From assembly GCA_023511535.1 (NCBI GenBank), contig JAIMBK010000010.1, positions 633-64,632 of the forward strand: a stretch of 64,000 nucleotides of DNA, given 5' to 3'. This document shows, piece after piece, positions 1 through 64,000 of this stretch (position 1 is the first letter of the stretch; each line of letters starts with the position of its first letter). The notes under the pieces were generated by a model, which ran no database searches, was not told the origin of the DNA, and worked only from the letters and a program-made list of their open reading frames with translations. The DNA is from Armatimonadota bacterium. Its GTDB lineage: Bacteria > Bacillota > Desulfotomaculia > Desulfotomaculales > Nap2-2B. The position numbers were made by a program, and so were the translations under genes.

Positions 1-546
1 TCGGGGTCCAGACCTCGGGAATTGCCAATAAAAGACCTGGGCCCCGCCAGGGGTAGTTTAGTTATATCCGTGTCCGACCAAATGCTCTAAATAATTTGCG
101 CATCGGGCGGCTATTTGCTGAACCGTGCTCCCCAATTCATTTACATCCAGGAGTACTTACACTTAATACACAAACCCCTCCAAAAAATGTTCAAAAACCT
201 ACGTGAGACCCAGGCGGCGGGCAATTATTTAAAACCCGCGGACTTGCCGCCGATACGCTAAACATTTCTTTGACTCCAGACTATCATTCACCCAAACCCA
301 AGCCCCGGATAAAATCTGCATACGAAATGCCGGATTAATAAACTTTACCTCCCCAGGTTAGCCGAAGGCTAATTGGTATCTCAGGGGGTGGGGCACCGAA
401 CGGATTGTTTTGCACAGCGCCGTCAGAGATATACCCTTCCCGAAACATATACAATAATTCACTGCAAAAATCCCATTGCACCACCTAAAGGAAGCATGTA
501 TGTTAACCAGCCTGGGAACAAAAAGATTTTTATAGGTCAATCAATT

Positions 547-984
547 TTATCTTAACTTTGATACCTCATTACTGGCCACTCTTTGAATACGCTTGATCTC
601 TTCCTGCATGTTCCGAGGTAAAAGAACTAGCTTTAAAGACAACCCGGGAGCCAGGCGGCCCTCTAACCTTGCGGACATGATCTGGTAAAACTCTTGTGAG
701 GTAAAAACTAATAACCTTTTCGAGGCCGAAACGAGAGTTAAGTAATATAATTCTGCCTCGGCATTCTTTATCTTTCCTGAAGGAACCCGTCCCCTTGCTG
801 TCTTGCCACCAGCTGTTTTAATCGATGCAACAATTGTGCCATCGTCGGACACTGCATCGAATTCATGTTTTCCGCCGGTGATCAAAGTAAGTAAGCGTGG
901 CTTAAAGGCAATGCCGAACTCTCTCGCTAACTCTTTTCTCACGTATTCCTCGACATTTTTTCGCAGGTAGGTCGTGTTGGCCAT
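547..984 (-). CDS. Hypothetical 145-aa protein, possibly PD-(D/E)xK nuclease fold, at the distal end of the SIR2-HerA gene block
   Basis: Intact ORF with a GAAGGT SD-like sequence 4 nt before the ATG. The motif GGKHEFDAVSDDGTIVASIK resembles a D...(D/E/S)xK restriction-endonuclease-fold core. The fold is assigned by eye only. Confidence 0.45.
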   Translation of the reverse strand: MANTTYLRKNVEEYVRKELAREFGIAFKPRLLTLITGGKHEFDAVSDDGTIVASIKTAGGKTARGRVPSGKIKNAEAELYYLTLVSASKRLLVFTSQEFYQIMSARLEGRLAPGLSLKLVLLPRNMQEEIKRIQRVASNEVSKLR

Positions 985-1097
985 TTTTACCTTCGGCCCC
1001 TCAATGGAACAAATGGGTTATGCTTATCAACTCTTATGTAAACATTGGTAATGTTAGGCTATTTTGCAGTCACGTATTATCAATGACGACTTGGCTC

Positions 1098-3350
1098 TCA
1101 AAATGGTACTTCGTCATCAAAATCATCTTCTGAAACAACTTCTGTTTCTTCAAGCAATGTATCTTTTGATCCATCCTCCGGCTCGCCATCACTTTCATGT
1201 ATCCAGGTTTTTAGGAACTCCCCAATGTTGAACTGCTCTTTTCCCGGTTGCCATGCTTCCCACGGTCGAGGAGTATCACTCGTCGGAACGGGCTCCGGCT
1301 TTCGCACCTTCACTCTTGCTGCTACGTTAACAGCACTTCCCAAAAGAAGGCCTTCGCCGGGGGCTAAGATTGGTAATTGCTCGAGTAAATCACGTGAACC
1401 AATGGGTAGGATTTTCTTGAAATATTCTATATCCTCGGGATTTTGGATGCGATGCACCAGGAAATTTGCACACTGGGACAGCACCGTAGCACTGACATCC
1501 GACGGACGCTGACTCGCAATGATAAGAGAAAGCCCAAACTTTCGGCCTTCTTTGGCAATTCTCTCAAAGGTTTCCCGCGCTAATGTAAGACCGGGAGCTT
1601 CATCTTGGTTCCGTGGCTTAAGGTAGTTGTGAGCCTCTTCAAGTACGAGTACGTATGGTTGAACAGTTCTTTTAGCAGGCTCTGCCTGGGTCCTAACTTC
1701 CAGCAAAATCCGCCCAAAAACAGCGCAAAAGAAAGGAAGTACGTCGTGGGCAAGCATCGAGCAGTCCACTACGATAACTTGGTCATCATCCTGACCAGTC
1801 ATTGCCCATAGGATATCTTCTAACGAACCTCCGCCTTGTGTAAATACCGACCACCGCTTGTCCGCCAGTTGTCGATGGATACGCAATCTCAAAGTGGAAA
1901 TAAACTCCTGAATACGTGACTCTGCTCCGTGACGCGAAGCAGCGATATGAAAGTGAGCATCCCGTTCAAGTTCACGGGGATTAAATTGGATCGGGCTATC
2001 CGCAATAATCTGCTTGAGCCCACCTTTTGTAACTATATCCAAACGGAACTGCTGAAAAACAGGTTCTAATTTAGCAACAAATTGCACTACCTCCTCAGCC
2101 ACACCAGGGGGTAACCTCTGAAATTCGGCCCAGTTCTTTTCTTTACGAAGACTCTCATATTCTTCCTTGCTTCTAAGACCTCGTTCTCTAATCTTCTCAA
2201 TATCTTTTTCTATTCCATTAAACTGTGAGGGTAACCCAACTTTGTATTTCGCCAGTTCTCTCGCCAGTTCTCTTATTATATAAATGGTTTCTTGTAAGTG
2301 TGATATCAATTCGGCCGTATTATCTGATACTGCTGTACCGTCTGCCTCTGCTGCATATACAGAAAGGCTACCTAAGTAATTAAGGCATTTATCCACGATT
2401 CGGACAAGCCTTCTAAACGGCTTGACCGCATCCGGGTCTACCGAATCCTCACGAATCATTGTTATAACTCTCTCCAGGACAGGAACTTGACTAGCCTGTG
2501 AGGCTTCGAAAAAACTAATCAATTCAGTCAGGTTAAATATCCACAGGGGGAGTTCAAAAGGTTTTCCGTTAATGTACGACTTATTCAATTCTCGATCCGA
2601 TATCATTTCACTCTCCGTATTTTTTAAAGGAAAAGCACTTCCGTACTCGCCGTTGATGTCAAGAATAATAAACTTTGGTAATGGTTTAAATTCCCGGTTC
2701 TGCTGCTCAACAGCCGGTTGCTCCTGCTTATTCAGTAACGCTAGAGCCGATTGAATAATTGAAGCAACACTCCATGACTTCCCGGAACCGGTATTACCGA
2801 TAACACCAAAAGGCCGGGCCAATAGATCGTTAAAGGAAACGGTTACATCCTGTCTGTATATGGGCGATGGACCTACAACCAGGGCAATATCCCTATTATC
2901 CCGTGGCTGGTATTCCAAAATGGTTTTTAATTCTTCTTCCGTAGGTAAAAGTGCGGGCGTTTCGAGAACAGGGTATATAGACACTCCTGGCTCGAAAGGC
3001 ATGCTCTCTCTGAGTTGACCAAGAAGATTAATGGTTAAAATCCGCCGCGAACGGGCAAGTTGTAAGGCCATATCCCTTTCTGTATCTGCCTCTATGGTTT
3101 CATTTTCTGAAGCCCCTATCACAATACCGACCGCCGACTCACCCGGAGCAACGGGAAACAAAAGATATCCGCCTATTTGGGTGACAACTGATATACGATG
3201 GGGATACGACCGAATTTGGCTTCTGACATCAGGATCGAGTAACACTTTTACCCGATAGTTGAACACAGAAATTACTCGCCCAACCTCTCGTACATTTTTC
3301 ACCCCAAGATCAGGCACCATTCCCACCCCCTTATTGTAGCTTAGCTTCAA
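1098..3350 (-). CDS. herA: HerA-family (FtsK/HerA clade, DUF87-like) ATPase, partner of the upstream SIR2 protein
   Basis: Walker A FGVIGNTGSGKSWSV, Walker B YVLVLEEAHNYL and RKFGLSLIIASQRPSDV are typical of HerA ATPases. There is an N-terminal barrel-like GRVISVFNYRVKVLL. The ORF opens at TTG 3350, but the SD-supported ATG (GGGGG N5 ATG) is at 3320. The C-terminal tail is acidic. Confidence 0.85.
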   Translation of the reverse strand: MKLSYNKGVGMVPDLGVKNVREVGRVISVFNYRVKVLLDPDVRSQIRSYPHRISVVTQIGGYLLFPVAPGESAVGIVIGASENETIEADTERDMALQLARSRRILTINLLGQLRESMPFEPGVSIYPVLETPALLPTEEELKTILEYQPRDNRDIALVVGPSPIYRQDVTVSFNDLLARPFGVIGNTGSGKSWSVASIIQSALALLNKQEQPAVEQQNREFKPLPKFIILDINGEYGSAFPLKNTESEMISDRELNKSYINGKPFELPLWIFNLTELISFFEASQASQVPVLERVITMIREDSVDPDAVKPFRRLVRIVDKCLNYLGSLSVYAAEADGTAVSDNTAELISHLQETIYIIRELARELAKYKVGLPSQFNGIEKDIEKIRERGLRSKEEYESLRKEKNWAEFQRLPPGVAEEVVQFVAKLEPVFQQFRLDIVTKGGLKQIIADSPIQFNPRELERDAHFHIAASRHGAESRIQEFISTLRLRIHRQLADKRWSVFTQGGGSLEDILWAMTGQDDDQVIVVDCSMLAHDVLPFFCAVFGRILLEVRTQAEPAKRTVQPYVLVLEEAHNYLKPRNQDEAPGLTLARETFERIAKEGRKFGLSLIIASQRPSDVSATVLSQCANFLVHRIQNPEDIEYFKKILPIGSRDLLEQLPILAPGEGLLLGSAVNVAARVKVRKPEPVPTSDTPRPWEAWQPGKEQFNIGEFLKTWIHESDGEPEDGSKDTLLEETEVVSEDDFDDEVPF

Positions 3351-4906
3351 CCAATCTTATTATTTTGAGATTTCTGCAGGTCTCGAAGTGTTTGCGCTAT
3401 TGCTAATTCAGTTCTTAAAACTTCCAGATCAGGTAAGACATGCAAAGCAAAAAACTCAAATGTTCCCCAATGACCGCCCAGGCAATAAATCCGGCCGCAA
3501 GCATCAGCACGACAAAGTCTCCTGGCCCAAGAAGAGGGGTTTGGATCTATGATGACACACGTGAAGCTGGGATTTGTGAGGGCATCTTCGATTAACTGAT
3601 TTATATGATCATCCCATCCGCTGTACCCAATAATCATTAAAACCGTTTGGGGTTCTCTCAAAGCTTGCGAAAATGCCCGAAACATGTGCGAGAATGGCAT
3701 TGCAAGGGTTTCTCCATATTTGCCGGACGTGGGAAGGATAGCAAGTCCTTCACCTTTATCAAGAACCCTTTCCAGGTCAGGACTGTCTGAACTCTTACTC
3801 TCGCTAAGAAGGTCAGCTTCTCGAGGTAGAGGCCTATTGTCAAACACAATTCCATAGGGATTCCCTGCCGAGCCAAATTTGCTGCGCCGCCAGTTAATGC
3901 TTCCATGTAACTTATAAAGGTGCAGAACTTTATCGTAGCGGCGAACCCTTCCCTCGGTAACCTCTCCTGGATAATAAAGATCCAAATCATATGCAGCAGG
4001 ATTGAAACGCCTTGCAACAGTGCCTGTGAAGCCATCGCAATACATGACTCCCAGCCTATCCATTGCTTGTTCGATAAGCGTATCGTAATTTGTTGTAAAT
4101 ATTTTTGTTCTGCCCTGTTGGGGATCGCGCGCACTGAGCTTGGCAATTAAAGCTTCGTGAGGAGTGATATCCCATTCATGATCGCGAGCGTCGGGTGCGG
4201 AAAATCGGCTTGAAGGAAGATCTACGTTACAAACAACAGTGATTGCCCGCTCCAGATCAAGCAGTAACTCACTTAACCTAGTAATTCTAAGCTGGCGCCC
4301 CCGAATTCCCTTGAGAGGTATATCCAAGATCATCTGATCTATCGGCCACTGGCTTGCCTCTGATAAAGATCGCCAGGCCGTTAACTGGGAAAGAAATTTT
4401 TCAAAATGCCATCCAACTTTATCGGGAGCGCTCGCATGTGCAAGTATCGCTTTCAGTGTCAACTCTGAACTTCGCCCTTCGAGCAACTTATTTATCCGGC
4501 CAAAGAGTCCGGAACCGACAAACCCGGTCACATAAAAAGAAGCTCCTGCTCCGATCAAGATGCGGACATTCTGCATTTTTAACCATCGAGCAAAAAGTGC
4601 TAGCACTTCCTGGCGGATATTACTTTTTCGTTCATCTTCATTATCTTTTGCAAATCTTGACAGCCAATTTTCAGACCCCCGATAGAGAATGTTTGGGCTC
4701 CAAATACCTGGCGATATCTGTGTTATATCAGGCATTTCTGAAGATTGGAGATCAAACTGCAAGTTAAACCAGGGGTCATGACTTTTTCCTTCCAATTGCG
4801 GAAAAGGATCCTCTGGCGTTGCCTCTATTATTTTATCGTCCTTTTCAGCGTTCATTTGTCCTTCCTCGCTCTCTTGAGTAGCTCTTAACCCATCTTCAAT
4901 TCCCAA
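3347..4906 (-). CDS. SIR2-family protein (predicted NAD+-consuming effector of a SIR2-HerA system)
   Basis: Rossmann start RILIGAGASF, catalytic-type IFTTNYDTLIEQ (Asn) and LYKLHGSINW (His) are characteristic of the prokaryotic SIR2_2 family. It lies immediately upstream of herA. The ORF opens at TTG 4906. The better SD (GAGGAAGGA) precedes ATG 4855. Confidence 0.85.
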   Translation of the reverse strand: MGIEDGLRATQESEEGQMNAEKDDKIIEATPEDPFPQLEGKSHDPWFNLQFDLQSSEMPDITQISPGIWSPNILYRGSENWLSRFAKDNEDERKSNIRQEVLALFARWLKMQNVRILIGAGASFYVTGFVGSGLFGRINKLLEGRSSELTLKAILAHASAPDKVGWHFEKFLSQLTAWRSLSEASQWPIDQMILDIPLKGIRGRQLRITRLSELLLDLERAITVVCNVDLPSSRFSAPDARDHEWDITPHEALIAKLSARDPQQGRTKIFTTNYDTLIEQAMDRLGVMYCDGFTGTVARRFNPAAYDLDLYYPGEVTEGRVRRYDKVLHLYKLHGSINWRRSKFGSAGNPYGIVFDNRPLPREADLLSESKSSDSPDLERVLDKGEGLAILPTSGKYGETLAMPFSHMFRAFSQALREPQTVLMIIGYSGWDDHINQLIEDALTNPSFTCVIIDPNPSSWARRLCRADACGRIYCLGGHWGTFEFFALHVLPDLEVLRTELAIAQTLRDLQKSQNNKIG

Positions 4907-4907
4907 A

Positions 4908-6212
4908 TTAAGCAGGTTTAACCCCGTTATACATCTCCCCGTAAAAAGTTCTAAATTCAGAGTAATTAATTGGCCGGTAATGAGCCAGTTCGTTACGTAT
5001 TTTTCTACCCGTTGTAACCAATGATAACCACCGGCGTTCAGGCTGCAAAGAATGGCAATACTTCAACAGGTATTCGAGGTGCCCCCATTGACAGGCCAGA
5101 GGATTATCCCTCACGGCCTGTTTTTCCTCTTCGGAGAGCGGTGGGAACCAGCGGATCGGCCAGTTATGTCCATAACGACGGGTAAGCAAATTGCATATCG
5201 TTAATCGTACATCGTCTAAAACAGGTAACAGTAGAGCCGCTTGGCCACGCCAGATTCGATGCCATAATTCTTCTTTCTTCCCGAGAAAATTTAAGGCAGC
5301 TGAATGTAGCTCGATACCATATTCCGGGGTAGCCATCAATAAACCATGTGACCAAAGGCGAAATAATTTTAATGGTGGGGCAACTGATGGCGCACCTGGC
5401 AATCCAAATCGTACCCCCCTCTCATTTAAATTCTGAAATTCAAATCCCTGCCCGACCAGGTTTTCCCACGTCCATCCGCATTGATAACTATAAGCTTGTA
5501 GACTTTGAACAATTTTTTCCAGGTCGCCATCCACTTCATTCCATAGATAAGCCATACAGGCTATGTCGTTACCAACTAAAGCAGGTAAAAGGAATTCCCG
5601 CCAAAGAGAAGAAGCTCCCCACTTTTCCTGTTCAAGTTCATTATTTATCCGACATAAAAGTTGCATTTCGAGAGCGGTAGGAAATCCCCACCACCAGCGC
5701 ACAGAGAGGTATAGGCTACTTGTTGGAACCTCACAGGGTAACATATTAGCCGGTATTACCAGGCAGATGGCAGGCGCCATTACTCCATAATCTGCTGTAT
5801 TTTGGCTATGCCAAGACCATTGCACAAGAAATTCAAGCCAAATTTTACGTTTAATCTCTGGCAAAATACAATAACCATCAAGCCAGATTAAGTCCGGCAG
5901 GCTGCTGCTGGCTACAATTAGGTTAGCTACTGTACGTGATATGTTGCCTTCTCCCCAATCAACCCCTAACGCCTCACCTAATGCAGCCGGCGGCGGACGA
6001 TCAGGAAAAAATTCGGGGAGCGGAAGTGTTACGGAACTAATGTCCCGCCGCCATAACTCTTCACGAAGAACCGTCATAACTTGGGCAGGTTCAATATTCA
6101 GCGGCAAAAGAAGTAATACACTTCGCCTATTGGCGAGATCATCAACAATACTGGCAAGAAAACGCCGGACGCTGGGTAACTGAAAAAAGCCGGAGTAGAG
6201 AAAAGAGCTCAT
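4908..6212 (-). CDS. Hypothetical 434-aa protein with a C-terminal HEPN-like domain (RNxxxH motif)
   Basis: The ATG overlaps the stop of the giant upstream gene (ATGA, 6209-6212). The C-terminal TGRKIRNELAHYRP (nt 4980-4997 encode RNELAH) fits the HEPN Rx4-6H signature with a polar residue after R. The N-terminal ~200 aa has strand/helix patterns (SVLLLLPLN, DLIWLDG, AICLVIPA) like a P-loop fold lacking Walker A. That last point is inference. Confidence 0.6.
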   Translation of the reverse strand: MSSFLYSGFFQLPSVRRFLASIVDDLANRRSVLLLLPLNIEPAQVMTVLREELWRRDISSVTLPLPEFFPDRPPPAALGEALGVDWGEGNISRTVANLIVASSSLPDLIWLDGYCILPEIKRKIWLEFLVQWSWHSQNTADYGVMAPAICLVIPANMLPCEVPTSSLYLSVRWWWGFPTALEMQLLCRINNELEQEKWGASSLWREFLLPALVGNDIACMAYLWNEVDGDLEKIVQSLQAYSYQCGWTWENLVGQGFEFQNLNERGVRFGLPGAPSVAPPLKLFRLWSHGLLMATPEYGIELHSAALNFLGKKEELWHRIWRGQAALLLPVLDDVRLTICNLLTRRYGHNWPIRWFPPLSEEEKQAVRDNPLACQWGHLEYLLKYCHSLQPERRWLSLVTTGRKIRNELAHYRPINYSEFRTFYGEMYNGVKPA

Positions 6213-9200
6213 ACTTTGAGCAACCTTTCTACTATTGGTTCTAAGATCAAGCCTTCTTCAGGATGGATTTCCGTCAGCCCCATCATTTGCAAATATTCCA
6301 AAACAGCAGCCCAAACTTTTTCCGAGGCAGGTTGTCCAGATGATAACAATTCGCATATATGCTCCGGGGTAGCTAATTCCAAAGGTATTGACTTTTCCTG
6401 GATAATAAATCTTGCCAACTTTTCAATGTGTTCATTTATCTCTAAACCTAATTGCGACCAAAAGTTTTGTCTAAGCGGGGAACCCATTTCTTTCAGTTCG
6501 TTATCAATTTGGCAACAAAATGGACGGGGATCATCGGCCTCTCCACACCGGATAAATAACTCGTCCAACAGGTATGGCCAACCGCCCGTTGTCTGGAAGA
6601 CTTGCTCACATACATCTTTTGAGTCCATTTTGTTGCGTTGAACAATCCTTTGTTTAATGGCGGCCAGATTCCATCGCCGCGGCCAAAGCACTACGTCAAC
6701 CTGATTCTCCAGCTCCTTCCGATCAGTTGCGGGTAAAGTAAGCCATTCCCATGTTGCTTTCGGCGGAAAGACAAACAGAACCCTTAACCACTGTCCTTTT
6801 TTCTTGCCTTTATATTTCTGGCATATCCTTACAGCGCTGTTTATTAATGGCTCTATCTCCTTCGCGCTGCCTTTCATTTCTCGGTAAACAACCAGACGCC
6901 CATACCCGCTGTGCATTTTCAAATAATCTTCCAGCCAGATTCTCATTTTTCCAGCATCGTTAACCTCCGGAGGAATGCTGGCTAAATCTCCCCAAACACC
7001 GGCGGTTACTTCCGTTGGCTCGCCAGTCACTAAAGACCTGAAAGCTTCAACAAAACGGTTTAACCCCAAAGCTCCCGAAGCAAATAGCAACCCCACGCCA
7101 AACTGCCGCGTGTTCAGGCTTCGTTCCTGCCCAAACGAAAGGGGATTGTAGTACCGGCCGTTGCAATCAAGAGGAGCATGATAGTTATTGGGATCATCGT
7201 TCTGATCATCCGGCGAAGCATAGGAAAGCTCCAGCAGACGTTCCTCAATGTGGTCTTTTGTTCCGATTATCCGAACGAGATTCGGACTCCGCAAGTGATA
7301 GTAACCTTCGTTGCTACGCCATAACACTCCCAAACCGCACATTTCGTCCAATAGACCGCGAAACTCGTCGGAGCGGATCTGGCCAAATCCCTGTTCCCAC
7401 CACTCACTGGCCATGCGCAGTATATCCGTTGCTCGATAAGACTGAGCGAACACATCCCGCTTATCCAAATGGTCATAAATTATTGTCCAGGCAATAGCCT
7501 GATAACGTTTATCGAGGGCCAGCGTCCAATCGAAACGCTCTTTAAATTGTTCCCGGATTTCCTGCATGCGATAAACGGCTTCAATATCACTTCGATCGAT
7601 TACGTAAGGATACTGCGGCTTTTCTCTCCTGGCTTTATTGTGAAGTCGTATCAGGAGTTTCTGACAAAAAAGCTGGATTAGACCAGGGTGGTAGTTGGTG
7701 TAAGACAAAATACGAAGAATAAGCGCATCATCCTTAAAACGGTAACCAAGCGACGATAATGGCTTACGAATCAGTTCTTGGGCTGCACCTGGCTCCAGCG
7801 GTCCAACCCGCATCGGAGCGCCAAACTGGGCCAGGGGCTGATTTGCCAAACCCTGAAAACGTTGTACATTGTGAAGACCTGCAAAAACTACTTTGAACCT
7901 GCGCTGTGTATTTTGCATTAAAATCCGCAACTGGTCGACGATACAGAAATTATCCCTGGCATCCGCATCCAGAAAGTTATCCGCTTCATCAAACAGCACC
8001 AGGACACGATAACGGGGGTTCTTTTCAAGGACATTACGCAAATGAGTTATAATTTCATCCGGTAAATCGGTATTTATTTTTGGCGGAAGCAGCCCGAGCA
8101 TCTTGAAAACGTCCCGGAGTTTTTTCCAAATTACACTGGTGGGCTGGCCAGTTTTTGGGTCGCCTACAATCTTAATGTCTTCTACATAGGCATACTGATC
8201 ATTCTGCGGTTGGTGGAACTCTCGCTGTACATAGCGCAAAAGAGCAGACTTGCCTAATTGACGACCGCCGTATACCACACAACTCTCCTCCGGGCGCTGT
8301 AACTTACGGACCATATCTTCCCGGCCAAAAAACATCTCCTGGGGTACGTCGCCGGCCTGGAAAGGTGTATAAGGATTTACAGCAGTGAAAGGAAGGGAAC
8401 ATTTAAAGAAAGACGAGAGACGCGCCGTGCGCTCGGCAGCTAGAAAAACCAGCAATATCTCATCTAAAACCGCCATGGTTAAGCCCCGTTCGATTGATAA
8501 TTGCTTCATGACATGACGACGTTCCAGACTCATCCGTCCCAGGTAAAAAACCAACACATTGCGGTTATCCAGTTTCAAATCGCGTAACCAAGCGCTCATT
8601 GTATCCACGCTGGGTCGTTCCCACAGACAAATCACATCATATACTCCCTGCTGTTGAGAACCAAATTGCGGTACTGGCGCAAGCCCGCCTGCTGACATAG
8701 GAACACGAGACATATAAAAATAGTAATCGCTCGCATATAAATTATTAGCCGGTACTTTTAATCCAGGTTCTATGTTAAAACCTAGATAATGTAATATATA
8801 CGTAATTAAAGTAACTTTTTCCTTATTAGTCATTCTTCCTTGTTTTAACCTGCGCCATGCCTCAATGGCAGACAGCGCCTCGTCACGCCGCGGGCGCGGC
8901 AATTTGCCAAAGTTTAAACCGGCCCAACGCCGTTCATTGCGGATTGCATCACCAACAGCGACAACACCGTGATCCCGCCCCAGTTCTTCTTCGATTCTTT
9001 TCAAGGACTCTTTAAATTCATGAAAGACATCCCGTTCATCAACGCGGGGAACAAACCAGTTATCCTCAATTTCCTCTCCAGTGTCTAAGGCCCTCGCCAG
9101 GCGGGACAGAATTTCCTCTACTACACGCGTATCCCCCTGATCTAAAGCATTTTGAACGAAACTTTGCACCTGTGCTTTGCGGTTTTGATCAATTTTCGCT

Positions 9201-12169
9201 TCGTTCAAGCGTTCCTGTATACTTTGCCATTGGTTAGTTAACAAGATCAAACGCTCGCTCCGCGCTGTATCTAGCCTGGTCAGAATTTGGTCTAAAACAG
9301 CATAACAAGGTGTGAAATTTTGGACAGCCTTAACATCTATTGCCTGAATCTGGGCACTATATTCTGCCCGTTCTTCACCAATGATTCCATCAACTACCGC
9401 CTGCTCAATTGCTTCTTCTGTATGTCGGATTTTATCCTCGAGGGCAGCCCTGGAACCTTCGAGTTCTTCCTGATATTTTTTGCACAAACCGTTATATTCT
9501 TGCTCTGTACCCAATGCTCGCGCCAACTGGTCCGCAAACCGAAAATCCTTTTTCTCCAACCAACCCATAAAGGCTTCCTGCCAGGAGGGATTTTGTGCAT
9601 AGGCATCACGCAAGACCGTAGCAATAGGTGCCAACGCTAAAGGTTCTCCGTTATCGTTCAGAGTAAGTTCCGAAAAAAGGAATAACCTTCGCCGGAAAGC
9701 CTTCATTAAAGTATCCTCTTCGCTGATAAGCCAGTCCCAACGGTTCTCCGGCAAAGAAGATTTCAGGTACTCCGCCGGTAATTGTAAAATCCGGCATAAC
9801 TGCCCGGCGGCCCGAAGGAGGCAATACCCACCAGCCAGCAGGGAAATAGGGGCAGGTTTGCTGGTTAGGTTACGCCAGCTTTCCTCTTCTTCGGCAAGAG
9901 CTTTTTGAACACCTTGCCGCAATTCGGTAATGCGTTCCGCCAGCCAGTTTCTGCCCAGCCGTTCAATATCCTTCTCTTGCTCAACTAGTTCACACCAGCG
10001 GATGGCAAGAAAACATCCATCGCGGACATAACGAATAATCTGTTCCCGAGGATCACCTGTAATCAAATTATACTTTTTCCCCATTAGTTTGCGGTCAACG
10101 GCATTGATTTGGTCGGTGACAAAATCTCTCTGAAACCAATTATCAATTTCTTGCCGCACCAGTTGTACCCGATCACGACGGTCTTCCGCGACCAGCAATA
10201 AAATTGCTCCTAATTGACCTTTACTATCAATCAAATCCTGCCATACAGCGGTGGCCCGGTTCAATTTTGTTCTCCGCCCGCGCGCACCCTCCAACCAATC
10301 CTTAACCTTCAGGGATGCCTCTCGAATGGTCTGTTCACGCAGTTCAATACCGGAAACACTTAAGAGATCGGTTCTTTGAATCGGCACCCCAAGTTGCGCA
10401 AAAGTTTTTATTGTTTCAATTAAGCTATGCAAAAAAGGATGATTCCCCGGTACTTTTAGCCAACCCATTAATCCGCTTTTTGGCGCAATCAGAGTTGGGC
10501 ATAACGCTGCCGCCAAACCCAACAATTCCTGTACCTCGTCGTTTTCAGGCTGATGGTTGCGAGCAATTTCAAGCAGATCCTGAACAAAAAGATCGGAGTC
10601 CAGGTTTAACCATCTTGCCCCCTGGAGCGCCTGCAGGAGCCAATATTGTAATGGCGAAGAAGCGTACTTTTCCTCTAATGACCTTGCCAACCAGTAGGCG
10701 CCGGCGAGATCGTCTTCGATGATCAAAGACCAGAAAAAGTCATTCCAATTATCCAGGCCATCATGGGAAAATAAAGTGACCGCAATATCGTGGGCCGATG
10801 CCCGTTTTTCCTTTACCAATCTTAATGAAATTTTTTCGGGAGGCTGGGACTCAGGAACGACTGCAGTACGTTGATTTTCCGGTTGAGCCACTGCAACTTC
10901 CAGAGAAGCAAAAGGCGATTGATTAGTTCCGTTTTTCTCTGTAGAAGGTGAAATTAAGGAAATTTCCTCATGCTCCAAAAGGGAAAAAGGTGGTGGTGAA
11001 GAATCTAGCTTTGGCAACTGCTGTTCCAAATTGTTCCCCTTTTCAACGTGATCATCTTCTTCTGCTTTTCCTTTTTCCTGACATTGTTGTTCACCTTTCT
11101 CTTCCCGATCGGCTTTCCCAGGTATGCAGCTGGCAGGCAAAAATACTTCCGTCAATTCCTGATAGATCTGCTGGATTTTTTCTTCCAGTTCCTCCTGCTT
11201 TTTGCGGCGTTCGCGCTCTTCATGAATTGTAGCACCAGTTTGACGAAGTTCCTGGTAGAAACCAAAAAGTTCAAACAACCTTTCAATGCGGTCACAAGCT
11301 TCGGTTGCCTGTTGATATGAACAATTACGTACATCCCACTGGTCCGTATTTGTTATGCCAAAAAAGATTAATTCTTTTGCCCATTCCTTTTGCAATTTAC
11401 GCAAATCATGCTGTAAAAGCTCCAGGACAGAATCCTTTTCCCGGCTTTTGCTCTCCGCCAGTTCTTTTAACTGGTTAATAAAATCATTAACAGACTCCCA
11501 TTCGGGCGCTTCCGCCGGCAAAGCTTTTAGTTCTTCCAACCATTTGTGCCATAGTAGACCGACACCCAAACCTTTTTCCTCTTTCTCCTCAACGGATCCC
11601 TCTTCCTTTACCTCATCTCCTTCTTCTGTTATTTCATCTCCTTCTTCCATGGCCGATAAAATTGCTTCCTCAATTAAAGAAGCGATGAGAAGACGAACAT
11701 CGTTTTGGCAGTAACCCCGTTCAGCAACTAAAAAGGCAACCGCATCTTCAACCTGTTGTAATAGATATCCGCAATTCCCTGGATCTTCAAGTGAGTTTGC
11801 CAAACACTCAACTATCTTTTTTGGTCCTATGCACTGCTGGTTAAGATACTCCAGAATTTCGACCTTCAGTTCGCCCTTTGTTTCTTCCCATACTTTAAGG
11901 ATTGCTTTGAGCAATTGATCAGAATAATATGTAACAGCTTTTATTTCCTGGCCTAAAAGACGTACAGGCGCCTTTAATGGGTTTCGAAACCCGTTGATCT
12001 GGATATGGCCCCTAATGGTTTGCTCCAGTTGTCGGCGTGCCGGGAAGGATGCTTCCTTCCAGTGGCCAAGGGCCTGCCTGATGATTTCTTCCCGGTAACT
12101 TTCATCTTTTTTCACAATGGTTAGAATGTTATCTAAAAATGACGCTAAATCTTTTATTTGTTCTGACAC
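6209..12169 (-). CDS. Giant (1986 aa) P-loop NTPase, AAA+/STAND-like (Arch_ATPase-like core), with long uncharacterised N- and C-terminal regions
   Basis: Uninterrupted 5.96-kb ORF. GTG start sits 9 nt after AAAGGAGGG. FFGREDMVRKL...VVYGGRQLGKSALLRYV is Walker A (nt 8246-8269, aa ~1301). RVLVLFDEADNFL is Walker B and KVVFAGLHNVQRF is sensor-1-like. No other motif is recognisable by eye in ~1290 aa upstream or ~600 aa downstream of the core. Confidence 0.8.
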   Translation of the reverse strand: MSEQIKDLASFLDNILTIVKKDESYREEIIRQALGHWKEASFPARRQLEQTIRGHIQINGFRNPLKAPVRLLGQEIKAVTYYSDQLLKAILKVWEETKGELKVEILEYLNQQCIGPKKIVECLANSLEDPGNCGYLLQQVEDAVAFLVAERGYCQNDVRLLIASLIEEAILSAMEEGDEITEEGDEVKEEGSVEEKEEKGLGVGLLWHKWLEELKALPAEAPEWESVNDFINQLKELAESKSREKDSVLELLQHDLRKLQKEWAKELIFFGITNTDQWDVRNCSYQQATEACDRIERLFELFGFYQELRQTGATIHEERERRKKQEELEEKIQQIYQELTEVFLPASCIPGKADREEKGEQQCQEKGKAEEDDHVEKGNNLEQQLPKLDSSPPPFSLLEHEEISLISPSTEKNGTNQSPFASLEVAVAQPENQRTAVVPESQPPEKISLRLVKEKRASAHDIAVTLFSHDGLDNWNDFFWSLIIEDDLAGAYWLARSLEEKYASSPLQYWLLQALQGARWLNLDSDLFVQDLLEIARNHQPENDEVQELLGLAAALCPTLIAPKSGLMGWLKVPGNHPFLHSLIETIKTFAQLGVPIQRTDLLSVSGIELREQTIREASLKVKDWLEGARGRRTKLNRATAVWQDLIDSKGQLGAILLLVAEDRRDRVQLVRQEIDNWFQRDFVTDQINAVDRKLMGKKYNLITGDPREQIIRYVRDGCFLAIRWCELVEQEKDIERLGRNWLAERITELRQGVQKALAEEEESWRNLTSKPAPISLLAGGYCLLRAAGQLCRILQLPAEYLKSSLPENRWDWLISEEDTLMKAFRRRLFLFSELTLNDNGEPLALAPIATVLRDAYAQNPSWQEAFMGWLEKKDFRFADQLARALGTEQEYNGLCKKYQEELEGSRAALEDKIRHTEEAIEQAVVDGIIGEERAEYSAQIQAIDVKAVQNFTPCYAVLDQILTRLDTARSERLILLTNQWQSIQERLNEAKIDQNRKAQVQSFVQNALDQGDTRVVEEILSRLARALDTGEEIEDNWFVPRVDERDVFHEFKESLKRIEEELGRDHGVVAVGDAIRNERRWAGLNFGKLPRPRRDEALSAIEAWRRLKQGRMTNKEKVTLITYILHYLGFNIEPGLKVPANNLYASDYYFYMSRVPMSAGGLAPVPQFGSQQQGVYDVICLWERPSVDTMSAWLRDLKLDNRNVLVFYLGRMSLERRHVMKQLSIERGLTMAVLDEILLVFLAAERTARLSSFFKCSLPFTAVNPYTPFQAGDVPQEMFFGREDMVRKLQRPEESCVVYGGRQLGKSALLRYVQREFHQPQNDQYAYVEDIKIVGDPKTGQPTSVIWKKLRDVFKMLGLLPPKINTDLPDEIITHLRNVLEKNPRYRVLVLFDEADNFLDADARDNFCIVDQLRILMQNTQRRFKVVFAGLHNVQRFQGLANQPLAQFGAPMRVGPLEPGAAQELIRKPLSSLGYRFKDDALILRILSYTNYHPGLIQLFCQKLLIRLHNKARREKPQYPYVIDRSDIEAVYRMQEIREQFKERFDWTLALDKRYQAIAWTIIYDHLDKRDVFAQSYRATDILRMASEWWEQGFGQIRSDEFRGLLDEMCGLGVLWRSNEGYYHLRSPNLVRIIGTKDHIEERLLELSYASPDDQNDDPNNYHAPLDCNGRYYNPLSFGQERSLNTRQFGVGLLFASGALGLNRFVEAFRSLVTGEPTEVTAGVWGDLASIPPEVNDAGKMRIWLEDYLKMHSGYGRLVVYREMKGSAKEIEPLINSAVRICQKYKGKKKGQWLRVLFVFPPKATWEWLTLPATDRKELENQVDVVLWPRRWNLAAIKQRIVQRNKMDSKDVCEQVFQTTGGWPYLLDELFIRCGEADDPRPFCCQIDNELKEMGSPLRQNFWSQLGLEINEHIEKLARFIIQEKSIPLELATPEHICELLSSGQPASEKVWAAVLEYLQMMGLTEIHPEEGLILEPIVERLLKV

Positions 12170-12700
12170 CTTTCCTTACCCTCCTTTAAATATAAACCGG
12201 TAATAAATAACTGATTATAAGGTATATAACCGACTTCAATTTGTCACGGTTTAAAATTTTTTTAACGATGTTTCTCCTGGTCGATTTGTCACTGGACTTA
12301 TTTCAATTTGTTAGGCAAACTCTTTAACAGCAAAAATCGTCTTAAGCAATCTACCGCCGAGGTGACCTATACCATGCCCGCTCTTAAACCTGATTTCGAT
12401 GTAATGCTACAATTTTCCTGCAATGAAATATTATTTTTTTCTATACTTCCAAAAATATTTGGTCTTCAGGCGAGACGTAAAAAAGGTTTCAGTAATCGGA
12501 AAGACCGGGCATTTGGTCAATTGCATCGTGGCGATCCGGTGGTCCTTAAATGATAGTGGACGACTTTTTGCTGAAATCTAATTTAAATGCACAAGCCCCT
12601 TAATGCATTGGCTACCTTTTCTAAAAAAATGATTAGTGATAGAGCAACCAAATTGCAAGTATGAGTAAATATTTCTACAAAGATTTTACAATAAAATCTT

Positions 12701-14749
12701 CTAAACAATAATCGCCTTAACAAAAGCGTCCGTTGCATCAGCGTAGAATTCGATATTGATCTTCGTAGCCATTTCATCAGGAAGGTCAAATAGTTGCCTT
12801 CGCGAAGATATAGGCATTAAAAGCGTCGTTGCTCCTTTCTCGAGGGCCAGCTCGGCCACGGCAACCGGGTTAGGGATCATCTCGATTGAACCGCCAAGGT
12901 TAAGGGCACCAACAATGATTAATCCACCTTTGACGCTGCGCTCGATTAAAGCGCCGCAAAGGGCGATGAGAACCGGCAAACCGAGTCCCCGACCGGAACG
13001 ATCGACGTCCATCGCGCGTAATTGAATGGAAAACTCGTGTCCACGGGGATCGCGGTCCCCAACCAGCTCTTTGGCCCTTACGTAAAGATTCTGTTCTCCG
13101 TAACGGACGCTCTCCCGAAAAGCCGGCGGAACGGGTGAGTTAAGAATCTTCACCCCACTCCCGGGACCAACCGTGGCCTCTATACGATATAGAGCCGGGG
13201 AAGCGTCCTGCCCGCCGGGGCTGATCGCCCATACCTGCCCCGGAGGCAAGGGATCACTGTCAATGGTTTCGTCGCTGTGGAGTTCCGGAGTGGAAACAAA
13301 CTGTTCCACCCCATCTACGCCCATGGAGAAGCTGAAATGAGTATTGCGAAATTCCGTTTTCAGGCAGCGCTTCTGCTGCTCTTTCACCCGGCGGCGCGCT
13401 TCCAGAGCGATCCGGACGATCTTCTCCAGCTCTTCATCTGGAATGGGCATCTCCGGATCAGGAAAAATCAGCTTGACCAGGCCGCTCACGATTTTATTTA
13501 CCGCTTCAATATCCCGTCCGCTGAGCGCTCCTCCCCAGTTCACCCGGCCCTGCAGAACCGATATCCGACTGCCGTCCCGCAGCTTATGCCAGCACTCAGA
13601 GAGGAAATCGCTAACTAATCCAAAATGGTTCGTAAAGTGAATATTTGGATTAAGTTTCGGAAATTCCCACCCGGGAACGTAGGCATGAATCCGGTCCATA
13701 AAGGCCGTATCGTCGCGCATCTCAGGAGGAAGCGGGCTCAGCAAATGGCCGATGCGTTGCTGCTGCTGAACATCGACGTCAAAATTTCCCAGCATGACAA
13801 TGCCGCCGAAGGCGCGAATGCTCTCCTTGCCCCGGGAAAATTCGCCCGCTGCCATGTAACCTTTCATGATGTTGACGCCGTCTTTCTGGTCGAAGGATAT
13901 GCCGGAGATTTCGTCGAAGCAGACCACGTCATAAAGACAGACAAGCCCCCGCTGCCCGGTGGCGTTATTTACAAACATCTTGGCCACCGTGGCCTTCCCG
14001 CCAGAAATCAGGTGTGAGTAGGGAGAGATTTGTTGAAACAAATGACTTTTCCCGGTTCCGCGGGGACCCAGTTCCACAAGATTACAGTTTTGCTCCACAA
14101 ACGGCACCATTCTTAACAAGGCCACAAGTTGCGCCCGTTCCGAAAGGGAGTCCGGTTCCAAACCTACGGAACGCAGCAGAAAGCGTTTCCATTCGTCCGT
14201 TGTGAACTGACTCCTTCCCCGCTGCAAAACTGTTAGAACGTCCACCCTGGAAAGTTGAATGGGTCTTAGGTTTTCGATTTTGAAAGGACGGCCATTTCTT
14301 TCCAGAGCGATCGCAGCGTCATAGCCCAGGGTTATTTCGGCATAAAATCCATCGGTCAGCATTCGCTCATTCTCATGAACCAGATTGTCATCAATGCGGA
14401 CATCTTTTAGCCCCAGGCTCGGCAACTCCGCAATAAAGCAGTCATTGCGAGCGTCCAGGCGGGCTTTGACAATGTCGATTATCTTTACCGACCCGCTATC
14501 TCTTGCGCGCGCTTTAAAGAGTTCTTCTTCGCCGGTCCGGACCGTACGGTCTTTCAACTGTCTTTCGACAATCCGCAGGCCCTCCTCAATCTCTACTTCG
14601 TCAACAGTTGCGCAATAGCGCCCGAGTAGAAACTCTACAACATATGTAGGCACTGGATACTGACGGCTGTATTTGCGCACCAGATCTTTGCGCACTATAT
14701 AGCCATCAAACGCGGAAGCTGCGATCCGGTCGAGAGAATCAAGCTCCAT
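12701..14749 (-). CDS. brxL: BREX system Lon protease-like protein BrxL
   Basis: N-terminus FDGYIVRKDLVRKYSRQYPVPTYVVEFLLGRYCA, P-loop ELGPRGTGKSHLFQQ and a C-terminal Lon-protease-like region. It is the last gene of the canonical type 1 BREX order. Confidence 0.9.
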   Translation of the reverse strand: MELDSLDRIAASAFDGYIVRKDLVRKYSRQYPVPTYVVEFLLGRYCATVDEVEIEEGLRIVERQLKDRTVRTGEEELFKARARDSGSVKIIDIVKARLDARNDCFIAELPSLGLKDVRIDDNLVHENERMLTDGFYAEITLGYDAAIALERNGRPFKIENLRPIQLSRVDVLTVLQRGRSQFTTDEWKRFLLRSVGLEPDSLSERAQLVALLRMVPFVEQNCNLVELGPRGTGKSHLFQQISPYSHLISGGKATVAKMFVNNATGQRGLVCLYDVVCFDEISGISFDQKDGVNIMKGYMAAGEFSRGKESIRAFGGIVMLGNFDVDVQQQQRIGHLLSPLPPEMRDDTAFMDRIHAYVPGWEFPKLNPNIHFTNHFGLVSDFLSECWHKLRDGSRISVLQGRVNWGGALSGRDIEAVNKIVSGLVKLIFPDPEMPIPDEELEKIVRIALEARRRVKEQQKRCLKTEFRNTHFSFSMGVDGVEQFVSTPELHSDETIDSDPLPPGQVWAISPGGQDASPALYRIEATVGPGSGVKILNSPVPPAFRESVRYGEQNLYVRAKELVGDRDPRGHEFSIQLRAMDVDRSGRGLGLPVLIALCGALIERSVKGGLIIVGALNLGGSIEMIPNPVAVAELALEKGATTLLMPISSRRQLFDLPDEMATKINIEFYADATDAFVKAIIV

Positions 14750-14751
14750 GT

Positions 14752-17100
14752 TTAATCCTCACCTCCTACGGTGGTTGTCTGCTTTGCAATTACTCGTCCT
14801 GCAGGATCAAGCAGAACAAGGCTGACGACAGTGCCTTCCAGGGAATCATCAGCAACGAGAAGGCCCGCGCGCCCCCTGGAATCAACCTGCCTGGGCGTGG
14901 TAATGCTGGAATTTGCCTCGTTGGGTTTTGTCCGCAGATCTGCTGTAACTTCATTACTGCCGGCATCAACTGTAACCCGGCAACGCATCCCAAGCCACTG
15001 GATTTCCTTGATGCTGACCGGCAGGGGAGCCAAAATGCTATCCGAACTAAAGGTCAAGTCAGGAATGAGGCATTCCTGAAGGCTCACGCCACCATGAGCG
15101 TATTCATTACCGTTTATAAAACAAGATACCCCGGGCGCAAATGCGAAGTGCTGATAGGTATTCCAATACCATCCGGCAGTGGGAACGTCGACCCGGGCAC
15201 CCGGGCTGATGGCCGCGCATCTCATCCAGCGGCTCTCAGTGAGGTATTTGGGCAGTTTCATGGCCGGCAGTCCACCCGGAACTAAAAGCCATCCGTGATC
15301 AGTGATTACCCGGACCTGTTTCCAGCCGGCATCGAGCAAAGCTTGGATTCGATCCAAAACGAGCTCGAGCTGTTCATCGATGCGGGGCGCAAGCCTGGTT
15401 TGCAAGGCATGGCCCAGTCTGTCAAATTCGCCAAGTTCCGTCCACCCCCGGGCACTCGGTTCACCCGGAGTACCGGTCTCAGAAGAATTAAATACCTGAT
15501 AACCGGCTTTGCTTAACAACTTCCGAAAACGGTCGGTGGTCAGAGGGAGGTTCCCCTCCCTGATCATCGGCAGAAAATCTTCCCCCGGAAGGTCGCCCGA
15601 AAGCTTTTCGGCGATTGGGGAGACAGCAGGTTTTGCTGTTGCCGTCACCGTGGGCAATCCTGCCCAGCGCCAGCCCGTGGTTACCCGCAGCTGCCTTTCT
15701 TCCGCCAGGACAACCAGCCTCCGGGCGATATCGAATCTCAGCCCGTCTACAAAGAGCAAACATTGTCCAGGATTGGCCATAATGGCGGTTTGATTTTTAT
15801 CCGGCAGGGGATTGCCGGCAACCAGATCTTGAAAACGCCGGGCCGTATCCTCCAGCCAGGGCAGATATATGCTGCGCAGAACAGCTTTGATTGCCCTGGC
15901 ATCCTCAGCTGATTTCACGCTGCTGATTGCTTTCAAAACGGCCTCATCGGCAAGATATCCGCCCTCCGTGTAAAGGTCAGCCATTGCTTTTGGCGAGTCG
16001 CCTCCCAGACCCTGGGCGGTCTTGCGGGCCAGGGTTACCAGGTGCTGGAGAGCTTCGGCCAAAGGGCTCTGTCCCAGCCTGGCCCAGACCCAATCCCTCC
16101 GCGTACCGTGGATCTTCTCCAGTTCCTCGATTTTCTTTCTGGCCTCACCAGAAGATAAGCTCTCCAATTCTAAAAGACTCTGCCTTAAGGAATTCTCTTC
16201 TGTTTCGTTTTCATCCGGCCAGGGCTCTTTGTCAAAGATCAATCTTGCCGGCTTGGCTCGCCTTAAAAGATTGGGAATACCGGGGTAAAGGGCCGGTGAT
16301 TCTGTGTAACGTTTCCATAAAGTCTGCCAAACTTCAGTTTCCCGCATGCCCAATTTTTCAGCAGCAACAAGCTCTCCTTCTCCTTCCGGATCAAATCCGT
16401 ATTCGTCCCGGCAACGGGAACAAAATGCCGCCCACCTCTCGTAACCCCACTTCTCCCGAGCATGGACCGGGTCACTCAGCCATAATAATAATTCCCGCGG
16501 CGTATCGGCGATCATCAACCTGTCGAAGTCCTCGGCTTCCAAACGCTTACCCCGCAGCCGCGAAATGGGGGTCACCGCCAGTTGGGACAGCGCTCTGAGC
16601 ATAGCCTGACGGGTTTCTCTATCTTTAGCAACATCCAGGCCCAGGCCGTCTTCAGAGACAAGAAACGCCTCCACTGTCCAGTCTTTGCCGTTGCGCTGCG
16701 TCCAGACCGTCCCCCGGTATTGTAATTCCACCAACGGCTTCAGGCTATCTGGACATTCCTCACCCGCCCGAAGCAACTGCCGGTTTACGTTCGGCATGTA
16801 GATGATTGGAATGGTTTTCTCCGGCAGTTCAACGTCAGGCAGCAGGCGCTCAATAACGCAACGCAGCCAGATTGCCGGCCCCGTTCTTTCTTTCGGATTA
16901 TATTCTCCCAGGGTTAAAAGCTCCGGCATGAGCAGGCGTAATTGGGACACCAGTGGCTCCCATTGACCATCGGCATCAGTCCAAAGAATGGCCGCGGGAG
17001 GAACGGCAGAGCCTGGATCATACCGGCCGGCCCGAAAGAGCGACTCACGTACGGCCTCCAGAAGGGTATTTGCCGTTGTTTTACCTGTCTTACCAGACAT
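14752..17100 (-). CDS. pglZ: BREX-1 alkaline-phosphatase-family protein PglZ
   Basis: LLFVDGLRFDIARRL PglZ-domain core and a size of ~780 aa. It lies between pglX and brxL with 2-6 nt gaps. Confidence 0.9.
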   Translation of the reverse strand: MSGKTGKTTANTLLEAVRESLFRAGRYDPGSAVPPAAILWTDADGQWEPLVSQLRLLMPELLTLGEYNPKERTGPAIWLRCVIERLLPDVELPEKTIPIIYMPNVNRQLLRAGEECPDSLKPLVELQYRGTVWTQRNGKDWTVEAFLVSEDGLGLDVAKDRETRQAMLRALSQLAVTPISRLRGKRLEAEDFDRLMIADTPRELLLWLSDPVHAREKWGYERWAAFCSRCRDEYGFDPEGEGELVAAEKLGMRETEVWQTLWKRYTESPALYPGIPNLLRRAKPARLIFDKEPWPDENETEENSLRQSLLELESLSSGEARKKIEELEKIHGTRRDWVWARLGQSPLAEALQHLVTLARKTAQGLGGDSPKAMADLYTEGGYLADEAVLKAISSVKSAEDARAIKAVLRSIYLPWLEDTARRFQDLVAGNPLPDKNQTAIMANPGQCLLFVDGLRFDIARRLVVLAEERQLRVTTGWRWAGLPTVTATAKPAVSPIAEKLSGDLPGEDFLPMIREGNLPLTTDRFRKLLSKAGYQVFNSSETGTPGEPSARGWTELGEFDRLGHALQTRLAPRIDEQLELVLDRIQALLDAGWKQVRVITDHGWLLVPGGLPAMKLPKYLTESRWMRCAAISPGARVDVPTAGWYWNTYQHFAFAPGVSCFINGNEYAHGGVSLQECLIPDLTFSSDSILAPLPVSIKEIQWLGMRCRVTVDAGSNEVTADLRTKPNEANSSITTPRQVDSRGRAGLLVADDSLEGTVVSLVLLDPAGRVIAKQTTTVGGED

Positions 17101-17106
17101 ATCTAT

Positions 17107-20100
17107 CTACTCCTTAAACTTTTCGGCTGCTTCCAGGCGCGCCTGACGTTTTTCTTCATTGTTAAGATGCACTTCATTTACGCGGTCGCCAACGAAATTG
17201 CCACCCTTCCAAAACCACGGAAACTGTTTCTGAGGCCGCACAGGCTCCTTGCCGCGGTCCTTGTTCCAATTAATGTTCGGTTTCCAGCGCAGCACGCCGG
17301 CGCCTTTCCGGCCGCCGGGGATATCGGAAGCCATAAAGGGTCGGATGTTGATGCGCACGCCGTCGTTGATATCCGGTTCCCAGCCGATAGGCTGCTTTTC
17401 GATGGGCTTCCAGCGGACGAAAATGTCGAAAGGTGGTTCGCCGGCAAGGATGGCAATGAGGCGTTTTTGTAATTCTAATGCTGCTGCCAACCGGTCTTCA
17501 GCACCACCTTCGCCCCGCTTCACCCCATCTTTCTGCCGTGTAATCCACTCACCAAGATAACTATAAGTCAGGCTTTCTAAAACCTGCCTGCCCTTGCCAT
17601 TGCCCTCAGCAAGTTTATGGTAGTTGACCAGGGCATGGAAACCGTCGCGCCGGCGCCCGTCCCAGATATACCAGATGAAGGGCCGGTGGTGGAAGAGCCG
17701 GCAGTGTTGCTCAAAGAAATCGTTGCGGAGCCACTCGTCAAGATCCTTCGCCTCTGCACCCGTTGCTGCGATAAGTTCCTGTTCTTTTGTCGGCGACCAG
17801 TCATCCCCATAGGCAGCGATGAGTAAAGCCCGGAGGCGTTCGGCAGCCGGCTCTTCTCCGCGAACGGCAGGGACGCAAACGATGCCGTCGCTATCGGCAT
17901 AATCTTTCAACTCCCGGCAGCGCTGTACCAGCTCGCGTGCTTCCGCAGACAACCGCATCGAATCATCCAGTTCCGCCGGCCAGCGGTAGCCCAAAAGGCG
18001 GGCCACCGCCACCTGAAGCGGTTCGATCGATACCGCCGGGTGCCCGTGGAAGATCCACTGGGTCGGGTCATCCGAATAGGGTTCGGGAAGGCCCCGGGGA
18101 TATTTCTCGGCGGCAACCTTTTGCCAGTATTCCAGGTCGAAGGGAACGTTCGCAAATACCCCAGGAGTTACAAGAATTTTCTGATCAAGTTTCCTAACTT
18201 CTCTTTCAAAGGCTTCAGATTCTAGGAAAGCCCAGATAGCAAGCTTGTTTAAAGAATCAAATGGGATTATCGTTGCAAGCACCTTGCTATAAAATTCTCC
18301 ATCGTATATTGATGCCGTAATACGCCTAGAACCAGAAACGAAAAAACCTTGTTTACCAATAGCATCAAGACCTTGGATTCTTGCACTATCTGATTTAGCA
18401 AGTTCGCAATTATCATTTGGCCAATCCCATACATGGTTTCGGCCCGAATACAAGCCTTCATCAGGTGCGGATAACAAAAGTTTCCATCGCCCATTGAAAC
18501 TATTAAATTCCCAAAATAAACGGATAAACCTAGGCTCATCGCCGGTTGATGACCCTTGAAGTATTGAACAATACTGACCTAGCGTTTCATTAACCAATGG
18601 TATTTCTGTAATTGTAACTCTTGCTTCTGGATTTTTAAACTGATCGCTCTGAACCATAGTCCGAAGCTCTCCTATATAAAGAAATCTAGCCTTCTCCTGC
18701 GCCGTGCGGGGAGCGATGGCGTCGATGCCGACAAAGGCATGACCCTCAGGTGGAATAGAGGCGGAAATAATGAGGAGAACCGTAAAAGCACCTGCAGCTT
18801 GTGAATTTTCGAATCCCCCTTCGCCAAGCTGAGCAAGTATTTCCCATCGTCTTGTTTTTAACAATCGAGTGCGGAACTTCCTATAGCTGGTCAAAAATAG
18901 CCAATTCTGCGGCAAAACCAGCGCCGTTATGCCGGCAGGTGAATTGAGACGGAGCAAGCGGTCCAGGAACACAGTAGCAATATCGTTCCTGGCTTCGCCG
19001 TAATATTGCGCGCAAAATTCTTTGAGCGGATCGATCTGTTTACCCCGGGCCAGGTACGGCACGTTGGTTATAATCAGGTGGTAGCGCCCGCCGAGAATTT
19101 TAACGGCATCAGCAATGCCGCAGGCGGCAACCCCTAATTCACGCTGCTCGTAATCATCTTTCTCCGCGGACATTGCTTTTTCCAGCAAGGGACGTAGTTC
19201 ATCAAACCCGGCTTCTAACAGGTTGTTTTCTAAAGCGGAACCGGGATCAATAAGGCTTCCCAAGACAGGCGCGTCCCGGAAAAGATCATACAGCCTGGCC
19301 ATGCCGTTACGGAGACGCTCGTCTTCGCCAGCCAGATCGATCCAGTCCTTTTTCTTCGTGTTGGGAGCAATGCCGGAGCAGGCTATGCGCAACTCCGGCA
19401 GTATGCGGTGTCCGCCGGCGCCGGGGTAAGTCCAGGCCGCCAGCGCCAGGGCAAAGGCGGCAATTTGCGTGCAGCGCTCGTCGATCTCCAGGCCGTGAAG
19501 GTTTTCGCTTAAGATCGCGTCACATGCCTCCCTGGCCGTCAGGCCTTCCTCGGTCATCCGAATCGGAACTAAATGGTAGAGCGCCGCGACAAGGAAATGG
19601 CCCGAGCCGCAGCATGGGTCGAGGATTTTGAGCCCGGCTGCCCGTTTCGGCCAGCCTTCGAACGTGCCGGCGGCGGGACGCCACGGCCCCTTACCGTCGT
19701 CACTCCGGATAAAGCGTAAATAATCCCAGGACACACCCGGCAAGGCGACTGCCCTCCGAAGCTCTTCCTCACTTTCTGCCTGCTCAGCAAGCTGCGGATT
19801 CTCCGCCAGTACTTTCCCGGCGTGCCAGGCGCCGATAGTGTTGTGGATCAGGAAGTTGACCATATAAGGCTCTGTAAAGAGCTGGGTGACCGCCGGTAAT
19901 TCATCAGCGCCGATTTTGTTGCCCGATTCGTTCACCTGTTTCTTCCGTTTGCTCTGCCAGAACTGATAGACCCAGCCAAGGGCGTCGCTGGCTTTGAAGA
20001 TATCCGGCTCCAGCCCGGCAAGTAACTGCTCCAGCTTCAGTTGATATTCGCGCGCAAAGGTAACCTGCAGCACCGGGTCATCCGGGCGAAAGATCTGCGG

Positions 20101-20517
20101 CAGCATCTGCTGGGCAAAACGGCTGGCCAGGGTCCACAGGTCCGTGCCTTCTTCTTTGGCCAGTTCCTCACCTTCTTCCAGGCTGATGGCCACCCCCATC
20201 TCCGGCTCGATAAGGAGGTCATTTTCCGCCAGGAAACGGGCAAAGAGCATCCGGTGCCAGTGTTCGTAAGCGCACTCCTGGACCAAATGCGTAATTTCCA
20301 GTTTTCCGCTTTTGTCCTGCCTGTCCCCCAGTTGCCGCGCCCGGGCGCGAAGATGGTTGCGCAGCCGGCGCTGTTCCGGCGTCAGATGGCTGTACGGCTC
20401 ATGATGATGCACAGCCAGGGCCTCCAGGGCAGCCCTGGCCCCGGCTTCCGCAACATCCCGGGCCTCGCCAACTGTACGTTCAAGTTTACTGCGAAGTTCT
20501 CCTGATAGTACCGGCAT
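17107..20517 (-). CDS. pglX: BREX-1 N6-adenine DNA methyltransferase PglX
   Basis: SAM-binding motif I ILDPCCGSGHFLV and catalytic motif IV LIITNVPYL (NPPY variant). 1136 aa, in the brxC-pglX-pglZ context. Confidence 0.9.
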   Translation of the reverse strand: MPVLSGELRSKLERTVGEARDVAEAGARAALEALAVHHHEPYSHLTPEQRRLRNHLRARARQLGDRQDKSGKLEITHLVQECAYEHWHRMLFARFLAENDLLIEPEMGVAISLEEGEELAKEEGTDLWTLASRFAQQMLPQIFRPDDPVLQVTFAREYQLKLEQLLAGLEPDIFKASDALGWVYQFWQSKRKKQVNESGNKIGADELPAVTQLFTEPYMVNFLIHNTIGAWHAGKVLAENPQLAEQAESEEELRRAVALPGVSWDYLRFIRSDDGKGPWRPAAGTFEGWPKRAAGLKILDPCCGSGHFLVAALYHLVPIRMTEEGLTAREACDAILSENLHGLEIDERCTQIAAFALALAAWTYPGAGGHRILPELRIACSGIAPNTKKKDWIDLAGEDERLRNGMARLYDLFRDAPVLGSLIDPGSALENNLLEAGFDELRPLLEKAMSAEKDDYEQRELGVAACGIADAVKILGGRYHLIITNVPYLARGKQIDPLKEFCAQYYGEARNDIATVFLDRLLRLNSPAGITALVLPQNWLFLTSYRKFRTRLLKTRRWEILAQLGEGGFENSQAAGAFTVLLIISASIPPEGHAFVGIDAIAPRTAQEKARFLYIGELRTMVQSDQFKNPEARVTITEIPLVNETLGQYCSILQGSSTGDEPRFIRLFWEFNSFNGRWKLLLSAPDEGLYSGRNHVWDWPNDNCELAKSDSARIQGLDAIGKQGFFVSGSRRITASIYDGEFYSKVLATIIPFDSLNKLAIWAFLESEAFEREVRKLDQKILVTPGVFANVPFDLEYWQKVAAEKYPRGLPEPYSDDPTQWIFHGHPAVSIEPLQVAVARLLGYRWPAELDDSMRLSAEARELVQRCRELKDYADSDGIVCVPAVRGEEPAAERLRALLIAAYGDDWSPTKEQELIAATGAEAKDLDEWLRNDFFEQHCRLFHHRPFIWYIWDGRRRDGFHALVNYHKLAEGNGKGRQVLESLTYSYLGEWITRQKDGVKRGEGGAEDRLAAALELQKRLIAILAGEPPFDIFVRWKPIEKQPIGWEPDINDGVRINIRPFMASDIPGGRKGAGVLRWKPNINWNKDRGKEPVRPQKQFPWFWKGGNFVGDRVNEVHLNNEEKRQARLEAAEKFKE

Positions 20518-20528
20518 CCATTTCCCCC

Positions 20529-23500
20529 CTATGAGATCACGATGGGGCCGTCCTTAATTTTATCTAGAAGCTCCCTCTCAATATTGATCACCCAGGCTTT
20601 AACATCATCCTCTGTCCTCAGGGTGCCGCTGGTCAGTTTGATCTTTTGCGTCTTCGGCTCAAGCAGCTTCGCGGCGGCCACTGCGGCATTGCTAAACTGC
20701 TGCGGCAGGGCATCTGTCTTCGTTTTCCAGCTGGACAGAGGGGTTTCCTGGAGCGTTCGGAGGAGTGCCTCGTCATCTTCTACAGAAAGCCGCGGGAGGC
20801 TCTCAATACCTTCATGCACAAGAATTCGTTGCTGCTGCTCCCGGGATAACTTCTTCCAGCTCTCGTTTTTCTCCAGGGCGGCTCTCTCCCGGTTGTATAC
20901 CGCCTCAAAACTGGTGTAAGCCTGCCTCACAGCAGTCCGCAGCGCACTGACCACTGCTCTGTGAATATCCGGAACCGGATCGGGCTCAGCCAACAACCGG
21001 CGCTCAATGCGGACGGCATTGGCCTGTTTAAAAAGCTCTTCTGCTTCGGGCAGGCTTCGGGCATGCCCGAGAAGAGTCTTCAGTTTATCCCAGGCAGGTT
21101 TGCGTTTAGTGGCCAGCTCCGCTAACGCTGACCAGTCCTGCAGCTGCCGGGCCAACGTATCGAACTGCTCGAGAATCGCCGCCAGCTGCTCGTTGCCGGC
21201 AAGCGCCTTCATGTTTTCCAAATGGGCTTTGGAGGGAGGGGCAGGCAATGGCGGCTCGCCACCGGCACCGTCGGCCAGGTCCATAAGCCTGGCCAGGAAT
21301 TGGCCGGCCACGGAAGACTCCTCGCCAGCCTTACAGTTAAAGCCGGCCATTTGAAAAAGCTTGCGTAGCTTCATGCGGCTGCGGACATCGATGGTTACCG
21401 TTTCTGCTCTGAAATCGGTCGCTGAAATCTTTGCCTGATCCAGTTGGCCCCGGCCAAGCTGTACCCCTTTGTATACTGCCCGAAGATGCCCGGTGGTAAA
21501 AAGTGTAATCAGTGCCGCGTCAACAGCATCGCGCGGCCAGCCGTAAGGAGCACTCTCGAAAGTTTCGCGAACTTCTTTACCTGTCTTGCCGGACCCGATT
21601 TCAGAAAGAACGGCTAAACAAACGGGGTGTTTTTCGGGTCCCTCATTCCACCCGACTGCCTGCAAGGCAGATTCGTCGCCATTCTTCGCCCGATTGATCA
21701 CGGTTGGCCACCGGTCGTCGTCAGCATCCCGGAACTCTGGAAAGAGACGATCTAAAGATGCTTCGGCGGCTGCGCGCACCTTCTCTTCCAGGGACAGTTC
21801 AAAACGCTCCTGGCCCCCGCCCTGAAAAACCCTGGCGCCATTAATTACCTCTTGGATGATGCTATCCCGGGCAGTTTCCGCCAATTTCATGCGGGTGGAC
21901 ATGGCCTCGCGGGCCTCCAGGCCTTCCGGCGTCGTAGGAGTGCCCTTGAATTCGATGGTGGCTTTGGCTGCCTCATATTCAATGATTGCTTTCTTGAGGT
22001 CATCAGCACTTGCCTTCGGTATATACACGAAAACAGTCGGGCTCTCACCGCCGGCTGCCCGCGCCTCCGCCAGGACAGTACTTTCGTTTTCTCCCCAGCC
22101 GTCGCGAATCCAGACCGGGATTTCGTGGCCTTTGGAGGCGGGCGGCTCACTGCCGAAATGAAGCACCAACTTGCGCGGTGCTTTACACTTGCCCTGGAGC
22201 AGCTTAAGGTTACCGAGGGCTTTCGTACAGGCTGCATTTAAGAGAGCCGAACGTTTGCTGGACAAAGCCGTAAGGTCGTTGTTCAGCCTTGTCTGCCGGT
22301 TGCGGAATTCCCGGTCCCACTCGCTGCTTTCCCGCGTTTGAAGGCTGTATTCCTCGTCCAGTTTAATCAGTTTCCCTTCTTCAACCAGTTTGTCAAGAAT
22401 CCGGGGAACCTCCCTCCGCAGGGCTGCTCCATCGCTGGCCAGGTCACTTACCAGAAGATCCGCCAGCATCTCTGGGGTGGCCCGCACACCGATGTCGGCA
22501 ACGGCCTCGCGCGGGAGTTTCCGGATGAGGAACACAAGGGCGCAAATGCGCCTGGCCAACAAGCCCTCCGGAGTCCCGTCGTCGAGATTGCGAATGGTTT
22601 CGTCAATTTCCCGCAGAAGGACTCCGGTGCGAAGCAAGTCCGGCTGTAACTGGTCAAATATGAAATCTGCCCAAACGACCGTTCCCAGGGGTTTTTCGGC
22701 AATTTCCCGGACAGCGTCATGCACAATGCGGAGTTGCGTACGAAGCTGGCTGCTGGTTCCCGGAATGTCTACAGCCCGCAGGACATGCTCCCAAAACCGG
22801 CGACGAACAGGTAAAAGCGGATAATCTTCGACAATAATGTTCCGGTCTTCACTTCGCGGAGCAATTCTTGTGCCCACAAGCTGCCGGTCAATTTCACCGG
22901 CGTGGGCGGTTAACATTTCTTCAATAGCCTTGCGTTTATCTGCTTTTTTAGCCAGCACTACCCGGCGGGTTACAGTTTCCACATCTGTATCAGAAAGTTC
23001 CACAGGGATCGTAAAACGGTCCTTTAATCGCTGGAGGAGCGGAACGCCACCGCTAAGAGCCGTCTGGCCGGCTCCGATCAGCAAGACGCGGCTGTCGAGC
23101 TGCTTACAAAGTGCTTCCGCTACTTCCTGAACATCGGTCGAACGAGCCATGCTGTCCCCTATAAAAAGCTGGATTTCGTCAAGGACGATAGCCGCGCAGG
23201 GAAGTTGACCGTTTACAGAAAGAACGTCCCGAATGATCTGGATAAATTCTGCAGTGGGGAGATCATCAACGTCAGGAAACTGGGACCGGATGGTTGCCCG
23301 CACTTGTTTTAAATCGGGGGCAAAATCCGGGTCAGCCTCCAGCAGGGCCCTGGCCAGCACCGGACTGGCGTATAAATGACGGAGTTCCTGTAAAAAATCC
23401 TTTCCTGATTGCTCGACAGCATCTTTGACCCGCTCATAGACGCCGTTTTTTTGAAGCCACAGGCAAAATTGCGCCTGGGGAAGAGATTCCGGCAGGCCCT

Positions 23501-23975
23501 TTGACCGAAAGATGATCCTGAGAATAGTAAGACGAAGGCTCTTCCCTCCGCCCGACGGTAATGTCCCTGCCGCAGCGTGCAGCCCGCCGCATCTTTTTCC
23601 TAACGTGTCCAATTCTTTAAGCAAATCTTTTACTTCCACCGGTAAATGCGCCAGTCCACGGGCCGTCGCGCCATCCGACGCAAATCTGGTGTTCACCCAT
23701 AAATGTCGGAGCATCTTTAACAGGTGCGATTTGCCGCTGCCAAAAAAACCGCTTACCCAGACAGCCGGTTGACTGGTTGAGTTCACATTGCTCAGGTAAG
23801 ACTCGAGAATCCGGATCAGGCCGTCTTTATATTGCCCCTCGCAAACGAAGTGCTCCAATTCGTAGCGAAGCGTCTCAATTTCCCTGGATGTGGCAGCTTC
23901 AGTTACGGCGGCCACACCATCATTCAACAGTTTGGAAACAACAGGATCACGTTGAAAAATCTCACGGTTCTTCAT
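20529..23975 (-). CDS. brxC: BREX P-loop ATPase BrxC
   Basis: N-terminus IFQRDPVVSKLLNDGVAAV...ELEHFVCEGQYKDGL and Walker A VWVSGFFGSGKSHLLKML. 1148 aa. The start shares 1 nt with the brxB stop (TAATG). Confidence 0.9.
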   Translation of the reverse strand: MKNREIFQRDPVVSKLLNDGVAAVTEAATSREIETLRYELEHFVCEGQYKDGLIRILESYLSNVNSTSQPAVWVSGFFGSGKSHLLKMLRHLWVNTRFASDGATARGLAHLPVEVKDLLKELDTLGKRCGGLHAAAGTLPSGGGKSLRLTILRIIFRSKGLPESLPQAQFCLWLQKNGVYERVKDAVEQSGKDFLQELRHLYASPVLARALLEADPDFAPDLKQVRATIRSQFPDVDDLPTAEFIQIIRDVLSVNGQLPCAAIVLDEIQLFIGDSMARSTDVQEVAEALCKQLDSRVLLIGAGQTALSGGVPLLQRLKDRFTIPVELSDTDVETVTRRVVLAKKADKRKAIEEMLTAHAGEIDRQLVGTRIAPRSEDRNIIVEDYPLLPVRRRFWEHVLRAVDIPGTSSQLRTQLRIVHDAVREIAEKPLGTVVWADFIFDQLQPDLLRTGVLLREIDETIRNLDDGTPEGLLARRICALVFLIRKLPREAVADIGVRATPEMLADLLVSDLASDGAALRREVPRILDKLVEEGKLIKLDEEYSLQTRESSEWDREFRNRQTRLNNDLTALSSKRSALLNAACTKALGNLKLLQGKCKAPRKLVLHFGSEPPASKGHEIPVWIRDGWGENESTVLAEARAAGGESPTVFVYIPKASADDLKKAIIEYEAAKATIEFKGTPTTPEGLEAREAMSTRMKLAETARDSIIQEVINGARVFQGGGQERFELSLEEKVRAAAEASLDRLFPEFRDADDDRWPTVINRAKNGDESALQAVGWNEGPEKHPVCLAVLSEIGSGKTGKEVRETFESAPYGWPRDAVDAALITLFTTGHLRAVYKGVQLGRGQLDQAKISATDFRAETVTIDVRSRMKLRKLFQMAGFNCKAGEESSVAGQFLARLMDLADGAGGEPPLPAPPSKAHLENMKALAGNEQLAAILEQFDTLARQLQDWSALAELATKRKPAWDKLKTLLGHARSLPEAEELFKQANAVRIERRLLAEPDPVPDIHRAVVSALRTAVRQAYTSFEAVYNRERAALEKNESWKKLSREQQQRILVHEGIESLPRLSVEDDEALLRTLQETPLSSWKTKTDALPQQFSNAAVAAAKLLEPKTQKIKLTSGTLRTEDDVKAWVINIERELLDKIKDGPIVIS

Positions 23976-24535
23976 TAATCATTCACTCCGTTATGTAAAG
24001 TGATGGGAATGGCCAGGTAATTCCATCCATCGCGAGCATCCAGCAAACGATAATTGTTATTTTCAAATTCGCCCGGGAAAAACAGTACCAACCGCCCGCG
24101 AATGTCCCGGACGACTTCCTTTAAAATATTGGATACTTTTGTAAACCCGTATAAACTGGCAACGCCGTACACAGCAACTACAGTATCAGAGTCGACATCT
24201 TCACCGGTAAGCGCTTCGCGGAGTTCATTTGCTGCAAAATGCAGGAAATCGCTCTCCAGCGGAATCGCCAGGTCTTCCGGCTCTTCGAAATAAATTTCCT
24301 TGTATTCCAGGCTGCTCATCCAACGGGCAAAGGTTTTGGTGAAGTCAAAAGATTTCCATTTATGTCCGGCCTTAATCGTCTCTGTCTCGAAAAGTTCTAA
24401 CCTGGCCCGCAGCTTGCGCTCATCGGTTTTAGGATACACAATAAAAATTATCTTTTGCTCGCCGGCCAGATTACGTTGCCACGGGGCAGCAATGTGATTA
24501 CGATATCGATTTGCCAGCTCCTCAATTCTGCTCAC
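23975..24535 (-). CDS. brxB: BREX protein BrxB (DUF1788)
   Basis: 186 aa with N-terminus ELANRYRNHIAAPWQRNLAGEQKIIFIVYPKTDERKLR typical of DUF1788. It lies between brxA and brxC. Confidence 0.8.
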   Translation of the reverse strand: MSRIEELANRYRNHIAAPWQRNLAGEQKIIFIVYPKTDERKLRARLELFETETIKAGHKWKSFDFTKTFARWMSSLEYKEIYFEEPEDLAIPLESDFLHFAANELREALTGEDVDSDTVVAVYGVASLYGFTKVSNILKEVVRDIRGRLVLFFPGEFENNNYRLLDARDGWNYLAIPITLHNGVND

Positions 24536-25394
24536 GGATCAGCCTCCTTTCCTCCTCCTTTAACATCCGGTCAATGGAAACTTCGATTACGCCGCCTGCG
24601 AAGCTTAAATCCAGCAATCCCAGACGCTTTGCCTCCATTGCCATTTGAATAAGTTCCTCTAAGGGTGCATCAAGCACCTTTGTCCATAATGTTTTGAATA
24701 AGCCGTCACCGCGGGCGCCAAGCAGGTAACCTAACAGAATGGCATAGGAAGTGACGACAGGAGTAGGTCTAACTTTCTGGCGAATCTTCCGGCCACGGCC
24801 TTTTAAGTGTCCCGACTGGGTCCAGGACGAGGAAGCGTTCCGCACAACCTTATCAAGAGTGCGATCATTTAGCCGGCTACCTGCGCTCTCTTTTAGAACA
24901 TCGATCATCTGTTGCCGGGCGAGTTCTTCTCCTGGGCGCATCCGCAGGATTGGAAAAGAGGTAACCCGGAGAAGCGGATCCCGGGCCATGGCAGCGAGCA
25001 AGGCCAGAAGAGAGCGGCCTTCCCCATCTGCCTGCCAGCAATAACGTAACGCTCTAAATAAAAGCAGTGATGGATCGAGACCATATAACTCCCGCAAGCG
25101 CTGACTGGAAATTTTACGGGTCGCAACTGTCCGCTTGCCCAGACAATTATGGTCGACAATTGCTGTTATATAGTCTTCTCGCGTGGCATTTTCCGGACAC
25201 TCCTGGAATAATAACGCCAGTTCCTCAAACATGATGGTTCTGCTGGTGTGGGTACCTTTATCACCAAAGCGAAAACCCATCCGTTCCCAAAGCGCGTAGG
25301 GTAACGAGTCAGCAGAGACTCCTTTTTCAACTAAAATTGGGTCATTTTCCATGTCTGTGATACCACCCTTTTTCGCCGGCAAACTTGCCGTCAA
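24522..25394 (-). CDS. brxA: BREX protein BrxA (DUF1819-like), first gene of the BREX operon
   Basis: Assigned by position upstream of brxB with a 14-nt overlap and by its helical character. The ORF opens at TTG 25394, but the better SD (AAGGGTGG) precedes ATG 25352 (MENDPIL...). The call is by position rather than by a recognised motif. Confidence 0.65.
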   Translation of the reverse strand: MTASLPAKKGGITDMENDPILVEKGVSADSLPYALWERMGFRFGDKGTHTSRTIMFEELALLFQECPENATREDYITAIVDHNCLGKRTVATRKISSQRLRELYGLDPSLLLFRALRYCWQADGEGRSLLALLAAMARDPLLRVTSFPILRMRPGEELARQQMIDVLKESAGSRLNDRTLDKVVRNASSSWTQSGHLKGRGRKIRQKVRPTPVVTSYAILLGYLLGARGDGLFKTLWTKVLDAPLEELIQMAMEAKRLGLLDLSFAGGVIEVSIDRMLKEEERRLIREQN

Positions 25395-25418
25395 AAGATA
25401 TCTTACCTGATCATGGTA

Positions 25419-25427
25419 ATTATAGCA
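25419..25427 (-). promoter_or_regulatory. Candidate extended -10 promoter (TGcTATAAT) of the BREX operon
   Basis: The minus strand reads ...ttgcatttatctcTTGcTATAATtacc..., 25-65 nt upstream of the candidate brxA starts and just downstream of a terminator hairpin. Confidence 0.35.
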
Positions 25428-25463
25428 AGAGATAAATGCAAAAAATTTTATTTATCGATAAAA

Positions 25464-25493
25464 ATACCCCGCACGAAATTTCACGCGGGGTAT
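25464..25493 (-). terminator. Rho-independent terminator downstream of the DUF488 genes
   Basis: 9-bp stem ATACCCCGC / GCGGGGTAT with a 12-nt loop, followed on the minus strand by TTTTTATCG. It insulates the DUF488 genes from the BREX promoter. Confidence 0.6.
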
Positions 25494-25539
25494 CTTTTAC
25501 TCATGCAACTTTTTCTTCCCGTTTAAATAACAAAAAAAT

Positions 25540-25978
25540 TTACAGGTGCCCAATCTCAACCTCCGGCAATCGGTCACAGTAATACTCGGCCAGGAGCCTT
25601 CTATGGCATCGATCTGGCTTATCCTCAGAACAAAGCAAAACAAAAGGGGCCTTTTTGCTTCTCGAAATCTATACTCTGCAGTGGTTCTCTTTGAATAAGC
25701 AAATTCTTATAGATCTTTTCATATTCTTGCCAGGTTATTTTCTTACTCTTATAACTTTTCAGCAAATCTTCCGTTGGCGCCAGTTCCGGGTGGTGTTCGT
25801 AATCAATTCCAACAAGACCCAGGACATATTCCAGGTCTTCTTTTTTGGCGTAACCGGCCAACTGCGAAGTATTATTAAGCCGGACATCGATAACTTTTTT
25901 TACGCCCGCGTTTTTTAATCTGGTAATAAACTCCTTTAAATTCTTTTTCGAGAAACCAATAGTATAAATGAAAATCAA
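25540..25978 (-). pseudogene. DUF488-family gene disrupted by a 1-nt frameshift (or assembly indel) in a homopolymer-rich stretch
   Basis: Frame A encodes MIFIYTIGFSKKNLKEFITRLKNAGVKKVIDVRLNNTS...EKQKGPFCFALF*. Shifting +1 near 25642-25657 (A4/G4/T5 runs) continues as APFVLLCSEDKPDRCHRRLLAEYYCDRL..., the conserved DUF488 C-terminal CHR motif, ending at 25540. Confidence 0.7.
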
Positions 25979-25995
25979 TTTACTTTCCTCCAGTT

Positions 25996-26469
25996 TTAAA
26001 ATAAAGTCAATTGCTCTACTTCAATGTTATTCTTAGCTTTCTTATGTTCTTCTACTCTTACTCCGTGCTGCCTGAGGAAGTTTCTCACCAGGGTCCTGTG
26101 GCAATATCTGCTGTCCCTACAGTAACATACTAGCGCAATGACTCTCCCCGACTCAACATGAATCCAGATTTTCCTCAAAGCGTTAAGCTTCTCATCTGTT
26201 CTTAGTTCTTGCTCAAATATTTCTTTATACTTGTCCCACCATTCGTTACCCGGCCTGTCTTTCCATTCATGCAAATACCTTTTAAACAACTGGGGGCCTG
26301 GTGCTAAATCAGGTACCCACATAGTTCCAGGAATATGATTACCGGCGCGAGTTATCTGCCATACCTCGTCACAAATGATATCTTTAACAGATGAGACATC
26401 CGCGGTAATAACATACCCCCTGGAATTATTTTTCACAATATTCATCTCCCATCCTGGCAAGGGCATCAT
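25996..26469 (-). CDS. Second, divergent DUF488-like protein (157 aa)
   Basis: VPDLAPGPQLFKRYLHEW...WWDKYKEIFEQELRTDEKLNALRKI...GRVIALVCYCRDSRYCHRTLVRNFL follows the DUF488 pattern (LAPS..L, W..Y...EL, C.C...CHR). The start is uncertain among ATG 26469, 26466 and 26445. Confidence 0.6.
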   Translation of the reverse strand: MMPLPGWEMNIVKNNSRGYVITADVSSVKDIICDEVWQITRAGNHIPGTMWVPDLAPGPQLFKRYLHEWKDRPGNEWWDKYKEIFEQELRTDEKLNALRKIWIHVESGRVIALVCYCRDSRYCHRTLVRNFLRQHGVRVEEHKKAKNNIEVEQLTLF

Positions 26470-27482
26470 TAGAAGTACATTAAGTGAAAAATCATCCCGG
26501 ATAACCGCCTCTGGAATCTGCTGCCACTTTAATTATAGCATGGCAGTCCTTGTTTTTCCAGCAGGACTTTAAAGCCGATTCGGATGGCACTGGTGCGGAA
26601 TATTTGCAGCTTTCCTTTACTTTTTACATTCAAATTCTCTTAATAGAGCATTTTCCCGGAGCTTTTCCAGGTCTGCCCGCTATTAGGGCCGGGCATATAT
26701 CAGCAAATGGAATCTTTCTTATGCAAATTATTCTTCCCGGCCTTCCGCCGCTTTGCGAACACGTATTCGCACATCCTTTTGTAAAAGGTCTGTATGCGAT
26801 CCACGAGGCTTCCCAGGTGAGGAAGACCATGCTCAGTAAATTCCGAGAGCTGGCAATGTTGGGCCAGTTTGGCGACTTCCTCCAGCAGTTCACGGAGAAA
26901 GTTGGCGGCGCAAGGGCGTCCGTTACGAAGGACCAGACCTGTCTCCACGGCCCTCCGACCGAATTGTGAGCTCAAAATATTATCAACACTTTGCACCGGC
27001 GATGGAACCTCCCCAGTACATCGCAACTTAATTAAGTATCCATTATTACGCTGCCTTGACAAGCTCTACTGGTAACATCACTTTTGAAACGACTTTTTAC
27101 AGAAACTGTAGCAATAGAGGGGCAGTAGAGCGGAATGTATTTGCCGTTCGCGATAAATGAAAAGGGAGTTCACCTGTTACATTAAAATTTCCCAAGCCAA
27201 ATAAACCCCCTCCCGGTTAAGTTTTAACAGACGATGGCACAATTTCCATCGGCTGTATTAATTTCGTGCCTTACCGTTTTTTAACTTTATATACGTTTTT
27301 CTACAAATGTTCTGGCTTTCCTTCCATCTTTCGCCAGTGGAGCTAAAGATTTTTTAGGAAACTTATTCGAAAACCTAAAAAATTGCTTCCAAAAAGTTGG
27401 AGGCCAAAGAAAATTACTCGAAAAAATTTCCAAAAAGTATTCTATATAGACTGTTCGATAACATATAATCCGCCGCAGTTAC

Positions 27483-27665
27483 TTAAAAAGACCCGATCCT
27501 CGCCAGTTCGCGGGCCGCCTCCTCTTCGCTGGCAAACTCTCCGAGGACAAAGAGATCCCCGCCATCAACTACGCCCACCAGCGTTACCTGGCCTTCCTCG
27601 AGAACGTCCACGTAAATCGCCTGGGCTTTGATGACAACCTTTTTATCCCTGCTCCAAATCCACAT
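27483..27665 (-). CDS. Small hypothetical protein (~60 aa)
   Basis: ATG 27665 is preceded by AAAGGGG at a 7-nt spacing. It has a plausible beta-rich N-half and an acidic C-half (EFASEEEAARELARIGSF). No family was recognised. Confidence 0.35.
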   Translation of the reverse strand: MWIWSRDKKVVIKAQAIYVDVLEEGQVTLVGVVDGGDLFVLGEFASEEEAARELARIGSF

Positions 27666-27692
27666 AAGCAAACCCCTTTCTAAAAAATTAAG

Positions 27693-27731
27693 AGCCTGCT
27701 GGCCTTCACTTTACCGCTGGACCAGCAGGCT
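27693..27731 (-). terminator. Perfect 10-bp hairpin followed by a T-run on the minus strand
   Basis: AGCCTGCTGG (27693-27702) pairs with CCAGCAGGCT (27722-27731) across a 19-nt loop. On the minus strand it is followed by CTTAATTTTTT, just upstream of the small ORF's SD. Confidence 0.35.
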
Positions 27732-28102
27732 TGCACGGCAAAACTCTTTTCAATTACCCAAAGCTTCCTAAACGAACACTGATAATATCAGCAGTACCTC
27801 TTACCTGGTAATACCGGAGATGGCATAGGTTACGGGGCGAGACGCCCGGTAAGCACGGTTTTTCCGGCGGTCAACCAGGTCGGAAGGAAAAATAATAAAC
27901 CGCCCTTTTTTGTGCCGGCTTTTTTCCGGGAACTAAAGGCGGTCTGTTTTTGGGTCCTTTAGTTCAATGGACATGGTAATCCACCTTCCTTTCAAAATAT
28001 TCCCAACCCTGCCGGCCAACCCGTCACAAAGTAAGGCACCGACAGAATTTTCCTAATCATTGCAACCAGGAACTTTCAAGAAATATTAGAGGGGCAAGCC
28101 CC

Positions 28103-28559
28103 CTATCTATCACCTCTTTTCTGATTAACTGCTTTCTTAACCTGCCTATCATGTCTGACCCGGCCTACCCGCCCTGTTCTCTGGCTTGGTTTAGCTTCCT
28201 TTACCCTATCCATTCTAGTCCGGTTGAGCAATATAGCTGCCACCGGCGAAGCCATGCCATGAACCCGGCGTAAATCTTCTTTATTTAAGGCCCGCAGGTA
28301 GCGTTCGGTCATCTTTAAATTGGCGTGGTCCAACTCCCGCTGTAGGTTAAAGACATCGCCACCGTTGCGTAAAAACATATAGGGCCGCAGTATGCCTGAG
28401 CATGTAAGGCGTGACTTGAATTATTGTCTTGTAGTCCTTTAAGGTGCGAGGGGCTGCGTTTGACTGCTTAAAAAGCATGAACCGGTTAAAGACTTCCATG
28501 CTGCTCTTGGGCGGCTGCGTCGTTGATCCTGCCCTGCTCTTTTTAATTTTAGAAAACAT
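28103..28559 (-). pseudogene. Tyrosine recombinase (phage-type integrase) remnant with an internal deletion plus a frameshift
   Basis: An N-terminal SAM-like piece FNRFMLFKQSNAAPRTLKDYKTII joins directly to catalytic box II TPYMLRHTAALY. A frame change follows into MFLRNGGDVFNLQRELDHANLKMTERY (the catalytic Tyr region). About 200 aa of the core are missing. It lies adjacent to the 3' end of tRNA-Cys. Confidence 0.75.
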
Positions 28560-28692
28560 AAGCGGACATACCTCCTAAAAAATTTTTTTAGGGGTAGTCC
28601 GCTGGACTAAAAAAGGGCTTTTCTGGGACTACGGTCTACCGTTTCCTGGCAAAATTCGTGCCAAAACTCTTGAAGCCTTGATATTCCTTAGT

Positions 28693-28768
28693 TGGAGGCG
28701 GCAGGGAGATTCGAACTCCCGCATAACGGTTTTGCAGACCGTCCCCTTAGCCACTTGGGTATGCCGCC
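28693..28768 (-). tRNA. tRNA-Cys (GCA)
   Basis: Reverse complement: GGCGGCA...ACGGT CTGCAAA ACCGT...GGGAG TTCGAAT CTCCC TGCCGCC T CCA. The cloverleaf was folded by hand, the anticodon loop is CTGCAAA, and CCA is encoded. Confidence 0.9.
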
Positions 28769-28941
28769 GCTGTAAAAAGATTATACCTCATCTTGCCGGT
28801 TTTCGCAAGGGGCTTTTACAATGGATGCTTTTAACTTTTTAAACGAAAAGGGTAAAAAACGTAGACAAGGATATTTGTGAAAATTTTGACTTTAGTTTTT
28901 GCACGTTCAGGCGTAAAATATTTCAATTTGGGGCGAATCTC

Positions 28942-28969
28942 TTGGCATCAAAGAGCAGGCCATTATAAT
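28942..28969 (+). promoter_or_regulatory. Candidate sigma-A promoter of the CBS gene
   Basis: TTGGCA (28942-28947), a 16-nt spacer and TATAAT (28964-28969), ~45 nt upstream of ATG 29015. Confidence 0.4.
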
Positions 28970-29014
28970 AAAGAATCAACAAGGCAAATCAAATCGTATT
29001 GGGAGGTGTTTAAA

Positions 29015-29515
29015 ATGCCGGAGCGTTTGGCCAAAGATGTGATGGTTCCAATTACCGAATATGCAACCGTAAGAGAAGAGGACAGCTTAAAACATGCTCT
29101 TTTCACCCTGAGGGATTCCCTGGCTTCCGGTCACCGCACCCTGGCGGTGCTGGATAAAAACGGGAACCTGGCCGGCTTTCTTACCACCCGGACGATTTTA
29201 AAGGCCCTGGAAACTTTGGCTTTTAAAGACAACTCCCTGGCCGGCACCGGGTGGAAGATTCCCCTGGTGGAATCCTGGGCGCGTTTTTTCTTAAAAAGCA
29301 AACTGGAGCAGGCAAACGAGGTAAAGGCAAAGGATGTAATGCGGCCGGTACACAAGATATTCGTCAGAGAGGATACTTCATTACCGGAAGTGACCAGAAC
29401 CATTTTACAAAACCGGGTCAACCATATCCCGGTTTTGAACGGGGAACAAAAAGTGGTGGGGATCATCAGGGCGGTGGATATTTTAGACATCATAGGTAAT
29501 CTGTTGGATTCCTGA
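29015..29515 (+). CDS. CBS-domain pair protein
   Basis: Two CBS-like repeats ([20 protein letters not shown]... and [19 protein letters not shown]...VNHIPVLN). The start is set at ATG 29015 after the SD TGGGAGGTG. The longer ORF from 28877 lacks support. Confidence 0.8.
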
Positions 29516-29526
29516 CGGCAAAAAAA

Positions 29527-29601
29527 TGGAGCGGAAGACGGGATTCGAACCCGCGGCCCTCGCCTTGGCAAGGCGATGCTCTACCACTGAGCTACTTCCG
29601 C
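29527..29601 (-). tRNA. tRNA-Gly (GCC)
   Basis: Reverse complement: GCGGAAG TAGCTCAGTGGTAGAGCA TCGCC TTGCCAA GGCGA ... GCGGG TTCGAAT CCCGT CTTCCGC T CCA. Confidence 0.9.
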
Positions 29602-29665
29602 ATGCCTGTTATATCATATTATAAGATTTTGCCGCGATTGTCAAGCTCTTTCCAATTGAAGGGTG

Positions 29666-29741
<76 letters not shown>

Positions 29742-30016
29742 ATGTAGATCAAGGCTTTTTGGATATCACCCGCTGAAAAATACCTTTCCGGACTATCGGA
29801 TCGCTCTTCCTCCCTCTTTTATAATAATAGTCCGCTGTTGCTTTTTTGTCAAGATCTCTGACATAAGAACTTTAATGCATCTCAAATCTTACATCCTCTA
29901 AACTATCAATGCCGGGAGTTGCTGTAATCTGAATCATACACGCAAAACAAAAGTATAAAGAGGGGTTGACCCCCTTTTTTTCACCTTACGAATAGAGCTT
30001 TTACAATAGTCAAGTC

Positions 30017-30376
30017 TTACCTTTTGTCAAGTACGTTCCTCGCAAGCTGCAAGAACTCTCTCAGTGCTTCCTCAAAATTTGTGCTAAAGTCACTTTCAAT
30101 GATGTTTTGATCATCTCCATTGTGAAAATGTCCGGGATATCCCTTCAGACATTTTAACTCCTCGTGGGGGCGGTTATCATAGCGGTAGATTTTTCCATCA
30201 ATGGCCCTTCTTTCCCAATGAAAAGCAAATCGCTTTCGTAGCCTTTTGGAAAACCAGATATCTATGTAACTACCATCAACAATATACAAACGAAGCTTAC
30301 CCGAGAAAATCCTGGTATGAAGAACCACGTCAGGGAACTCTTCCTCAGCAATCCCGGCTAACTCTTCGTAATTCAT
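30017..30376 (-). CDS. TumE-family (DUF6516-like) putative toxin
   Basis: The pattern FAFHWERRAIDGKIYRYDNRPHEELKCLKGYPGHFHNGDD matches the conserved ...HW....G...R.DN.PHH....FPHH.H core as I recall it for this family. Its start shares a nucleotide with the stop of the upstream small gene. Confidence 0.6.
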   Translation of the reverse strand: MNYEELAGIAEEEFPDVVLHTRIFSGKLRLYIVDGSYIDIWFSKRLRKRFAFHWERRAIDGKIYRYDNRPHEELKCLKGYPGHFHNGDDQNIIESDFSTNFEEALREFLQLARNVLDKR

Positions 30377-30678
30377 TACTTAAGTGACCTCATAAGCTTC
30401 TTTAATTTATCTTCTTCGCTTTCTAAATAGTCCAGCCTTGTAAAGTCTTCAAAAGTATCGCTTTCGGTTAGTTCCCCACGACTGATTTTTTGATCGAGCT
30501 CTTTTAAAGAAAATACTTTATATTTAGCATAAATCGAGATAATTTCCGCCCTGATTTCTCGCCGTTTTTCTCTAAGATAAGCTTTTAATCCTTCTTCGGT
30601 AAGCTCCTCTTTACTTAATCGAAGAATTTTTGCAGTTTTCTCCAGCGGTACACTCATCTCAGGATCACCACACTTCAT
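30376..30678 (-). CDS. Small coiled-coil protein, putative partner or antitoxin of the TumE-like gene
   Basis: 100-aa charged helical ORF translationally coupled to the downstream gene. No family was recognised. Confidence 0.45.
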   Translation of the reverse strand: MKCGDPEMSVPLEKTAKILRLSKEELTEEGLKAYLREKRREIRAEIISIYAKYKVFSLKELDQKISRGELTESDTFEDFTRLDYLESEEDKLKKLMRSLK

Positions 30679-30698
30679 CGTGCCCTATAAAAAATTAA

Positions 30699-30775
30699 TG
30701 GCGGAGCTGACGGGACTTGAACCCGCGATCTCCGGCTTGACAGGCCGGTATGTTAACCGACTACACCACAGCTCC
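30699..30775 (-). tRNA. tRNA-Asp (GTC)
   Basis: Reverse complement: GGAGCTG TG GTGT AGTCGGTTA ACAT A CCGGC CTGTCAA GCCGG AGATC GCGGG TTCAAGT CCCGT CAGCTCC G CCA. Confidence 0.9.
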
Positions 30776-30853
30776 GCGGCAATACATAGTATACAAAAGT
30801 TCCGCCGGAAAGTCAACCCGGCGGACGGAAGAATTTTAAATGTGCCTTAATTA

Positions 30854-33526
<2,673 letters not shown>

Positions 33527-34366
33527 GCCTTTCCCCCCTGTAATAGATTTCCAGCACCCTGCTGGCCGTTTCTTCCACTGCTTTGTTGGTCACGTCAATG
33601 ACCGGACATTTTAATTTTTGCATTATGGCCAGCGCATATTCCAGTTCCTTTAAAATTCTTTCCATGCTGGCGTAGTCCGCACTGGCCGTCAAACCCAGGG
33701 TTTTCAGCCGCTCGCGGCGGATCTGGTGCAGCTGCTGGGGCTGAATGGTCAGGCCGATGACCCGGTGCAGGGGCAGTTTAAAGATTTCTTCCGGCGGCGT
33801 TACCTCCGGAACCAGGGGAACGTTGGCCGCCTTGATCCGCTTGTGCGCCAGGTACATGCACAGCGGCGTCTTGGAAGTCCTGCTCACCCCGATGATCACC
33901 AGGTCGGCCCGCAAGATGCCCCGGGGATCTTTTCCGTCGTCGTATTTAACGGCAAATTCAATGGCTTCCACCTTCCGGAAGTATTCCTCGTCCACTTTCC
34001 GCACCAGCCCCGGCTCCAGCCTGGGCGGCCGCCCCTCGATTTTGCTCAGCGCTTCCAGCATGGGGGTCATGATGTCCACGGTGGGAATGCCGTACTTGCC
34101 TGCCTCGCGTTCCAGCACTTCTTTTAAGCCGGGCAGAACCAGCGTGTAGACGATAACGGAGGGAAAAATGCTGGCCTCCGCCACAATTTCCGGGATCTCT
34201 TCGGGGCTGTTCACGTAGGGAACCTTGTGGATGTCGACCTGCCCGGAATTAAACTGGCTGGCGGCGGCCAGGGCGACCAGTTCCGCCGTTTCGCCGACGG
34301 AGTCGGAAATGATGTAAATGACCGGTCTGGCCTTTAACTCAGCGATGGCGACCTCCCCCTTTTTTC

Positions 34367-34413
34367 GGGCTGGAATTGTCCGGCTCGCTGCTCGCCCGGA
34401 CAAATTCCAGCCC
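34367..34413 (-). promoter_or_regulatory. Long near-perfect hairpin between ccpN and the PDRP gene
   Basis: GGGCTGGAATTGTCCGG (34367-34383) pairs with CCGGACAAATTCCAGCCC (34396-34413) with one bulged A. On the minus strand it sits immediately 5' of the strong SD AAAAAGGGGGAGG. Confidence 0.45.
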
Positions 34414-34477
34414 TCTATTTAGCAATTCTTTTGTCCACTTTATGCCTCTTTTGCCTGTATACTTTGTCCCTTGTCCT

Positions 34478-35116
34478 TTATCTTTCTTCCCCCAACTCTA
34501 CAAACAACTTTACAATGTTGGTTTTGGATAGGCGGCCGATTACCTCCAGGCCCTTTTCCCCGTTCTTGCCGGTTGCCGGGCGGACGACCGGGACGGCGTC
34601 GATCTCGTGGGCCACCAGCTTTTTGGCCGCCGTCCAGACGGAGTCTTCCGGCTCGACCGTGATAATGTTGGGCATGCGGGTCATGATCACGTTTACCGGC
34701 AGTTTATGGATGTCGTGGGCGCCAAGGGTGCTTTTGAGCAAATCCTTCCGGGAGATCACTCCCTCCAGCAGCCCTCCTTCGTTGACCACGCAGAGCGTCC
34801 CCACGTCTTCGAGAAACATGGTGACCGCTGCGTCGTAGACGGAGCATTTTTCGGCCACCACCACCGGCACCGACTTTACGTCCGCCACCTTCGTCTGGTG
34901 CAGCCTTTCGGCGATGACCCGGCTTAAGCTTTTGCCGCTGTAGTAATAGCCGACCCGCGGCCGGGCTTCGATCAGGCCCGTCATGGTCAGGATGGCCATA
35001 TCCGGGCGCAAGGTGGCCCTGGTCAGGGAGAGGCGTTCGGCAATTTGCTCCCCCGTAATGGGCCCCTCTTTTTTGACAATTTCCAGGATGGCTTCCTGCC
35101 GCCTGGTCAGCTCCAA
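34478..35116 (-). CDS. ccpN: Transcriptional repressor CcpN (HTH + tandem CBS domains)
   Basis: RRQEAILEIVKKEGPITGEQIAERLSLTRATLRPDMAILTMTGLIEARPRVGYYYSGK closely parallels Bacillus subtilis CcpN. As in Bacillus, a yqfL-type PDRP gene follows. Confidence 0.8.
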   Translation of the reverse strand: MELTRRQEAILEIVKKEGPITGEQIAERLSLTRATLRPDMAILTMTGLIEARPRVGYYYSGKSLSRVIAERLHQTKVADVKSVPVVVAEKCSVYDAAVTMFLEDVGTLCVVNEGGLLEGVISRKDLLKSTLGAHDIHKLPVNVIMTRMPNIITVEPEDSVWTAAKKLVAHEIDAVPVVRPATGKNGEKGLEVIGRLSKTNIVKLFVELGEER

Positions 35117-35226
35117 AAATCATCGCTCCCAGAAGAATTATGATATCCTGGTTGCTCCTGCCGACTTAAATATTACATATTATATAGAGCCGGCAGTTAC
35201 CAGTCAATTCCCTTTCCGGAAAGTAA

Positions 35227-37263
35227 TCAGCTTAATTTGCTTAAATCTGCCACCGTAGAAACTAAATCCACCACATTTTTTAAAACTCCCAGCCGGTTGT
35301 TGCGCAGCCGCTCGTCTTCCACCATCACCATGACGCCGTCAAAAAAGTTATCGACGGGGGCGGCCAGCGCCGTCATTTCCGCCAGGGCCCCCCGGTAGTC
35401 CCGCCTTTCCAGGCATTTTTGCACCCTGGCCCGGACTTTTTGCAGCTCTTGATAAAGGCTTTCTTCCGCCGGATGGAGAAAAAGGGAAACGTCCACGTCC
35501 CGGCGGCGGTGCTTCCGGGAAAGGTTGTTGGCGCGGGCAAAGGCGGTCAGGAGGCGTTCAAAAGCCTCCGGAGAATTGCTCCGGAAATCGGCCAGCGCCC
35601 GGGCGCGCTCCCGGACTCCGGAAAGATCGTCCACCCCGGCCGCCAGGGCGGCCTCGCCGGCGTCGAAAGGCAATCCCTGCTCGCTGAAAAGGCCGCGCAG
35701 GCGCTGGGCGAAAAATTCTTCCAGGTCGGAACGCACCTTTTCTTCTGGCAGTTCCAGGGCCGCCGCGCCCCGGTAGTTGGCGTAGGCCTGGGCGATTAAT
35801 TCCCGCAGGGAAAGGACGAGCCCCCGCTCCAAAATGATGCTGATCACGCCCAGGGCCAGGCGCCGCAGGGCGTACGGGTCCTGGGAGCCGGTAGGCTGGA
35901 TGCCGAGAGCAAAGCAGCCCGTCAGGGTATCGATTTTATCGGCAAGGCTTAAGATCGTGCCGGGAACCGTTTCCGGCAACCGGTCCCCCGCAAAGCGGGG
36001 CAGGTAATGCTCGAAAATGGCCTGCGCCACGGCCGGTTCCTCCCCCTGGCGCAGGGCGTACTCCCGGCCCATGATCCCCTGGAGTTCCGGAAATTCGTAG
36101 ACCATGCTGGTGGTTAAATCCGCCTTGGCCAGGCGCGCCGCCCGCAAGGCGGCTTCTTCTTCCTCCCCGGTCACTTCCAGCGCCCGGGCCAAAAAAGAGG
36201 CCAGGGAAACGATCCGCTCCACCTTATCGGAAAGGGTCCCCAGGTTTTCCTGCCAGACAATCTTTTTTAACGCGTCCGCCCGCTGCACCAGGGGGGTTTT
36301 TAAATCCTCCTCCCAGAAAAAGGCGGCGTCGGCCAGGCGGGCGCGCAGGACCCGCTCGAAACCGCGGCGGATGACCGCGCTGTCCGTGGTATTGGAAACG
36401 GCGATGAAGCGGGGCAGCAGCCGGCCGTTGGGCTCAAAAACGGGAAAATATCGCTGGTGTTCCCGCATGGAAGTGATCAATACCTCCGGCGGCAGCTTTA
36501 AAAAGTCTTCGTCGAAACTGCCGGTCACGGCCGTGGGGTACTCGACCAGATTGACGACCTCTTCCAGCAGTTCCTCGTCCTCCTGGACCCGTCCGCCGGC
36601 GCGGGCGGCCAGGGCGGCGACCTGCTCCCGGATAGCCGCCCGGCGCGCGGCCGGATCCACGAGGACGAAATTGTCGCGCAGCTTTTCAAAATAATCCTCT
36701 GGATTGTTCACCGCCAGGCAGGCACCGCTTAAAAACCGGTGCCCGGACGTCCGGCGGCCGGCGGTGACGCCGGCGACGGTGACGGGAATGACCTGATCGC
36801 CGTAGAGGGCCAGCAGCCAGCGGATGGGCCGGGCAAAGCGCAGCTCCCCGTCGCCCCAGCGCATGAACCGGGGAAAGTGCAAATCCGTGATGAAGGCGGG
36901 GGAAATCTCGGCCAGCACTTCCGGGGCGGCCCTCCCCTCCTCCCGGACCACCGCAAAAACGTACTCGACGGGCCCCACCGGTTTGACCACCAGTTCTTCT
37001 ACGGCCACCCCCTGGCTCCGGGCAAACCCCAGGGCCGCCCGCGTCGGTCTTTTTTCTTCGTCGAAGGCCACTTTCGCCGCCGGACCCTTCACCTCTTTCA
37101 CGGCGGGACGCTGGACGGCGGCCAGCCCCCGGACAAACAAAATCAGCCGCCGCGGGGTGCCGTAGGTGAGGATTTCCGCATAGTCCAGGCGGTGCTCGCT
37201 CAGTTTTTGGGCGGCCAATTCTTTTAACTGCTCCAGAGCGGGGGTCAGAAAGCGGGCCGGCAT
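35227..37263 (-). CDS. glyS: Glycine--tRNA ligase beta subunit
   Basis: 678 aa, downstream of glyQ, with typical GlyS blocks (RFMRWGD, GIMGREYA, LADKIDTL). Confidence 0.93.
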   Translation of the reverse strand: MPARFLTPALEQLKELAAQKLSEHRLDYAEILTYGTPRRLILFVRGLAAVQRPAVKEVKGPAAKVAFDEEKRPTRAALGFARSQGVAVEELVVKPVGPVEYVFAVVREEGRAAPEVLAEISPAFITDLHFPRFMRWGDGELRFARPIRWLLALYGDQVIPVTVAGVTAGRRTSGHRFLSGACLAVNNPEDYFEKLRDNFVLVDPAARRAAIREQVAALAARAGGRVQEDEELLEEVVNLVEYPTAVTGSFDEDFLKLPPEVLITSMREHQRYFPVFEPNGRLLPRFIAVSNTTDSAVIRRGFERVLRARLADAAFFWEEDLKTPLVQRADALKKIVWQENLGTLSDKVERIVSLASFLARALEVTGEEEEAALRAARLAKADLTTSMVYEFPELQGIMGREYALRQGEEPAVAQAIFEHYLPRFAGDRLPETVPGTILSLADKIDTLTGCFALGIQPTGSQDPYALRRLALGVISIILERGLVLSLRELIAQAYANYRGAAALELPEEKVRSDLEEFFAQRLRGLFSEQGLPFDAGEAALAAGVDDLSGVRERARALADFRSNSPEAFERLLTAFARANNLSRKHRRRDVDVSLFLHPAEESLYQELQKVRARVQKCLERRDYRGALAEMTALAAPVDNFFDGVMVMVEDERLRNNRLGVLKNVVDLVSTVADLSKLS

Positions 37264-37308
37264 TTCCTCAACGCCAATTTCAAATAAAAAGTCCCTGGTC
37301 AGCCGGGA

Positions 37309-38196
37309 TCAACTCCTTTTTAAAAGATTGTCTTTAAGCAGGGGGTACCCCATTTTTTCCCGTTGCTCCAGGTAGGCCACGGCGCAGGCGCGGGCCAGGC
37401 TGCGCACCCGGTGGATAAAGGCGGTGCGCTCCGTGACGCTGATGGCGCCGCGCGCATCCAGCAAGTTAAAGGTGTGCGAACATTTTAAAACGTAGTCGTA
37501 GGCCGGCAGGACGAGCCCCCGGGCAATAATCCGCCCGGCCTCCTGCTCGAACATTTCGAATAACTTAAACAGGAGCCCGGGATCGGAAACCTCAAAGTTG
37601 TAGCGGGAATGTTCCACTTCCCCCTGGTGGTGGACGTCGCCGTAGGTGACGCCGTCCGCCCACTCGATATTAAAGACATTTTCCTTGCCCTGGATGTACA
37701 TGGCCAGCCTTTCCAGGCCGTAAGTGATCTCCGCCGAAACAGGCCGCAAGTCAAAACCGCCGCACTGCTGAAAGTAAGTGAACTGGGTGATTTCCATGCC
37801 GTCCAGCCAGACTTCCCAGCCCAGCCCCCAGGCCCCCAGGGTGGGCGATTCCCAGTTGTCCTCCACCAGCCGTACGTCGTGCTGCGCCGGGTCGATCCCG
37901 ATGGCCCGCAGGCTTTCCAGGTAAACGTCCACCACGTCGTCGGGCGAAGGCTTTAAAATCACCTGGTACTGGTAATAATGCTGGAGGCGGTTGGGGTTTT
38001 CGCCGTAGCGCCCGTCGGTGGGCCGCCGGGAAGGTTCCACGTAGGCCACACGCCAGGGCTCGGGGCCCAGCACGCGCAGAAAAGTGGCCGGGTTCATGGT
38101 CCCCGCCCCCTTTTCCACGTCGTACGGCTGCTGGATGAGACAACCCTGACCGGCCCAAAAACGGTCCAGGGCCATGATGATTTCCTGAAAGTTCAA
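37309..38196 (-). CDS. glyQ: Glycine--tRNA ligase alpha subunit
   Basis: [40 protein letters not shown] aligns with the bacterial GlyQ N-terminus. The start is set at TTG 38196 (8 nt after AAGGAG) because GTG 38205 overlaps the SD itself. Confidence 0.93.
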
Positions 38197-38217
38197 TAGG
38201 CCCACTCCTTTAAATAC

Positions 38218-38232
38218 AGGGATTAGGGATTA
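38218..38232. repeat. Heptamer tract GGGATTA x2 (telomere-like) in the glyQ 5' leader
   Basis: The plus strand reads cagGGATTAGGGATTAGa. It is related to the tracts at 48646-48677 and 50731-50761. Confidence 0.7.
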
Positions 38233-38396
38233 GATTGCAACATTCGGAATAATGGCTTGGGGTCTATTTTCGCCGTAACATATAATAAAAATACCAGGAA
38301 AGGATCATTTCTGCAAGCGCTTGAAGGTTTTTAACCAGTTAATTTACAACCGGGCGACGACGCAAAAAGGCGCCGGGAAAAGGAGGTTGGAAAGAG

Positions 38397-38807
38397 CTAT
38401 TCCTGCTCCCCGCCCGGCTCCTGGTCCGGCCAGGCAACTTCCAGGGAATAATGTCTGGCCATGGCGGTGACGGCGCCCAAGGTAGCCAAAAGGGCCAGTT
38501 CGCTGCGCAGCATCGCCCCGGCGATGCCCAGGGCCCCTACCACGGCGGGTATTTGCAGGACCGTCCGGCCTTCTTTCTTTAACAAAAGGCGCACTTCCCG
38601 GCCCTTCGCCCACCAGGCGCGCAGCTGATCCCCCAATTCCGAGCGGTAATCCTGGATTTTCTCACCCAGCTTTTTGCTTTTTTCTTCCAGATTAATTAAA
38701 GCCTGCACGACGTCCGAACCTGCTTCTTCTAAAGCTTCTTTGGCCTCCTTGTAACTGATCCCCATTCTTGCCCGCAGCAGGTCGATTTTTTCCAGGTCGT
38801 TAGTCAT
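38397..38807 (-). CDS. DUF4342-like protein with an N-terminal UBA/EF-Ts-N-like helix bundle
   Basis: IDLLRARMGISYKEAKEALEEAGSDVVQALINLEE (UBA-like) is followed by a glycine/alanine-rich hydrophobic C-half. The family call is from memory of the pattern. Confidence 0.55.
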   Translation of the reverse strand: MTNDLEKIDLLRARMGISYKEAKEALEEAGSDVVQALINLEEKSKKLGEKIQDYRSELGDQLRAWWAKGREVRLLLKKEGRTVLQIPAVVGALGIAGAMLRSELALLATLGAVTAMARHYSLEVAWPDQEPGGEQE

Positions 38808-38882
38808 TAATATTGCTGCCTCCTTAGAAAATAGCTTCTGCCATCATTTCCACCGGGCTGGAATTGTCCGGCTTTCTCCGAT

Positions 38883-38930
38883 GTGCCTTCGTGCCTTTAT
38901 CCCTCAGTGCCTCAGTGCCTCAGTGCCTCT
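38883..38930. repeat. Octamer array TGCCTNNG (about 5 units)
   Basis: tgccttcg tgcctttatccctcag tgcctcag tgcctcag tgcctctt. It is intergenic, between the recO stop and the DUF4342 start. Confidence 0.8.
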
Positions 38931-38965
38931 TTCCATTAAATATCTTACCCCTCGCGCCACGCTTT

Positions 38966-39730
38966 TTATGCATGATCGTTGCCGGGGCCGCCCGGGTGGC
39001 GCCAAAATTCGGCGGCTGTTCCCCGGTAGCCCAGGTGATATTCGATGTAGTTTTCTAAAATAGCTTTTAACTCTCTTCTGGCCTGGGCGTCCACTTTGCA
39101 ATTTTCCAGTCTGGCCAGCTCCCAGCGCAGAAAGAGCTTGAGCGTTTCCACCGTCCCCCGGCGGCACCAGATTACAGGCTGCGCGCCCCTGGCGGCGCAG
39201 GCGGAGCAGAGCACTCCCCCGGCGGCGGCCGAAAAAGCCGCCTGCACCCCCGCCAGCGGCCGGCGGCAAACGGCGCAGTGCTGCAAAACGGGCCGGTACC
39301 CCAAAAAGCTGACCAGCTTCACCTCAAAAGCCCGGGCGAGGATCTCCGCGTCCCCCCGGGCAAGGAGGCGCAACGCCTGCAGCAGAAGCAAAAACACTTT
39401 TTCGTTGGCCTCACCCTCCGCGGTCAGGTTTTCCACCAGGCCGGTCAGGCGGCTGGCGTAGCCGATGGTCCGCAGGCTCTGGAGCAATTCCGGGAATAAT
39501 TCCACGCCTTCGCACTGGCTGATGGAATCCATTTCCCGGCCCTTGTGCAGTAAAAAACGCGAATAACAAAAGGGCTGCACAAAACCTCTTTTGCGGCTGG
39601 TCGGCTTGCGCGCCCCGTGGGCCATCACCCGCAATTTGCCGTATTCCCGCGAAAACAAAACAACCAGCAGGTCGGCTTCGCGCAGATTAATGGTGCGCAG
39701 CACAATTGCCTCGGTTTTGTATAACTTCAA
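38966..39730 (-). CDS. recO: DNA repair protein RecO
   Basis: MKLYKTEAIVLRTINLREADLLVVLFSREYGKLRVMAHGARK plus a C-terminal Cys cluster (CAVCRRP...CSAC). The recO-glyQS synteny matches Bacillus. Confidence 0.9.
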   Translation of the reverse strand: MKLYKTEAIVLRTINLREADLLVVLFSREYGKLRVMAHGARKPTSRKRGFVQPFCYSRFLLHKGREMDSISQCEGVELFPELLQSLRTIGYASRLTGLVENLTAEGEANEKVFLLLLQALRLLARGDAEILARAFEVKLVSFLGYRPVLQHCAVCRRPLAGVQAAFSAAAGGVLCSACAARGAQPVIWCRRGTVETLKLFLRWELARLENCKVDAQARRELKAILENYIEYHLGYRGTAAEFWRHPGGPGNDHA

Positions 39731-39816
39731 TTTTTCCCTCCAACCCCCGTATTTTGCAGGCGAAAAACACTCCCGATCTTTTCGCCGGCAGCCGCCCTAT
39801 TTCCTTTTGAAACAAC

Positions 39817-40608
39817 ATGAAAATATTCAAGATCAGGACCATATATTTTAATGATCACATCCGTGACGGGGTGAAAAAAATTAAAGTTATTTTTCTGCGT
39901 ACCGGCTTTTGTGCAAAGCTGCTGGCAGTTGCCCTCCTGGTCCTTTTCTTCACCCTGGGCGCCGACCGCCTGGTGGACGCCAGGCGCCAGGAATCGGTGA
40001 AAGCTCTTTCCTGGGCGCTGGCCGAAAAAGTAGTCGTGGTTGATCCCGGGCACGGCGGGGTGGATCCGGGCGCGGTCGGCAAAAATAATATCCTGGAAAA
40101 AGATCTGGTCCTGGCGGTAGGCCACCGGTTAGCCGCCCTGCTCCGCCAGGGCGGGGCGAAAGTAATCATGACCAGGGAAACCGACACGGACTTAAGCGAT
40201 CCGGAACTGCGCGGCCTGTACGCCAAAAAGCGCCAGGACCTGGCCCGCCGGGTGGCCCTGGCCAACAACAGCCGGGCCGATCTGTTGATCAGCATCCATA
40301 TCAATAGTTTTCCGAACCCGCGCCAGTCCGGTGCGCAAACTTTCTGCCCGGCCGGCTCGCCCGCCGGGCGCCGGCTCGCCCTGGCCATTCAGAAAGAACT
40401 TAACTTTTTTTTAAAAGATGATCGGCGGGTACCACTTCCGGGTAATTACTATATTTTAAAAGAAGCGAAAATTCCTGCGGTGATCGTGGAAATTGGTTTT
40501 TTAAGCAACCCGCAGGAGTATAAACTGCTCCAGGACCCGGCCTACCAGACGAAAATCGCCTGGTGTTTATACGCCGGCCTCGTCCATTATTTTGCTTCGC
40601 AAGGGTGA
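39817..40608 (+). CDS. cwlD: N-acetylmuramoyl-L-alanine amidase, CwlD-like (germination-specific type)
   Basis: Single N-terminal TM segment, then VVVVDPGHGGVDPGAVG...ISIHINSF...VIVEIGFLSNPQE (Amidase_3). The size and architecture fit CwlD. The start codon is uncertain. Confidence 0.75.
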   Translation: MKIFKIRTIYFNDHIRDGVKKIKVIFLRTGFCAKLLAVALLVLFFTLGADRLVDARRQESVKALSWALAEKVVVVDPGHGGVDPGAVGKNNILEKDLVLAVGHRLAALLRQGGAKVIMTRETDTDLSDPELRGLYAKKRQDLARRVALANNSRADLLISIHINSFPNPRQSGAQTFCPAGSPAGRRLALAIQKELNFFLKDDRRVPLPGNYYILKEAKIPAVIVEIGFLSNPQEYKLLQDPAYQTKIAWCLYAGLVHYFASQG

Positions 40609-40620
40609 AAAGGTGAAAAG

Positions 40621-41550
40621 ATGAAAGGGCAGGAACTAACCAGGCTTACCAATATCTGGAGCAAGGTATCCCGGCAGGACGACCGCCCGGTTTCCCGGGT
40701 AGTGATCGAATCCACCCGCCCGCTGGCCTACCAGCTACGAAGGATTAACCAGGTAGTGGCCTTGACCATTGATCAGGCCGTCCCCAATATGTATTGCGAT
40801 ACTCTGGCCGTCTACGACGGTTTGATCAATGAAATCACGGTCCAGCCGGAAGAAAGCAACCGCGTAACTGTTTTCATCACCCTCAATCATCAGGCCCCTT
40901 GCGCGGTCAGCAGCACAGAGGGCCTTCCCGTCCGGACTTTTTTCTCTTTCGACCGGGCTTACCTGAGTGATCTTTTTGCGGAACGCCGGATCGTGATCGA
41001 TCCCGGGCACGGCGGGCGGGACGCCGGTGGACGCGGCCCCGTCGACTTGCTGGAAAAAAACGTCGCCCTGACCATGGCGCGGAGTTTAAAAAACCTGCTT
41101 GAGCAGGTAAATGCGCAGGTCTGGCTAACCCGGGAAAGCGACTTCTTTTTGCCGCCGCAGGAGCGGCTTGGACTGGCCAGGGAAAAAAGAGCCCACCTCT
41201 TAATCAGCTTTCATACGAATTACAGTAAAGACAGCCGGGTCGGCGGCCTGGCAATTAATTACAACCCCGCCCACCCCGCCGGCCGGCACCTGGCGCAGCT
41301 GATCTGCACAGAACTGGTGCGCAAGATCAAACGTACCGTCCTGGAAATCAAGGCAGACAAAGAATTAACCGCCCTGGGAACGGTTCCGGGCCTGAAAATC
41401 ATGCCGGTAACCATCTCTAACTGGGTGGAAGAGGGGTTGCTGCGAAATCCCACTTTTTACGAGAAGATTGCCCTGGGCGTTATGAACGGGTTAAGCAGAT
41501 ATTTTGCCGCGACGCAGGTGCAAAGATACTCCGGGGACACAAGGGTATAA
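40621..41550 (+). CDS. N-acetylmuramoyl-L-alanine amidase with an N-terminal AMIN-like domain
   Basis: RIVIDPGHGGRDAGGRGP...LISFHTN (Amidase_3 core), preceded by a ~110-aa beta-rich domain. Confidence 0.8.
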   Translation: MKGQELTRLTNIWSKVSRQDDRPVSRVVIESTRPLAYQLRRINQVVALTIDQAVPNMYCDTLAVYDGLINEITVQPEESNRVTVFITLNHQAPCAVSSTEGLPVRTFFSFDRAYLSDLFAERRIVIDPGHGGRDAGGRGPVDLLEKNVALTMARSLKNLLEQVNAQVWLTRESDFFLPPQERLGLAREKRAHLLISFHTNYSKDSRVGGLAINYNPAHPAGRHLAQLICTELVRKIKRTVLEIKADKELTALGTVPGLKIMPVTISNWVEEGLLRNPTFYEKIALGVMNGLSRYFAATQVQRYSGDTRV

Positions 41551-41640
41551 GGGTAAAGGCGCAAAGGTTAAAACGCATACTTGTCAATAATCTACAAAAA
41601 ATAAAAAATGGGAACAGGAACCTTCCCCAGCGGCAGGATA

Positions 41641-41784
41641 TGCCTCTGTGCCTATGTGCCCTTTTACCTCGTGCCTTTGTGCTTTTTTCCTCTGTACTTT
41701 AGTGGCTTTGTGCTCTGTGCCTGCCTCTGTGCATCTTTTCCTTTGTGCCTCTGTGCCTCTGTGCCTGTTGCCTTTGTGCCTCTG
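41641..41784. repeat. Octamer array TGCCTNNG (about 15 degenerate units)
   Basis: tgcctctg tgcctatg ... tgcctctg tgcctctg tgcctgt tgcctttg tgcctctg. It is intergenic and produces spurious Cys/Leu-rich ORFs. Confidence 0.85.
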
Positions 41785-41876
41785 TCTTTAATCTTTTTGC
41801 AGGCAGGGTGTTGCCCTTGAACCGGCCGGACTGGTCGAAGCAGTGGAGACGGTGGAGATGGTTAAGGCTGAAAGGG

Positions 41877-42812
41877 TTGAGCGGGCTGCGCCGGGCGCTG
41901 CTGCCCGTCGTCCTGGGCGTGCTTGTTTGCTGGTCCGGCGGAGCGGCAGCCGCCGCCCCCGCCAACCACCGGTGCGGCGGCACCGGCAGCGAGCCGGTCG
42001 TTTTAACTCAACCCTTTCAAAAAGGAGATGATGTCTTCAACCTGCAGCGCTGTCTGGCCGGCCTGGGGTATTACGCGGGGGCGCCGGATGGCTTTTACGG
42101 ACCGGAGACGATAAAAGCGGTGAAATCCTTTCAAAAGGAGCACCGCCTGCCCGCGACGGGGATCATCACCCCGGCCACCTGGGCGGCAATCAGCCGGGAA
42201 ATGGTCCGGCACGTGGATACGCTGCCCCTCCCCGGCGAATATTACGACGTGATCTTACTGGTGGATACCTTTAAGCTCACCCTCACTCTGCTCTCCAACG
42301 GCGAACCGGTCCGGAAATACCCGGTGGCGGTGGGCCGGCCCGGCTCCGAAACGCCCGTGGGAACCTGGAAAGTCACCGACAAATCGGACGAGCCCGCTCC
42401 CGGTACAGGCACGCACTGGCTGGGCTTAAACGTTCCCTGCGGCAATTTCGGCGTGCACGGGACGGACAACCCGTGGTCCATCGGCACGTACGCCAGCGGC
42501 GGCTGCGTGCGCCTGCATAACGCCCACATCCAGGAAATTTACCCGCTGGTTTCCACGGGCACCCGGGTAATTATTGTGGGTAACCCCTTCGGGCGCTTCG
42601 GCGAGGAATATCCGCTCCTGCAGACGGGAGACTGCAGCCCCGCGGTGCGGGAAGTGCAGTATAAGTTGAAGCGCCTGGGCTTTTACCGGGAGGAGCCGGA
42701 CAGCATCTTCGGCCCCGCCACGGCCGAAGCCGTCCAAGCCTTTCGAAAAAAGCAAGGCCTGACGGAAGGCGCCCAAGTCGACGAGGAAATTTACCATCTG
42801 CTCGGCCTTTAG
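41877..42812 (+). CDS. L,D-transpeptidase (YkuD domain) flanked by peptidoglycan-binding domains
   Basis: PG_binding_1-like GDDVFNLQRCLAGLGYY...DGFYGPETIKAVKSFQ appears twice. The catalytic motif is FGVHGTDNPWSIGTYASGGCVRLHN. The start is uncertain (in-frame GTG 41808, TTG 41811/41817/41877). ORF-track 5' end 41745 lies inside the octamer repeat and is rejected. Confidence 0.8.
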   Translation: MSGLRRALLPVVLGVLVCWSGGAAAAAPANHRCGGTGSEPVVLTQPFQKGDDVFNLQRCLAGLGYYAGAPDGFYGPETIKAVKSFQKEHRLPATGIITPATWAAISREMVRHVDTLPLPGEYYDVILLVDTFKLTLTLLSNGEPVRKYPVAVGRPGSETPVGTWKVTDKSDEPAPGTGTHWLGLNVPCGNFGVHGTDNPWSIGTYASGGCVRLHNAHIQEIYPLVSTGTRVIIVGNPFGRFGEEYPLLQTGDCSPAVREVQYKLKRLGFYREEPDSIFGPATAEAVQAFRKKQGLTEGAQVDEEIYHLLGL

Positions 42813-42899
42813 CAATAGTTGTTGAAGACGATCATTGATAGAAAGTAGTCCATATGCTATAGTAAAAATATAAAAAAAGCGACTCCGGGAGAATTTCTT

Positions 42900-43199
42900 T
42901 TGAAATTATCTGAGATTATTTGGAAAGATAAGTTCGTAAACAAAATCGAGGCCAAACACGACGTCAAAACTTACGAGGTAGAACAGATTTTATTTTCAAA
43001 ACCACATGTTCGCTTAGCCGAAAAGGGCGTGGTGAAAAACGAAAACTTATATGCCGCTTATGGAAAAACTTTTCAAGGAAGATATTTAATTGTATTTTTC
43101 ATCTATAAACATGGTCGGGCTGCCTTGCCAATCACAGCGCGAGAGATGACTTTTAAAGAAAGGAAGTACTATGATAATGTCCAAAAAAAATCCTGTTGA
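42900..43199 (+). CDS. brnT: BrnT-family toxin (DUF497)
   Basis: 99 aa with W.D.K...I..KH.V...EVE..L and C-terminal PITAREMTFKERKYY typical of BrnT. It is followed by an overlapping BrnA-like gene. Confidence 0.7.
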   Translation: MKLSEIIWKDKFVNKIEAKHDVKTYEVEQILFSKPHVRLAEKGVVKNENLYAAYGKTFQGRYLIVFFIYKHGRAALPITAREMTFKERKYYDNVQKKSC

Positions 43200-43446
43200 T
43201 CAAATTCCGGACGAATTTAAAAGTTACGAGGAAGCGGCAGAATTTTGGGATCATCATGATACGACTGATTACCCTGATGTTTTTCGTACCGTAGAAGTCA
43301 GTGCTGATTTTCAGAAGAGAATATATGAAGTTGAAATCGACGAAGAAGTGGTTGAAAAGCTGCGGATCCACGCTCGCCAAAAAGGAATCACGGTCAGCCG
43401 TTTAGCGAGCGAACTTCTCCGTCAACAACTAAATATAGCCAGGTAA
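43171..43446 (+). CDS. brnA: BrnA-like antitoxin (C-terminal ribbon-helix-helix)
   Basis: FKSYEEAAEFWDHHDTTDY plus C-terminal KLRIHARQKGITVSRLASELLRQQL. It overlaps brnT by 29 nt. Confidence 0.7.
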   Translation: MIMSKKNPVDQIPDEFKSYEEAAEFWDHHDTTDYPDVFRTVEVSADFQKRIYEVEIDEEVVEKLRIHARQKGITVSRLASELLRQQLNIAR

Positions 43447-43534
43447 ATAATCCGCCACGTCCTCACTTCAAATTCCTGTTTTACCATCCTTTTCCCCCGC
43501 ATATAAATTGCCGTAGGAAAAAATTTCTATCCGG

Positions 43535-43558
43535 CGTCCGACGTCCGACGTCCGACGA
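43535..43558. repeat. Tandem heptamer CGTCCGA x3.4
   Basis: ggCGTCCGACGTCCGACGTCCGACGAc, 24 nt upstream of the proposed amj start. Confidence 0.8.
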
Positions 43559-43581
43559 CTGTTCCGGGCAGGTGGTAAAAA

Positions 43582-44412
43582 ATTGACCGGCTGCTGGTAG
43601 TCGCCATCCTTACGGCAATTATCCACATGACCGATACGCTGGTTTACGCCGTGCGCTTTTCGGGGGTTTCCACGAAGAGGCTGGCCACGGCCTTTTCTCT
43701 TTTTCAAATCATTTCGTTGCTGGCCAGCACAGCCAATCTGATCCAGGCGCCTTTGCTTTCTTCCGTGGTCGAGCAGGTAATCAACACCGGCTTAAAGGAA
43801 AGCTCTCATCACCAGGAACTGCTCCTGGAGCTAAACCACCAGATCCGCCTGGTCATTTTCTCCGCCACGGCGGGGACGGTTGCCGGTGTCCTTTTTACGC
43901 CTCTCTTCATCAGCGTTTTTACCAGGATAATTTTCCTTTTCGAAGAAGCCGGCTCTATTCCGAGGTTGATTTTGATGCTCCTGTCCCCCCGCTGGATTTT
44001 TCTCTTCATCTCGAAGAAAAAATTCTGGCCGGCCCGGCGCCGGTTGTTTGATCAGCGGAATATCCCGCTCACCTTTCTGGTGGCCAATGTAATCATTATC
44101 GGCATCTGGACCACGGGGGTGCTTTCCGCCCTCTACGCCGGGACTTTAATCCCGGATTACCGGTCCACGGCCAGCCTGCTCTCCGGCGTGGTGAACGGAA
44201 TGGCCACCATTCTTAGCGCGGTGGTGGTGGACCCTACTGCGGCCACCATCACGGACCAGGCCCTGCGGGGGGAAAGAGACCAGCAAGACGTGAAACAAAT
44301 GGTTTATTACCTCTGTTTGACGAGAATTTTCGGCACCCTGCTGGCCCAGATTCTCTTTTTGCCCGCTGCCTGTTTAATTAAATACTGCGCGCTGTTCATC
44401 GTAGGTCTGTAG
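43582..44412 (+). CDS. amj: Lipid II flippase Amj (DUF2837)
   Basis: IDRLLVVAILTAIIHMTDTLVYAVRFSGVSTKRLATAFSLFQIISLLASTANLIQAPLLSSVVE parallels the Bacillus Amj N-terminus. The homologous region starts 15 codons upstream of the first ATG, at ATT 43582, right after TAA and 5 nt after GGTGG. Confidence 0.8.
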   Translation: MDRLLVVAILTAIIHMTDTLVYAVRFSGVSTKRLATAFSLFQIISLLASTANLIQAPLLSSVVEQVINTGLKESSHHQELLLELNHQIRLVIFSATAGTVAGVLFTPLFISVFTRIIFLFEEAGSIPRLILMLLSPRWIFLFISKKKFWPARRRLFDQRNIPLTFLVANVIIIGIWTTGVLSALYAGTLIPDYRSTASLLSGVVNGMATILSAVVVDPTAATITDQALRGERDQQDVKQMVYYLCLTRIFGTLLAQILFLPAACLIKYCALFIVGL

Positions 44413-44612
44413 AGCGCGGGCGTAAGCGGCCCGGCAGTAAAAAAAGGAACAAAAAGACAGGCACAAATTCCTTTGCGGACGACATAGTGTATTACTAGCC
44501 CACGGCGTGAAGAGCCGGCTGCTGCCTTTTTCGGCAAAAATACACAGACCAGGAATATTTCATGGATATTTCCGGATCAATTGGTGAAAAGATAGATCAG
44601 GGTGGTTTACTC

Positions 44613-45254
44613 ATGAACTGGGCCGTGATCCCGATCCGAACCCACGTCATCACGGAAAACGACGAGATCGTGAGCATGGTCGGCAGGTATACCGCGGGGA
44701 TTGCCGGGCCGCAGGACATTATTGCCGTCGCCGAAAGCGTTGTGGCGATCACCCAAAAAAGGGCCATTTTACCGGAGGCTGTCCACCCCGGACTGGCCGC
44801 CCGCTTTTTATGCCGCTTCCCGGCCAAGCACGGCAGTCTGGCCACGCCGGGAGCCATGCAACTGGCCATCCAGGAGGCAGGCTTACCCAGGATTTTGCTG
44901 GGCTGCGCCGCCGCTTTTTGCGGCCGCCTGATCGGCAAAAAAGGCTACTTCTATCTGGTGGCCGGCCGGGAACTGGCCTTCATTGACGATATCGCCGGCA
45001 CCATGTGGCCCTACGAAAAGCATATCATCCTCGGTCCAAAGGAGCCGGACCGGGTGGTTCATTCCATCCGGGAAGCCACGGGCGCCGAAGCGGTGGTCGC
45101 TGACGTAAACGATCTGAAATGCGTCGATATTCTCGCCGCCACCAGCCCGGAAAGCGAGCGCATCGCGAAAGAAACCCTGGTTGACAACCCTTTCGGCAAC
45201 GACGATCAGCAAACGCCCATTGTAGTTATTAAAAAAGTTCAGGAAGGGATGTGA
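44613..45254 (+). CDS. F420-0:gamma-glutamyl ligase (CofE)-like family protein
   Basis: The pattern IPIRTHVITENDEIV...DIIAVAESVVAITQKR...GAEAVVADVND resembles the CofE-like fold family. The start is set at ATG 44613 (AGGGTGG N7). Function is not established. Confidence 0.6.
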   Translation: MNWAVIPIRTHVITENDEIVSMVGRYTAGIAGPQDIIAVAESVVAITQKRAILPEAVHPGLAARFLCRFPAKHGSLATPGAMQLAIQEAGLPRILLGCAAAFCGRLIGKKGYFYLVAGRELAFIDDIAGTMWPYEKHIILGPKEPDRVVHSIREATGAEAVVADVNDLKCVDILAATSPESERIAKETLVDNPFGNDDQQTPIVVIKKVQEGM

Positions 45255-45260
45255 AGAGAC

Positions 45261-45719
45261 TTGTTACCGACGCCTACAAAATTCACCCTGGTGGCTGGAG
45301 CGAGCGAAGGGGGAACCCCGCTGAACGCCTTTGACCGGGCTTTGCTGGCAGCGGGGGCCGGCAACGTCAACCTGGTGAGGGTGAGCAGCATCCTGCCGCC
45401 GGGGGCAGCGTACGCGGAAGAAATCGCCCTTCCGCCGGGAGCCCTGGTTCCCGTAGCCTACGGCGCCCTTACCTCCACCGCCCCGGGAGAGATCATTACA
45501 GCGGCGGTCGGCGTAGGCATTCCTGAAGAGGGTTTTGGCGTAATCATGGAATATTCCGGGCATATCTCGAAGCAGGAAGCAGAACAAATTATGCGGCAGA
45601 TGGTCGTCGAGGCTTTTGAAGTGCGGGGGTTGCCGCTGGTTAAATACATGATCAAGGCCGTTGAACACCGGGTGATCAAAACCGGGGCGGTCTTTGCCGG
45701 GGCAATCTTGTGGTATTAA
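45261..45719 (+). CDS. pdaD: Pyruvoyl-dependent arginine decarboxylase
   Basis: FTLVAGASEGGTPLNAFDRALLAAGAGNVNLVRVSSILPPGA...GVIMEYSG...AVEH...FAGAILWY aligns along its whole length with archaeal PdaD. This includes the self-cleaving Ser-Ser site. Confidence 0.88.
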   Translation: MLPTPTKFTLVAGASEGGTPLNAFDRALLAAGAGNVNLVRVSSILPPGAAYAEEIALPPGALVPVAYGALTSTAPGEIITAAVGVGIPEEGFGVIMEYSGHISKQEAEQIMRQMVVEAFEVRGLPLVKYMIKAVEHRVIKTGAVFAGAILWY

Positions 45720-45801
45720 AATTTTTTTGTTTTCAAGGTAGACCTTCATGCCGCTTCTGTGGCAGGCCGTTTTCAATGAAGGGAGCCGCATCCATCTTGA
45801 C

Positions 45802-45825
45802 TAAAAAGCCCGGCGGGGCCGGGCT
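45802..45825 (-). terminator. Rho-independent terminator downstream of the RelE-like TA operon
   Basis: 8-bp GC stem AGCCCGGC / GCCGGGCT with loop GGG, followed on the minus strand by TTTTT. It could also act weakly for pdaD on the plus strand. Confidence 0.6.
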
Positions 45826-45906
45826 ATCTGTTGATTCTTTACTCCAGCTCTTTCTAGTCTATAAGAACCCGCACCGAAGTCGAGATAACTTTCAACGTCA
45901 GTAAAG

Positions 45907-46170
45907 CTACTTGTAAATATCGCCCCTTGGACCTATGGATACAATGTTGACCGTCATGCTTCCTTTTTCGATCCTGTAAACAATCCTGTACCCGTCGGTA
46001 GTAATTCTGTAATACCCTTTGTACTGACCCTTGAGTTTTTTAATATTCTTTCCACTAAAAGGATTTTGTTCCAACTGGCTGAGGCATCTATCAATGTCGC
46101 GGATCAGTTTCTCGTCGTGGAGTGAATCGTAATACTTCTGGACAACCCTGGAAAATCTTATTTTAAACAA
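45907..46170 (-). CDS. RelE/ParE-family type II toxin
   Basis: 87 aa with KKLKGQYKGYYRITTDGYRIVYRIEKGSMTVNIVSIGPRGDIYK, typical of the RelE/ParE superfamily. It overlaps the upstream antitoxin gene by 8 nt. Confidence 0.75.
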   Translation of the reverse strand: MFKIRFSRVVQKYYDSLHDEKLIRDIDRCLSQLEQNPFSGKNIKKLKGQYKGYYRITTDGYRIVYRIEKGSMTVNIVSIGPRGDIYK

Positions 46171-46381
46171 TGGTACGCTTCACATCCCTCCACCAAACGT
46201 ACTCTCCTTTCGAGTATTCCTCTTCCGAGGCTCGGATCATCTCTTTTTCCTGGAGGGAAAGTTCTTCATCATCATTCTCAACGTTTTCCTTGATTTTTTG
46301 GGCGAAATCAAGGAGAATGGCTATTTTTTCTTCAGGTAAATCGTTCAGCATTTCAATTAATTTATTCCGGATGGCCGACAT
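46163..46381 (-). CDS. Putative antitoxin (DUF2281-like)
   Basis: 72 aa with LIEMLNDLPEEKIAILLDFAQKI, translationally coupled upstream of the toxin gene. Confidence 0.6.
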   Translation of the reverse strand: MSAIRNKLIEMLNDLPEEKIAILLDFAQKIKENVENDDEELSLQEKEMIRASEEEYSKGEYVWWRDVKRTIV

Positions 46382-46539
46382 GGAGAAAGCCTCCTCCTTT
46401 TTTATAAACCATTATACCCTTTTAATCAAATTATTGCTAGCCCAACTTTGGATTTAAAACCCTAAAAGCCTTGCCGTTTCTACACTTCTCATTTTTATTT
46501 GGTCATTACAACCTCGGTGCCTCCTTGTTCCGGGAGCAT

Positions 46540-47142
46540 TTATGAATAATTTTTGAGCAGCCTGGTTAGGATCTCCCGGGCCCCGGCCAGAGCCCGCGCC
46601 CGGTGGCTGATGGTGTTTTTTATTTCCGGATCCAGTTCCGCAAAAGTTTTTCCCAGTTGAGGCACGAAAAACAGGGGATCGTAACCGAAGCCCCTGTTTC
46701 CTCTGGGTTCGGCGGCAATTACTCCTGCGCAGGCCCCTTCGGCGGTGTAGACCTCCCCGCCCGGAGTGGCAACGGCCACCACGCAGCGAAAACGGGCGGT
46801 GCGCTTTTCCGGGGGCACTCCCGCCAGCAGGCGCAGGAGTTTTTCGTTGTTGGCCCGGTCGTCGCGGCCTTCGCCGGCGAAACGCGCGGAGTAAACTCCC
46901 GGCGCCCCGTTTAAATAATCCACCTCCAGGCCCGAATCGTCGGCCAGCGCCAAAAGGCCGGTGGCGGCAGCCACGGCGCGGGCCTTTTTGACGGCGTTTT
47001 CGGCAAAGGTGGCGCCGTCTTCCGCCACTTCCGGCACCTGCGGGTAGTCCTGCAGGGAAACAACTTCAACGGGGAGGGATGCCAAAAGCGCTTTTAACTC
47101 CTTGAGCTTGCCCTGATTGCGGCTGGCCAGCACGATTTTCAC
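46540..47142 (-). CDS. rdgB: dITP/XTP pyrophosphatase (non-canonical purine NTP pyrophosphatase)
   Basis: [19 protein letters not shown]...[24 protein letters not shown]...FGYDPLF...SHRARAL. Confidence 0.9.
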
Positions 47143-47211
47143 GGTCCCTACCCACTCTCCAGACGTGTCTGCTAAATTTAACCACAGAGGACATAAAGAA
47201 CTCAGAATGAC

Positions 47212-47796
47212 TTATTCTTTGAACACTTCTCGCAAGTCGATCGTTAAGCCCGCCAGCACTTTGACCCGGACCTGCTCGTCTTCAAAATAAATTTCGTGCC
47301 TTCCGTATTTTTTATCTTCTCCCAAGACAAACACCAGGACATTTTTCTCCACAGGATTAACAACCCAGTATTCTTTGATCCCCGCTTTTTCGTAGAGGTA
47401 AAACTTTTCCCGCAAATCTCTTTTCAGGGTGGTCGGAGATACTACTTCGATCACCAGATCAGGGCTGCCCTTACAACCTCTTTCATCAAGTCTGGACTGG
47501 TCACAGACAACAACCAGGTCGGGCTGTACTACCGTTTTAACTTCCGTGTCTTTTTCGTTTCCCTCCGGAAGCCGCACGTCAAATGGGGCCAGGTAAACTT
47601 TACAGGCTTTATCCAGCAAATAGTTTGCAAATTGCCTGTATAGCTCCCCCAAAATTTCCTGATGCCGTCTGGGAGGAGCCGGACTCATCGCATAAGGAAC
47701 GCCGTCGATTAATTCCCATCTTTCTTCTTCCGGCCAGTTTAGATAATCTCCATAAGTATATCTTTCTTTTTTCTGGACAACCGCCATAAAGATCAC
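47212..47796 (-). CDS. Uma2-family (DUF820) endonuclease
   Basis: YTYGDYLNWPEEERWELIDGVPYAMSPAPPRRHQEILGELYRQF...PDLVIEVVSPTT...KFYLYEKAGIKEYWVVNP. Confidence 0.85.
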   Translation of the reverse strand: MIFMAVVQKKERYTYGDYLNWPEEERWELIDGVPYAMSPAPPRRHQEILGELYRQFANYLLDKACKVYLAPFDVRLPEGNEKDTEVKTVVQPDLVVVCDQSRLDERGCKGSPDLVIEVVSPTTLKRDLREKFYLYEKAGIKEYWVVNPVEKNVLVFVLGEDKKYGRHEIYFEDEQVRVKVLAGLTIDLREVFKE

Positions 47797-47844
47797 CTTC
47801 CCTGGCTAGGGAGCCGTTTTTAGCTCTCGTCAATTAAGTCTAGA

Positions 47845-48621
47845 TTAATACAGAAAGTACGTATCGCCTTCCACCGCCATTTCCACAGCGTCCCCGTACC
47901 CTTCTTGCGCCTGGGTGCAGAGCTCACCGAGATCGTATTCGGGAAAGAAGTGCGTGATGATCAGCTCTTTCACCCCGGCCCGGGCGGCCAGTTCCCCGGC
48001 CTGGCGGGCGGTCATGTGGATGCCCTGAAAAACCTCCGCGTCCTTATCCAGTCCGCTGGCCTCGCACAAAAAGATGCCGGCCTTTTCGGCGAAGGCGGCC
48101 AGTTCCTCATCCGGTGCGGCGTCGCCGGAATACACCAGGTACCCGGACCCTTCCACCCCTACCGCGTAGGCAGGCAGGGAATGGCGCACGGGGAGAAAAA
48201 AGACCCTTACCGGGCCTATTTCGGCACAGCGGGCGCGCACGCCCGGCGGCACCTCCTCTTCCGGCAGGCTTTCGATGGGAACGACCTCGAAGAAGGGCTC
48301 GGCGCCGGCGGTCAGTTCCTGAAAAGCCGGCTGCGGCTCCGCCGGCAAGAACAATTTGACCCGCTGGAGGCGCTGCTTTTCCCTCAAGGCGCTTCTGGTG
48401 GCGTGGCGCAGGCAGGGCAGGTCCCCGTAATGGTCGGGGTGGAGGTGGGTAATGATCGCGGCGCGGACGTCGGCGAAATGGACGAAATGCCTCAGCCGGC
48501 TGAACGCCCCGTGGCCGAGATCCAGCAAAATGTTCGCCCCCCCGTCCTGCAGCAGGTAGCCCGAACAGGCCCCGCCGGCGCGGGGAAAAGGTGCCCAGCA
48601 GCCAAGAACGGTAATCCGCAT
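47845..48621 (-). CDS. MBL-fold metallo-hydrolase
   Basis: ITHLHPDHYGD metal-binding motif. The start is set at ATG 48621 (AAAGGGTGG N8) because the ORF-track GTG 48633 overlaps the SD. Confidence 0.8.
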   Translation of the reverse strand: MRITVLGCWAPFPRAGGACSGYLLQDGGANILLDLGHGAFSRLRHFVHFADVRAAIITHLHPDHYGDLPCLRHATRSALREKQRLQRVKLFLPAEPQPAFQELTAGAEPFFEVVPIESLPEEEVPPGVRARCAEIGPVRVFFLPVRHSLPAYAVGVEGSGYLVYSGDAAPDEELAAFAEKAGIFLCEASGLDKDAEVFQGIHMTARQAGELAARAGVKELIITHFFPEYDLGELCTQAQEGYGDAVEMAVEGDTYFLY

Positions 48622-48645
48622 CCAAAACACCACCCTTTAAGTACA

Positions 48646-48677
48646 GGAATTAGGGGTTAGGAATTAGGAATTAGGGG
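48646..48677. repeat. Heptamer tract (GGAATTA / GGGGTTA) x4.5, telomere-like
   Basis: GGAATTA GGGGTTA GGAATTA GGAATTA GGGG, immediately upstream (on the minus strand) of the SD-containing module of the MBL gene. Confidence 0.8.
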
Positions 48678-48707
48678 AAATATTCCATAATCCCCAATTT
48701 CTAAACC

Positions 48708-49697
48708 TTATTTAATTATTTCGAGAAAAGCGTCGATCCGCATCCGGGTGCGGGCATCCAGGCGGTTGGGCCTGTCCCCCTCCAGGGTGAGGACGGGCAA
48801 CCTGATCCGCTCCCGGACGATTAAATCTTCGATCTGGCGAAAGCAGAAGCTCTGGGCGTAGTGAATGATTCCGTCCAGGTTGCGTTTTTCGATTTCCCGC
48901 CGGATATCCTCCAGCCGGTAAAAAATGCCGTACGGGTAGGTGTAAAGCCGGTACTGCTCGACGAAGTCCTCCGTTTCGAAGGGCATGGTAAACTGCCGCT
49001 GGGTTTCGTTAAAAACAACGCGCGCCCCTCTTTCTTCCAGGTAATCGTAAAGATCGTCCATAATCGGCGGCACCCCGATGTAACCCAGGCGCAGACCGGC
49101 CGGCCTGGGCGGGGCCGCCGCCAGGGCGGCTAAAAATTCGTCCACTTCCTTTTCGTAAGCGTCCGGGTCTCCCTTAAAATCGCTGCAGTTCACCTGGTAA
49201 AGATGGTTGTCCCGGCCGCTCACCAGGCCCTCCCGCCAGGTAAGTTCATCGATTTTCCAGACTTTTTGCCGGATTCCGTGCAGCCGGCGGCGCACCGCCA
49301 GAACTTCCCGCCAGGTTGTCCCCAGGCGCTCCATCAGTTTCTCCATCTGCAGCTTTAACAAATCGTAATCCCGGTCAAAGGGGAAGGCAAAAGGGATTAC
49401 CTCGATCCCGGCCAGCTCCAGCGTCTCCATCAAAGCGTGCGTGTTGCTGCAGTCTCCCTGGGTAACGGCAATCACCGCTTTGATCTCTTTGTTTTGCCGC
49501 ACCGTGCTGTAGATTCCCTTAATCCAGGCGCACACGTTGCGGGGGTAGCCGGCCAGCTCCGCCTCTTCCACCAGCTGCTGGGGGTGGGGGCTGGTGATAA
49601 AGACGTTGTTCAGGTCGACCGGGATGCAGCCGGCGGCATAAATAATTTCCACCGGAACGGTGGTGGTCAGGCCGATTTTTCTTTGGGCGACAGCCAT
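48708..49697 (-). CDS. 2-hydroxyacyl-CoA dehydratase-family (HgdB/BcrC-like) protein
   Basis: IGLTTTVPVEIIYAAGCIPVDLNN and CSNTHALMETL resemble the dehydratase/benzoyl-CoA-reductase subunit family. The start is set at ATG 49697 (GGAGGG N5), directly after the murI stop. The family call is moderate. Confidence 0.6.
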   Translation of the reverse strand: MAVAQRKIGLTTTVPVEIIYAAGCIPVDLNNVFITSPHPQQLVEEAELAGYPRNVCAWIKGIYSTVRQNKEIKAVIAVTQGDCSNTHALMETLELAGIEVIPFAFPFDRDYDLLKLQMEKLMERLGTTWREVLAVRRRLHGIRQKVWKIDELTWREGLVSGRDNHLYQVNCSDFKGDPDAYEKEVDEFLAALAAAPPRPAGLRLGYIGVPPIMDDLYDYLEERGARVVFNETQRQFTMPFETEDFVEQYRLYTYPYGIFYRLEDIRREIEKRNLDGIIHYAQSFCFRQIEDLIVRERIRLPVLTLEGDRPNRLDARTRMRIDAFLEIIK

Positions 49698-49699
49698 TT

Positions 49700-50554
49700 T
49701 TACCCTCCGGCTGCCTGCGGTGGACGGGCGCGCCATGCTTTTTCCGGCGGTAAACTCTCCAGCTGGAGGCGCCGGACATTTTCCAGATGATATCCCAGCT
49801 TTTGCGCCGCGCTTACAAACCCGGCCGGATCGCCGCTCACGTAATAGCTGTGCCGGGGTGCTCCCGCCGCAGCGTTGATTAATCCCAGCCGCTCCACCTC
49901 CCGCTGCGCCTCCAGAACAGTTGCCGCCGCGGGGTCGACCAGGCGGACGTCCGGGCCAAAGTATTCCCGGAAGTGGGGAGTTAAAAATGGGTAATGGGTG
50001 CAGCCCAAAATCAACGTGTCGATGCCCGCCTCTTTCAGCGGCCGCGCGTAGGCGAAAACGGCCCGGCGGGCTTCTTCGCCCGCGGACAGGCCCGCTTCCA
50101 CCAGGGGCACCAGCCGGGGGGCGGCCTGGGCAAAAACTTCGCTCTCCGGCGTAAGACGCCTGACGGTGCGCTGATACGCGCCGCTTTTGACCGTCGCTTC
50201 CGTGGCGATCAGGCCGATCCGCCGGTTCCGGGTCGCCTGCACCGCCTCCCGGGCGCCCGGCTCGACCAGCCCGATCATGGGCACGTCATAATCACGGCGG
50301 ATCAACGGCAGGGTTAAAGAGGAATTGGTGCCGCAGGCGAAAATGATATATTTTACGCCGGCGGCGATTAAAAAAGAAATGATTTCCCGGGCGAACCGGA
50401 TTAATTCTTCTTTTTGGCGCGGGCCGTAGGGCACGTGCGCCGTATCGCCGAAATAAATAATTGATTCTCCGGGCAGGATGCGAAATACTTCCCGGGCAAC
50501 GGTCAACCCGCCCACGCCGGAATCAAACAACCCGATCGGTCTGGGATCGCTCAA
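49700..50554 (-). CDS. murI: Glutamate racemase
   Basis: IGLFDSGVGGLTVAREV...ACGTNSS...LGCTHYPFL. TTG start 9 nt after AGGAGG. Confidence 0.92.
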   Translation of the reverse strand: MSDPRPIGLFDSGVGGLTVAREVFRILPGESIIYFGDTAHVPYGPRQKEELIRFAREIISFLIAAGVKYIIFACGTNSSLTLPLIRRDYDVPMIGLVEPGAREAVQATRNRRIGLIATEATVKSGAYQRTVRRLTPESEVFAQAAPRLVPLVEAGLSAGEEARRAVFAYARPLKEAGIDTLILGCTHYPFLTPHFREYFGPDVRLVDPAAATVLEAQREVERLGLINAAAGAPRHSYYVSGDPAGFVSAAQKLGYHLENVRRLQLESLPPEKAWRARPPQAAGG

Positions 50555-50730
50555 TGTTTTTTGCCTCCTGGTTTTTGAACGTGAATACCCTTCTTTATAA
50601 ATATAACATCCGCAAGGAAAAAAATGCAGTAGGAAGACAATAAATATCAGGCCTAAAGTTTACTCCCCTGTAAAAATAGCTTCTGCTCATTTTCATCCTC
50701 TGCTGGTACCACAAAAGTGGCACAGTTGTC

Positions 50731-50761
50731 TAATCCCTAACCCCTATTCCCTATTCCCTGA
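50731..50761. repeat. Heptamer tract in inverted orientation relative to the other two
   Basis: CTAATCC CTAACCC CTATTCC CTATTCC CTG on the plus strand, between the gerM stop and the murI start. Confidence 0.8.
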
Positions 50762-50765
50762 TTTT

Positions 50766-51413
50766 CTAACCCCCGTCTTTACCGGCCTTGATCAGGCTGC
50801 CGTCCCGCTGCAGGGGTTCAGAGATGTCCAGGTGCCCGGCCAGGGTTTGGACGCGTTCTCCTTCGATGAAAATCTGAACTTTCTTGACTGCCGGAAACTG
50901 GGTAAGGGTGTTGACGATGGAATAAATGGTCAACAATTCCGCCGTGGAACCGCCCCAGTGCTTTGATTTTAAATCCTGGTTGAAATCTACAACCGCCAGG
51001 CCGTCTTCTTTAATGTTGATATCTTTTAAGGCGGCGCCGGGGGGAATGGTCGGATACAGCCCGCTGTCCGCGGGCGGGCCCTGGCAGAGTTCGTGCAAAG
51101 TAAGCCGGGCAATCCCGGTCACTTTCGGCACTTCCTTCCGGTAAGCAGCCAGATACCCGTTATTATCGGCAAAATACAAAACGACGGTGGTTGTTTTTTC
51201 AGTTCCCTGCTCACTGGCGTCGTGAGCGCCGGCCGGTTCCCGTTCAGCAGGCAAGGAGGATTGGCCGGCGCTTTCCCGGACGTCCGTACTTTCCTGCAGG
51301 TAGGGAAGTTCTTTTGTTTCTTCCGGACGGGGAGCGCCGCATCCCGTTATTAAAAACAAGAAAACCGACATTCCCAGCCAGAACAAGCATACTCCCTTTC
51401 TTTTCAGCATCAA
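50766..51413 (-). CDS. gerM: GerM-like sporulation/germination lipoprotein
   Basis: Lipobox LFLITGC, followed by a GerMN-like domain (VVLYFADNNGYL...LHELCQGP...VKKVQIFIEGE). The gerM-murI adjacency matches Bacillus. Confidence 0.75.
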   Translation of the reverse strand: MMLKRKGVCLFWLGMSVFLFLITGCGAPRPEETKELPYLQESTDVRESAGQSSLPAEREPAGAHDASEQGTEKTTTVVLYFADNNGYLAAYRKEVPKVTGIARLTLHELCQGPPADSGLYPTIPPGAALKDINIKEDGLAVVDFNQDLKSKHWGGSTAELLTIYSIVNTLTQFPAVKKVQIFIEGERVQTLAGHLDISEPLQRDGSLIKAGKDGG

Positions 51414-51492
51414 ACCACCCCATATAACGGTATCTTATTACCATTATATGGCAAAAGGGAGTAAAATATGCTTAGCCAGGAACAAAGTTCTC

Positions 51493-51624
51493 AGGCACAA
51501 AGGCACAAAGAAAAAATTCCCGGTAGACTATGCCTGGATCTCTTTAGACCTCTGTTCCTTTGTTCCTCAGTGCCTTTGTGCCTCTTTGCCTCTGTGCCTT
51601 TTTGCCTTAGTGCCTTTGTGCCTT
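51493..51624. repeat. Octamer array TGCCTNNG (about 10 units) preceded by an inverted copy
   Basis: AGGCACAAAGGCAC (51493-51506) is the exact reverse complement of GTGCCTTTGTGCCT at 51570-51583 and 51610-51623. The array starts right after the permease stop codon. Confidence 0.85.
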
Positions 51625-51628
51625 CCCC

Positions 51629-52984
51629 CTACAAACATCCCGGGTCGGGTTTTTCCACCACCGGCCGGCGCCGGGCCGCTTTCCGGCGCTCCCGGTACTT
51701 TTGTTTCAGGACGGGCACAACCCTGCGCACGTACCACCAACAAACCAGCAAAGCCGCTGCGAATAAAAAACCCGCCCAGCGGTCGGTAACAAACACCGCC
51801 AGAACCAGCACGGCAAAAACGAACGCCGTCGCCAGGGGCACCAGCAAGCCGCCCGGCGCAACAAAGGGCCGTTTGGCCGCCGGATCTTTTTTGCGCAGGC
51901 GCAGCACGGCCAGACCGGCCAGTACGTATACCACCGACTCCATGGCAGCGGCCAGATTGACCAAAACGAGGTATTTTCCGGTGGCCAAAACCGCGATGGA
52001 GACGCCCAGGCCCACCGTGAACACGGCCAGAATCGCCGCCCAGGGTGTGTAGTACCGCACGCTCACTTTGCTGAAAACCGCCGGCAGCGCATGCTCCCTG
52101 GCCGTCGCGTAAACGAAGCGGGAAACGCTGATCAGCCCGGCGTTAAAGGTGGTGATGGAAGCGGCGATGCTTAAGACGACGATCCAGACCAGCCCCGGCC
52201 GACCCAGGATGCTCTGCGCAAAAATTACCTGGGGAACGGGGGTATTGACCAGGATTTCCCGCGGCACGCTCACCGTCATCGCCACCGTGAAAAGGGCGTA
52301 GGTGACGCTTAAAACGCCCACAGCAATTAACATTCCCCGGGAAACCAGCCGGCTGTCGGTGACCTCCTCGGCCAGCGGGGTCACCCACTCAAAGCCTACA
52401 AACAGAAAAATACCCACGGCAACCGCCTGAATTAACCCGGCGGCGCCGCCGGGGTGAAAAAGCGAGGCAGCCGGAAAATCCGCCCGCTGAAAAGCAAGCA
52501 AACTTAAGGCGACCAGTGAGCCGATTAAACCATAGGTAATGACATCTTGAAAATTCCCGGCGATCTTCACCCCCCGGATGTTCAGGGCGGTGACCGTGAT
52601 AAACATGAGGATAATCCAAAAAAGCGGCGGGAAAAAGGGAAGACAGTGGCTGAGGCACCTGGCCAGGACGTAACTTTCGGCCCCGACCACGCCCATGACC
52701 ACAACCATGTATAAAATGGAAACCGTTAAAGCCAGCTGATCGTTAAAGGCCCGGCCGAAATACAACCTGATGCCGGCCGCCGAGGGGAGCTGCCCGTTTA
52801 ACTCGGAAAAACACAGCGCCGCCAGCAGGCACAGGCAACCGCTGACCAGAATGGCTACCCACGCCGCGTTCCCCGCCAAAAAACCGGCCACCTGCACGGC
52901 GGCAACAAAGGTGGAGGTGGCCAGGGTTAAACCTGCGCTGGTCGCCACCACCGTCCGCAGGGTGAGCACTCTTTTTAAAGACAT
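51629..52984 (-). CDS. APC-family amino acid/polyamine permease
   Basis: 451 aa with ~12 hydrophobic segments. The N-terminus LTLRTVVATSAGLTLATSTF is typical of the APC superfamily. Confidence 0.8.
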   Translation of the reverse strand: MSLKRVLTLRTVVATSAGLTLATSTFVAAVQVAGFLAGNAAWVAILVSGCLCLLAALCFSELNGQLPSAAGIRLYFGRAFNDQLALTVSILYMVVVMGVVGAESYVLARCLSHCLPFFPPLFWIILMFITVTALNIRGVKIAGNFQDVITYGLIGSLVALSLLAFQRADFPAASLFHPGGAAGLIQAVAVGIFLFVGFEWVTPLAEEVTDSRLVSRGMLIAVGVLSVTYALFTVAMTVSVPREILVNTPVPQVIFAQSILGRPGLVWIVVLSIAASITTFNAGLISVSRFVYATAREHALPAVFSKVSVRYYTPWAAILAVFTVGLGVSIAVLATGKYLVLVNLAAAMESVVYVLAGLAVLRLRKKDPAAKRPFVAPGGLLVPLATAFVFAVLVLAVFVTDRWAGFLFAAALLVCWWYVRRVVPVLKQKYRERRKAARRRPVVEKPDPGCL

Positions 52985-52986
52985 CG

Positions 52987-53340
52987 CTACTCACCCCAGA
53001 TCATTAAGGAAATAAAGTCCAGACGCACAATGTCGTCTTCTGCGCCCAGCACTTTTAGGGTGCCGTTCAAATACGGCTCGGTAGGCGTAATATCCCCGTA
53101 AAACAGATCCGCCAGGGTTTCGCTGTCGGCAATCACCGTCAGGTCGGGATTTTCCCGCGCACCTTCGTAGACGGACAGGTTTCCGCCGGATAAAACCAGC
53201 GTGTGCTCCGAAGCTATATCGTTGGCCCGGACCAGAATCACCCGGTTCCAATCCTTGTTCATGATCTTTAAACGCTCATTCCGGTTGTAGTTTTCCAAAA
53301 ACGCCTGCAGACTCTCTTTTATCTCCAGATGGCTGGCCAC
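52987..53340 (-). CDS. SCP2 sterol-binding-domain protein
   Basis: 117 aa with ADSETLADLFYGDITPTEPYLNGTLKVLGAEDD, typical of SCP-2-like domains. Confidence 0.65.
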   Translation of the reverse strand: MASHLEIKESLQAFLENYNRNERLKIMNKDWNRVILVRANDIASEHTLVLSGGNLSVYEGARENPDLTVIADSETLADLFYGDITPTEPYLNGTLKVLGAEDDIVRLDFISLMIWGE

Positions 53341-53399
53341 TTTTGAAAAAACCTCCTGCTGGATTTCGGCCGGACCCGGCTGCCCGGCCCGCGGTCCGG

Positions 53400-54311
53400 C
53401 TACTTCAGGTGAACGATCCGGGGCCGGAAATCCAGGCGGCGGAGCAAATCCAGGTATTCCTCCGGCGCAATCTCCTCCCAGCGCTTTTGCAGGATGGCCA
53501 CCAGCACACCCTCGATCACGTTGGTGCCGAAGGAGCGCCCGGCAAACTCCGGGGTGGTGGTCACCAGGCAGCCGGCCCCCTTTTCCTTTAAAAATTTGAC
53601 ATCGTCGGCCGTGGTGGTGTTCGTGATGATGGTTTGTCCGTTCAGGGCAGGCATATAGCGCCTGACCAGGTGATAATCGCCCGCAATAACACCGGCCTCC
53701 TGGTAATAGTGGCCGTATTTCTTGATCTTTTCCTCATCCTGGACTTCCTGCTTTTTTCCGGTGGGGTACAGCATATGAAAGGGCAGCTTAACCAGATCGG
53801 GCAGGATTTTTTTCGCGATTTCCTCCAGTTCGGCCAGGGTTTTGATAGCGTAGGGAATCCCGGCGGCAAAAATCAAATCGCCAAAGGTAACGTCGCAGCC
53901 GGTCTCCAGAAACGCTTCGGCCATCCCGAAACGGTCCACCGCGCTGACCATCAGAACCGCCGTTTTTGGCGGTAAAAGGCCGGTATTTTCGCGCAAATAA
54001 TAAACCGTTTCGCGCTCCAGGGTATTTTTCAGCCCGCTGCCGTCTACCACGGGGGTCCGGCGGGCGGCTTCCATCAGCTTTAAACCGTCCCGGACGGCGT
54101 AGCACGTTTTTCCGGCGTAAAGGTATACATCAATGCCGCCCAGGCCGATGGCGTCGACGTTGCCGTCGAGTTCCCGGATGGTCTGGATGGCTTTTTCCAG
54201 ATCGCCGTCGGTGCCGATCCGGCTGATCTCAAACTGCTCCCCCAGCAACTCCACCTTGACCCGGTGATCTCTTTTCGAAGAACCCAGGCTGACGCTGACT
54301 ACCCGTTTCAA
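53400..54311 (-). CDS. Conserved protein of unknown function (a family I recall being auto-annotated as quinate 5-dehydrogenase-like)
   Basis: Intact 303-aa ORF, MKRVVSVSLGSSKRDHRVKVELLGEQFEISRIGTDGDL... No catalytic motif was recognised, so the function call is weak. Confidence 0.4.
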   Translation of the reverse strand: MKRVVSVSLGSSKRDHRVKVELLGEQFEISRIGTDGDLEKAIQTIRELDGNVDAIGLGGIDVYLYAGKTCYAVRDGLKLMEAARRTPVVDGSGLKNTLERETVYYLRENTGLLPPKTAVLMVSAVDRFGMAEAFLETGCDVTFGDLIFAAGIPYAIKTLAELEEIAKKILPDLVKLPFHMLYPTGKKQEVQDEEKIKKYGHYYQEAGVIAGDYHLVRRYMPALNGQTIITNTTTADDVKFLKEKGAGCLVTTTPEFAGRSFGTNVIEGVLVAILQKRWEEIAPEEYLDLLRRLDFRPRIVHLK

Positions 54312-54468
54312 AATAAAAACCCCCTGACCGATAGTGAGGTAATCCCCAACGAAGCAATCCTTAAATAAGCTGACCTTTTACCATTGTAACCAAATTAAAC
54401 TAAAATTACAAGCCGAAAAAAGGAATATCAACGACAGGGATCGGAAATGGGCAACGAACGGGGAGAAG

Positions 54469-55170
54469 TCAGATTCTCCCTTCGCTGAACAGCTTCTTCA
54501 GGCTGAAATAAAAAAAGCCGGCCGTGGAGCGCTGTGCACGCACCAACAGAACAGCCGTTGCCTGGTGATAGAGTTCATCATTGCCGGGGGATTTTACGTA
54601 ACAATAATATTCTTTGGCCACGCGGGCGTTGGCGGCGATCCATTCTTCGGGGGAATTGCCCAGGTTATACAACCCCCCCGAATTCACTTTATAATGATGC
54701 TTGCGCTCCTTCACCCACCGTTCGTAACTCAGGTGACCGTCGAACATCCGGCAAAAGGCGTGGTGGGGGACGCAGGCGTCCTGCACCAGGTGGGCCGCCG
54801 CGCCCAGAAAAAACATGGCCCGGGCGTGGTTTCCCCGCCGCCAAAGGATAAACGCCTTCCGGAAATATGCGTTGCATTTCTGCGCGGCACTCGCCCAGGG
54901 CCAAACCCCCCGGCCGGTCGCCGGATTATAATGGTGGGCGGCGCTGCGCCAGAGGCGATCGGCCCAGACCACCCCTTTGTCTAATTCGTTGCTGAACCGG
55001 TTAAACAGTTGGGCAACCTGTTTATATCCATCGCCGGCCAGGATGATCCGCCCCTGGTGGTTGCAAAAGACATGTGTACTGCTGGCCCCCAGGATTTGCC
55101 TGGGGAAGGAGGAAAAGTAAAGGGAAAAGCCAAAAAGGGGCTTGGTCAGGCTGGAAAGAAACAACTTCAT
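54469..55170 (-). CDS. Zinc-dependent phospholipase C / P1-nuclease-fold family protein
   Basis: FLGAAAHLVQDACVPHH histidine/aspartate metal motif plus W..A...Y repeats. Confidence 0.6.
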   Translation of the reverse strand: MKLFLSSLTKPLFGFSLYFSSFPRQILGASSTHVFCNHQGRIILAGDGYKQVAQLFNRFSNELDKGVVWADRLWRSAAHHYNPATGRGVWPWASAAQKCNAYFRKAFILWRRGNHARAMFFLGAAAHLVQDACVPHHAFCRMFDGHLSYERWVKERKHHYKVNSGGLYNLGNSPEEWIAANARVAKEYYCYVKSPGNDELYHQATAVLLVRAQRSTAGFFYFSLKKLFSEGRI

Positions 55171-55427
55171 TCAATCACCCCGGTGAATTACCTTCTAAGC
55201 ATAACACAGCGCAAGCCCGCGATCAACAGTTTGTTTCCCTACTCCGGCGATTTTAAAGACTATGGCCGGTTCGTGGTCGGTTCGTCAACCAGGTCTCACG
55301 AGAGTTAAAACGCCAGGTTTCGCGGTTAGTAAAGGCCGTTGTTCCTGGATTTGGGCGGTCGGTATTTTGACCATCTGACGGTGTTTTAAGCAATAAAATT
55401 CCTTGCTATTGCTCATTTCAAAATTGT

Positions 55428-55443
55428 TGGCACAGTTCTTGCA
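55428..55443 (+). promoter_or_regulatory. Sigma-54 (-24/-12) promoter
   Basis: TGGCAC agttc TTGCA is an exact match to the TGGCAC-N5-TTGCW consensus. It lies ~68 nt upstream of ATG 55511, and a sigma-54 activator gene follows downstream. Confidence 0.75.
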
Positions 55444-55510
55444 TCTATAAAGAAGTTGTATTAATTGAATTGGTCATTTTAAAAAAACTTTTTCAATGGA
55501 GGGTTTATTA

Positions 55511-57088
55511 TTAATGATTAAACTCGCTCTGCCGGAGAACTACAACGCTGTAACTACCTTCGTCGATTCCCACGTTGAAGAAGGCCGGGCCGACCGGGTG
55601 GCAATCTATTTTGGTGATGAACAGATTACCTACGGCCGGGTCTACGAAATGGTGAACAGGTTCGGTAATGCTTTGCGGGAACTGGGCGTGGAAAGAGAAA
55701 ACAGGGTTTTCCTGCTCCTGCCGGATTCGCCGGAACTCGTGTACGGCTACTTCGGAGCCATGAAAATAGCCGCTGTTCCTATTCCCGTGAACAACCGGCT
55801 TACTCCGGAAGAATATATTTACATGCTAAACGACAGCCGGGCAAAAGTTCTGGTCATCCCCGAAAACATGCTGGAAATGGCCGAACGGATCAAGCCGGAG
55901 CTACGTTTTGTCAAACACATGGTGATTCAGGGCGCCCGGCGGGCCGGTTACCTGTCTTTGGCGGAATTACTGGCCGGCGCTTCTCCCGAGTTAACCCCCG
56001 CCGAAACAAGCAAAGACGATGTGGCCTTCTGGCTTTACAGCTCGGGAAGTACGGGAATGCCGAAGGGAGTTGTGCACCTTCACCACGACTGGATCCACTG
56101 TTGCGAACTTTACGCCAGGCCGGTCCTGGGAGTCGGCCCGGACGACATCTCGATTTCCGTCTCCAAACTTTTTCACGCTTATGGGCTCGGCAACGGCCTG
56201 ATGTTCCCCTTCCGGGTGGGGGGAGCTACGGTACTCTACCCTGACGTTCCGCGACCGGAGCCTTTTCTGGCGGCTGCCGAACGCCATCAAGTGACGCTGT
56301 TTTACGGTGTGCCTACTTTCTACGCGGCGGCTTTAGCCATCCCGGACATCGAAAAGAAGTACCCTTTACGTAGTTTGCGGCTTTGTGTTTCGGCCGGGGA
56401 ACCCCTCCCGGCAGCCTTATTCCTCCGCTGGAAAGAGCGTTACGGGGTGGAAATTCTGGATGGAATCGGCAGTACAGAAGTTCTCCATATTTATATTTCC
56501 TCCCGTTCGGGAGAGGTCAAGCCGGGCAGTACCGGAAAACCGGTGGATGGCTACGACGTAAAAATCGTGGATGAAGAAGGCAACGAGCTGCCGCCCGGGC
56601 AAACCGGCACTCTTCTGGTCAGAGGGGAAAGCACCACCCCATTTTTCTGGAATAAACACGAAAGAACAAAACAGTTGCTGCAGGGTGAGTGGTTTAATAC
56701 CGGCGATCGCTGGTACAGGGATGAAGAAGGCTACTTTTGGTACGCCGGGCGGGCGGATGATGCCTTCAAATGCCGCGGGGAATGGGTTGAACCAGTTGAA
56801 ATTGAAAACGTCCTGATCGAACACGAGGCGGTCCTGGAAAGCGGCGTAATCGGCGCCCGGGACAAAGACGGCCTGGATAAGCCCCTGGCCTACGTGGTGC
56901 TGAAAACGGGATTTCAAGGCTCAGCGGAACTGGCCGAGGAATTAAAGAATTTTGTTCGCCGCAAACTGTCCGGGTATAAAGTTCCTGCCTGGGTACGGTT
57001 TGTAGAGGAACTGCCCAAAACCGCCGCCGGGAAGATCCAGCGCTACAAGCTGCGGGAAAGCGCGCGCCGGGAAGGCGAAAAGCAATAG
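55511..57088 (+). CDS. Benzoate-CoA ligase-family aromatic acid:CoA ligase (AMP-forming)
   Basis: AMP-binding motif WLYSSGSTGMPKGVVH, YFGAMKIAAVPIPVNNRLTPEEYIYMLNDSRAKVLV, and C-terminal PKTAAGKIQRYKLR. The start is set at ATG 55511 because ATG 55496 is part of the SD ATGGAGGG. Confidence 0.8.
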   Translation, partial: LMIKLALPENYNAVTTFVDSHVEEGRADRVAIYFGDEQITYGRVYEMVNRFGNALRELGVERENRVFLLLPDSPELVYGYFGAMKIAAVPIPVNNRLTPEEYIYMLNDSRAKVLVIPENMLEMAERIKPELRFVKHMVIQGARRAGYLSLAELLAGASPELTPAETSKDDVAFWLYSSGSTGMPKGVVHLHHDWIHCCELYARPVLGVGPDDISISVSKLFHAYGLGNGLMFPFRVGGATVLYPDVPRPEPFLAAAERHQVTLFYGVPTFYAAALAIPDIEKKYPLRSLRLCVSAGEPLPAALFLRWKERYGVEILDGIGSTEVLHIYISSRSGEVKPGSTGKPVDGYDVKIVDEEGNELPPGQTGTLLVRGESTTPFFWNKHERTKQLLQGEWFNTGDRWYRDEEGYFWYAGRADDAFKCRGEWVEPVEIENVLIEHEAVLESGVIGARDKDGLDKPLAYVVLKTGFQGSAELAEELKNFVRRKLSGYKVPAWVRFVEELPKTAAGKIQRYKLRESARREGEKQ

Positions 57089-57100
57089 CCGGGGGACCTA

Positions 57101-57129
57101 TTGACAAAATTTACGGCCGGGGAGAAAAT
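57101..57129 (+). promoter_or_regulatory. Candidate sigma-A promoter of the activator gene
   Basis: TTGACA (57101-57106), a 17-nt spacer and GAAAAT (57124-57129). Confidence 0.3.
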
Positions 57130-57155
57130 CGTCTAAAAAGAGGGGGGGGTAGCGG

Positions 57156-58691
57156 ATGAAGCAGGCCGCAGTTTATAATTTTCCGGAACCGAAGGGAGGT
57201 TCGGATCAACCGGTTGAAGCCCAAAAGAGAACGAACGAAGGGGCAAAAAAAGACCGGGACATCTTAAAAGGGTTTTTTCTCACCCCGGATGACCTGGTCA
57301 AATGTCTTCACGAACAGAAAGATGGTTTGTTAATCACAAACAGTGAGGGAATCGGTCTCTGGGTAAACGGGGCGATGGAAAAGGTGGTCGGCCTGACCCC
57401 CGGCTATTTCATCAACCAGCCGATCAGTTTACTTTTCGAGAAAGGCATATTTAAATACCAGGCGGTTACAGAAAGAGCCAGGCGGGAAAAAAACGAACTT
57501 ACGGACGTCCAGGTAGTAAATACAGGAAACACCGTCCTGGTGACGAGCATTCCCGTAACTGAACAAGAAAGACAGCTCAAATACATGATCACGACCGTCC
57601 GGAATATGGCTTATTTACACCCGTTTCCCCTCAGGGGCGAAGAAAAATCTCCGGACAAGGACGAGATTACTCCCGCCTTGCGCAGTTTAGGAATAATCTA
57701 CCGCAGCCGGGCCATGCAAAAGGTAATTGAACTGGCGGCACGCGTGGCCGCGACTGACGCCACCGTCTTAATCACCGGCGAGACGGGAGTCGGCAAAGAA
57801 TTAATCGCCAGGCTCATCCACAGACTCAGCAACCGGCAGGGAAGACCGTTTCTGCAAATTAACTGTACCGCCCTGCCGAAAGAGCTTGCCGAAGCAGAAT
57901 TGTTCGGCTACGAACGGGGGGCTTTTACGGGGGCGCGGCCGACGGGCAAAAAGGGGCTTTTCGAAGTGGCCGACGGAGGCACCATCCTGTTGGACGAAAT
58001 AGGGGAAATGCCTATGGAAATGCAGGCCAAGCTCCTCCGCTTTCTTCAAAATCAAGAATTTTTACGTTTAGGGGGCACCCAAACAGTACAGGTCAACGTG
58101 CGCGTTTTGGCCGCAACCAATTGCGATCTCTTTTCGCAGGTCAATGAAATGCGTTTCCGGTCTGATCTCTTTTATCGGTTAAACGTTGTCAATCTACATG
58201 TTCCGCCTCTACGTTTACGCCCGGAAGATATTCCTTTGCTTCTCGGGCACTATCTGCGACTATTTTGCCAAAAATACCGCGTTTATCGTCAATTCACCCC
58301 GGACACTTTTCGCTTGCTTTTGAAGTATTCCTGGCCCGGGAACATTCGCGAGCTCACCAACTTAGTCCACCATCTTGTTTTAATCAATGACCAGGCGGAA
58401 ATCACGCCCGCTTCATTGCCGGAGTACATAAAGGAGGGGCTGAAGAGGGTTTCGCTAACCCAGGAAAAGGCAACCGGAGGTCTACCGGGATCCATTCCGG
58501 GGGCGGGGTTGCTTGACGGAGTGAATTGCGGAACTTTGCGGGAACTCCTGGAGTCGATCGAAAAAGGCATTATCGAGGCAACTTTAAAAAACTCCTTAAG
58601 CATCAGAGACGCCTCACGAAGGCTCGGTGTTCCCCATCCTACCCTCATCGACAAAATGAAAAAATACAGTCTGGTCAAGGAAATATTTTGA
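57156..58691 (+). CDS. Sigma-54-dependent transcriptional activator (PAS - AAA+ - Fis-type HTH)
   Basis: VLITGETGVGKELIARLIH (Walker A), the ERGAFTGA sigma-54 contact loop (GAFTGA), ILLDEIGEM, and the C-terminal HTH IRDASRRLGVPHPTLIDKMKKY. Confidence 0.9.
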   Translation: MKQAAVYNFPEPKGGSDQPVEAQKRTNEGAKKDRDILKGFFLTPDDLVKCLHEQKDGLLITNSEGIGLWVNGAMEKVVGLTPGYFINQPISLLFEKGIFKYQAVTERARREKNELTDVQVVNTGNTVLVTSIPVTEQERQLKYMITTVRNMAYLHPFPLRGEEKSPDKDEITPALRSLGIIYRSRAMQKVIELAARVAATDATVLITGETGVGKELIARLIHRLSNRQGRPFLQINCTALPKELAEAELFGYERGAFTGARPTGKKGLFEVADGGTILLDEIGEMPMEMQAKLLRFLQNQEFLRLGGTQTVQVNVRVLAATNCDLFSQVNEMRFRSDLFYRLNVVNLHVPPLRLRPEDIPLLLGHYLRLFCQKYRVYRQFTPDTFRLLLKYSWPGNIRELTNLVHHLVLINDQAEITPASLPEYIKEGLKRVSLTQEKATGGLPGSIPGAGLLDGVNCGTLRELLESIEKGIIEATLKNSLSIRDASRRLGVPHPTLIDKMKKYSLVKEIF

Positions 58692-58855
58692 AGTATCAAC
58701 CTGGCCAGGGGGTTTTATCAGAATGTGATGGAATAATTGAGAACATTATGAGTTAATTTGAAAGGGGGTTTTTTAAAAACATTGTTCTAATTTACTCAGG
58801 AGTACCAAAACTACCACGTTCCGGAACGTAGGCGCTATAGAAGGGAGGGAAAACC

Positions 58856-59107
58856 GTGGTGAACAAATCATCTGGAAGCCCCGGTAAAGCCGGGACCCTG
58901 GCGAGCATCATCGCAGCGATTTTACTGATGTGCGTATTTCGCGTAGACTGGTGGTGGTGGGGAACCAGCCAGCCCCTTGTTTTTGGCTGGCTGACCTGGC
59001 CGATGCTGTACCAACTGTTGATCTTTGCGGTTGGCTGGTTGCTCGTAGTCCTTACCGTTATCTATTTGTGGCCGGATCCCGAAACACCGCCAAGAAAAAG
59101 GGAATAA
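58856..59107 (+). CDS. DUF3311-like small membrane protein accompanying the SSS transporter
   Basis: Two TM segments and a Trp-rich motif FRVDWWWWG. GTG start 6 nt after GGGAGGG, immediately upstream of the symporter gene. Confidence 0.65.
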   Translation: MVNKSSGSPGKAGTLASIIAAILLMCVFRVDWWWWGTSQPLVFGWLTWPMLYQLLIFAVGWLLVVLTVIYLWPDPETPPRKRE

Positions 59108-59125
59108 AAAGAGAGGAGGAAAACC

Positions 59126-60649
59126 ATGTCTGCACAGGTAGCCTGGGTGATTGGTGTTTTAATCGTATACCTGGCGGCAATCCTTTTTATTGGGTTGTGG
59201 AGTACGCGTTACGCCAAGTTTACCTTAGAGGATTACGCCATGGGCAGCCGTAGTTTCGGCTTTTGGGTTTTGTTTTCCACGGTCTTTGCCGCCAATATCT
59301 CCGCCGTTACCCTGATCGGGATTCCCGGCGCCGCCTACCACAACGGTTGGATTATGTGGCCGTACTTTGTCACTTCCTGGGCTTGGTTTACTCCCTGGTT
59401 ATTCTGGCTTCTTTCCAACCGATCGTGGATCCTGGGCCAACGATTCGGGTACATGACCCAGGCGGAAATTGTTAAGAATCGCTGGGACAGCCCCGCCCTT
59501 GGTTTTTTATTCAGTATTTGCCTCCTTTTTTACAGCGTGCCGTACCTCATGACGGGTATCCAGGGAGGCGGCAATGCGCTGGCCGGCCTCACCGGCAACG
59601 TAATTCCTTACTGGGCCGGCTGTTTGATCGTCGCCGTAATCGTTTGCGCTTACCTTGTCGCCGGAGGGATGCGGGGGGCGGCCTGGGTAAATACCCTGCA
59701 GGCGGCGATCTTTATGGTCGGAGTAATCATCATCTTCTTTAGTGTCGCCAATGTTTTCGGGGGATTAACGCCGGCCACCCAGCAAGTGGCGGATAAGTAC
59801 CCCTGGTTACTGGATAGAAGCAAATTTTCCTGGAAAATATTTTACAGCTACGGTTTCATAGTTGCTTTAAGCGTGCCGGTTTTTCCGCAAGTGTTTATGC
59901 GGATGATTACCGGTCGGTCTCCAAAGGCTCTGAAAGGCACCGTGATGATCTACCCGCTGGCAGGCCTGATCGTTTTTTTCACGATGGCCTATTCCGGTAT
60001 GTGGGGTCACCTGGCCTTTCCCGAATTGAAAGGAGCCGAATCAGATAAAATCTTGCCCATGGTGCTGGCCGCCTATCTGCATCCGGCCTTGATGGCCGTT
60101 TTGGGTTCCGCCATCTTTGCCGCGCTGATGTCCACCCTGGACTCGCAACTCTGGGCCGTTGCCGTTATTCTCGTGAAAGACTTCTTCCTGGGCCAGAAAA
60201 CAACTGCGATCAGCGAGGTCCAGGCGGTAAGGTGGTCTAGAATAATAACCGTCTCCTTAGCAGTGCTTGCCTTTATCTTAGCCCAATTTCAAATTGTCGG
60301 GATCATCAATATTGTTAATTTTGCCTTCGCCGGTTTTGCCGTTTTGATCTGGCCCATGGCCGCCGCCCTCTTATGGCGACGGTGCACCAAGCAGGCGGCC
60401 GCCGCTTCGATAATCGCATCCCAGTTTGTTCTCCTGGGTCTGCAGTACGGGATTCTTCCCAAGGCCTGGGCATTTGGCTTTCTCCCCGGTTTACCGGCAA
60501 TTATCGTCGGCCTCGTCGTTCTGGTGATCGTTACTTACCTGACCCCGGTTCCGGTAAACAAAGGAACGCAGGAGTTCTTTGAGACTTTTGCAACGGCCAT
60601 GCCGAAAAAAAGTATTTCCACTTCGGTGACGGGCAGGCAAATGGCTTAG
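59126..60649 (+). CDS. Sodium:solute symporter (SSS) family transporter
   Basis: 507 aa with ~13 TM segments. N-terminus ...IGLWSTRY...LEDYAMGSRSFG is typical of the SSS family. Confidence 0.85.
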   Translation: MSAQVAWVIGVLIVYLAAILFIGLWSTRYAKFTLEDYAMGSRSFGFWVLFSTVFAANISAVTLIGIPGAAYHNGWIMWPYFVTSWAWFTPWLFWLLSNRSWILGQRFGYMTQAEIVKNRWDSPALGFLFSICLLFYSVPYLMTGIQGGGNALAGLTGNVIPYWAGCLIVAVIVCAYLVAGGMRGAAWVNTLQAAIFMVGVIIIFFSVANVFGGLTPATQQVADKYPWLLDRSKFSWKIFYSYGFIVALSVPVFPQVFMRMITGRSPKALKGTVMIYPLAGLIVFFTMAYSGMWGHLAFPELKGAESDKILPMVLAAYLHPALMAVLGSAIFAALMSTLDSQLWAVAVILVKDFFLGQKTTAISEVQAVRWSRIITVSLAVLAFILAQFQIVGIINIVNFAFAGFAVLIWPMAAALLWRRCTKQAAAASIIASQFVLLGLQYGILPKAWAFGFLPGLPAIIVGLVVLVIVTYLTPVPVNKGTQEFFETFATAMPKKSISTSVTGRQMA

Positions 60650-60828
60650 GTTTTATTTCTAAAAGTTTTCAACACTTTTTCAAAAAACTGGAGAGTGAAA
60701 ATTGCACTAAAACTTTAATTATAAGGGCCGATCCAGCGGGGAGTAACCAAATGGCAGCCTGATCCTTTGAAACTGGACAATTTTTCTTTTTACTGCTTGT
60801 TACGGAAAATTTCTTTAAATATTAAGCG

Positions 60829-60931
60829 GCGGTCTTGACCGCCACCCCATCTGTGGTCAGGTCCAGTTACCGACGGGGCGAGGCCGGGAAACACGGCACG
60901 GTCGAGCAAATGCCCCGTCGGGCTGACCACA
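60829..60931 (+). ncRNA. Candidate structured RNA / cis-regulatory leader (class unknown)
   Basis: Nested perfect helices: GGCGGT/ACCGCC (60829-60844), TGTGGTCAG (60852-60860) with CTGACCACA (60923-60931), and CCGACGGGGC (60870-60879) with GCCCCGTCGG (60912-60921). It is a GC-rich block in an AT-rich spacer upstream of the response-regulator gene. Confidence 0.3.
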
Positions 60932-61017
60932 TATCAAGTTGCTTTTCCACCGAAATGTTTCCCGGGAGGAAAACACCCTTAATCGAGAATGATGCCGTAA
61001 ATAGGGGTTTTTTCCAA

Positions 61018-61638
61018 ATGTCTATCATTAAACTTCTTGTTATTGACGAACACCTTGTAATAAGAGAAGGGCTGGCGGTTATGCTTGCTTCCTATCCGGA
61101 TCTGCAATTAATTGGAACTTGCGGGAGCACGCTGGAAGCGTTCGAATTTCTTACCCACACCGTTCCTGACGTAATTTTAATGGATATCAAGATAGGAGGC
61201 AAAAATGGCCTGGAAGCCACCCGGGAAATAAAGGCCAGGTTCCCCGATATAAAAATACTCATTCTGACCATTTACGAGGATATGGATTCCGTTCGGCTTT
61301 CTCTGCAGGCCGGCGCTACCGGTTACATCTTGATAGACGTTTCCCAGGAAGAACTGGTCGAAAGTATTAGAAGAATCTATCAAGGTGAAGTGGTCATAGA
61401 TTCTGCTGTTTTCACTCAGTTTAAAAAGCGAGTGGGATCGAAAAGCGGTGAATTAACGATGAGGGAGAGCGAAGTATTGAAATACTTAGCCCAGGGGCTG
61501 ACAAACAAAGAAATATCGATAAAAACACATTTGGCAACCGCCACCATAAAAACCAACCGGAGAAACATTTATAGAAAATTAGGAGTTAAAAAAAACCGAT
61601 CGCAGGTAATAAACTTTCTCGTAAGCAAAAGCAGGTAA
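61018..61638 (+). CDS. NarL/FixJ (LuxR)-type response regulator, no adjacent histidine kinase
   Basis: REC domain IKLLVIDEHLVIREGL...DVILMDIKIGG...ILILTIY and LuxR HTH ESEVLKYLAQGLTNKEISIKTHLATATIKTNRRNIYRKLGV. The start is set at ATG 61018. The ORF-track 5' extension from 60835 covers the structured region. Confidence 0.85.
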   Translation: MSIIKLLVIDEHLVIREGLAVMLASYPDLQLIGTCGSTLEAFEFLTHTVPDVILMDIKIGGKNGLEATREIKARFPDIKILILTIYEDMDSVRLSLQAGATGYILIDVSQEELVESIRRIYQGEVVIDSAVFTQFKKRVGSKSGELTMRESEVLKYLAQGLTNKEISIKTHLATATIKTNRRNIYRKLGVKKNRSQVINFLVSKSR

Positions 61639-61778
61639 TCCAGCTTCAAAAATTCCTCCGTACCTCCTTTTTCTCTGTTGTACCCCTCCAGAGTTTTCCG
61701 CTTGTCAGCGCTCCGGCCCTGCGTTTATACTTAATTTACGCCGCTTCCTAACTCCTGTTATTAAGGAGGTCAGGTAAA

Positions 61779-63206
61779 TTGCCGGCCGACGTGCAGCTTT
61801 CCTTGCGCAGCAAGCAAAAACGGGCTATCCTCCTGCTGGCTTTGGAGGTGCTGGCCGTTTTGGCCGGCGGACTCATCCTGATCACTTTCTTCGGCCCGGC
61901 GGAATACAACCTGGAAGGTCTGCGCATCCTGGCCGCATTGAAACCTTCCCTGGATGGCCAGACCGTCGTCGAGCTGCCGCCCCTGGGCACTTTAACCATG
62001 CCGACCCACCGCACCCCGTTAGAAATCCACCTGACCTTGCAGAGCATCCAGCCCGATGTTCTGACCAGCGATTTCTCCCTGTCCGCAAGGGATCTGTGGT
62101 CCCGTTTCGCTTCTGCCGCCGCCGGCGTTATCCTGCATTTTCTCGTCAAACAGTTGATCCTCGGCGCCCTGGGGGCGGCCCTGGGCGTCTGGCTCCTCCG
62201 GCGCCCGCCGCTCCGGAGATGCCTGCAGGCGGCAGCCGCGGGACTTTTCCTGACCGCCGCGCTTTTCACCGCCACCTGGGCGACATACGATTTAAAGGCA
62301 GTGCGCGAACCGAAATTTGACGGTATTATTGCCTTCGCCCCCCGGATGCTGGCCCTGGCGGAAAACACCATGACAGAACTGGGGGATTTCCGGACGAAAG
62401 CCGCGGAGCTCACCGGAAATATCCAGAATCTTCTTTCTAAAATCGAACAAATGAACCTCGTCCAAACGCCCGCGGAAAACGACATCAAGCTGCTGGCCGT
62501 GGCCGATCTGCACAACAACCCGGTCGGCATTGATCTCACCCTTGCCCTGGCCAACTATTTTAACGTCGACGCCGTGCTGGACGCCGGCGACCTGACGGAT
62601 TACGGCTCTACTTTAGAGTTAAAAATTGTTAATTCCCTCCGGCAATTAAAGGTGCCGTATCTCTTCTCTGCCGGCAATCACGACTCCCCGGCGATCAGCG
62701 AGTTCGTCAACAATCTCCCGCAGGGCCGTGCTTTGGAAGGTAAAATCGCCGAAGTTAGCGGGATCAAAATCCTGGGCTCCCCCGACCCGCTGGCCGTCCG
62801 CCCTTTTCTCGTCCAGGCAAAGGAAAATTTGCTCCCCAACCAGATTGCTGATTTAAAAAGAAGTCTGCAAAAAGAGGGGGCCTTGCCGGATCTTTTGCTG
62901 GTCCACAACCCCGAAACGGCCCGCGCCTTCGCGGGAAAAATCCCTGTTTTAGTGGCCGGCCATACCCACCGCCCGGCTATCGAAAAAATTGACCGCAGCA
63001 TCTTCATTAATCCGGGTACGACGGGGGCAGCCGGCACCAGGGGGCTGGAAACCGGAACCGGTATCCCTTATTCGGCCGCCATTCTTTATTTTACCCACCC
63101 TCCCGGGCCGGAGTTAAGGGCCGTAGACACCGTCAAGTACAACCCCCTTTCCGGCAAATTCAGCGTCGAGCGCCAGATCATTTTGGAAAAAGAGGACAGC
63201 AAATAA
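61779..63206 (+). CDS. Membrane-anchored metallophosphoesterase (calcineurin-like)
   Basis: N-terminal TM segments, then LLAVADLHNN, DAGDLTDYG, SAGNHD and VAGHTH phosphoesterase motifs. TTG start 9 nt after AAGGAGG. Confidence 0.8.
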   Translation: MPADVQLSLRSKQKRAILLLALEVLAVLAGGLILITFFGPAEYNLEGLRILAALKPSLDGQTVVELPPLGTLTMPTHRTPLEIHLTLQSIQPDVLTSDFSLSARDLWSRFASAAAGVILHFLVKQLILGALGAALGVWLLRRPPLRRCLQAAAAGLFLTAALFTATWATYDLKAVREPKFDGIIAFAPRMLALAENTMTELGDFRTKAAELTGNIQNLLSKIEQMNLVQTPAENDIKLLAVADLHNNPVGIDLTLALANYFNVDAVLDAGDLTDYGSTLELKIVNSLRQLKVPYLFSAGNHDSPAISEFVNNLPQGRALEGKIAEVSGIKILGSPDPLAVRPFLVQAKENLLPNQIADLKRSLQKEGALPDLLLVHNPETARAFAGKIPVLVAGHTHRPAIEKIDRSIFINPGTTGAAGTRGLETGTGIPYSAAILYFTHPPGPELRAVDTVKYNPLSGKFSVERQIILEKEDSK

Positions 63207-63282
63207 TGAACATGGTGGAATGTTCTGCCAGATTAATTTATTGTCTTTTATTAAATCTGCTACAACATTGCTTAATATATCC

Positions 63283-63921
63283 TTAAAACTCTCCGCTCTC
63301 GGTAATAAAAGTGACCACTTCGGAAACATCCCTGATCTTTTTCTCCGGGGGAGTTTGGTCCGGGTAGCCCAGGGAAACAAAAGCGGCCAGCGATCGGGGC
63401 GGAGCGATGCCTAAAATCTGTTCCAGTTTCGGCCGGGCCGCCATCGGACCGGTCATCCAGCAGGTTCCCAGACCCTTTTCGCGGGCGGCTAAAAGAAGGG
63501 TCATGATTGCCGCGCCGATCCCCTGCAAATCCGGACGGCAACGCAATTCGTCGATGGCGTTTTGGGCGTAGCCGGCCATCTCCAGCGCCTCGTCCACCCG
63601 GGAACGGTACCTGGCCGTGGATACCGCGATCAGGACGGGGGCGTTGACGAAAAAGGTGGCCGAACGCCGGGGCCCCTCCAGCCAGTCCGGATTTTTTCCC
63701 GCTTCCCCGGCGATTCTTGCCAATTCCTCATTGATGGCGGCGGCCAGCCTTTCTTTGACGCTCTGCCCGATCACCACGTGAAATCCCCACATCTGCTGGT
63801 TGCCGGGAGTGGGGGCGTGCATGGCCAGGCGGATGATATCTAAAATGACTTCTTCGGGAACCGGTTCTTTTTTAAACTTGCGGATGCTTCTCCGGCTGAA
63901 AATAGCTTCCTGCAGCTCCAT
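63283..63921 (-). CDS. Nitroreductase-family protein
   Basis: AIFSRRSIRKFKKEPVPEEVILDIIRLAMHAPTPGNQQMWGFHVV. SD GGGAGGTG sits 7 nt before the ATG. Confidence 0.85.
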   Translation of the reverse strand: MELQEAIFSRRSIRKFKKEPVPEEVILDIIRLAMHAPTPGNQQMWGFHVVIGQSVKERLAAAINEELARIAGEAGKNPDWLEGPRRSATFFVNAPVLIAVSTARYRSRVDEALEMAGYAQNAIDELRCRPDLQGIGAAIMTLLLAAREKGLGTCWMTGPMAARPKLEQILGIAPPRSLAAFVSLGYPDQTPPEKKIRDVSEVVTFITESGEF

Positions 63922-64000
63922 TGCTGAACACCTCCCTATACGGATTACAGGATAATTAAGTTTTTCTGGAAAAGAATCGAAAGTCCTGCTGTCTCCGCGA

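What the first reader, a model, noticed from the sequence alone, without database searches (positions are those of the whole stretch)
547..12169. Giant NTPase and HEPN protein packed into one operon with SIR2-HerA: candidate expanded or new defence system
SIR2-HerA is known as a two-gene anti-phage system (reported in the Gao et al. 2020 screen, later shown to deplete NAD+). Here the SIR2 and HerA genes are the 3' half of a co-directional block with almost no intergenic space. The giant 1986-aa gene overlaps the 434-aa gene by ATGA (6209-6212). The 434-aa stop (4908-4910) is 1 nt from the SIR2 ORF opening and at most ~52 nt from its best SD-supported ATG (4855). The SIR2 stop (3347) overlaps the HerA ORF opening and is 26 nt from its SD-supported ATG (3320). 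I could not see room for, or evidence of, an internal promoter. The only obvious promoter-sized gap is 12170-12700, upstream of the giant gene. All these genes share a visibly AT-richer composition than the neighbouring BREX genes, which suggests they were acquired as one unit. The block therefore combines two NTPases (giant P-loop protein, HerA) and two putative effectors (HEPN RNase-like, SIR2 NADase-like). I do not recognise this architecture as a named system.
Basis: partly seen in the sequence, partly recalled or inferred. Interest (0 to 1): 0.9.

Follow-up and report, generated by a model that had tools for sequence, protein, structure and literature searches.

The report
Two stacked defence modules, one unnamed
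The four tightly packed genes are not one enlarged SIR2-HerA system: they are an ordinary two-gene SIR2-HerA cassette sitting directly behind a separate, widespread and so far unnamed gene pair (a giant ATPase plus a predicted RNA-cutting partner) that occurs in many other bacteria without SIR2-HerA.

Summary
The genes, coordinates, ATGA overlap, tiny gaps and AT-richer composition are all present.

The interpretation as one expanded SIR2-HerA system is not supported.
- The 1986-aa and 434-aa genes form an autonomous conserved pair. In about 41 of 45 genome loci from at least 10 phyla the giant gene lies directly upstream of the 434-aa homologue. An NTGA stop/start overlap occurs in 28 of 39 loci, and the two proteins co-diverge (r = 0.95).
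- No locus carries a SIR2 gene. One carries a distant HerA-like neighbour.
- A 94%-identical SIR2-HerA cassette lies in another contig behind unrelated genes. Similarity starts about 40 nt upstream of the SIR2 ATG.
- GC3 differs between the two pairs (0.41-0.44 against 0.54-0.58).

What remains of interest is the pair itself.
- The giant has an active ORC/Cdc6-STAND-like AAA+ ATPase (GGRQLGKS, DEAD).
- The 434-aa partner has a Walker-less AAA+-like domain and a Swt1-like HEPN domain with invariant RNxxAH.
- Neither gene matches any PADLOC v2 model.
- The partner family has 417 clusters at E <= 1e-30.
- The pair often lies next to BREX, restriction-modification, DruE or other defence genes.

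I read it as a candidate ATP-switched HEPN RNase abortive-infection module, stacked in a BREX / SIR2-HerA island.

The parts
6209..12169 (-). Giant 1986-aa gene, first gene of the conserved pair. GTG start with GGAGGG Shine-Dalgarno; TGA stop overlaps the next gene's ATG.
   Evidence: ORF; start context. A homologue lies directly upstream of the 434-aa homologue in about 41 of 45 loci. No PADLOC hit.
8720..12169 (-). N-terminal about 1150 aa of the giant. Residues 1-200 are variable or absent in about half of the homologues, 350-450 is an acidic low-complexity linker, and 450-1150 is conserved. The modelled part (from residue 787) is all-alpha. Function unknown; I propose it as the sensor or scaffold.
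   Evidence: Conservation profile of 31 homologues. Helical secondary structure for residues 787-1146 in the model. No Pfam or PDB sequence hit. Residues 1-786 were not modelled.
7202..8341 (-). Active ORC/Cdc6-STAND-like AAA+ NTPase with helical lid and winged helix (aa about 1277-1656).
   Evidence: Pfam AAA_22, ATPase_2 and AAA_16. Foldseek hits: A. pernix ORC2 1w5t (TMt 0.54), CED-4 (0.46-0.49), RuvB, Avs3. This is the most conserved part of the family.
8246..8269 (-). Walker A motif GGRQLGKS (aa 1301-1308).
   Evidence: Translation. G1301, G1302, R1303, Q1304, G1306 and K1307 are kept in at least 95% of 31 homologues.
7979..7996 (-). Walker B motif LFDEAD (aa 1392-1397).
   Evidence: Translation. 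D1394, E1395, A1396 and D1397 are kept in at least 95% of homologues.
6212..7180 (-). C-terminal second alpha/beta (AAA+-like, no Walker motifs) domain with helical and winged-helix tail (aa about 1664-1986).
   Evidence: Secondary structure of model m459659f5cbcb. The best Foldseek matches are tandem-AAA+ proteins (ClpC, ClpA, p97, NSF) aligned over about 700 columns.
4908..6212 (-). 434-aa partner gene, second gene of the conserved pair.
   Evidence: ORF. 158 homologues of 405-460 aa. 1442 clusters at 50% identity, of which 417 have E <= 1e-30. AF2 model pLDDT 91.7.
5313..6212 (-). N-terminal AAA+-like domain without a Walker A motif (aa about 1-300; LLPxGxD sits where the P-loop would be). 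I propose it as the docking or regulatory domain.
   Evidence: Foldseek hits to ORC3, RuvB, RFC, Cdc6 and Hda with probability about 1.0 and E from 2e-4 to 1e-2. The alignment shows no GxxxxGK[ST].
4911..5303 (-). C-terminal Swt1-like HEPN domain (aa about 304-434), all-helical.
   Evidence: Pfam HEPN_Swt1 is hit by 11 of 39 family members, best E 2e-4, and is the only recurrent family. Helical secondary structure.
4980..4997 (-). RNELAH, the HEPN Rx4H catalytic motif (aa 406-411).
   Evidence: Translation. R406 and H411 are invariant; N407 and A410 are kept in at least 90% of 39 sequences.
6209..6212 (-). ATGA stop/start overlap between the giant and the 434-aa gene (translational coupling).
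   Evidence: The same NTGA overlap is present in 28 of 39 related loci, and 7 more have gaps of 0-5 nt.
4858..4907 (-). Junction between the two modules: 50 nt between the 434-aa stop and the SIR2 ATG. The SIR2 RBS lies in its 3' part.
   Evidence: Similarity to the independent SIR2-HerA cassette of L047 begins about 40 nt upstream of the ATG, just after the 434-aa stop.
3347..4857 (-). SIR2 gene of a canonical SIR2-HerA cassette (502 aa from the ATG at 4855-4857).
   Evidence: PADLOC SIR2 1e-82; Pfam SIR2_2. Orthologue at 93% aa identity in L047.
1098..3322 (-). HerA gene of the SIR2-HerA cassette (740 aa from the ATG at 3320-3322).
   Evidence: PADLOC HerA 9e-153; Pfam DUF87. Gene call of 740 aa.
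12170..12700 (.). AT-rich (GC 0.35) 531-nt intergenic region between brxL and the giant gene. It is the likely promoter region of the pair, but this is not demonstrated.
   Evidence: No minus-strand consensus promoter at the scan threshold.
547..984 (-). 145-aa ORF downstream of HerA after a 113-nt gap, of unknown function. It is not part of either conserved module.
   Evidence: No Pfam, PADLOC, NCBIfam or PDB hit. Absent from all 45 pair loci.

Best explanation
Window 547-12169 holds two independent defence modules laid end to end inside a larger defence island. The island runs: tRNA cluster, TumE, two DUF488 genes, BREX-1, the giant/434 pair, SIR2-HerA.

Module 1 (1098-4857) is a standard two-gene SIR2-HerA cassette, an NAD+-depleting abortive-infection system.

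Module 2 (4908-12169) is an autonomous, translationally coupled gene pair that is widespread in environmental bacteria and has no name in the catalogue I could search.

Proposed mechanism of module 2; every step is inferred and none is demonstrated:
1. The giant protein is the sensor and switch. It has an active ORC/Cdc6-STAND-type AAA+ ATPase, flanked by about 1150 aa of N-terminal region (helical where modelled) and a second, degenerate AAA+-like/winged-helix module.
2. The 434-aa protein is the effector subunit. Its Walker-less AAA+-like domain docks onto or intercalates with the giant's AAA+ modules, and this holds its Swt1-like HEPN domain inactive.
3. On sensing an invader cue, ATP-dependent oligomerisation or conformational change brings two HEPN domains together. 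This forms the composite Rx4H active site.
4. The active RNase cleaves cellular or phage RNA and aborts the infection.

The close packing with SIR2-HerA reflects insertion of one cassette directly behind the other. At most it causes read-through co-transcription in this genome.
For: Independence of the two modules:
- A giant homologue lies directly upstream of the 434-aa homologue, on the same strand, in about 41 of 45 genome loci. These span Latescibacterota, Binatia, Chloroflexota, Acidobacteriota, Myxococcota, Thermodesulfobacteriota, Methylomirabilota, Entotheonella and a Methanospirillum MAG.
- A SIR2 profile built from the full-length members of a set of 120 homologues finds nothing in those loci at E <= 1. 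HerA jackhmmer finds one distant hit only.
- The closest pair relatives (46-50% identity) are followed by a DUF2779 gene, an opposite-strand gene or a contig end.
- L047 carries SIR2-HerA at 94% nucleotide identity behind 296-aa and 185-aa genes and an unrelated 2012-aa NACHT protein. L048 carries SIR2-HerA behind redoxin genes.
- The breakpoint lies just after the 434-aa stop.
- GC3 is 0.41-0.44 for the pair and 0.54-0.58 for SIR2-HerA.

The pair as a functional unit:
- An NTGA overlap occurs in 28 of 39 loci.
- Pairwise identities of the two proteins correlate at r = 0.95, with 0 of 2000 Mantel permutations reaching that value.
- No third gene is conserved.

Domains:
- Walker A and B are invariant in the giant, and its fold matches ORC2, CED-4, RuvB and Avs3.
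- The partner's N-terminal half has an AAA+ fold without a P-loop.
- HEPN_Swt1 hits occur in 11 of 39 members, and R406 and H411 are invariant.

Defence context:
- In the window the pair lies between BREX-1 and SIR2-HerA.
- Elsewhere it lies next to DruE (L033), a type IIG restriction-modification enzyme plus a NACHT-FGE-sulfatase protein (L030), PDC-S68 (L032) and type I restriction-modification genes (L008, and by shared neighbour clusters L034 and L040).
- In L003 it lies between a BrxA gene and a PglZ fragment. In L046 it lies beside an MZB-domain gene, and the giant there is broken by two IS elements.

Precedent:
- Inactive STAND/ORC-like domains paired with nuclease effectors are a recurrent theme in BREX-type systems (PMC12839542).
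- Swt1-like HEPN domains fused to AAA+ or STAND ATPases are described in PMC3710099.
Against: - There is no experimental evidence of any kind for module 2.
- Many pair loci are flanked by housekeeping genes such as ABC transporters, TamB and DegT. I computed no background rate, so defence-island enrichment is not quantified.
- The HEPN assignment is below Pfam's gathering score. The window protein itself gives no HEPN_Swt1 hit, and I could not do a fold search restricted to the C-terminal domain.
- Physical interaction between the two proteins, oligomerisation, RNA as substrate and the trigger are all inferred.
- The first 786 residues of the giant were not modelled.
- PADLOC v2.0.0 dates from 2023, so a later name cannot be excluded.
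- Functional cross-talk with SIR2-HerA in this one genome cannot be excluded from sequence alone.
Confidence: 0.62

Rival explanations
1. One reading: all four genes (or five with the 145-aa ORF) form one integrated, expanded SIR2-HerA system. The giant NTPase and HEPN protein would act as additional sensor and effector for SIR2-HerA.
For: - The genes are co-directional with overlaps or gaps of at most 52 nt, and the scan found no clear internal promoter or terminator.
- Bulk GC is similar across the block.
- One other locus (L016) has a distant HerA-like gene directly upstream of the giant (E 7e-44), and L031 has a NurA-domain neighbour.
- The literature notes recurrent coupling of ORC/Cdc6 ATPases with HerA/FtsK ATPases in other conflict systems (PMC10853773).
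Against: - 0 of 45 pair loci carry SIR2, and only 1 of 45 carries a HerA-like gene. That one is in a different position and belongs to a different subfamily.
- The 94%-identical SIR2-HerA cassette and a distant one occur without the pair.
- The homology breakpoint lies exactly between the modules.
- GC3 differs between the pairs.
- SIR2-HerA is described as a two-gene system in PMC11472057.
Confidence: 0.04
2. The modules have independent origins but have become functionally coupled in this genome. Examples: read-through co-expression from the promoter upstream of the giant, giving layered or synergistic immunity; or the pair acting as a BREX-associated 'backup' RNase effector.
For: - The tight spacing makes a single transcript plausible.
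- Two loci, the window and L003, place the pair directly beside BREX genes.
- HEPN RNases adjacent to BREX loci have been proposed as backup effectors (PMC12839542).
Against: - BREX genes are absent from the other 44 loci by phmmer with the window's six BREX proteins.
- In L047 SIR2 also sits about 88 nt behind a co-directional unrelated gene. Such packing therefore seems to be a property of how the cassette inserts, not of a specific partnership.
- There are no expression data.
Confidence: 0.22
3. The giant/434 pair is not an anti-phage system. It could be a housekeeping or stress-related ATP-dependent RNA-processing complex, or a selfish addiction (toxin-antitoxin-like) module.
For: - Many loci have housekeeping neighbours.
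- There are no homologues in the plasmid or phage collections.
- HEPN domains also act in RNA processing (PMC3710099).
Against: - Distribution across distant phyla is patchy, with 29-41% identity to the window protein. The gene is absent from most genomes and is not found at a fixed genomic location.
- Decay by IS insertion and fragmentation is seen (L046, L036).
- The pair repeatedly lies next to restriction-modification, DruE, BREX, PDC-S68 and NACHT genes in unrelated lineages.
Confidence: 0.12

Closest known systems
SIR2-HerA two-gene anti-phage system (Gao et al. 2020 screen; structures in PMC11472057)
   Same: Genes 3347-4857 and 1098-3322 match the PADLOC SIR2 and HerA models over their full length (1e-82 and 9e-153). 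They are in the canonical SIR2-then-HerA order with a 24-nt gap, and they recur as a two-gene cassette elsewhere (L047, L048).
   Different: Nothing unusual in the cassette itself. The upstream giant/434 genes are not part of it. Scores are below the NCBIfam equivalog cut-offs, so this is a divergent subfamily.
Avs / bacterial NLR-like STAND NTPases (for example Avs3 and Avs4; PMC13581612)
   Same: A large protein with an ORC/STAND-type NTPase, helical lid and winged helix. It is defence-island associated and is predicted to act as an oligomerising switch that activates a nuclease. Avs3 and Avs4 appear among the fold hits.
   Different: Avs proteins are single polypeptides with an N-terminal effector and a C-terminal repeat sensor. 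Here the effector is a separate, translationally coupled protein that carries its own degenerate AAA+ domain. The long extra region is N-terminal to the NTPase. No PADLOC Avs model or Pfam NACHT/NB-ARC model is hit.
HEPN-DUF499 ATPase of Hma / type-1 'BREX-related' systems (Ava_2192 family; PMC3710099, PMC12839542)
   Same: It combines a Swt1-like HEPN RNase domain with an ORC/Cdc6-STAND-type AAA+ domain in a defence context.
   Different: There the HEPN is N-terminal to an active DUF499 ATPase in one protein, and the operon needs a methyltransferase and a helicase-nuclease. Here the HEPN is C-terminal to an inactive AAA+-like domain, the active ATPase is a separate 2-kaa protein, and there is no methyltransferase, helicase or DUF499 hit.
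BrxC (active ORC/STAND AAA+) with BrxB (inactive STAND, 'iSTAND') of BREX (PMC12839542)
   Same: An active ORC/STAND-type ATPase is paired with a Walker-less relative that is linked to the effector. The window has its own BrxB and BrxC just upstream.
   Different: The giant has no sequence similarity to the window's BrxC. No PglZ or PglX is required, the effector is a HEPN domain fused to the inactive domain, and the pair occurs without BREX in 44 of 45 other loci.
Nuclease-NTPase two-gene defence operons (Gabija, Hachiman, Olokun and others; bioRxiv 10.1101/2025.07.10.664194)
   Same: The general logic is the same: an NTPase and a nuclease encoded in one operon and forming a complex.
   Different: Those systems use DNases with helicase, ABC or OLD-type NTPases. 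None has an ORC-like giant or a HEPN partner, and none of their PADLOC models is hit.

Membership tests
SIR2-HerA defence system | A SIR2-family protein of the defence-associated type | tested here: met
   PADLOC SIR2 PDLC04085 at 1.1e-82 over residues 95-498; Pfam SIR2_2 at 1e-13. NCBIfam SIR2_antiphage hits at 3e-45 but below its equivalog cut-off.
SIR2-HerA defence system | A HerA-type (DUF87) ATPase encoded directly downstream of SIR2 | tested here: met
   PADLOC HerA PDLC04106 at 8.9e-153 over residues 18-718; Pfam DUF87. The SIR2 stop is at 3347-3349 and the HerA ATG at 3320-3322.
SIR2-HerA defence system | The two genes form a self-contained unit that moves together | tested here: met
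   L047 has the same pair at 94% nucleotide identity in a different context. L048 has a distant pair in another context.
SIR2-HerA defence system | NAD+ depletion and phage protection | not testable with these tools
   Needs an experiment.
Hypothetical four-gene 'expanded SIR2-HerA' system | Conserved co-occurrence of the giant/434 pair with SIR2-HerA | tested here: not met
   0 of 45 loci have SIR2, and 1 of 45 has a distant HerA-like gene. 0 of 4 closest-relative contigs have either. 0 of 2 other SIR2-HerA loci have the pair.
Hypothetical four-gene 'expanded SIR2-HerA' system | Single transcription unit | not testable with these tools
   The consensus scan is uninformative. RNA-seq or 5'-RACE is needed.
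HEPN superfamily (Swt1-like clade) | Conserved Rx4-6H motif | tested here: met
   RNELAH at aa 406-411. R406 and H411 are invariant in 39 sequences; N407 and A410 are kept in at least 90%.
HEPN superfamily (Swt1-like clade) | Significant match to a HEPN family profile | tested here: inconclusive
   PF18731 HEPN_Swt1 is the only recurrent Pfam hit (11 of 39 members, best E 2e-4, covering 10-109 of 115 profile positions). All hits are below the 27.5-bit gathering score, and the window protein itself gives no hit.
HEPN superfamily (Swt1-like clade) | All-alpha four-helix HEPN fold | tested here: inconclusive
AAA+ / ORC-Cdc6-STAND NTPases (giant protein) | Walker A and Walker B motifs with the AAA+ alpha/beta core, lid and winged helix | tested here: met
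   GGRQLGKS and LFDEAD are conserved. Pfam AAA_22 hits just above its cut-off (28.5 against 27 bits), while ATPase_2 and AAA_16 hit below theirs. Foldseek matches ORC2 1w5t at TMt 0.54, plus CED-4 and RuvB.
Avs / canonical STAND (NACHT, NB-ARC) receptors | Tripartite single-chain layout (N-terminal effector, NTPase, C-terminal repeat sensor) and a match to a STAND family model | tested here: not met
   No NACHT, NB-ARC or nSTAND Pfam hit and no PADLOC Avs hit. The effector is a separate gene. The region after the NTPase is a second alpha/beta domain with a winged helix, not repeats.
Any system in PADLOC-DB v2.0.0 | HMM match of the giant or the 434-aa protein | tested here: not met
   0 families at E <= 0.1 for both proteins.
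BREX (as an accessory component) | Regular linkage to BREX core genes | tested here: not met
   Only the window and L003 have BREX genes beside the pair. phmmer with the six window BREX proteins finds nothing in the other 44 loci.

The most novel reading that the evidence does not exclude
The giant/434 pair is a previously undescribed, widespread two-gene abortive-infection system. In it, an ORC/Cdc6-STAND-type ATPase of about 2000 aa controls, in trans, a HEPN RNase. The RNase is recruited through its own degenerate AAA+ domain, which would make a hetero-oligomeric 'active plus inactive AAA+' immune switch. This would be a split-NLR architecture distinct from the single-chain Avs proteins.
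Probability: 0.4. Interest if true: 0.7.

Novelty: new variant of a known kind. Interest (0 to 1): 0.5.

Why it matters
The result corrects a tempting misreading. Tight operon-like packing and equal GC do not make one system, and here comparative genomics separates two cassettes cleanly.

It also flags a large, architecture-stable family that has no annotation and no hit in a standard defence catalogue. The family has 417 clusters at 50% identity with E <= 1e-30, spread over at least 10 phyla, mostly uncultured.

If the pair is a defence system, it would add a split, trans-acting version of the NLR-like NTPase-effector logic. It would also give a tractable case of an inactive AAA+ domain coupling an RNase to an active ATPase. 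That idea has so far been proposed mainly from sequence analysis of BREX-type systems.

Tried and rejected
- One integrated four-gene system: rejected, as described above.
- Paralogy between the 434-aa AAA+-like domain and the giant's C-terminal module: hhalign of A1 against A2 gave probability 0.5%, so nothing is detectable.
- Giant as a BrxC paralogue: BLASTP against the window's BrxC shows no similarity.
- PDB sequence relatives: none for either family profile or for the 145-aa ORF.
- Plasmid or phage carriage of the 434-aa gene: no tblastn hit.
- Metagenome scan with the single SIR2 protein: nothing confirmed. I used the search for homologous proteins and the look-up of encoding contigs instead.
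- Contig-length coincidence: giant homologue P0134 and SIR2 P0244 are both listed with a longest contig of 96785 bases. The 16 kb around that SIR2-HerA (L048) holds no giant or 434-aa gene, so they are not adjacent. I did not look up where P0134 lies on its contig.
- A conserved third gene around the pair: clustering of neighbours found only clade-specific synteny in Latescibacterota.
- Promoter/terminator scan: no enrichment over shuffles.
- Rfam: only four tRNAs far from the block.
- Literature searches for a name for the pair found none.

Full report
**1. Checking the observation**

The minus strand of window 547-12169 carries five co-directional ORFs: 6209-12169 (1986 aa), 4908-6212 (434 aa), 3347-4906, 1098-3350 and 547-984.

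- The giant gene's TGA overlaps the 434-aa ATG as ATGA at 6209-6212.
- The 434-aa TAA is at 4908-4910. It is followed by the SIR2 ORF, whose Shine-Dalgarno-supported ATG is at 4855-4857.
- The SIR2 TGA is at 3347-3349, and the HerA ATG at 3320-3322 follows GGGGGTGGG.
- Independent gene calls on another assembly of the same sequence give 502-aa and 740-aa products, which confirms those starts.

The identities also hold. PADLOC models identify SIR2 (1e-82) and HerA (9e-153). The genes upstream are a complete BREX-1 set: BrxA, BrxB, BrxC, PglX, PglZ and BrxL.

GC is 0.45-0.46 for the five genes, 0.53-0.55 for BREX and 0.35 in the 531-nt gap at 12170-12700.

According to the name attached to the identical protein, the window comes from an Armatimonadetes MAG.

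**2. Are the four genes one system?**

I asked whether the giant/434 genes travel with SIR2-HerA.

*The pair without SIR2-HerA.* An alignment of 39 homologues of the 434-aa protein (A1) retrieved 45 loci from one-genome-per-species contigs.
- In about 41 of them a homologue of the giant lies immediately upstream on the same strand.
- phmmer with the window's SIR2, HerA and 145-aa proteins found nothing within ±10 kb.
- A SIR2 profile built from the full-length members of a set of 120 homologues found no hit at E <= 1.
- Iterated HerA searches found a single distant HerA-like gene, upstream of the giant in L016.
- The closest relatives of the pair (46-50% identity, metagenome contigs) are followed by a DUF2779 gene, an opposite-strand gene or the contig end.

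*SIR2-HerA without the pair.*
- The nearest SIR2 homologue (93% aa identity) lies in contig L047 with its HerA, and 94% nucleotide identity extends over window 4848-1875.
- Upstream of it are 296-aa, 185-aa (DUF697-like) and 89-aa genes and a 2012-aa NACHT/NPHP3_N protein that is not homologous to the giant.
- Aligning the two junctions shows that similarity starts about 40 nt upstream of the SIR2 ATG, just after the 434-aa stop codon.
- A more distant SIR2-HerA (L048) follows redoxin genes.

*Composition.* Despite equal bulk GC, GC3 is 0.44 and 0.41 for the giant and the 434-aa gene, against 0.54 and 0.58 for SIR2 and HerA.

These are two independent modules stacked end to end.

**3. The giant/434 pair is a real, conserved unit**

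- The stop/start NTGA overlap seen in the window is present in 28 of 39 loci, and seven more have gaps of 0-5 nt.
- Pairwise identities of the two proteins across 29 loci correlate at r = 0.95, with 0 of 2000 Mantel permutations reaching that value.
- No third gene is conserved. Neighbour clusters are clade-specific, for example ABC sugar-transport genes in Latescibacterota.
- The partner family is large and uniform. It has 158 clusters at 90% identity. At 50% identity it has 1442 clusters, of which 417 have E <= 1e-30, and all of the best 150 are 262-460 aa, mostly 405-445 aa.
- There are no hits in plasmid or phage collections.
- Several copies are decayed. The giant is cut by two IS elements in L046 and fragmented in L036. 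Some of the split ORFs could be assembly errors.

**4. What the proteins are**

*The 434-aa protein.* It models at pLDDT 91.7.
- Its N-terminal half has an AAA+ fold. Foldseek matches ORC3, RuvB, RFC, Cdc6 and Hda with probability about 1.0.
- The P-loop position reads LLPxGxD and no Walker A exists, so the domain is degenerate.
- The C-terminal 130 residues are helical and carry invariant R406 and H411 within RNxxAH.
- HEPN_Swt1 is the only Pfam family that recurs: 11 of 39 members, best E 2e-4, always below the gathering score.

*The giant.* The most conserved part is residues 1150-1700, with GGRQLGKS (Walker A) and LFDEAD (Walker B) kept in at least 95% of 31 homologues.
- A model of the last 1200 residues (pLDDT 78.6) matches A. 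pernix ORC2 (TMt 0.54), CED-4, RuvB and Avs3.
- Over about 700 columns it also matches tandem-AAA+ proteins (ClpC, ClpA, p97, NSF).
- This fits an active ORC/Cdc6-STAND-like AAA+ with lid and winged helix, followed by a second alpha/beta domain without Walker motifs and a further helical/winged-helix tail.
- The N-terminal 1150 residues are helical where modelled, include an acidic low-complexity linker and have no detectable relatives. Residues 1-786 were not modelled.

*Catalogue matches.* Neither protein hits any PADLOC v2.0.0 model. The giant is not similar to the window's BrxC, and the partner is not detectably similar to the giant.

**5. Context**

In the window the pair sits in a defence island that starts near four tRNA genes (28.7-30.8 kb). 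The island contains a TumE toxin gene, two DUF488 genes, BREX-1, the pair and SIR2-HerA.

Elsewhere the pair has these neighbours:
- DruE in L033.
- A type IIG restriction-modification enzyme and a NACHT-FGE-sulfatase protein in L030.
- PDC-S68 in L032.
- Type I restriction-modification genes in L008 and, by shared neighbour clusters, L034 and L040.
- A BrxA gene on one side and a PglZ fragment on the other in L003.
- An MZB-domain gene in L046.

Many other loci have housekeeping neighbours. The defence association is suggestive but not quantified.

**6. Most likely mechanism (inferred)**

The giant is an ATP-dependent sensor and switch. The 434-aa protein is its effector subunit, made in fixed proportion through translational coupling. 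It would dock through its inactive AAA+-like domain. Activation would bring HEPN domains together to form the composite Rx4H RNase site, which would cause abortive infection through RNA cleavage.

Shown here: gene linkage, motif conservation and folds. Inferred: complex formation, the trigger, the RNA substrate and the defence role.

Two lines of precedent support this reading. Inactive STAND/ORC-like domains coupled to nuclease effectors occur in BREX and related systems (PMC12839542). Swt1-like HEPN domains are found fused to AAA+ or STAND ATPases (PMC3710099).

SIR2-HerA is an established two-gene system (PMC11472057). That it was found in the Gao et al. 2020 screen and depletes NAD+ is from my own knowledge of the literature.

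**7. Comparison and novelty**

The 3' half is an ordinary, somewhat divergent SIR2-HerA. The 5' half works like a split NLR/Avs or like a HEPN-DUF499 ATPase, but it fails the membership tests for Avs, Hma/BR, BREX and every PADLOC family.

I rate the finding as a new variant of a known kind: NTPase-controlled nuclease defence modules. The 'expanded SIR2-HerA' reading has about 4% probability. Some functional coupling in this genome, such as read-through or layered immunity, cannot be excluded (about 20%).

**8. Verdict**

Interest is moderate (0.5). The headline claim falls, but an unannotated, widespread two-gene candidate defence module with a distinctive active/inactive AAA+ plus HEPN architecture emerges and can be tested directly.

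Noticed in passing
L031:8612-10477 (+), Roseiflexaceae MAG contig: A single 622-aa ORF joins a homologue of the giant's N-terminal region (giant aa 25-347) directly to the HEPN part of the 434-aa protein (aa 278-427), with no ATPase. It lies next to a NurA-domain gene. It is either a deletion remnant or a natural 'mini' fusion, which would hint that the giant's N-terminus and the HEPN domain work together.
   Followed up: partly
L042:3811-4587, L044:1326-1946: Short ORFs (259 and 207 aa) carry only the HEPN-like C-terminal domain of the family, without a giant gene nearby. The HEPN module therefore also exists outside the pair.
   Followed up: no
L003:2898-3731 and 11521-11853: In an Anaerolineales MAG the pair sits between a BrxA gene (PADLOC 5e-70) and a 111-aa PglZ fragment (1e-29). 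It looks as if the pair replaced the interior of a BREX-1 locus.
   Followed up: partly
L016:3-3317 (+): A protein of at least 1105 aa lies directly upstream of the giant. Its C-terminal part is HerA/mad8-like (jackhmmer 7e-44; PADLOC mad8 2e-35) and its N-terminal 730 aa have no hits. It is cut off by the locus edge.
   Followed up: partly
window 547-984 (-): A 145-aa ORF lies 113 nt downstream of HerA with no hit in Pfam, PADLOC, NCBIfam or PDB. By eye the sequence has a possible PD-(D/E)xK-like pattern (EFDAVS...ASIK), which I did not test.
   Followed up: partly
window 25625-30775: The island boundary region holds two adjacent DUF488 genes (25625-25978 and 25996-26469) just upstream of brxA. 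It also holds four tRNA genes (Cys, Gly, Phe, Asp at 28693-30775) and a TumE toxin gene (30017-30376). GC jumps to 0.64 at the pyruvate phosphate dikinase gene from 30854.
   Followed up: partly
L047:207-6245 (+): The 94%-identical SIR2-HerA cassette elsewhere also lies downstream of a giant (2012-aa) NTPase. That protein is a NACHT/NPHP3_N STAND protein unrelated to the window's giant. The resemblance to the window's layout is superficial, or it is a second case of large-NTPase/SIR2-HerA stacking.
   Followed up: partly
window 5021-5049 (-): A sigma-70-like match (TTTGCA, 17-nt spacer, TATCAT; 9 of 12) lies inside the 3' end of the 434-aa gene, about 165 nt upstream of the SIR2 ATG. It is not above chance, but it shows that an internal promoter cannot be excluded.
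   Followed up: no
P0134 and P0244: A giant homologue named from Calderihabitans maritimus and a SIR2 homologue are both listed with a longest contig of 96785 bases. The 16 kb around that SIR2-HerA (L048) contains no giant or 434-aa gene. I did not look up where P0134 lies on its contig.
   Followed up: partly

Follow-up and report, generated by a model that had tools for sequence, protein, structure and literature searches.

Two adjacent genes in the window (the whole 64,000-nt stretch of Armatimonadota DNA analysed here) probably form a self-contained, horizontally mobile conflict module, most likely an anti-phage system of the abortive-infection type (probability about 0.6). The first gene encodes a giant STAND-type ATPase, which is probably the ATP-dependent sensor and scaffold of the module. 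The second encodes a 434-aa partner, which is probably the effector of the same module. The computed basis of this reading is the pairing and coupling of the two genes, their conserved catalytic motifs, their predicted folds and the island context. The cassette and its translation signals are located as follows.

6209..12169, minus strand: gene of the giant STAND-type ATPase (1986 aa), which starts with GTG and ends in a TGA that overlaps the partner ATG (ATGA)
12179..12187, minus strand: Shine-Dalgarno-like AAAGGAGGG, read from the sequence, 9 nt 5' of the giant GTG start
4908..6212, minus strand: gene of the 434-aa partner; its translation is coupled to that of the giant, and the two are adjacent in 35/36 contexts

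The AAAGGAGGG element sits inside the 531-nt AT-rich gap between the cassette and brxL. Promoter and terminator scans around the cassette gave no signal over the shuffled expectation. A TTGAAG...TATAAT pair 5' of the giant start was considered as a promoter, and it was not called because its spacer is 14 nt.

Giant and partner genes lay side by side in 35 of the 36 genomic contexts (the window, 6/6 loci of giant homologues, 3/3 distant-partner loci and 25/26 loci of GTDB species representatives), which represent at least 8 phyla. Many of these contexts are related Latescibacterota at one locus and hence not independent. The partner of ~400-450 aa was located directly 3' of the giant on the same strand, and the stop and start codons mostly overlapped. 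The functional unit is this pair, not a set of four genes together with the SIR2 and HerA genes that follow it. Single-sequence and profile searches with the giant in a word-indexed collection of 5.8 billion proteins gave only 16 and 13 proteins. The resulting impression of a rare family was an artefact of the candidate filter, because an exhaustive HMMER search found ~2,500 clusters at 50% identity that match the non-ATPase part. A profile of giant residues 450-1290 (A7) matched 2,488 proteins (E<=1e-10), and its relative position within them was constant. The hosts are patchy and include Armatimonadota, Latescibacterota, Chloroflexota, Acidobacteriota, Myxococcota, Desulfobacterota, Bacillota, Spirochaetota and Entotheonella. 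Decayed copies were observed at two loci (L033 and L034), and related Latescibacterota carried the cassette at two different positions within the same ABC-transporter operon. No homologue of either protein type was detected in the plasmid and phage collections, and a literature search by accession number returned no record.

The genomic setting was also analysed. At 44-47% GC, the cassette is part of a low-GC island next to a tRNA cluster; the GC content was 44-58% within the island, with 52-58% for the BREX genes, and 50-62% over 30-64 kb of the window. BREX is the 5' neighbour and SIR2-HerA the 3' neighbour, and both are independent neighbours in the same island. At another locus, the cassette was accompanied by DISARM DrmB, a methyltransferase and a HerA-like gene. 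One distant-partner locus contained a type IIG-like enzyme and Hachiman HamA, a second one HsdR and Fic, and a third one a Cas gene and toxin-antitoxin pairs. Type I RM, DruE and nSTAND1 ATPases were among the neighbours at the GTDB loci. The defence-island setting of the original prediction was seen in many contexts (BREX, DISARM, restriction-modification, Hachiman, toxin-antitoxin and CRISPR neighbours). The immediate neighbours of the single-locus Latescibacterota copies were transporter genes, not defence genes. PADLOC matches of neighbours to mad8, mad3 and AriA were taken as cross-hits, because their counts equal the number of ABC-transporter ATPase neighbours. One genuine HerA/mad8-like neighbour protein was found, at locus L015.

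The giant can be divided into the following parts.

11570..12169, minus strand: N1 region, residues 1-200, family-specific; absent from relatives of ~1,700-1,760 aa, no Pfam match
11120..11569, minus strand: N2 region, residues 201-350, present in most relatives; W224, F230 and W278 conserved
10823..11119, minus strand: acidic low-complexity linker by composition, residues 351-449, poorly conserved
8903..10822, minus strand: conserved family-specific region, residues 450-1089, candidate sensor/scaffold; no Pfam match
8360..8902, minus strand: pre-ATPase alpha/beta domain, residues 1090-1270, from the AF2 model and conservation; no Pfam match
7220..8359, minus strand: predicted active STAND/ORC-like NTPase module, residues 1271-1650, with NTPase core, helical lid and winged helix
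8246..8269, minus strand: Walker A GGRQLGKS, residues 1301-1308, exactly where it had been placed before; K1307 in 130/130 relatives
7979..7990, minus strand: Walker B D-E-A-D, residues 1394-1397; D1394, E1395 and D1397 each in 130/130 relatives
6212..7219, minus strand: residues 1651-1986, a degenerate NTPase-like module lacking the Walker A lysine, then helices and a winged-helix hairpin

All of the motifs that the original prediction quoted for the giant were found at, or a few bases from, the positions it gave. VLVLFDEADNF is located at residues 1389-1399 (nt 7973-8005, previously ~7981-8010), VVFAGLHN at residues 1427-1434, FGVGLLFASGALGLNRF at residues 1690-1706 and LRVLFVFPP at residues 1795-1803. 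The charged linker was located at residues 317-446. EEGDEIT/EEGDEVK corresponds to residues 175-188 (nt 11606-11647) in the N1 region. Its DNA is a 21-nt tandem duplication with 17/21 identical positions, which is followed by a partial third unit.

The P-loop had been described as the only recognisable part of the giant, and our profile searches agreed. Pfam returned only AAA_22 (residues 1294-1436; 28.5 bits, cut-off 27), and ATPase_2 and AAA_16 stayed below their cut-offs. When 16 homologues were profiled, only P-loop families recurred (AAA_22 in 15/16, TniB in 5/16). No NCBIfam model came near its curated cut-off (best slr1306_fam, 19 bits versus 490, on the same P-loop stretch), and no significant match was obtained among PDB sequences (best E 0.59). 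PADLOC gave no match for the giant or for three distant giants, so no Avs model was matched. Likewise, nothing in Pfam matched the family consensus of the N-terminal part, the pre-ATPase part or the C-terminal part. The consensus of the ATPase region from 130 relatives reached 46.2 bits for AAA_22 and 43.3 bits for nSTAND1 (cut-off 27.1), both over the curated cut-offs, whereas the window giant itself passed only the generic AAA_22 model.

The residues of the NTPase core are strongly conserved. G1301, G1302, R1303, G1306 and K1307 are present in 130/130 full-length relatives, and R1437 in 127/130. As judged from this conservation, the giant ATPase is under selection. Both STAND motifs (Walker A GxxxxGK[ST] and Walker B hhhhD[DE]) are present, and a GxP-like element was found in T-N-Y-H-P-G-L-I-Q, with P1495 in 111/130 and Q1499 in 129/130 relatives. 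An AlphaFold2 model covering residues 1090-1986 (pLDDT 82.8) predicted that the core is followed by lid helices and a winged helix with a beta-hairpin. Its Foldseek matches included A. pernix ORC2 (1w5t, target TM-score 0.55), Avs3 (8dgc) and TnsC. The STAND-type core that was originally proposed is thus supported by the consensus matches to AAA_22 and nSTAND1, the ORC2 and Avs3 fold matches and the invariant Walker motifs.

The second, degenerate nucleotide-binding fold suspected further downstream is visible in the AF2 model, for which tandem-AAA+ proteins were the top Foldseek matches. In the alignment, 0/130 relatives had a Walker A lysine at the equivalent position. The model supports a second module that is NTPase-like but inactive. 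The best matches were ClpA, ClpC, NSF and p97 (E about 1e-7, ~710 aligned columns). The ClpA, NSF and p97 matches had TM-scores of 0.18 (query) and 0.25 (target), an rmsd of ~23 A and 11-13% identity, and the modelled giant resembles type II tandem AAA+ unfoldases in layout only. The classic STAND layout, with an N-terminal effector, a central NTPase and a C-terminal repeat sensor, was not found in the giant. According to the AF2 model and Foldseek, its C-terminal part is the inactive NTPase-like module with a winged helix, not repeats.

A large unrecognised region does precede the NTPase, as the original prediction said. Profile and homologue searches found no effector signature in the N-terminal ~1,090 aa, and no catalytic-looking motif was seen in the N2 region. 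The linker has a conservation of 0.15-0.19 in the alignment of relatives, and BLAST coverage falls there. The N-terminal region was also considered as a set of swappable effector domains, and this was rejected with 116/129 N-terminal segments in one homology cluster. In the pre-ATPase domain, D1236 is invariant and G1170-S/T1171 almost invariant among the relatives. The strand order of this domain in the AF2 model is compatible with a PD-(D/E)xK nuclease. This assignment was rejected, since the conserved G1170-S1171 and D1236-E1237 are off the canonical positions. A sensor role of the N-terminal region is our assumption.

The partner has two predicted parts.

5313..6212, minus strand: pseudo-AAA+ domain (inactive STAND/ORC-like) with lid and winged helix, residues 1-300, from AF2 and Foldseek
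4911..5306, minus strand: C-terminal HEPN (Swt1-like) helical domain, residues 303-434, from the match of the family consensus to a profile
4980..4997, minus strand: HEPN catalytic motif R406-N-E-L-A-H411 (Rx4H), from the homologue alignment

The AF2 model of the partner had a pLDDT of 93.8 and a pTM of 0.90, and its Foldseek matches included ORC3, RuvB, Cdc6, Avs4, CED-4 and RFC. No Walker A was found; by column counts, the P-loop position reads P-x-G-[VI]-[DE]-P. The catalytic motif is nearly invariant. Among 120 aligned homologues, with 119 residues at these columns, R was found in 119, N in 114, A in 116, H in 118 and Y412 in 113, and the R and H of Rx4H were invariant in a separate set of 106 sequences. 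The consensus of 40 partner C-terminal domains matched HEPN_Swt1 (PF18731) with 29.2 bits (cut-off 27.5, E 1.2e-6) over profile positions 16-114 of 115, and this was the sole Pfam family matched by the partner family. Individual members reached at most 22 bits against the same cut-off (4/106 and 4/9), and the window partner itself gave no HEPN match in Pfam even at E<=10. The UniRef name of the Calderihabitans orthologue agrees with the HEPN domain. The top 50 fold matches of the partner contained no solved HEPN structure, because AAA+ matches dominate. When the partner sequence, the partner profile and a profile of the HEPN domain were searched against PDB sequences, no meaningful match resulted, and PADLOC v2 and NCBIfam had no match either.

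Our results suggested that the 434-aa partner is most likely the HEPN RNase effector of the giant. It had been predicted that no recognisable effector is fused to the ATPase. This holds for the giant alone but not for the system, whose coupled partner carries the predicted HEPN RNase. The resemblance noted before between the C-terminal segment of the giant and the partner was not confirmed in sequence (BLASTP best E 0.12 in non-corresponding regions; hhalign probability 0.2%). Only a predicted fold class (AAA+-like without Walker A) is common to both.

A possible mechanism can be drawn from this organisation. The giant would consist of a family-specific candidate trigger-binding part of ~1,090 aa, followed by the alpha/beta domain, the active NTPase and the inactive NTPase-like module. 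We infer that the two proteins make physical contact, in which the inactive STAND/ORC-like AAA+ and winged helix of the partner would dock onto the NTPase modules of the giant. A putative trigger would bind the giant, and nucleotide-dependent oligomerisation would then join active and inactive NTPase modules, as in heteromeric ORC/NLR assemblies. Two HEPN domains would be juxtaposed in this way and complete a composite Rx4H active site. The presumed RNase activity would cleave RNA and stop growth, which would produce the expected defence phenotype. A bolder version is rather doubtful in our view. It would take the complex as an ORC-like hetero-oligomer of three module kinds (active and dead ones from the giant, a dead one from the partner), in which the N-terminal ~1,100 aa sense infection and ring closure licenses the trans-encoded HEPN RNase. 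The pair would then be a distinct architectural class of NLR-like immunity in bacteria, to which thousands of proteins without annotation from little-studied phyla would belong, and it may here also be wired to SIR2-HerA.

The closest published arrangement is a two-gene operon described computationally as '??+STAND+wHTH -> inactive nSTAND2+wHTH+TPRs+HEPN' (Kaur, Iyer, Burroughs, Aravind, eLife 2021; PMC8195603, section 15, Fig. 6C and source data), whose active and inactive modules, in the authors' proposal, form a hetero-multimer. Both systems are known from computation alone and have two co-directional, overlapping genes. In both, gene 1 encodes ~1,950 aa with a long N-terminal region without assignment, an active STAND NTPase and a winged helix, and in gene 2 a STAND module that is dead as an NTPase is followed by a winged helix and, at the C-terminus, a HEPN RNase. 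In the 8 nSTAND2 loci that we fetched, gene 1 was 1,935-1,980 aa in the 6 complete ones (2 were cut or split), and gene 2 was 609-623 aa in 8/8. The same order, an active STAND gene and then an inactive STAND-wHTH-HEPN gene, was found in our cassette on the basis of the predicted folds. However, only the NTPase core of the two giant families aligned (hhalign 93.7%, E 2e-7; 1582-1734 versus 1254-1389 here), and the N-terminal regions and the partners had no significant similarity. The published nSTAND2 alignment against the partner family gave a collinear but not significant match (E 0.32), the partners from the 8 nSTAND2 loci gave E 0.088 over 21 columns, and HMMER with the cassette-family profiles found nothing on these loci. 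Homology beyond the NTPase core was therefore not supported. The window giant also differs by its inactive NTPase-like module in cis 3' of the active one and by the alpha/beta domain before it, and the partner is shorter (~430 aa) and has no TPR segment. The hosts here are mainly Latescibacterota, Chloroflexota, Acidobacteriota, Myxococcota and Armatimonadota, whereas nSTAND2 is mainly from Proteobacteria. By analogy of architecture, the cassette is a fresh variant of what was already predicted computationally for nSTAND2.

Other known systems share single features with the cassette. Like Avs and NLR-like proteins, the giant is a very large polypeptide of defence islands with a central STAND-type NTPase, helical lid and winged helix; Avs3 and Avs4 are among the fold matches, and a trigger is expected to induce oligomerisation and thereby activate a nuclease. 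Unlike Avs, whose sensor is C-terminal and TPR-like, the giant has its large region without assignment at the N-terminus and no fused N-terminal effector. Its effector is a separate protein with a dead NTPase domain of its own, a second inactive NTPase module is present in cis, and PADLOC gave no Avs match. HEPN-fused DUF499/BrxC-like ATPases (Ava_2192 type; 'Hma'/type-1 BREX-related) also combine an ORC/STAND-like AAA+ with a HEPN of the Swt1/Abi2 group, and such combinations are described in restriction-like defence loci (PMC3710099; PMC12839542). In the Ava_2192 type, a single protein carries HEPN on the N-terminal side of an active ATPase, and it works with a methyltransferase and a helicase-nuclease. 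In the partner, by contrast, HEPN follows an inactive ATPase-like domain, and the sole conserved companion is the giant ATPase. ORC1-5/Cdc6 and RFC provide the idea of active and inactive AAA+ modules in one assembly, and the best structural matches of the partner were ORC3 (itself degenerate), Cdc6, RuvB and RFC. Nevertheless, there was no sequence-level relationship, the cassette occurs in accessory islands and not in a replication context, and DNA loading had no support. SIR2-HerA (Nezha), on the same strand in the same island and ~49 nt 3' of the partner, is a separate known two-gene system.

This last neighbour raises the question of whether giant and partner are an added sensor or regulator layer of an NAD+-depleting SIR2-HerA complex in one operon. 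The four genes are co-oriented and tightly packed, with a 4-nt overlap of giant and partner, an overlap of SIR2 and HerA, ~49 nt between the partner stop and the likely SIR2 ATG at 4858, and no terminator-like site over chance between them. HerA-like genes were also seen next to the cassette in Calderihabitans (L007) and an Anaerolineales MAG (L015), and the literature describes ORC/Cdc6-type ATPases as repeated companions of HerA/FtsK in conflict systems (PMC10853773). We consider a four-gene system very unlikely, however. Homologues of the window SIR2 and HerA were absent within 10 kb in 26 GTDB loci, SIR2 was annotated in 0/9 other contexts, and the L007 and L015 HerA-like genes are upstream, of a different (mad8-like) type and without SIR2. 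SIR2 (E 1e-82) and HerA (E 9e-153) match the PADLOC models of the known stand-alone system, which is kept separate because it accompanies the cassette only in the window. The cassette also carries an effector candidate of its own. It is extremely improbable that the pair serves the adjacent type 1 BREX as an auxiliary 'backup RNase'. The cassette does lie directly 3' of brxL in the same orientation, and a 2026 survey described HEPN RNases recruited beside BREX loci as backup effectors (PMC12839542). But the 531-nt gap and an own ribosome-binding site separate it from brxL, the GC contents differ (44-47% versus 52-57%), and BREX genes were found in 0/9 other annotated contexts and not among the top families of 109 GTDB-locus neighbour proteins.

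The pair could also be a mobile-element or housekeeping machine, in which a TniB/ORC-like ATPase handles DNA (transposition targeting, replication or segregation) and the partner is an RNA-processing cofactor. The Pfam hits of the giant members (AAA_22 in 15/16, TniB in 5/16), the ORC, Cdc6 and TnsC fold matches and the different sites of the cassette within one operon agree with this. It is nonetheless highly improbable: no transposase or integrase was consistently adjacent in the contexts examined, both proteins were absent from plasmid and phage collections, and a core function is at odds with the patchy distribution and the decayed copies. In addition, the best family-level match of the giant is the STAND family nSTAND1, and an intact HEPN toxin motif is atypical of housekeeping partners. 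A non-phage conflict or stress module with the same STAND-controlled HEPN RNase biochemistry (a suicide or dormancy switch, kin discrimination or an addiction-type island stabiliser) seems unlikely, although several observations are in its favour. Myxococcota, Chloroflexota, Entotheonella and Latescibacterota are enriched among the hosts, and comparable STAND/iSTAND systems have been reported mainly from prokaryotes with multicellular habits (PMC8195603). Toxin-antitoxin pairs often adjoin the cassette, and the collections searched held no phage or plasmid homologues. Restriction-modification, BREX, DISARM, Hachiman, Druantia and CRISPR neighbours, on the other hand, point specifically to defence against invading DNA. 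Sequence alone cannot separate an anti-phage module from a non-phage one.

If the anti-phage reading of the pair is right, a large family of ~2,500 clusters at 50% identity, none of which is annotated beyond 'ATP-binding protein', would join the bacterial NLR-like repertoire. Its predicted layout would invert the textbook one, with the sensor-sized region at the N-terminus and the effector supplied in trans via a dead NTPase adaptor. The cassette would also allow a test of the proposal, made in 2021 from computation only, that a HEPN RNase is controlled through the co-assembly of active with inactive STAND modules. For annotation, a 434-aa 'hypothetical protein' beside such giants can be named a predicted HEPN effector, and SIR2-HerA next to it should be annotated as a system of its own. 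The cassette is present in a cultured host, Pyxidicoccus sp. 3LFB2 (locus L036), which provides an entry point for experiments.

The predicted STAND-type ATPase (the giant) was borne out as one uninterrupted reading frame, and all of the motifs that the original prediction had quoted from it were found at or close to the places claimed for them. Together with the 434-aa protein encoded next to it (the partner), it makes up the cassette, whose features as read from the sequence are:

6209-12169, minus strand: giant, uninterrupted, 1986 aa, GTG start
9 nt upstream of the giant start, minus strand: ribosome-binding site AAAGGAGGG
Giant residues 175-188 (11606-11647), minus strand: EEGDEIT/EEGDEVK duplication, a 21-nt tandem repeat, 17/21 identical
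Giant residues 317-446, minus strand: charged linker
Giant residues 1301-1308 (8246-8269), minus strand: Walker A GGRQLGKS
Giant residues 1389-1397, minus strand: Walker B VLVLFDEAD
Giant residues 1427-1434, minus strand: VVFAGLHN
Giant residues 1690-1706, minus strand: FGVGLLFASGALGLNRF
Giant residues 1795-1803, minus strand: LRVLFVFPP
4908-6212, minus strand: partner, 434 aa, start inside the giant's stop codon (ATGA)

The 21-nt unit at 11606-11647 is duplicated in frame (about 2.4 copies), and the same acidic N-terminal stretch carries a second in-frame tandem duplication of 9 nt (2.1 copies, 11572-11590). Both look like products of replication slippage in low-complexity sequence that is not conserved.

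Giant and partner were adjacent and co-oriented in the window, in 6/6 contexts reached through giant homologues, in 3/3 reached through distant partner homologues, and in 25 of the 26 loci from GTDB species representatives. The exception was a Spirochaetia MAG with a truncated partner and without the giant (locus L033, 3826-4587). In a Chloroflexia MAG (L034, 4192-10390), each of the two genes was broken into several ORFs. Both loci appear to be decayed copies of the cassette. The giant was split in two at L013, L020 and L023, which may be due to assembly frameshifts. No homologue of the window SIR2 or HerA was found in any locus besides the window. Our results indicated that the functional unit is giant plus partner, and that the SIR2-HerA pair of the window is a bystander.

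The size of the family was estimated by an exhaustive search of 1.84 billion cluster representatives with a profile of giant residues 450-1290 (P-loop excluded). There were 2,847 matches at E ≤ 1e-3, 2,488 at E ≤ 1e-10 and 1,481 at E ≤ 1e-30. Nearly all of the top 150 were 1,700-2,100 aa long and matched at the same relative position, and 126 of 159 long proteins had 650-700 aa beyond the matched region. A word-indexed protein search with the ~2,000-aa giant returned only 13-16 relatives, versus more than 2,400 by exhaustive HMMER. The family is abundant and the short match lists were a sensitivity artefact; word-indexed searches are not a trustworthy basis for judging how rare a very long protein is. 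The cassette was found in hosts of at least 8 phyla, and no homologue was found in phage and plasmid collections.

The earlier statement that the P-loop alone is recognisable in the giant held for Pfam, PADLOC, NCBIfam and PDB sequences. In Pfam, AAA_22 was barely over its cut-off and ATPase_2 and AAA_16 were sub-threshold, PADLOC gave no match, and NCBIfam and PDB sequences gave non-significant matches only; 16 homologues behaved alike. Because the consensus of the ATPase region exceeded the curated cut-offs of AAA_22 (46.2 bits) and nSTAND1 (43.3 versus 27.1), the STAND-type label appears justified at the family level; the window giant by itself passed AAA_22 only, not nSTAND1.

Giant residues 1090-1986 were modelled with AlphaFold2 (16-sequence alignment, mean pLDDT 82.8, pTM 0.65). 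The model showed an alpha/beta domain (residues 1090-1270, the pre-ATPase domain), a P-loop NTPase core with helical lid and winged helix (~1271-1650), and a second beta-alpha-beta module, after which come helices and, at the terminus, a beta-hairpin winged helix (~1651-1986). Its best Foldseek matches in the PDB were the tandem-AAA+ proteins ClpA, ClpC, NSF, p97 and Hsp104 (~710 columns, low TM-scores), and the next were Aeropyrum ORC2 (1w5t, target TM-score 0.55), Avs3 and TnsC. In the first NTPase module, K1307, D1394, E1395 and D1397 were each kept in 130/130 full-length relatives and R1437 in 127/130. The P-loop position of the second module read [GA]-S-x-A-x-G, never with lysine, in 130 relatives. 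This lysine-less position and the predicted module support the second, degenerate nucleotide-binding fold proposed in the original prediction.

The partner was modelled at higher confidence values (pLDDT 93.8, pTM 0.90, 120-sequence alignment). Its residues 1-300 matched initiator, clamp-loader and STAND AAA+ proteins (ORC3, RuvB, Cdc6, Avs4, CED-4, RFC). Since P-x-G-[VI]-[DE]-P stands at the P-loop position, this region is predicted to be an NTPase-dead module with lid and winged helix. Residues 303-434 form a helical segment whose end reads R406-N-E-L-A-H411-Y; over 120 homologues, the R was found in 119/119 aligned residues, and the counts at the other positions were N 114, A 116, H 118 and Y 113. 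We take R406-N-E-L-A-H411 to be the Rx4-6H signature of HEPN RNases. HEPN_Swt1 was the sole Pfam family matched by partner members, with individual scores of at most 22 bits against a cut-off of 27.5, and the consensus of 40 C-terminal domains reached 29.2 bits (E 1.2e-6) over nearly the full profile length. The same consensus weakly matched DUF4145, which is reported to overlap a HEPN family (Anantharaman et al. 2013, PMC3710099). The Calderihabitans orthologue is named "Swt1-like HEPN domain-containing protein" in UniRef, and no solved HEPN structure was among the best 50 fold matches of the partner. The motif and the family-level match suggest that the partner C-terminal domain is very probably a HEPN domain. 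The giant itself indeed has no recognisable fused effector, as claimed before, but the unit does not lack one, because the partner encodes a predicted HEPN effector in trans.

The pre-ATPase domain (window 8360-8902) had no family match. D1236 (130/130), E1237 (118), G1170 (129) and S/T1171 (128) are conserved in it, at an hhhLDE strand end and in a PxPQFGS loop, and may constitute a site for catalysis or ligand binding. The N-terminal 1,090 residues gave no library match anywhere, consensus sequences included. Residues 20-350 are family-specific (200-350 common to most relatives, 20-200 also in about half), residues 351-449 form a non-conserved acidic linker, and residues 450-1090 are moderately conserved with mainly hydrophobic or aromatic kept positions. 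A role of the N-terminus as a slot for interchangeable effector domains was ruled out, since 116 of 129 N-terminal segments fell in one homology cluster.

STAND/NLR proteins oligomerise upon trigger and nucleotide binding and activate effectors by proximity, and the active site of HEPN RNases requires two HEPN domains. Our computation showed that the pair is conserved and translationally coupled, that one NTPase site is strongly constrained, that the HEPN motif is intact, and that there are two NTPase-dead modules, one per protein. We consider the cassette to be a two-gene STAND-HEPN conflict system with a probability of about 0.6. The giant would sense a trigger through the ~1,100 aa at its N-terminus, the pre-ATPase domain, or both, and ATP-dependent assembly would recruit or rearrange partners through contacts between dead and active modules. 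HEPN pairing would then turn on RNA cleavage and growth would halt. These individual steps are less certain than the proposal as a whole.

The closest described entity is the nSTAND2 two-gene operon, laid out as "??+STAND+wHTH -> nSTAND2 (inactive)+wHTH+TPRs+HEPN", for which its authors suggested a hetero-multimer (Kaur, Iyer, Burroughs, Aravind, eLife 2021, PMC8195603, section 15, Fig. 6C and source data). Eight metagenomic loci of this system (L037-L044) were fetched. Gene 1 encoded 1,935-1,980 aa where complete (6/8 loci), and gene 2 encoded 609-623 aa and overlapped or abutted gene 1 in those loci, so that the architecture is strikingly parallel to the cassette. The NTPase core of gene 1 lies near residues 1582-1734, and its N-terminal stretch without assignment is thus even longer than that of the giant. 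In hhalign, the NTPase core alone aligned (1582-1734 there versus 1254-1389 here, probability 93.7%, E 2e-7). The partner had no significant alignment to nSTAND2 partners (E 0.088 and 0.32), and HMMER with the cassette-family profiles found no match in the eight loci. By these alignments the two systems are not detectably the same family. Unlike nSTAND2, the cassette carries a further dead NTPase module in cis as well as the pre-ATPase alpha/beta domain, lacks the TPR segment, and occurs in other host phyla.

Other known systems are related by theme. Avs proteins gave no model match to the giant and differ in layout, HEPN-DUF499 ATPases of BREX-related systems carry HEPN N-terminal to the active ATPase (PMC3710099, PMC12839542), and heteromeric ORC and RFC resemble the cassette in fold only. 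The cassette is of a kind already predicted computationally and conceptually not unprecedented. As a candidate it is solid and amenable to experiments, with an uncommon layout and ~1,100 unexplained residues. The original interpretation of the giant stood in part and is sharpened to an effector in trans, a two-gene unit, a bystander SIR2-HerA and an abundant family.

In the window, the cassette sits between a type 1 BREX system, whose BrxL, PglZ, PglX and BrxC had very strong PADLOC matches, and the SIR2-HerA pair:

1098-4858, minus strand: SIR2-HerA (Nezha-type) pair; SIR2 = PDLC04085, E 1e-82; HerA = PDLC04106, E 9e-153
12701-14749, minus strand: BrxL (PADLOC)
14752-17100, minus strand: PglZ (PADLOC)
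17107-20517, minus strand: PglX (PADLOC)
20529-23975, minus strand: BrxC (PADLOC)
23975-24535, minus strand: ORF upstream of BrxC, 186 aa, by position probably BrxB
24522-25394, minus strand: ORF upstream of BrxC, 290 aa, by position probably BrxA

The BREX locus at 12701-25394 looks complete, and brxL lies 531 nt from the cassette. The listed SIR2 start is TTG 4906; ATG 4858, preceded by the ribosome-binding site GAGGAAGG, is more likely the true start and lies ~49 nt from the partner. A 145-aa candidate ORF directly downstream of HerA (547-984, minus strand) had no Pfam, PADLOC or NCBIfam match. GC content is 44-58% and mosaic from base 1 to ~28,600 (cassette 44-47%) and 50-62% beyond four tRNA genes (Cys, Gly, Phe, Asp; 28,693-30,775) at the edge of the lower-GC segment. 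This segment holds all three defence systems of the window and looks like a tRNA-flanked defence island extending past the window's left end.

Genes near the cassette at other loci include, in L007, DISARM DrmB together with a methyltransferase and a HerA-like gene. L008 has a type IIG-like enzyme as well as Hachiman HamA, L009 has HsdR and Fic, L010 has a Cas gene plus toxin-antitoxin pairs, and in L017 type I RM follows directly downstream (L023 has the same gene sizes). DruE, several nSTAND1 ATPases and one HerA/mad8-like gene were further neighbours. The pattern resembles that of a defence-type cassette that is accessory and moves horizontally, with many contexts phylogenetically linked. 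Directly upstream of the cassette, HerA/mad8-like genes are present in Calderihabitans maritimus (L007, 6453-9754, accompanied by an unassigned 386-aa gene) and an Anaerolineales MAG (L015, 3-2432). With the window, a HerA-family neighbour occurs in 3/36 contexts, which may reflect either chance within defence islands or a loose association.

In related Latescibacterota (L001, L004, L005; also L011, L020, L022, L027-L029), the cassette was found within a conserved sugar ABC-transporter operon (binding protein/ATPase/permease), at two different intergenic positions. A separate ~400-aa ORF is present in the same operon in L004, L011 and L020, and in L004 it proved to be an nSTAND1 ATPase; there were three nSTAND1 matches among all cassette neighbours. 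This operon appears to contain a hot spot for defence-type genes.

What the first reader, a model, noticed from the sequence alone, without database searches (positions are those of the whole stretch)
4908..6212. 434-aa protein ends in a canonical HEPN RNxxxH motif and may be a second, RNA-targeting effector
The last ~120 aa contain ...LLPVLDDVRLTICNLL...WGHLEYLLKY...TGRKIRNELAHYRPINYSEF. RNELAH (nt 4980-4997) fits the Rx4-6H HEPN signature with Asn after Arg, as defined in the Anantharaman et al. 2013 HEPN survey. The motif sits in the last helix, as in Swt1-like HEPN domains that are often linked to large NTPases. The N-half resembles an inactivated P-loop fold with no GKS/T. The gene is translationally coupled (ATGA) to the giant NTPase.
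Basis: partly seen in the sequence, partly recalled or inferred. Interest (0 to 1): 0.65.

Follow-up and report, generated by a model that had tools for sequence, protein, structure and literature searches.

The report
Likely HEPN RNase partner of giant ATPase
A 434-residue protein of unknown family, always encoded right behind a ~2,000-residue ATPase, combines a dead ATPase-like module with a small helical domain that carries an absolutely conserved RNase-type (HEPN) motif. It is most likely the RNA-cutting arm of an undescribed two-gene bacterial immune cassette.

Summary
ORF 4908-6212(-) encodes 434 aa, RNELAH lies at nt 4980-4997, and its ATG overlaps the stop of the 1,986-aa ATPase gene (ATGA, 6209-6212).

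R406 and H411 are invariant in 116/116 and 110/110 homologues; N407 occurs in 110/116. It is the only Rx4-6H in the protein. In a confident AlphaFold model the motif closes the penultimate helix and opens the loop to the last helix, which is the published HEPN position.

The N-half is an AAA+ fold with no Walker A in any member. The gene sits directly behind the giant ATPase gene in 42/46 loci, with a 4-nt overlap in 31/42. SIR2, HerA and BrxL appear in none of these loci. The protein is thus the sole recognisable effector of its own two-gene cassette, not a second effector of SIR2-HerA.

The family has no Pfam, NCBIfam or PADLOC model. I class it as a new variant of a known kind.

The parts
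4908..6212 (-). Gene for the 434-aa partner protein (pseudo-AAA+ module plus HEPN-like domain)
   Evidence: ORF and translation. More than 158 homologues of 420-445 aa, all unnamed. AlphaFold2 model with pLDDT 93.3 and pTM 0.89.
5688..6212 (-). Residues 1-175: alpha/beta core with an AAA+ type fold and five strands. The Walker A position reads P-x-G-[VI]-[DE]-P, with no GK[ST].
   Evidence: Foldseek/PDB top hits are ORC3, RuvB, Cdc6, RFC, Hda and Avs4 (prob 0.97-1.0, E 6e-4 to 5e-2). Column counts at residues 37-44 show no K[ST] in any of 116 members.
5451..5675 (-). Residues 180-254: helical lid-like subdomain following the AAA+ core
   Evidence: DSSP of the model shows helices 180-193, 200-213, 217-223, 231-244 and 249-254.
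5277..5450 (-). Residues 255-312: lower-confidence linker (pLDDT 64-73), then a short helix, two beta-hairpin strands and a helix
   Evidence: pLDDT blocks and DSSP.
4923..5276 (-). Residues 313-430: all-helical HEPN-like domain of about 118 aa. It is the most conserved part of the protein.
   Evidence: DSSP helices 313-347, 361-369, 376-385, 387-410 and 417-430. Mean top-residue frequency is 0.60 against 0.48 for the N-part. Sub-threshold collinear hits to PF18731, e.g. residues 327-412 to profile positions 10-100 of 115.
4980..4997 (-). R406-N-E-L-A-H411: the Rx4H motif and predicted catalytic site
   Evidence: R and H are 116/116 and N is 110/116. Both are invariant in 110 diverse representatives. 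They align to the invariant R352..H357 of the sister family. R lies in the last turn of helix 387-410 and H411 is the first loop residue.
5241..5261 (-). H318-R-I-W-R-G-Q324: second conserved motif on the first long helix of the C-domain
   Evidence: W321, R322 and Q324 are 116/116, R319 is 115/116 and H318 is 111/116. The motif is conserved as R-x-W-R in the sister family.
5205..5216 (-). D333-x-x-R336: conserved acidic/basic pair, a possible counterpart of the HEPN Ex3[KR] motif
   Evidence: D333 is 115/116 and R336 is 116/116. R336 is invariant in A4. The equivalence to Ex3[KR] is inference, and the spacing differs.
6209..6212 (-). ATGA start/stop overlap between the giant ATPase gene and the partner gene
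   Evidence: Sequence. The same 4-nt overlap ([AGT]TGA) occurs in 31/42 homologous loci, and in 10 more a start codon lies close to the giant's stop (9 of them 0-5 nt downstream).
6209..12169 (-). Gene for the 1,986-aa giant ATPase, the invariable upstream partner
   Evidence: A homologue lies immediately upstream on the same strand in 42/46 loci. Pfam AAA_22 scores above its cut-off, with weaker hits to AAA_16, ATPase_2 and nSTAND1.
7862..8320 (-). Residues ~1284-1436 of the giant: active ORC/Cdc6/STAND-like P-loop core. Walker A is GGRQLGKS (1301-1308, nt 8246-8269) and Walker B is DEAD (1394-1397, nt 7979-7990).
   Evidence: Pfam. At least 90% column conservation in 31 giants.

Best explanation
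The 434-aa protein is the effector subunit of a self-contained two-gene cassette made of a giant ORC/Cdc6/STAND-like ATPase and this partner.

Its N-terminal two thirds are a catalytically dead AAA+ module (core plus lid). I infer that this module docks the protein onto the giant ATPase, or into its oligomer. Its C-terminal ~118 residues are a HEPN-superfamily domain, closest to the Swt1-like family, whose R406-N407...H411 site would cleave RNA without a metal.

Proposed sequence of events, all inferred:
1. The giant ATPase senses an invader through its poorly conserved, lineage-variable N-terminal ~950 residues.
2. It binds or hydrolyses ATP and changes its assembly state.
3. This brings two partner HEPN domains together into the composite active site that HEPN RNases need.
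4. RNA cleavage arrests the cell or the phage.

Shown here: the gene pair and its tight coupling, the invariance and placement of the motif, the dead P-loop, and the active P-loop of the giant. Inferred: RNase activity, the complex between the two proteins, the trigger and the defence role.
For: - Motif: R406 and H411 are invariant in 116/116 and 110/110 homologues, and N407 is 110/116. The motif is retained in a sister family aligned at hhalign probability 99.1%, E 1.7e-18.
- Placement: the motif sits at the end of the penultimate helix and the start of the loop to the last helix, in a model with pLDDT 96-98 in that region. This matches the definition in PMC3710099. A polar N after R is also typical.
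- Pfam: Swt1-like HEPN (PF18731) is the only family hit repeatedly, in 14/41 (best 2e-4), 37/110 (best 2e-5) and 3/34 of the sister family. Single hits go to other HEPN-named Pfam families, pEK499_p136 and RiboL-PSP, and to the PADLOC models Cas13a and CARF_HEPN.
- Dead ATPase module: AAA+ fold by Foldseek with no Walker A in any member.
- Linkage: the giant gene is directly upstream in 42/46 loci from more than 8 phyla, with a 4-nt overlap in 31/42.
- Active giant: Walker A and Walker B are conserved in at least 90% of 31 giants.
- Context: in the window the pair lies between a type 1 BREX system and SIR2-HerA. Elsewhere it sits beside HigB/HTH, Uma2 or transposase remnants.
- Fusions: two independent in-frame fusions join the giant's N-terminus to the HEPN-like domain. 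This links the two proteins functionally.
Against: - No family member reaches Pfam's gathering score for PF18731 (27.5 bits), and the majority consensus of the domain does not hit it at all.
- The weak hits are correlated among relatives and are partly driven by the motif region itself, e.g. residues 391-418 in P0005.
- Foldseek of the C-domain model against PDB and BFVD returned nothing significant and no HEPN entry in the top 50.
- I could not inspect the coordinates, so the four-helix bundle is not verified.
- Profile searches of PDB sequences found nothing.
- There is no sequence evidence that the pseudo-AAA+ module is related to the giant's ATPase, so co-assembly is a guess.
- In most other loci the neighbours are housekeeping genes. 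The defence role therefore rests mainly on this window and on analogy.
Confidence: 0.6

Rival explanations
1. The C-domain is a HEPN fold but is not an effector. It would bind RNA or a nucleotide as a sensor or regulator of the giant ATPase, and the toxic activity would lie elsewhere, for example in an unrecognised domain of the giant.
For: About 1,300 residues of the giant have no recognised domain. PMC3710099 describes non-catalytic HEPN domains that bind nucleic acids. The sister family adds a P-loop kinase (AAA_33) behind the domain, which could fit a signalling or repair role.
Against: Non-catalytic HEPN domains typically lose the Rx4-6H motif. Here R, N and H are essentially invariant, and the C-domain is the most conserved part of the protein.
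Confidence: 0.15
2. The C-domain is not a HEPN domain. It would be a family-specific helical domain in which the conserved R, H, WRGQ and DxxR residues serve folding, contact with the giant ATPase or another chemistry, and the RNxxxH resemblance would be convergent.
For: No Pfam hit is above threshold, the consensus does not hit PF18731, Foldseek found no HEPN match, and there is no PDB sequence match.
Against: There are 54 sub-threshold hits to one and the same HEPN family across two divergent families, several of them collinear over about 90 residues. The motif sits exactly at the published structural position. Foldseek is weak on small helical bundles (my own knowledge).
Confidence: 0.13
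3. One reading: the four co-oriented genes (giant ATPase, 434-aa protein, SIR2, HerA) form one composite system, in which the HEPN protein is a second effector beside the SIR2 NADase.
For: The four genes are contiguous on one strand with gaps of 52 nt or less, and no terminator-like site lies between the 434-aa gene and SIR2.
Against: None of the other 46 loci carries SIR2 or HerA within 10 kb. SIR2 and HerA match PADLOC and NCBIfam models of the stand-alone SIR2-HerA anti-phage pair.
Confidence: 0.04
4. The cassette is not immune at all. It would be a housekeeping or stress-response RNA-processing machine.
For: In several genomes the pair is flanked by metabolic genes.
Against: The distribution is patchy: 45 of 185,579 species genomes, spread over many phyla. 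Neighbours vary from locus to locus, and the pair is adjacent to BREX, SIR2-HerA, toxin-antitoxin genes and transposase remnants. Some loci are decayed or fused. All of this is typical of mobile defence or conflict genes.
Confidence: 0.08

Closest known systems
Swt1-like / Abi2 group of HEPN domains (Pfam PF18731; Anantharaman et al. 2013, PMC3710099)
   Same: An all-helical domain of about 115 aa. An R-[polar]-x3-H motif at the end of the third core helix. Catalytically intact bacterial versions are linked to AAA+ ATPases. It is the only Pfam family hit repeatedly by this family.
   Different: No member reaches the Pfam cut-off. This family has its own extra invariant motifs (HRxWRGQ, DxxR, C340, W351). 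The domain follows a dead AAA+ module instead of preceding an active one.
HEPN-DUF499 ATPase of the Hma / type-1 BREX-related systems (Ava_2192 type; PMC3710099, PMC12839542)
   Same: A Swt1-family HEPN RNase is combined with an ORC/Cdc6/STAND-type AAA+ ATPase in defence loci, and has been proposed as a suicide or backup effector.
   Different: There, HEPN is fused in cis to the N-terminus of the active ATPase, and the system needs a methyltransferase and a helicase-nuclease. Here, HEPN is on a separate polypeptide, the ATPase has about 2,000 aa, and no methylase or helicase is conserved.
Avs/AVAST and other STAND NTPase immune sensors (e.g. Avs4, PDB 8dgf)
   Same: A large P-loop sensor protein is expected to switch on a nuclease on activation. 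Avs4 is among the fold matches of the partner's N-domain.
   Different: In Avs proteins the effector is fused to the active NTPase (my own knowledge). Here the effector is on a second protein whose own NTPase module is dead. No PADLOC model matches either protein at E<=0.01.
iSTAND components of MoxR-vWA ternary conflict systems (Kaur et al. 2020, PMC7159879)
   Same: A catalytically inactive STAND/AAA+ module is used as a scaffold fused to effector or signalling domains, working with a separate active AAA+ protein.
   Different: No MoxR or vWA genes are present. The effector is C-terminal rather than N-terminal. No sequence relationship was tested or shown.
Sister family found here: 545-565-aa 'AAA family ATPase / predicted kinase' proteins behind 2,400-aa giants, e.g. 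on Azospirillum plasmids (e.g. WP_111068372.1)
   Same: The same pseudo-AAA+ plus HEPN-like core (hhalign 99.1%, E 1.7e-18), an invariant R..AH motif, a homologous giant ATPase (BLASTP 1e-81) and a 4-nt gene overlap.
   Different: It carries an extra C-terminal AAA_33 P-loop kinase domain. The residue after the R is R, not N. The giant carries an RNaseH_pPIWI_RE-like segment and follows another pPIWI_RE-type gene.

Membership tests
HEPN superfamily (definition of Anantharaman et al. 2013) | Conserved Rx4-6H motif with a polar residue (N/D/H) right after R | tested here: met
   RNELAH at 406-411. R and H are 116/116 and 110/110, and N is 110/116. It is the only Rx4-6H in the protein.
HEPN superfamily (definition of Anantharaman et al. 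2013) | Motif located at the end of core helix 3 and the start of the loop to helix 4 | tested here: met
   In the AlphaFold2 DSSP, helix 387-410 contains R406-A410, H411 is the first loop residue, and the final helix is 417-430. The definition was read. This is a predicted, not a solved, structure.
HEPN superfamily (definition of Anantharaman et al. 2013) | Four-helix up-and-down bundle of ~100-120 aa, structurally similar to solved HEPN domains | tested here: inconclusive
HEPN superfamily (definition of Anantharaman et al. 2013) | Second conserved acidic residue upstream, typically Ex3[KR] | tested here: inconclusive
   D333-x-x-R336 is conserved (115/116 and 116/116), but its spacing differs from Ex3[KR] and its proximity to the motif could not be checked.
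HEPN superfamily (definition of Anantharaman et al. 2013) | Metal-independent endoRNase activity dependent on R and H; dimeric composite site | not testable with these tools
   Needs biochemistry.
Pfam PF18731 HEPN_Swt1 | Score at or above the curated gathering cut-off (27.5 bits) | tested here: not met
   The window protein has no hit. 14/41, 37/110 and 3/34 relatives hit below the cut-off, with best E 2e-5. The consensus sequence has no hit. It is therefore the closest family, not a Pfam-defined member.
AAA+ ATPases (N-terminal module of the 434-aa protein) | AAA+ alpha/beta core followed by a helical lid | tested here: met
   Foldseek/PDB hits to ORC3, RuvB, Cdc6, RFC, Hda and Sir3 AAA+, with prob 0.97-1.0 and E 6e-4 to 5e-2.
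AAA+ ATPases (N-terminal module of the 434-aa protein) | Walker A GxxxxGK[ST] after strand 1 | tested here: not met
   Residues 37-44 read P-x-G-[VI]-[DE]-P-x-x, and no member has GK[ST]. It is a pseudo-ATPase.
STAND / ORC-Cdc6-like AAA+ (giant 1,986-aa protein) | Intact Walker A and B; match to AAA_22/AAA_16/STAND models | tested here: met
   GGRQLGKS and DEAD are at least 90% conserved in 31 giants. AAA_22 scores 28.5-29.6 bits against a cut-off of 27. nSTAND1, AAA_16 and ATPase_2 score below their cut-offs.
SIR2-HerA anti-phage system (as an extra component) | Co-occurrence with SIR2 and HerA across homologues | tested here: not met
   tblastn of the window SIR2 and HerA found them in 0 of 46 loci.
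BREX type 1 (as an accessory gene) | Co-occurrence with BREX genes across homologues | tested here: not met
   BrxL is absent from all other loci. Neighbours carry no BREX domains.
Known or candidate defence systems in PADLOC-DB 2.0.0 | Match to a PADLOC protein model | tested here: not met
   The partner and the giant have no hit at E<=0.01. Among 110 relatives only single weak hits were seen.

The most novel reading that the evidence does not exclude
The pair defines a new class of two-component immune machine. In it, a pseudo-AAA+ subunit acts as an adaptor that plugs an RNase into the oligomer of a giant ATPase sensor. The sister lineage swaps in an Argonaute-like (pPIWI_RE) module and adds a polynucleotide-kinase-like domain. 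That would point to nucleic-acid-guided activation with coupled RNA cleavage and end-processing. The two natural fusions of the giant's N-terminus with the HEPN domain would then be minimal, self-sufficient versions of the system.
Probability: 0.2. Interest if true: 0.75.

Novelty: new variant of a known kind. Interest (0 to 1): 0.5.

Why it matters
If the prediction holds, this is an uncatalogued, phylogenetically wide family. The C-domain profile finds about 250 clusters at 50% identity (E<=1e-30) in metagenomes, yet only 45 species genomes carry it.

It would be an RNA-targeting immune cassette in which the effector is delivered in trans by a dead ATPase module to a ~2,000-residue sensor ATPase. 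That adds a new architecture to the HEPN/STAND theme.

It would also supply a family model that annotation pipelines lack, since every member is currently 'hypothetical protein'. And it offers tractable homologues (Azospirillum, Pyxidicoccus, Kouleothrix) for testing how giant ATPases switch on nucleases.

Tried and rejected
- **PDB sequence searches.** Profile and sequence searches with the whole family, the C-domain profile and the C-domain consensus found nothing. The giant's ATPase region also found nothing.
- **Consensus against Pfam.** Scanning a majority-consensus sequence, in the hope of a stronger HEPN_Swt1 score, gave no hit.
- **Stepping stone.** The divergent stand-alone relative in L045 returned only itself.
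- **Library search of the C-domain.** It found 807 hits, but the 150 shown were all family members, so distant relatives stayed invisible.
- **Partner versus giant.** hhalign of the partner's N- or C-domain against the giant's ATPase region or the whole giant gave no relationship. The idea that the pseudo-AAA+ is a paralogue of the giant's ATPase is unsupported.
- **Four-gene system with SIR2-HerA or a BREX accessory.** Rejected on co-occurrence.
- **Literature.** Searches for this cassette found only general HEPN, STAND and BREX papers.
- **L043 fusion.** My first, by-eye claim that the L043 N-terminus resembles the window giant failed BLASTP. It was confirmed only against closer giants.
Full report
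**1. The observation**

The minus-strand ORF 4908..6212 encodes a 434-aa protein that starts with ATG. R406-N-E-L-A-H411 is encoded at nt 4997-4980. The ATG at 6212-6210 overlaps the TGA at 6211-6209 of the upstream 1,986-aa ORF (6209..12169), giving ATGA.

The exact protein is on record as a hypothetical protein of an Armatimonadetes metagenome-assembled genome.

**2. Is the motif more than chance?**

An Rx4-6H string is expected by chance about once in every two proteins of this size (my estimate), so the string alone means little. The evidence comes from conservation.

- The family has more than 158 members at 90% clustering. The C-domain profile finds about 250 clusters at 50% identity with E<=1e-30.
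- In 116 aligned members (A2) only 11 columns are invariant, and R406 and H411 are two of them. N407 is 110/116, A410 114/116, Y412 112/116 and P414 105/116.
- In 110 more diverse representatives (A4, 28-43% identity) only five columns stay invariant: W321, R336, W351, R406 and H411.
- RNELAH is the only Rx4-6H in the protein.
- The C-terminal 159 residues are more conserved than the N-terminal 275 (0.60 against 0.48 mean top-residue frequency).

**3. Structure**

AlphaFold2 with the 116-sequence alignment gave a confident model (pLDDT 93.3, pTM 0.89).

- Residues 1-175 form a five-stranded alpha/beta core, followed by a helical lid (180-254).
- A lower-confidence linker follows (about 255-280).
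- Next comes a small helix and beta-hairpin element (281-309).
- The protein ends in an all-helical domain (313-430).

Foldseek of the whole model against PDB returned AAA+ proteins: ORC3, RuvB, Cdc6, RFC subunits, Hda, the Sir3 AAA+ domain and Avs4. Probabilities were 0.97-1.0 and E-values were modest, 6e-4 to 5e-2.

The loop where a Walker A should sit reads P-x-G-[VI]-[DE]-P in the family, and no member has GK[ST].

**4. Is the C-domain a HEPN domain?**

Evidence for:

- Anantharaman et al. [quoted passage not shown] They add that the residue after R is usually N, D or H, and that the domain is 100-120 aa long (PMC3710099).
- In the model, helix 387-410 carries R406 to A410, H411 is the first loop residue, and the last helix is 417-430. 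That is the canonical position.
- Pfam finds nothing for the window protein itself. Among its relatives, however, Swt1-like HEPN (PF18731) is the only family hit repeatedly: 14 of 41 (best E 2e-4) and 37 of 110 (best 2e-5). The next family reaches only 5 of 110.
- Some alignments are collinear over the whole domain, for example residues 327-412 to profile positions 10-100 of 115.
- Single members also touch other HEPN-named models: pEK499_p136 and RiboL-PSP in Pfam, and Cas13a and CARF_HEPN in PADLOC.

Evidence against:

- No hit reaches Pfam's 27.5-bit cut-off.
- The majority consensus does not hit PF18731.
- The weak hits are correlated among relatives and are partly driven by the motif region.
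- A separate model of residues 276-434 (pLDDT 90.8) found nothing significant with Foldseek in PDB (best E 0.84) or BFVD.

I rate the HEPN assignment as likely (about 0.7) but unproven.

**5. Genomic linkage**

A scan of 185,579 species genomes found 45 loci. They come from Binatia, Latescibacterota, Chloroflexota, Acidobacteriota, Myxococcota, Desulfobacterota, Methylomirabilota, Entotheonella and one Methanospirillum bin.

- In 42 of 46 loci (with L001), a homologue of the giant ATPase lies directly upstream on the same strand.
- In 31 of those 42 the start codon overlaps the giant's stop by 4 nt. In 10 more a start codon lies close to the stop, 0-5 nt downstream in nine of them.
- None of the loci contains SIR2, HerA or BrxL.
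- Neighbours differ from locus to locus: glycine reductase and HigB/HTH, TamB and Uma2, transposase remnants, sugar metabolism.

The unit is therefore a mobile two-gene cassette.

In the window it is one of at least three systems in an island of about 25 kb:

| System | Coordinates |
|---|---|
| HerA | 1098-3350 |
| SIR2 | 3347-4906 |
| This cassette (partner plus giant) | 4908-12169 |
| Type 1 BREX (brxL to brxA) | 12701-25394 |
| DUF488-N3a gene | 25996-26469 |

Housekeeping genes start near 28.9 kb. The 'second effector' reading is not supported. SIR2-HerA is a neighbouring autonomous system, and the giant itself has no recognisable effector domain.

**6. The giant ATPase**

Its best-conserved part is residues ~1250-1700. 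Walker A (GGRQLGKS) and Walker B (DEAD) are conserved in at least 90% of 31 giants. It matches AAA_22 above the cut-off and nSTAND1, AAA_16 and ATPase_2 below their cut-offs. The first ~200 residues are poorly conserved. No sequence relationship between the giant and either half of the partner was detectable.

**7. A sister family**

A tblastn search of plasmids hit an Azospirillum gene annotated as 'AAA family ATPase'. That 557-aa protein overlaps by 4 nt the end of a 2,403-aa gene. The larger protein is homologous to the window giant over about 1,040 residues (BLASTP 1e-81).

The 557-aa family has about 40 clusters. It aligns with the 434-aa family over 371 columns at hhalign probability 99.1%, E 1.7e-18. 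It keeps an invariant R352-x4-H357 (RRxMAH) and R-x-W-R. It adds a C-terminal AAA_33 P-loop kinase domain. Three of its 34 members again touch PF18731.

Its giant carries an RNaseH_pPIWI_RE-like segment and follows another gene annotated as an RNaseH domain-containing protein, which I take to be pPIWI_RE-type. So the R..H site is conserved across two families that share only about 20% identity.

**8. Fusions and a stand-alone form**

Two independent in-frame fusions join the giant's N-terminus to the HEPN-like domain. In both, everything in between is deleted.

- A 616-aa ORF in a Roseiflexaceae genome (L032): residues 45-459 match window giant 26-444 (E 3e-20), and residues 457-612 match partner residues 270-424.
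- A 254-aa ORF in a Spirochaetia genome (L043): residues 10-126 match giant residues 3-121 of L008 (E 1e-23), and residues 128-250 match its partner residues 298-420 at 71% identity.

All other short hits are contig-end fragments. These fusions may be decay products or minimal versions. Either way they tie the two proteins together.

A 168-aa stand-alone version of the domain lies next to a DNA methylase in L045.

**9. Mechanism (inferred)**

The giant ATPase is the sensor and switch. The partner's dead AAA+ module tethers it to the giant. Activation brings two HEPN domains together, and the R406/N407/H411 site cleaves RNA, which arrests the cell or the phage.

Shown here: the linkage, the coupling, the invariance and placement of the motif, and the dead and live P-loops. 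Not shown: the complex, the RNase activity, the trigger and protection against phage.

**10. Comparison and novelty**

The theme of a Swt1/Abi2-group HEPN with an ORC/Cdc6/STAND-type ATPase is known from the HEPN-DUF499 proteins of Hma / type-1 BREX-related systems (PMC3710099, PMC12839542). Inactive STAND scaffolds that carry effectors are known from iSTAND systems (PMC7159879).

This cassette differs in three ways. The HEPN domain is on a separate polypeptide behind a pseudo-AAA+ module. The ATPase has about 2,000 residues. No methylase, helicase, MoxR or vWA partner is conserved.

No Pfam, NCBIfam or PADLOC model matches the partner, and no PADLOC model matches the giant. I found no paper on the pair. 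I class it as a new variant of a known kind, of moderate interest.

Noticed in passing
L032 8630-10480 (+); L043 3826-4590 (+): Two independent in-frame fusions join the N-terminus of a giant-ATPase homologue directly to the HEPN-like domain. The ATPase core and the pseudo-AAA+ module are deleted. One is 616 aa in a Roseiflexaceae MAG and the other 254 aa in a Spirochaetia MAG. They could be decay products or minimal systems.
   Followed up: partly
L047 1028-9909 (+) = NZ_CP029830.1 556663-565544 (Azospirillum ramasamyi plasmid): A sister cassette. A 2,403-aa giant carries an RNaseH_pPIWI_RE-like segment and AAA_22. It overlaps by 4 nt a 557-aa partner built of a pseudo-AAA+ module, a HEPN-like domain (RRxMAH invariant) and an AAA_33 P-loop kinase. 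Upstream lies another RNaseH (pPIWI_RE)-type gene. Downstream lie Hjc/PD-(D/E)XK-like and DUF6035/CoiA-nuclease-like genes.
   Followed up: partly
L045 1443-1949 (+): A 168-aa stand-alone, divergent version of the C-domain (…VWRGQ…IRNSLAHYRP…) lies directly after an N6_N4 DNA methyltransferase gene (375-1325). Only one near-identical homologue was found.
   Followed up: partly
window 1098-4906 (-): A SIR2 (519-aa ORF; the likely true start is the ATG at 4855, behind a GAGGAAGGA Shine-Dalgarno-like site) and HerA (750 aa) pair matches the anti-phage SIR2-HerA models. It is contiguous with the cassette, with no terminator-like site between them. A promoter-like site lies at 5049-5021, inside the 434-aa gene.
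   Followed up: partly
window 12701-26469 (-): A complete type 1 BREX operon (brxA 24522-25394, brxB, brxC, pglX, pglZ, brxL 12701-14749), with a DUF488-N3a gene at 25996-26469 just upstream. A gap of about 530 bp (12170-12700) separates brxL from the giant ATPase gene.
   Followed up: no
L005, L006, L011, L014, L025, L027, L037 (giant genes): In several genomes the giant ORF is split or shortened (e.g. 315, 903 or 1,142 aa pieces) while the partner gene is intact. I could not tell whether these are frameshift pseudogenes or assembly errors.
   Followed up: no
L018 (CAYWHV010000255.1, 4,257-bp contig): One copy of the cassette is binned in an archaeal Methanospirillum MAG, while all other copies are bacterial. 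On such a short contig this may be a binning artefact rather than transfer to archaea.
   Followed up: no
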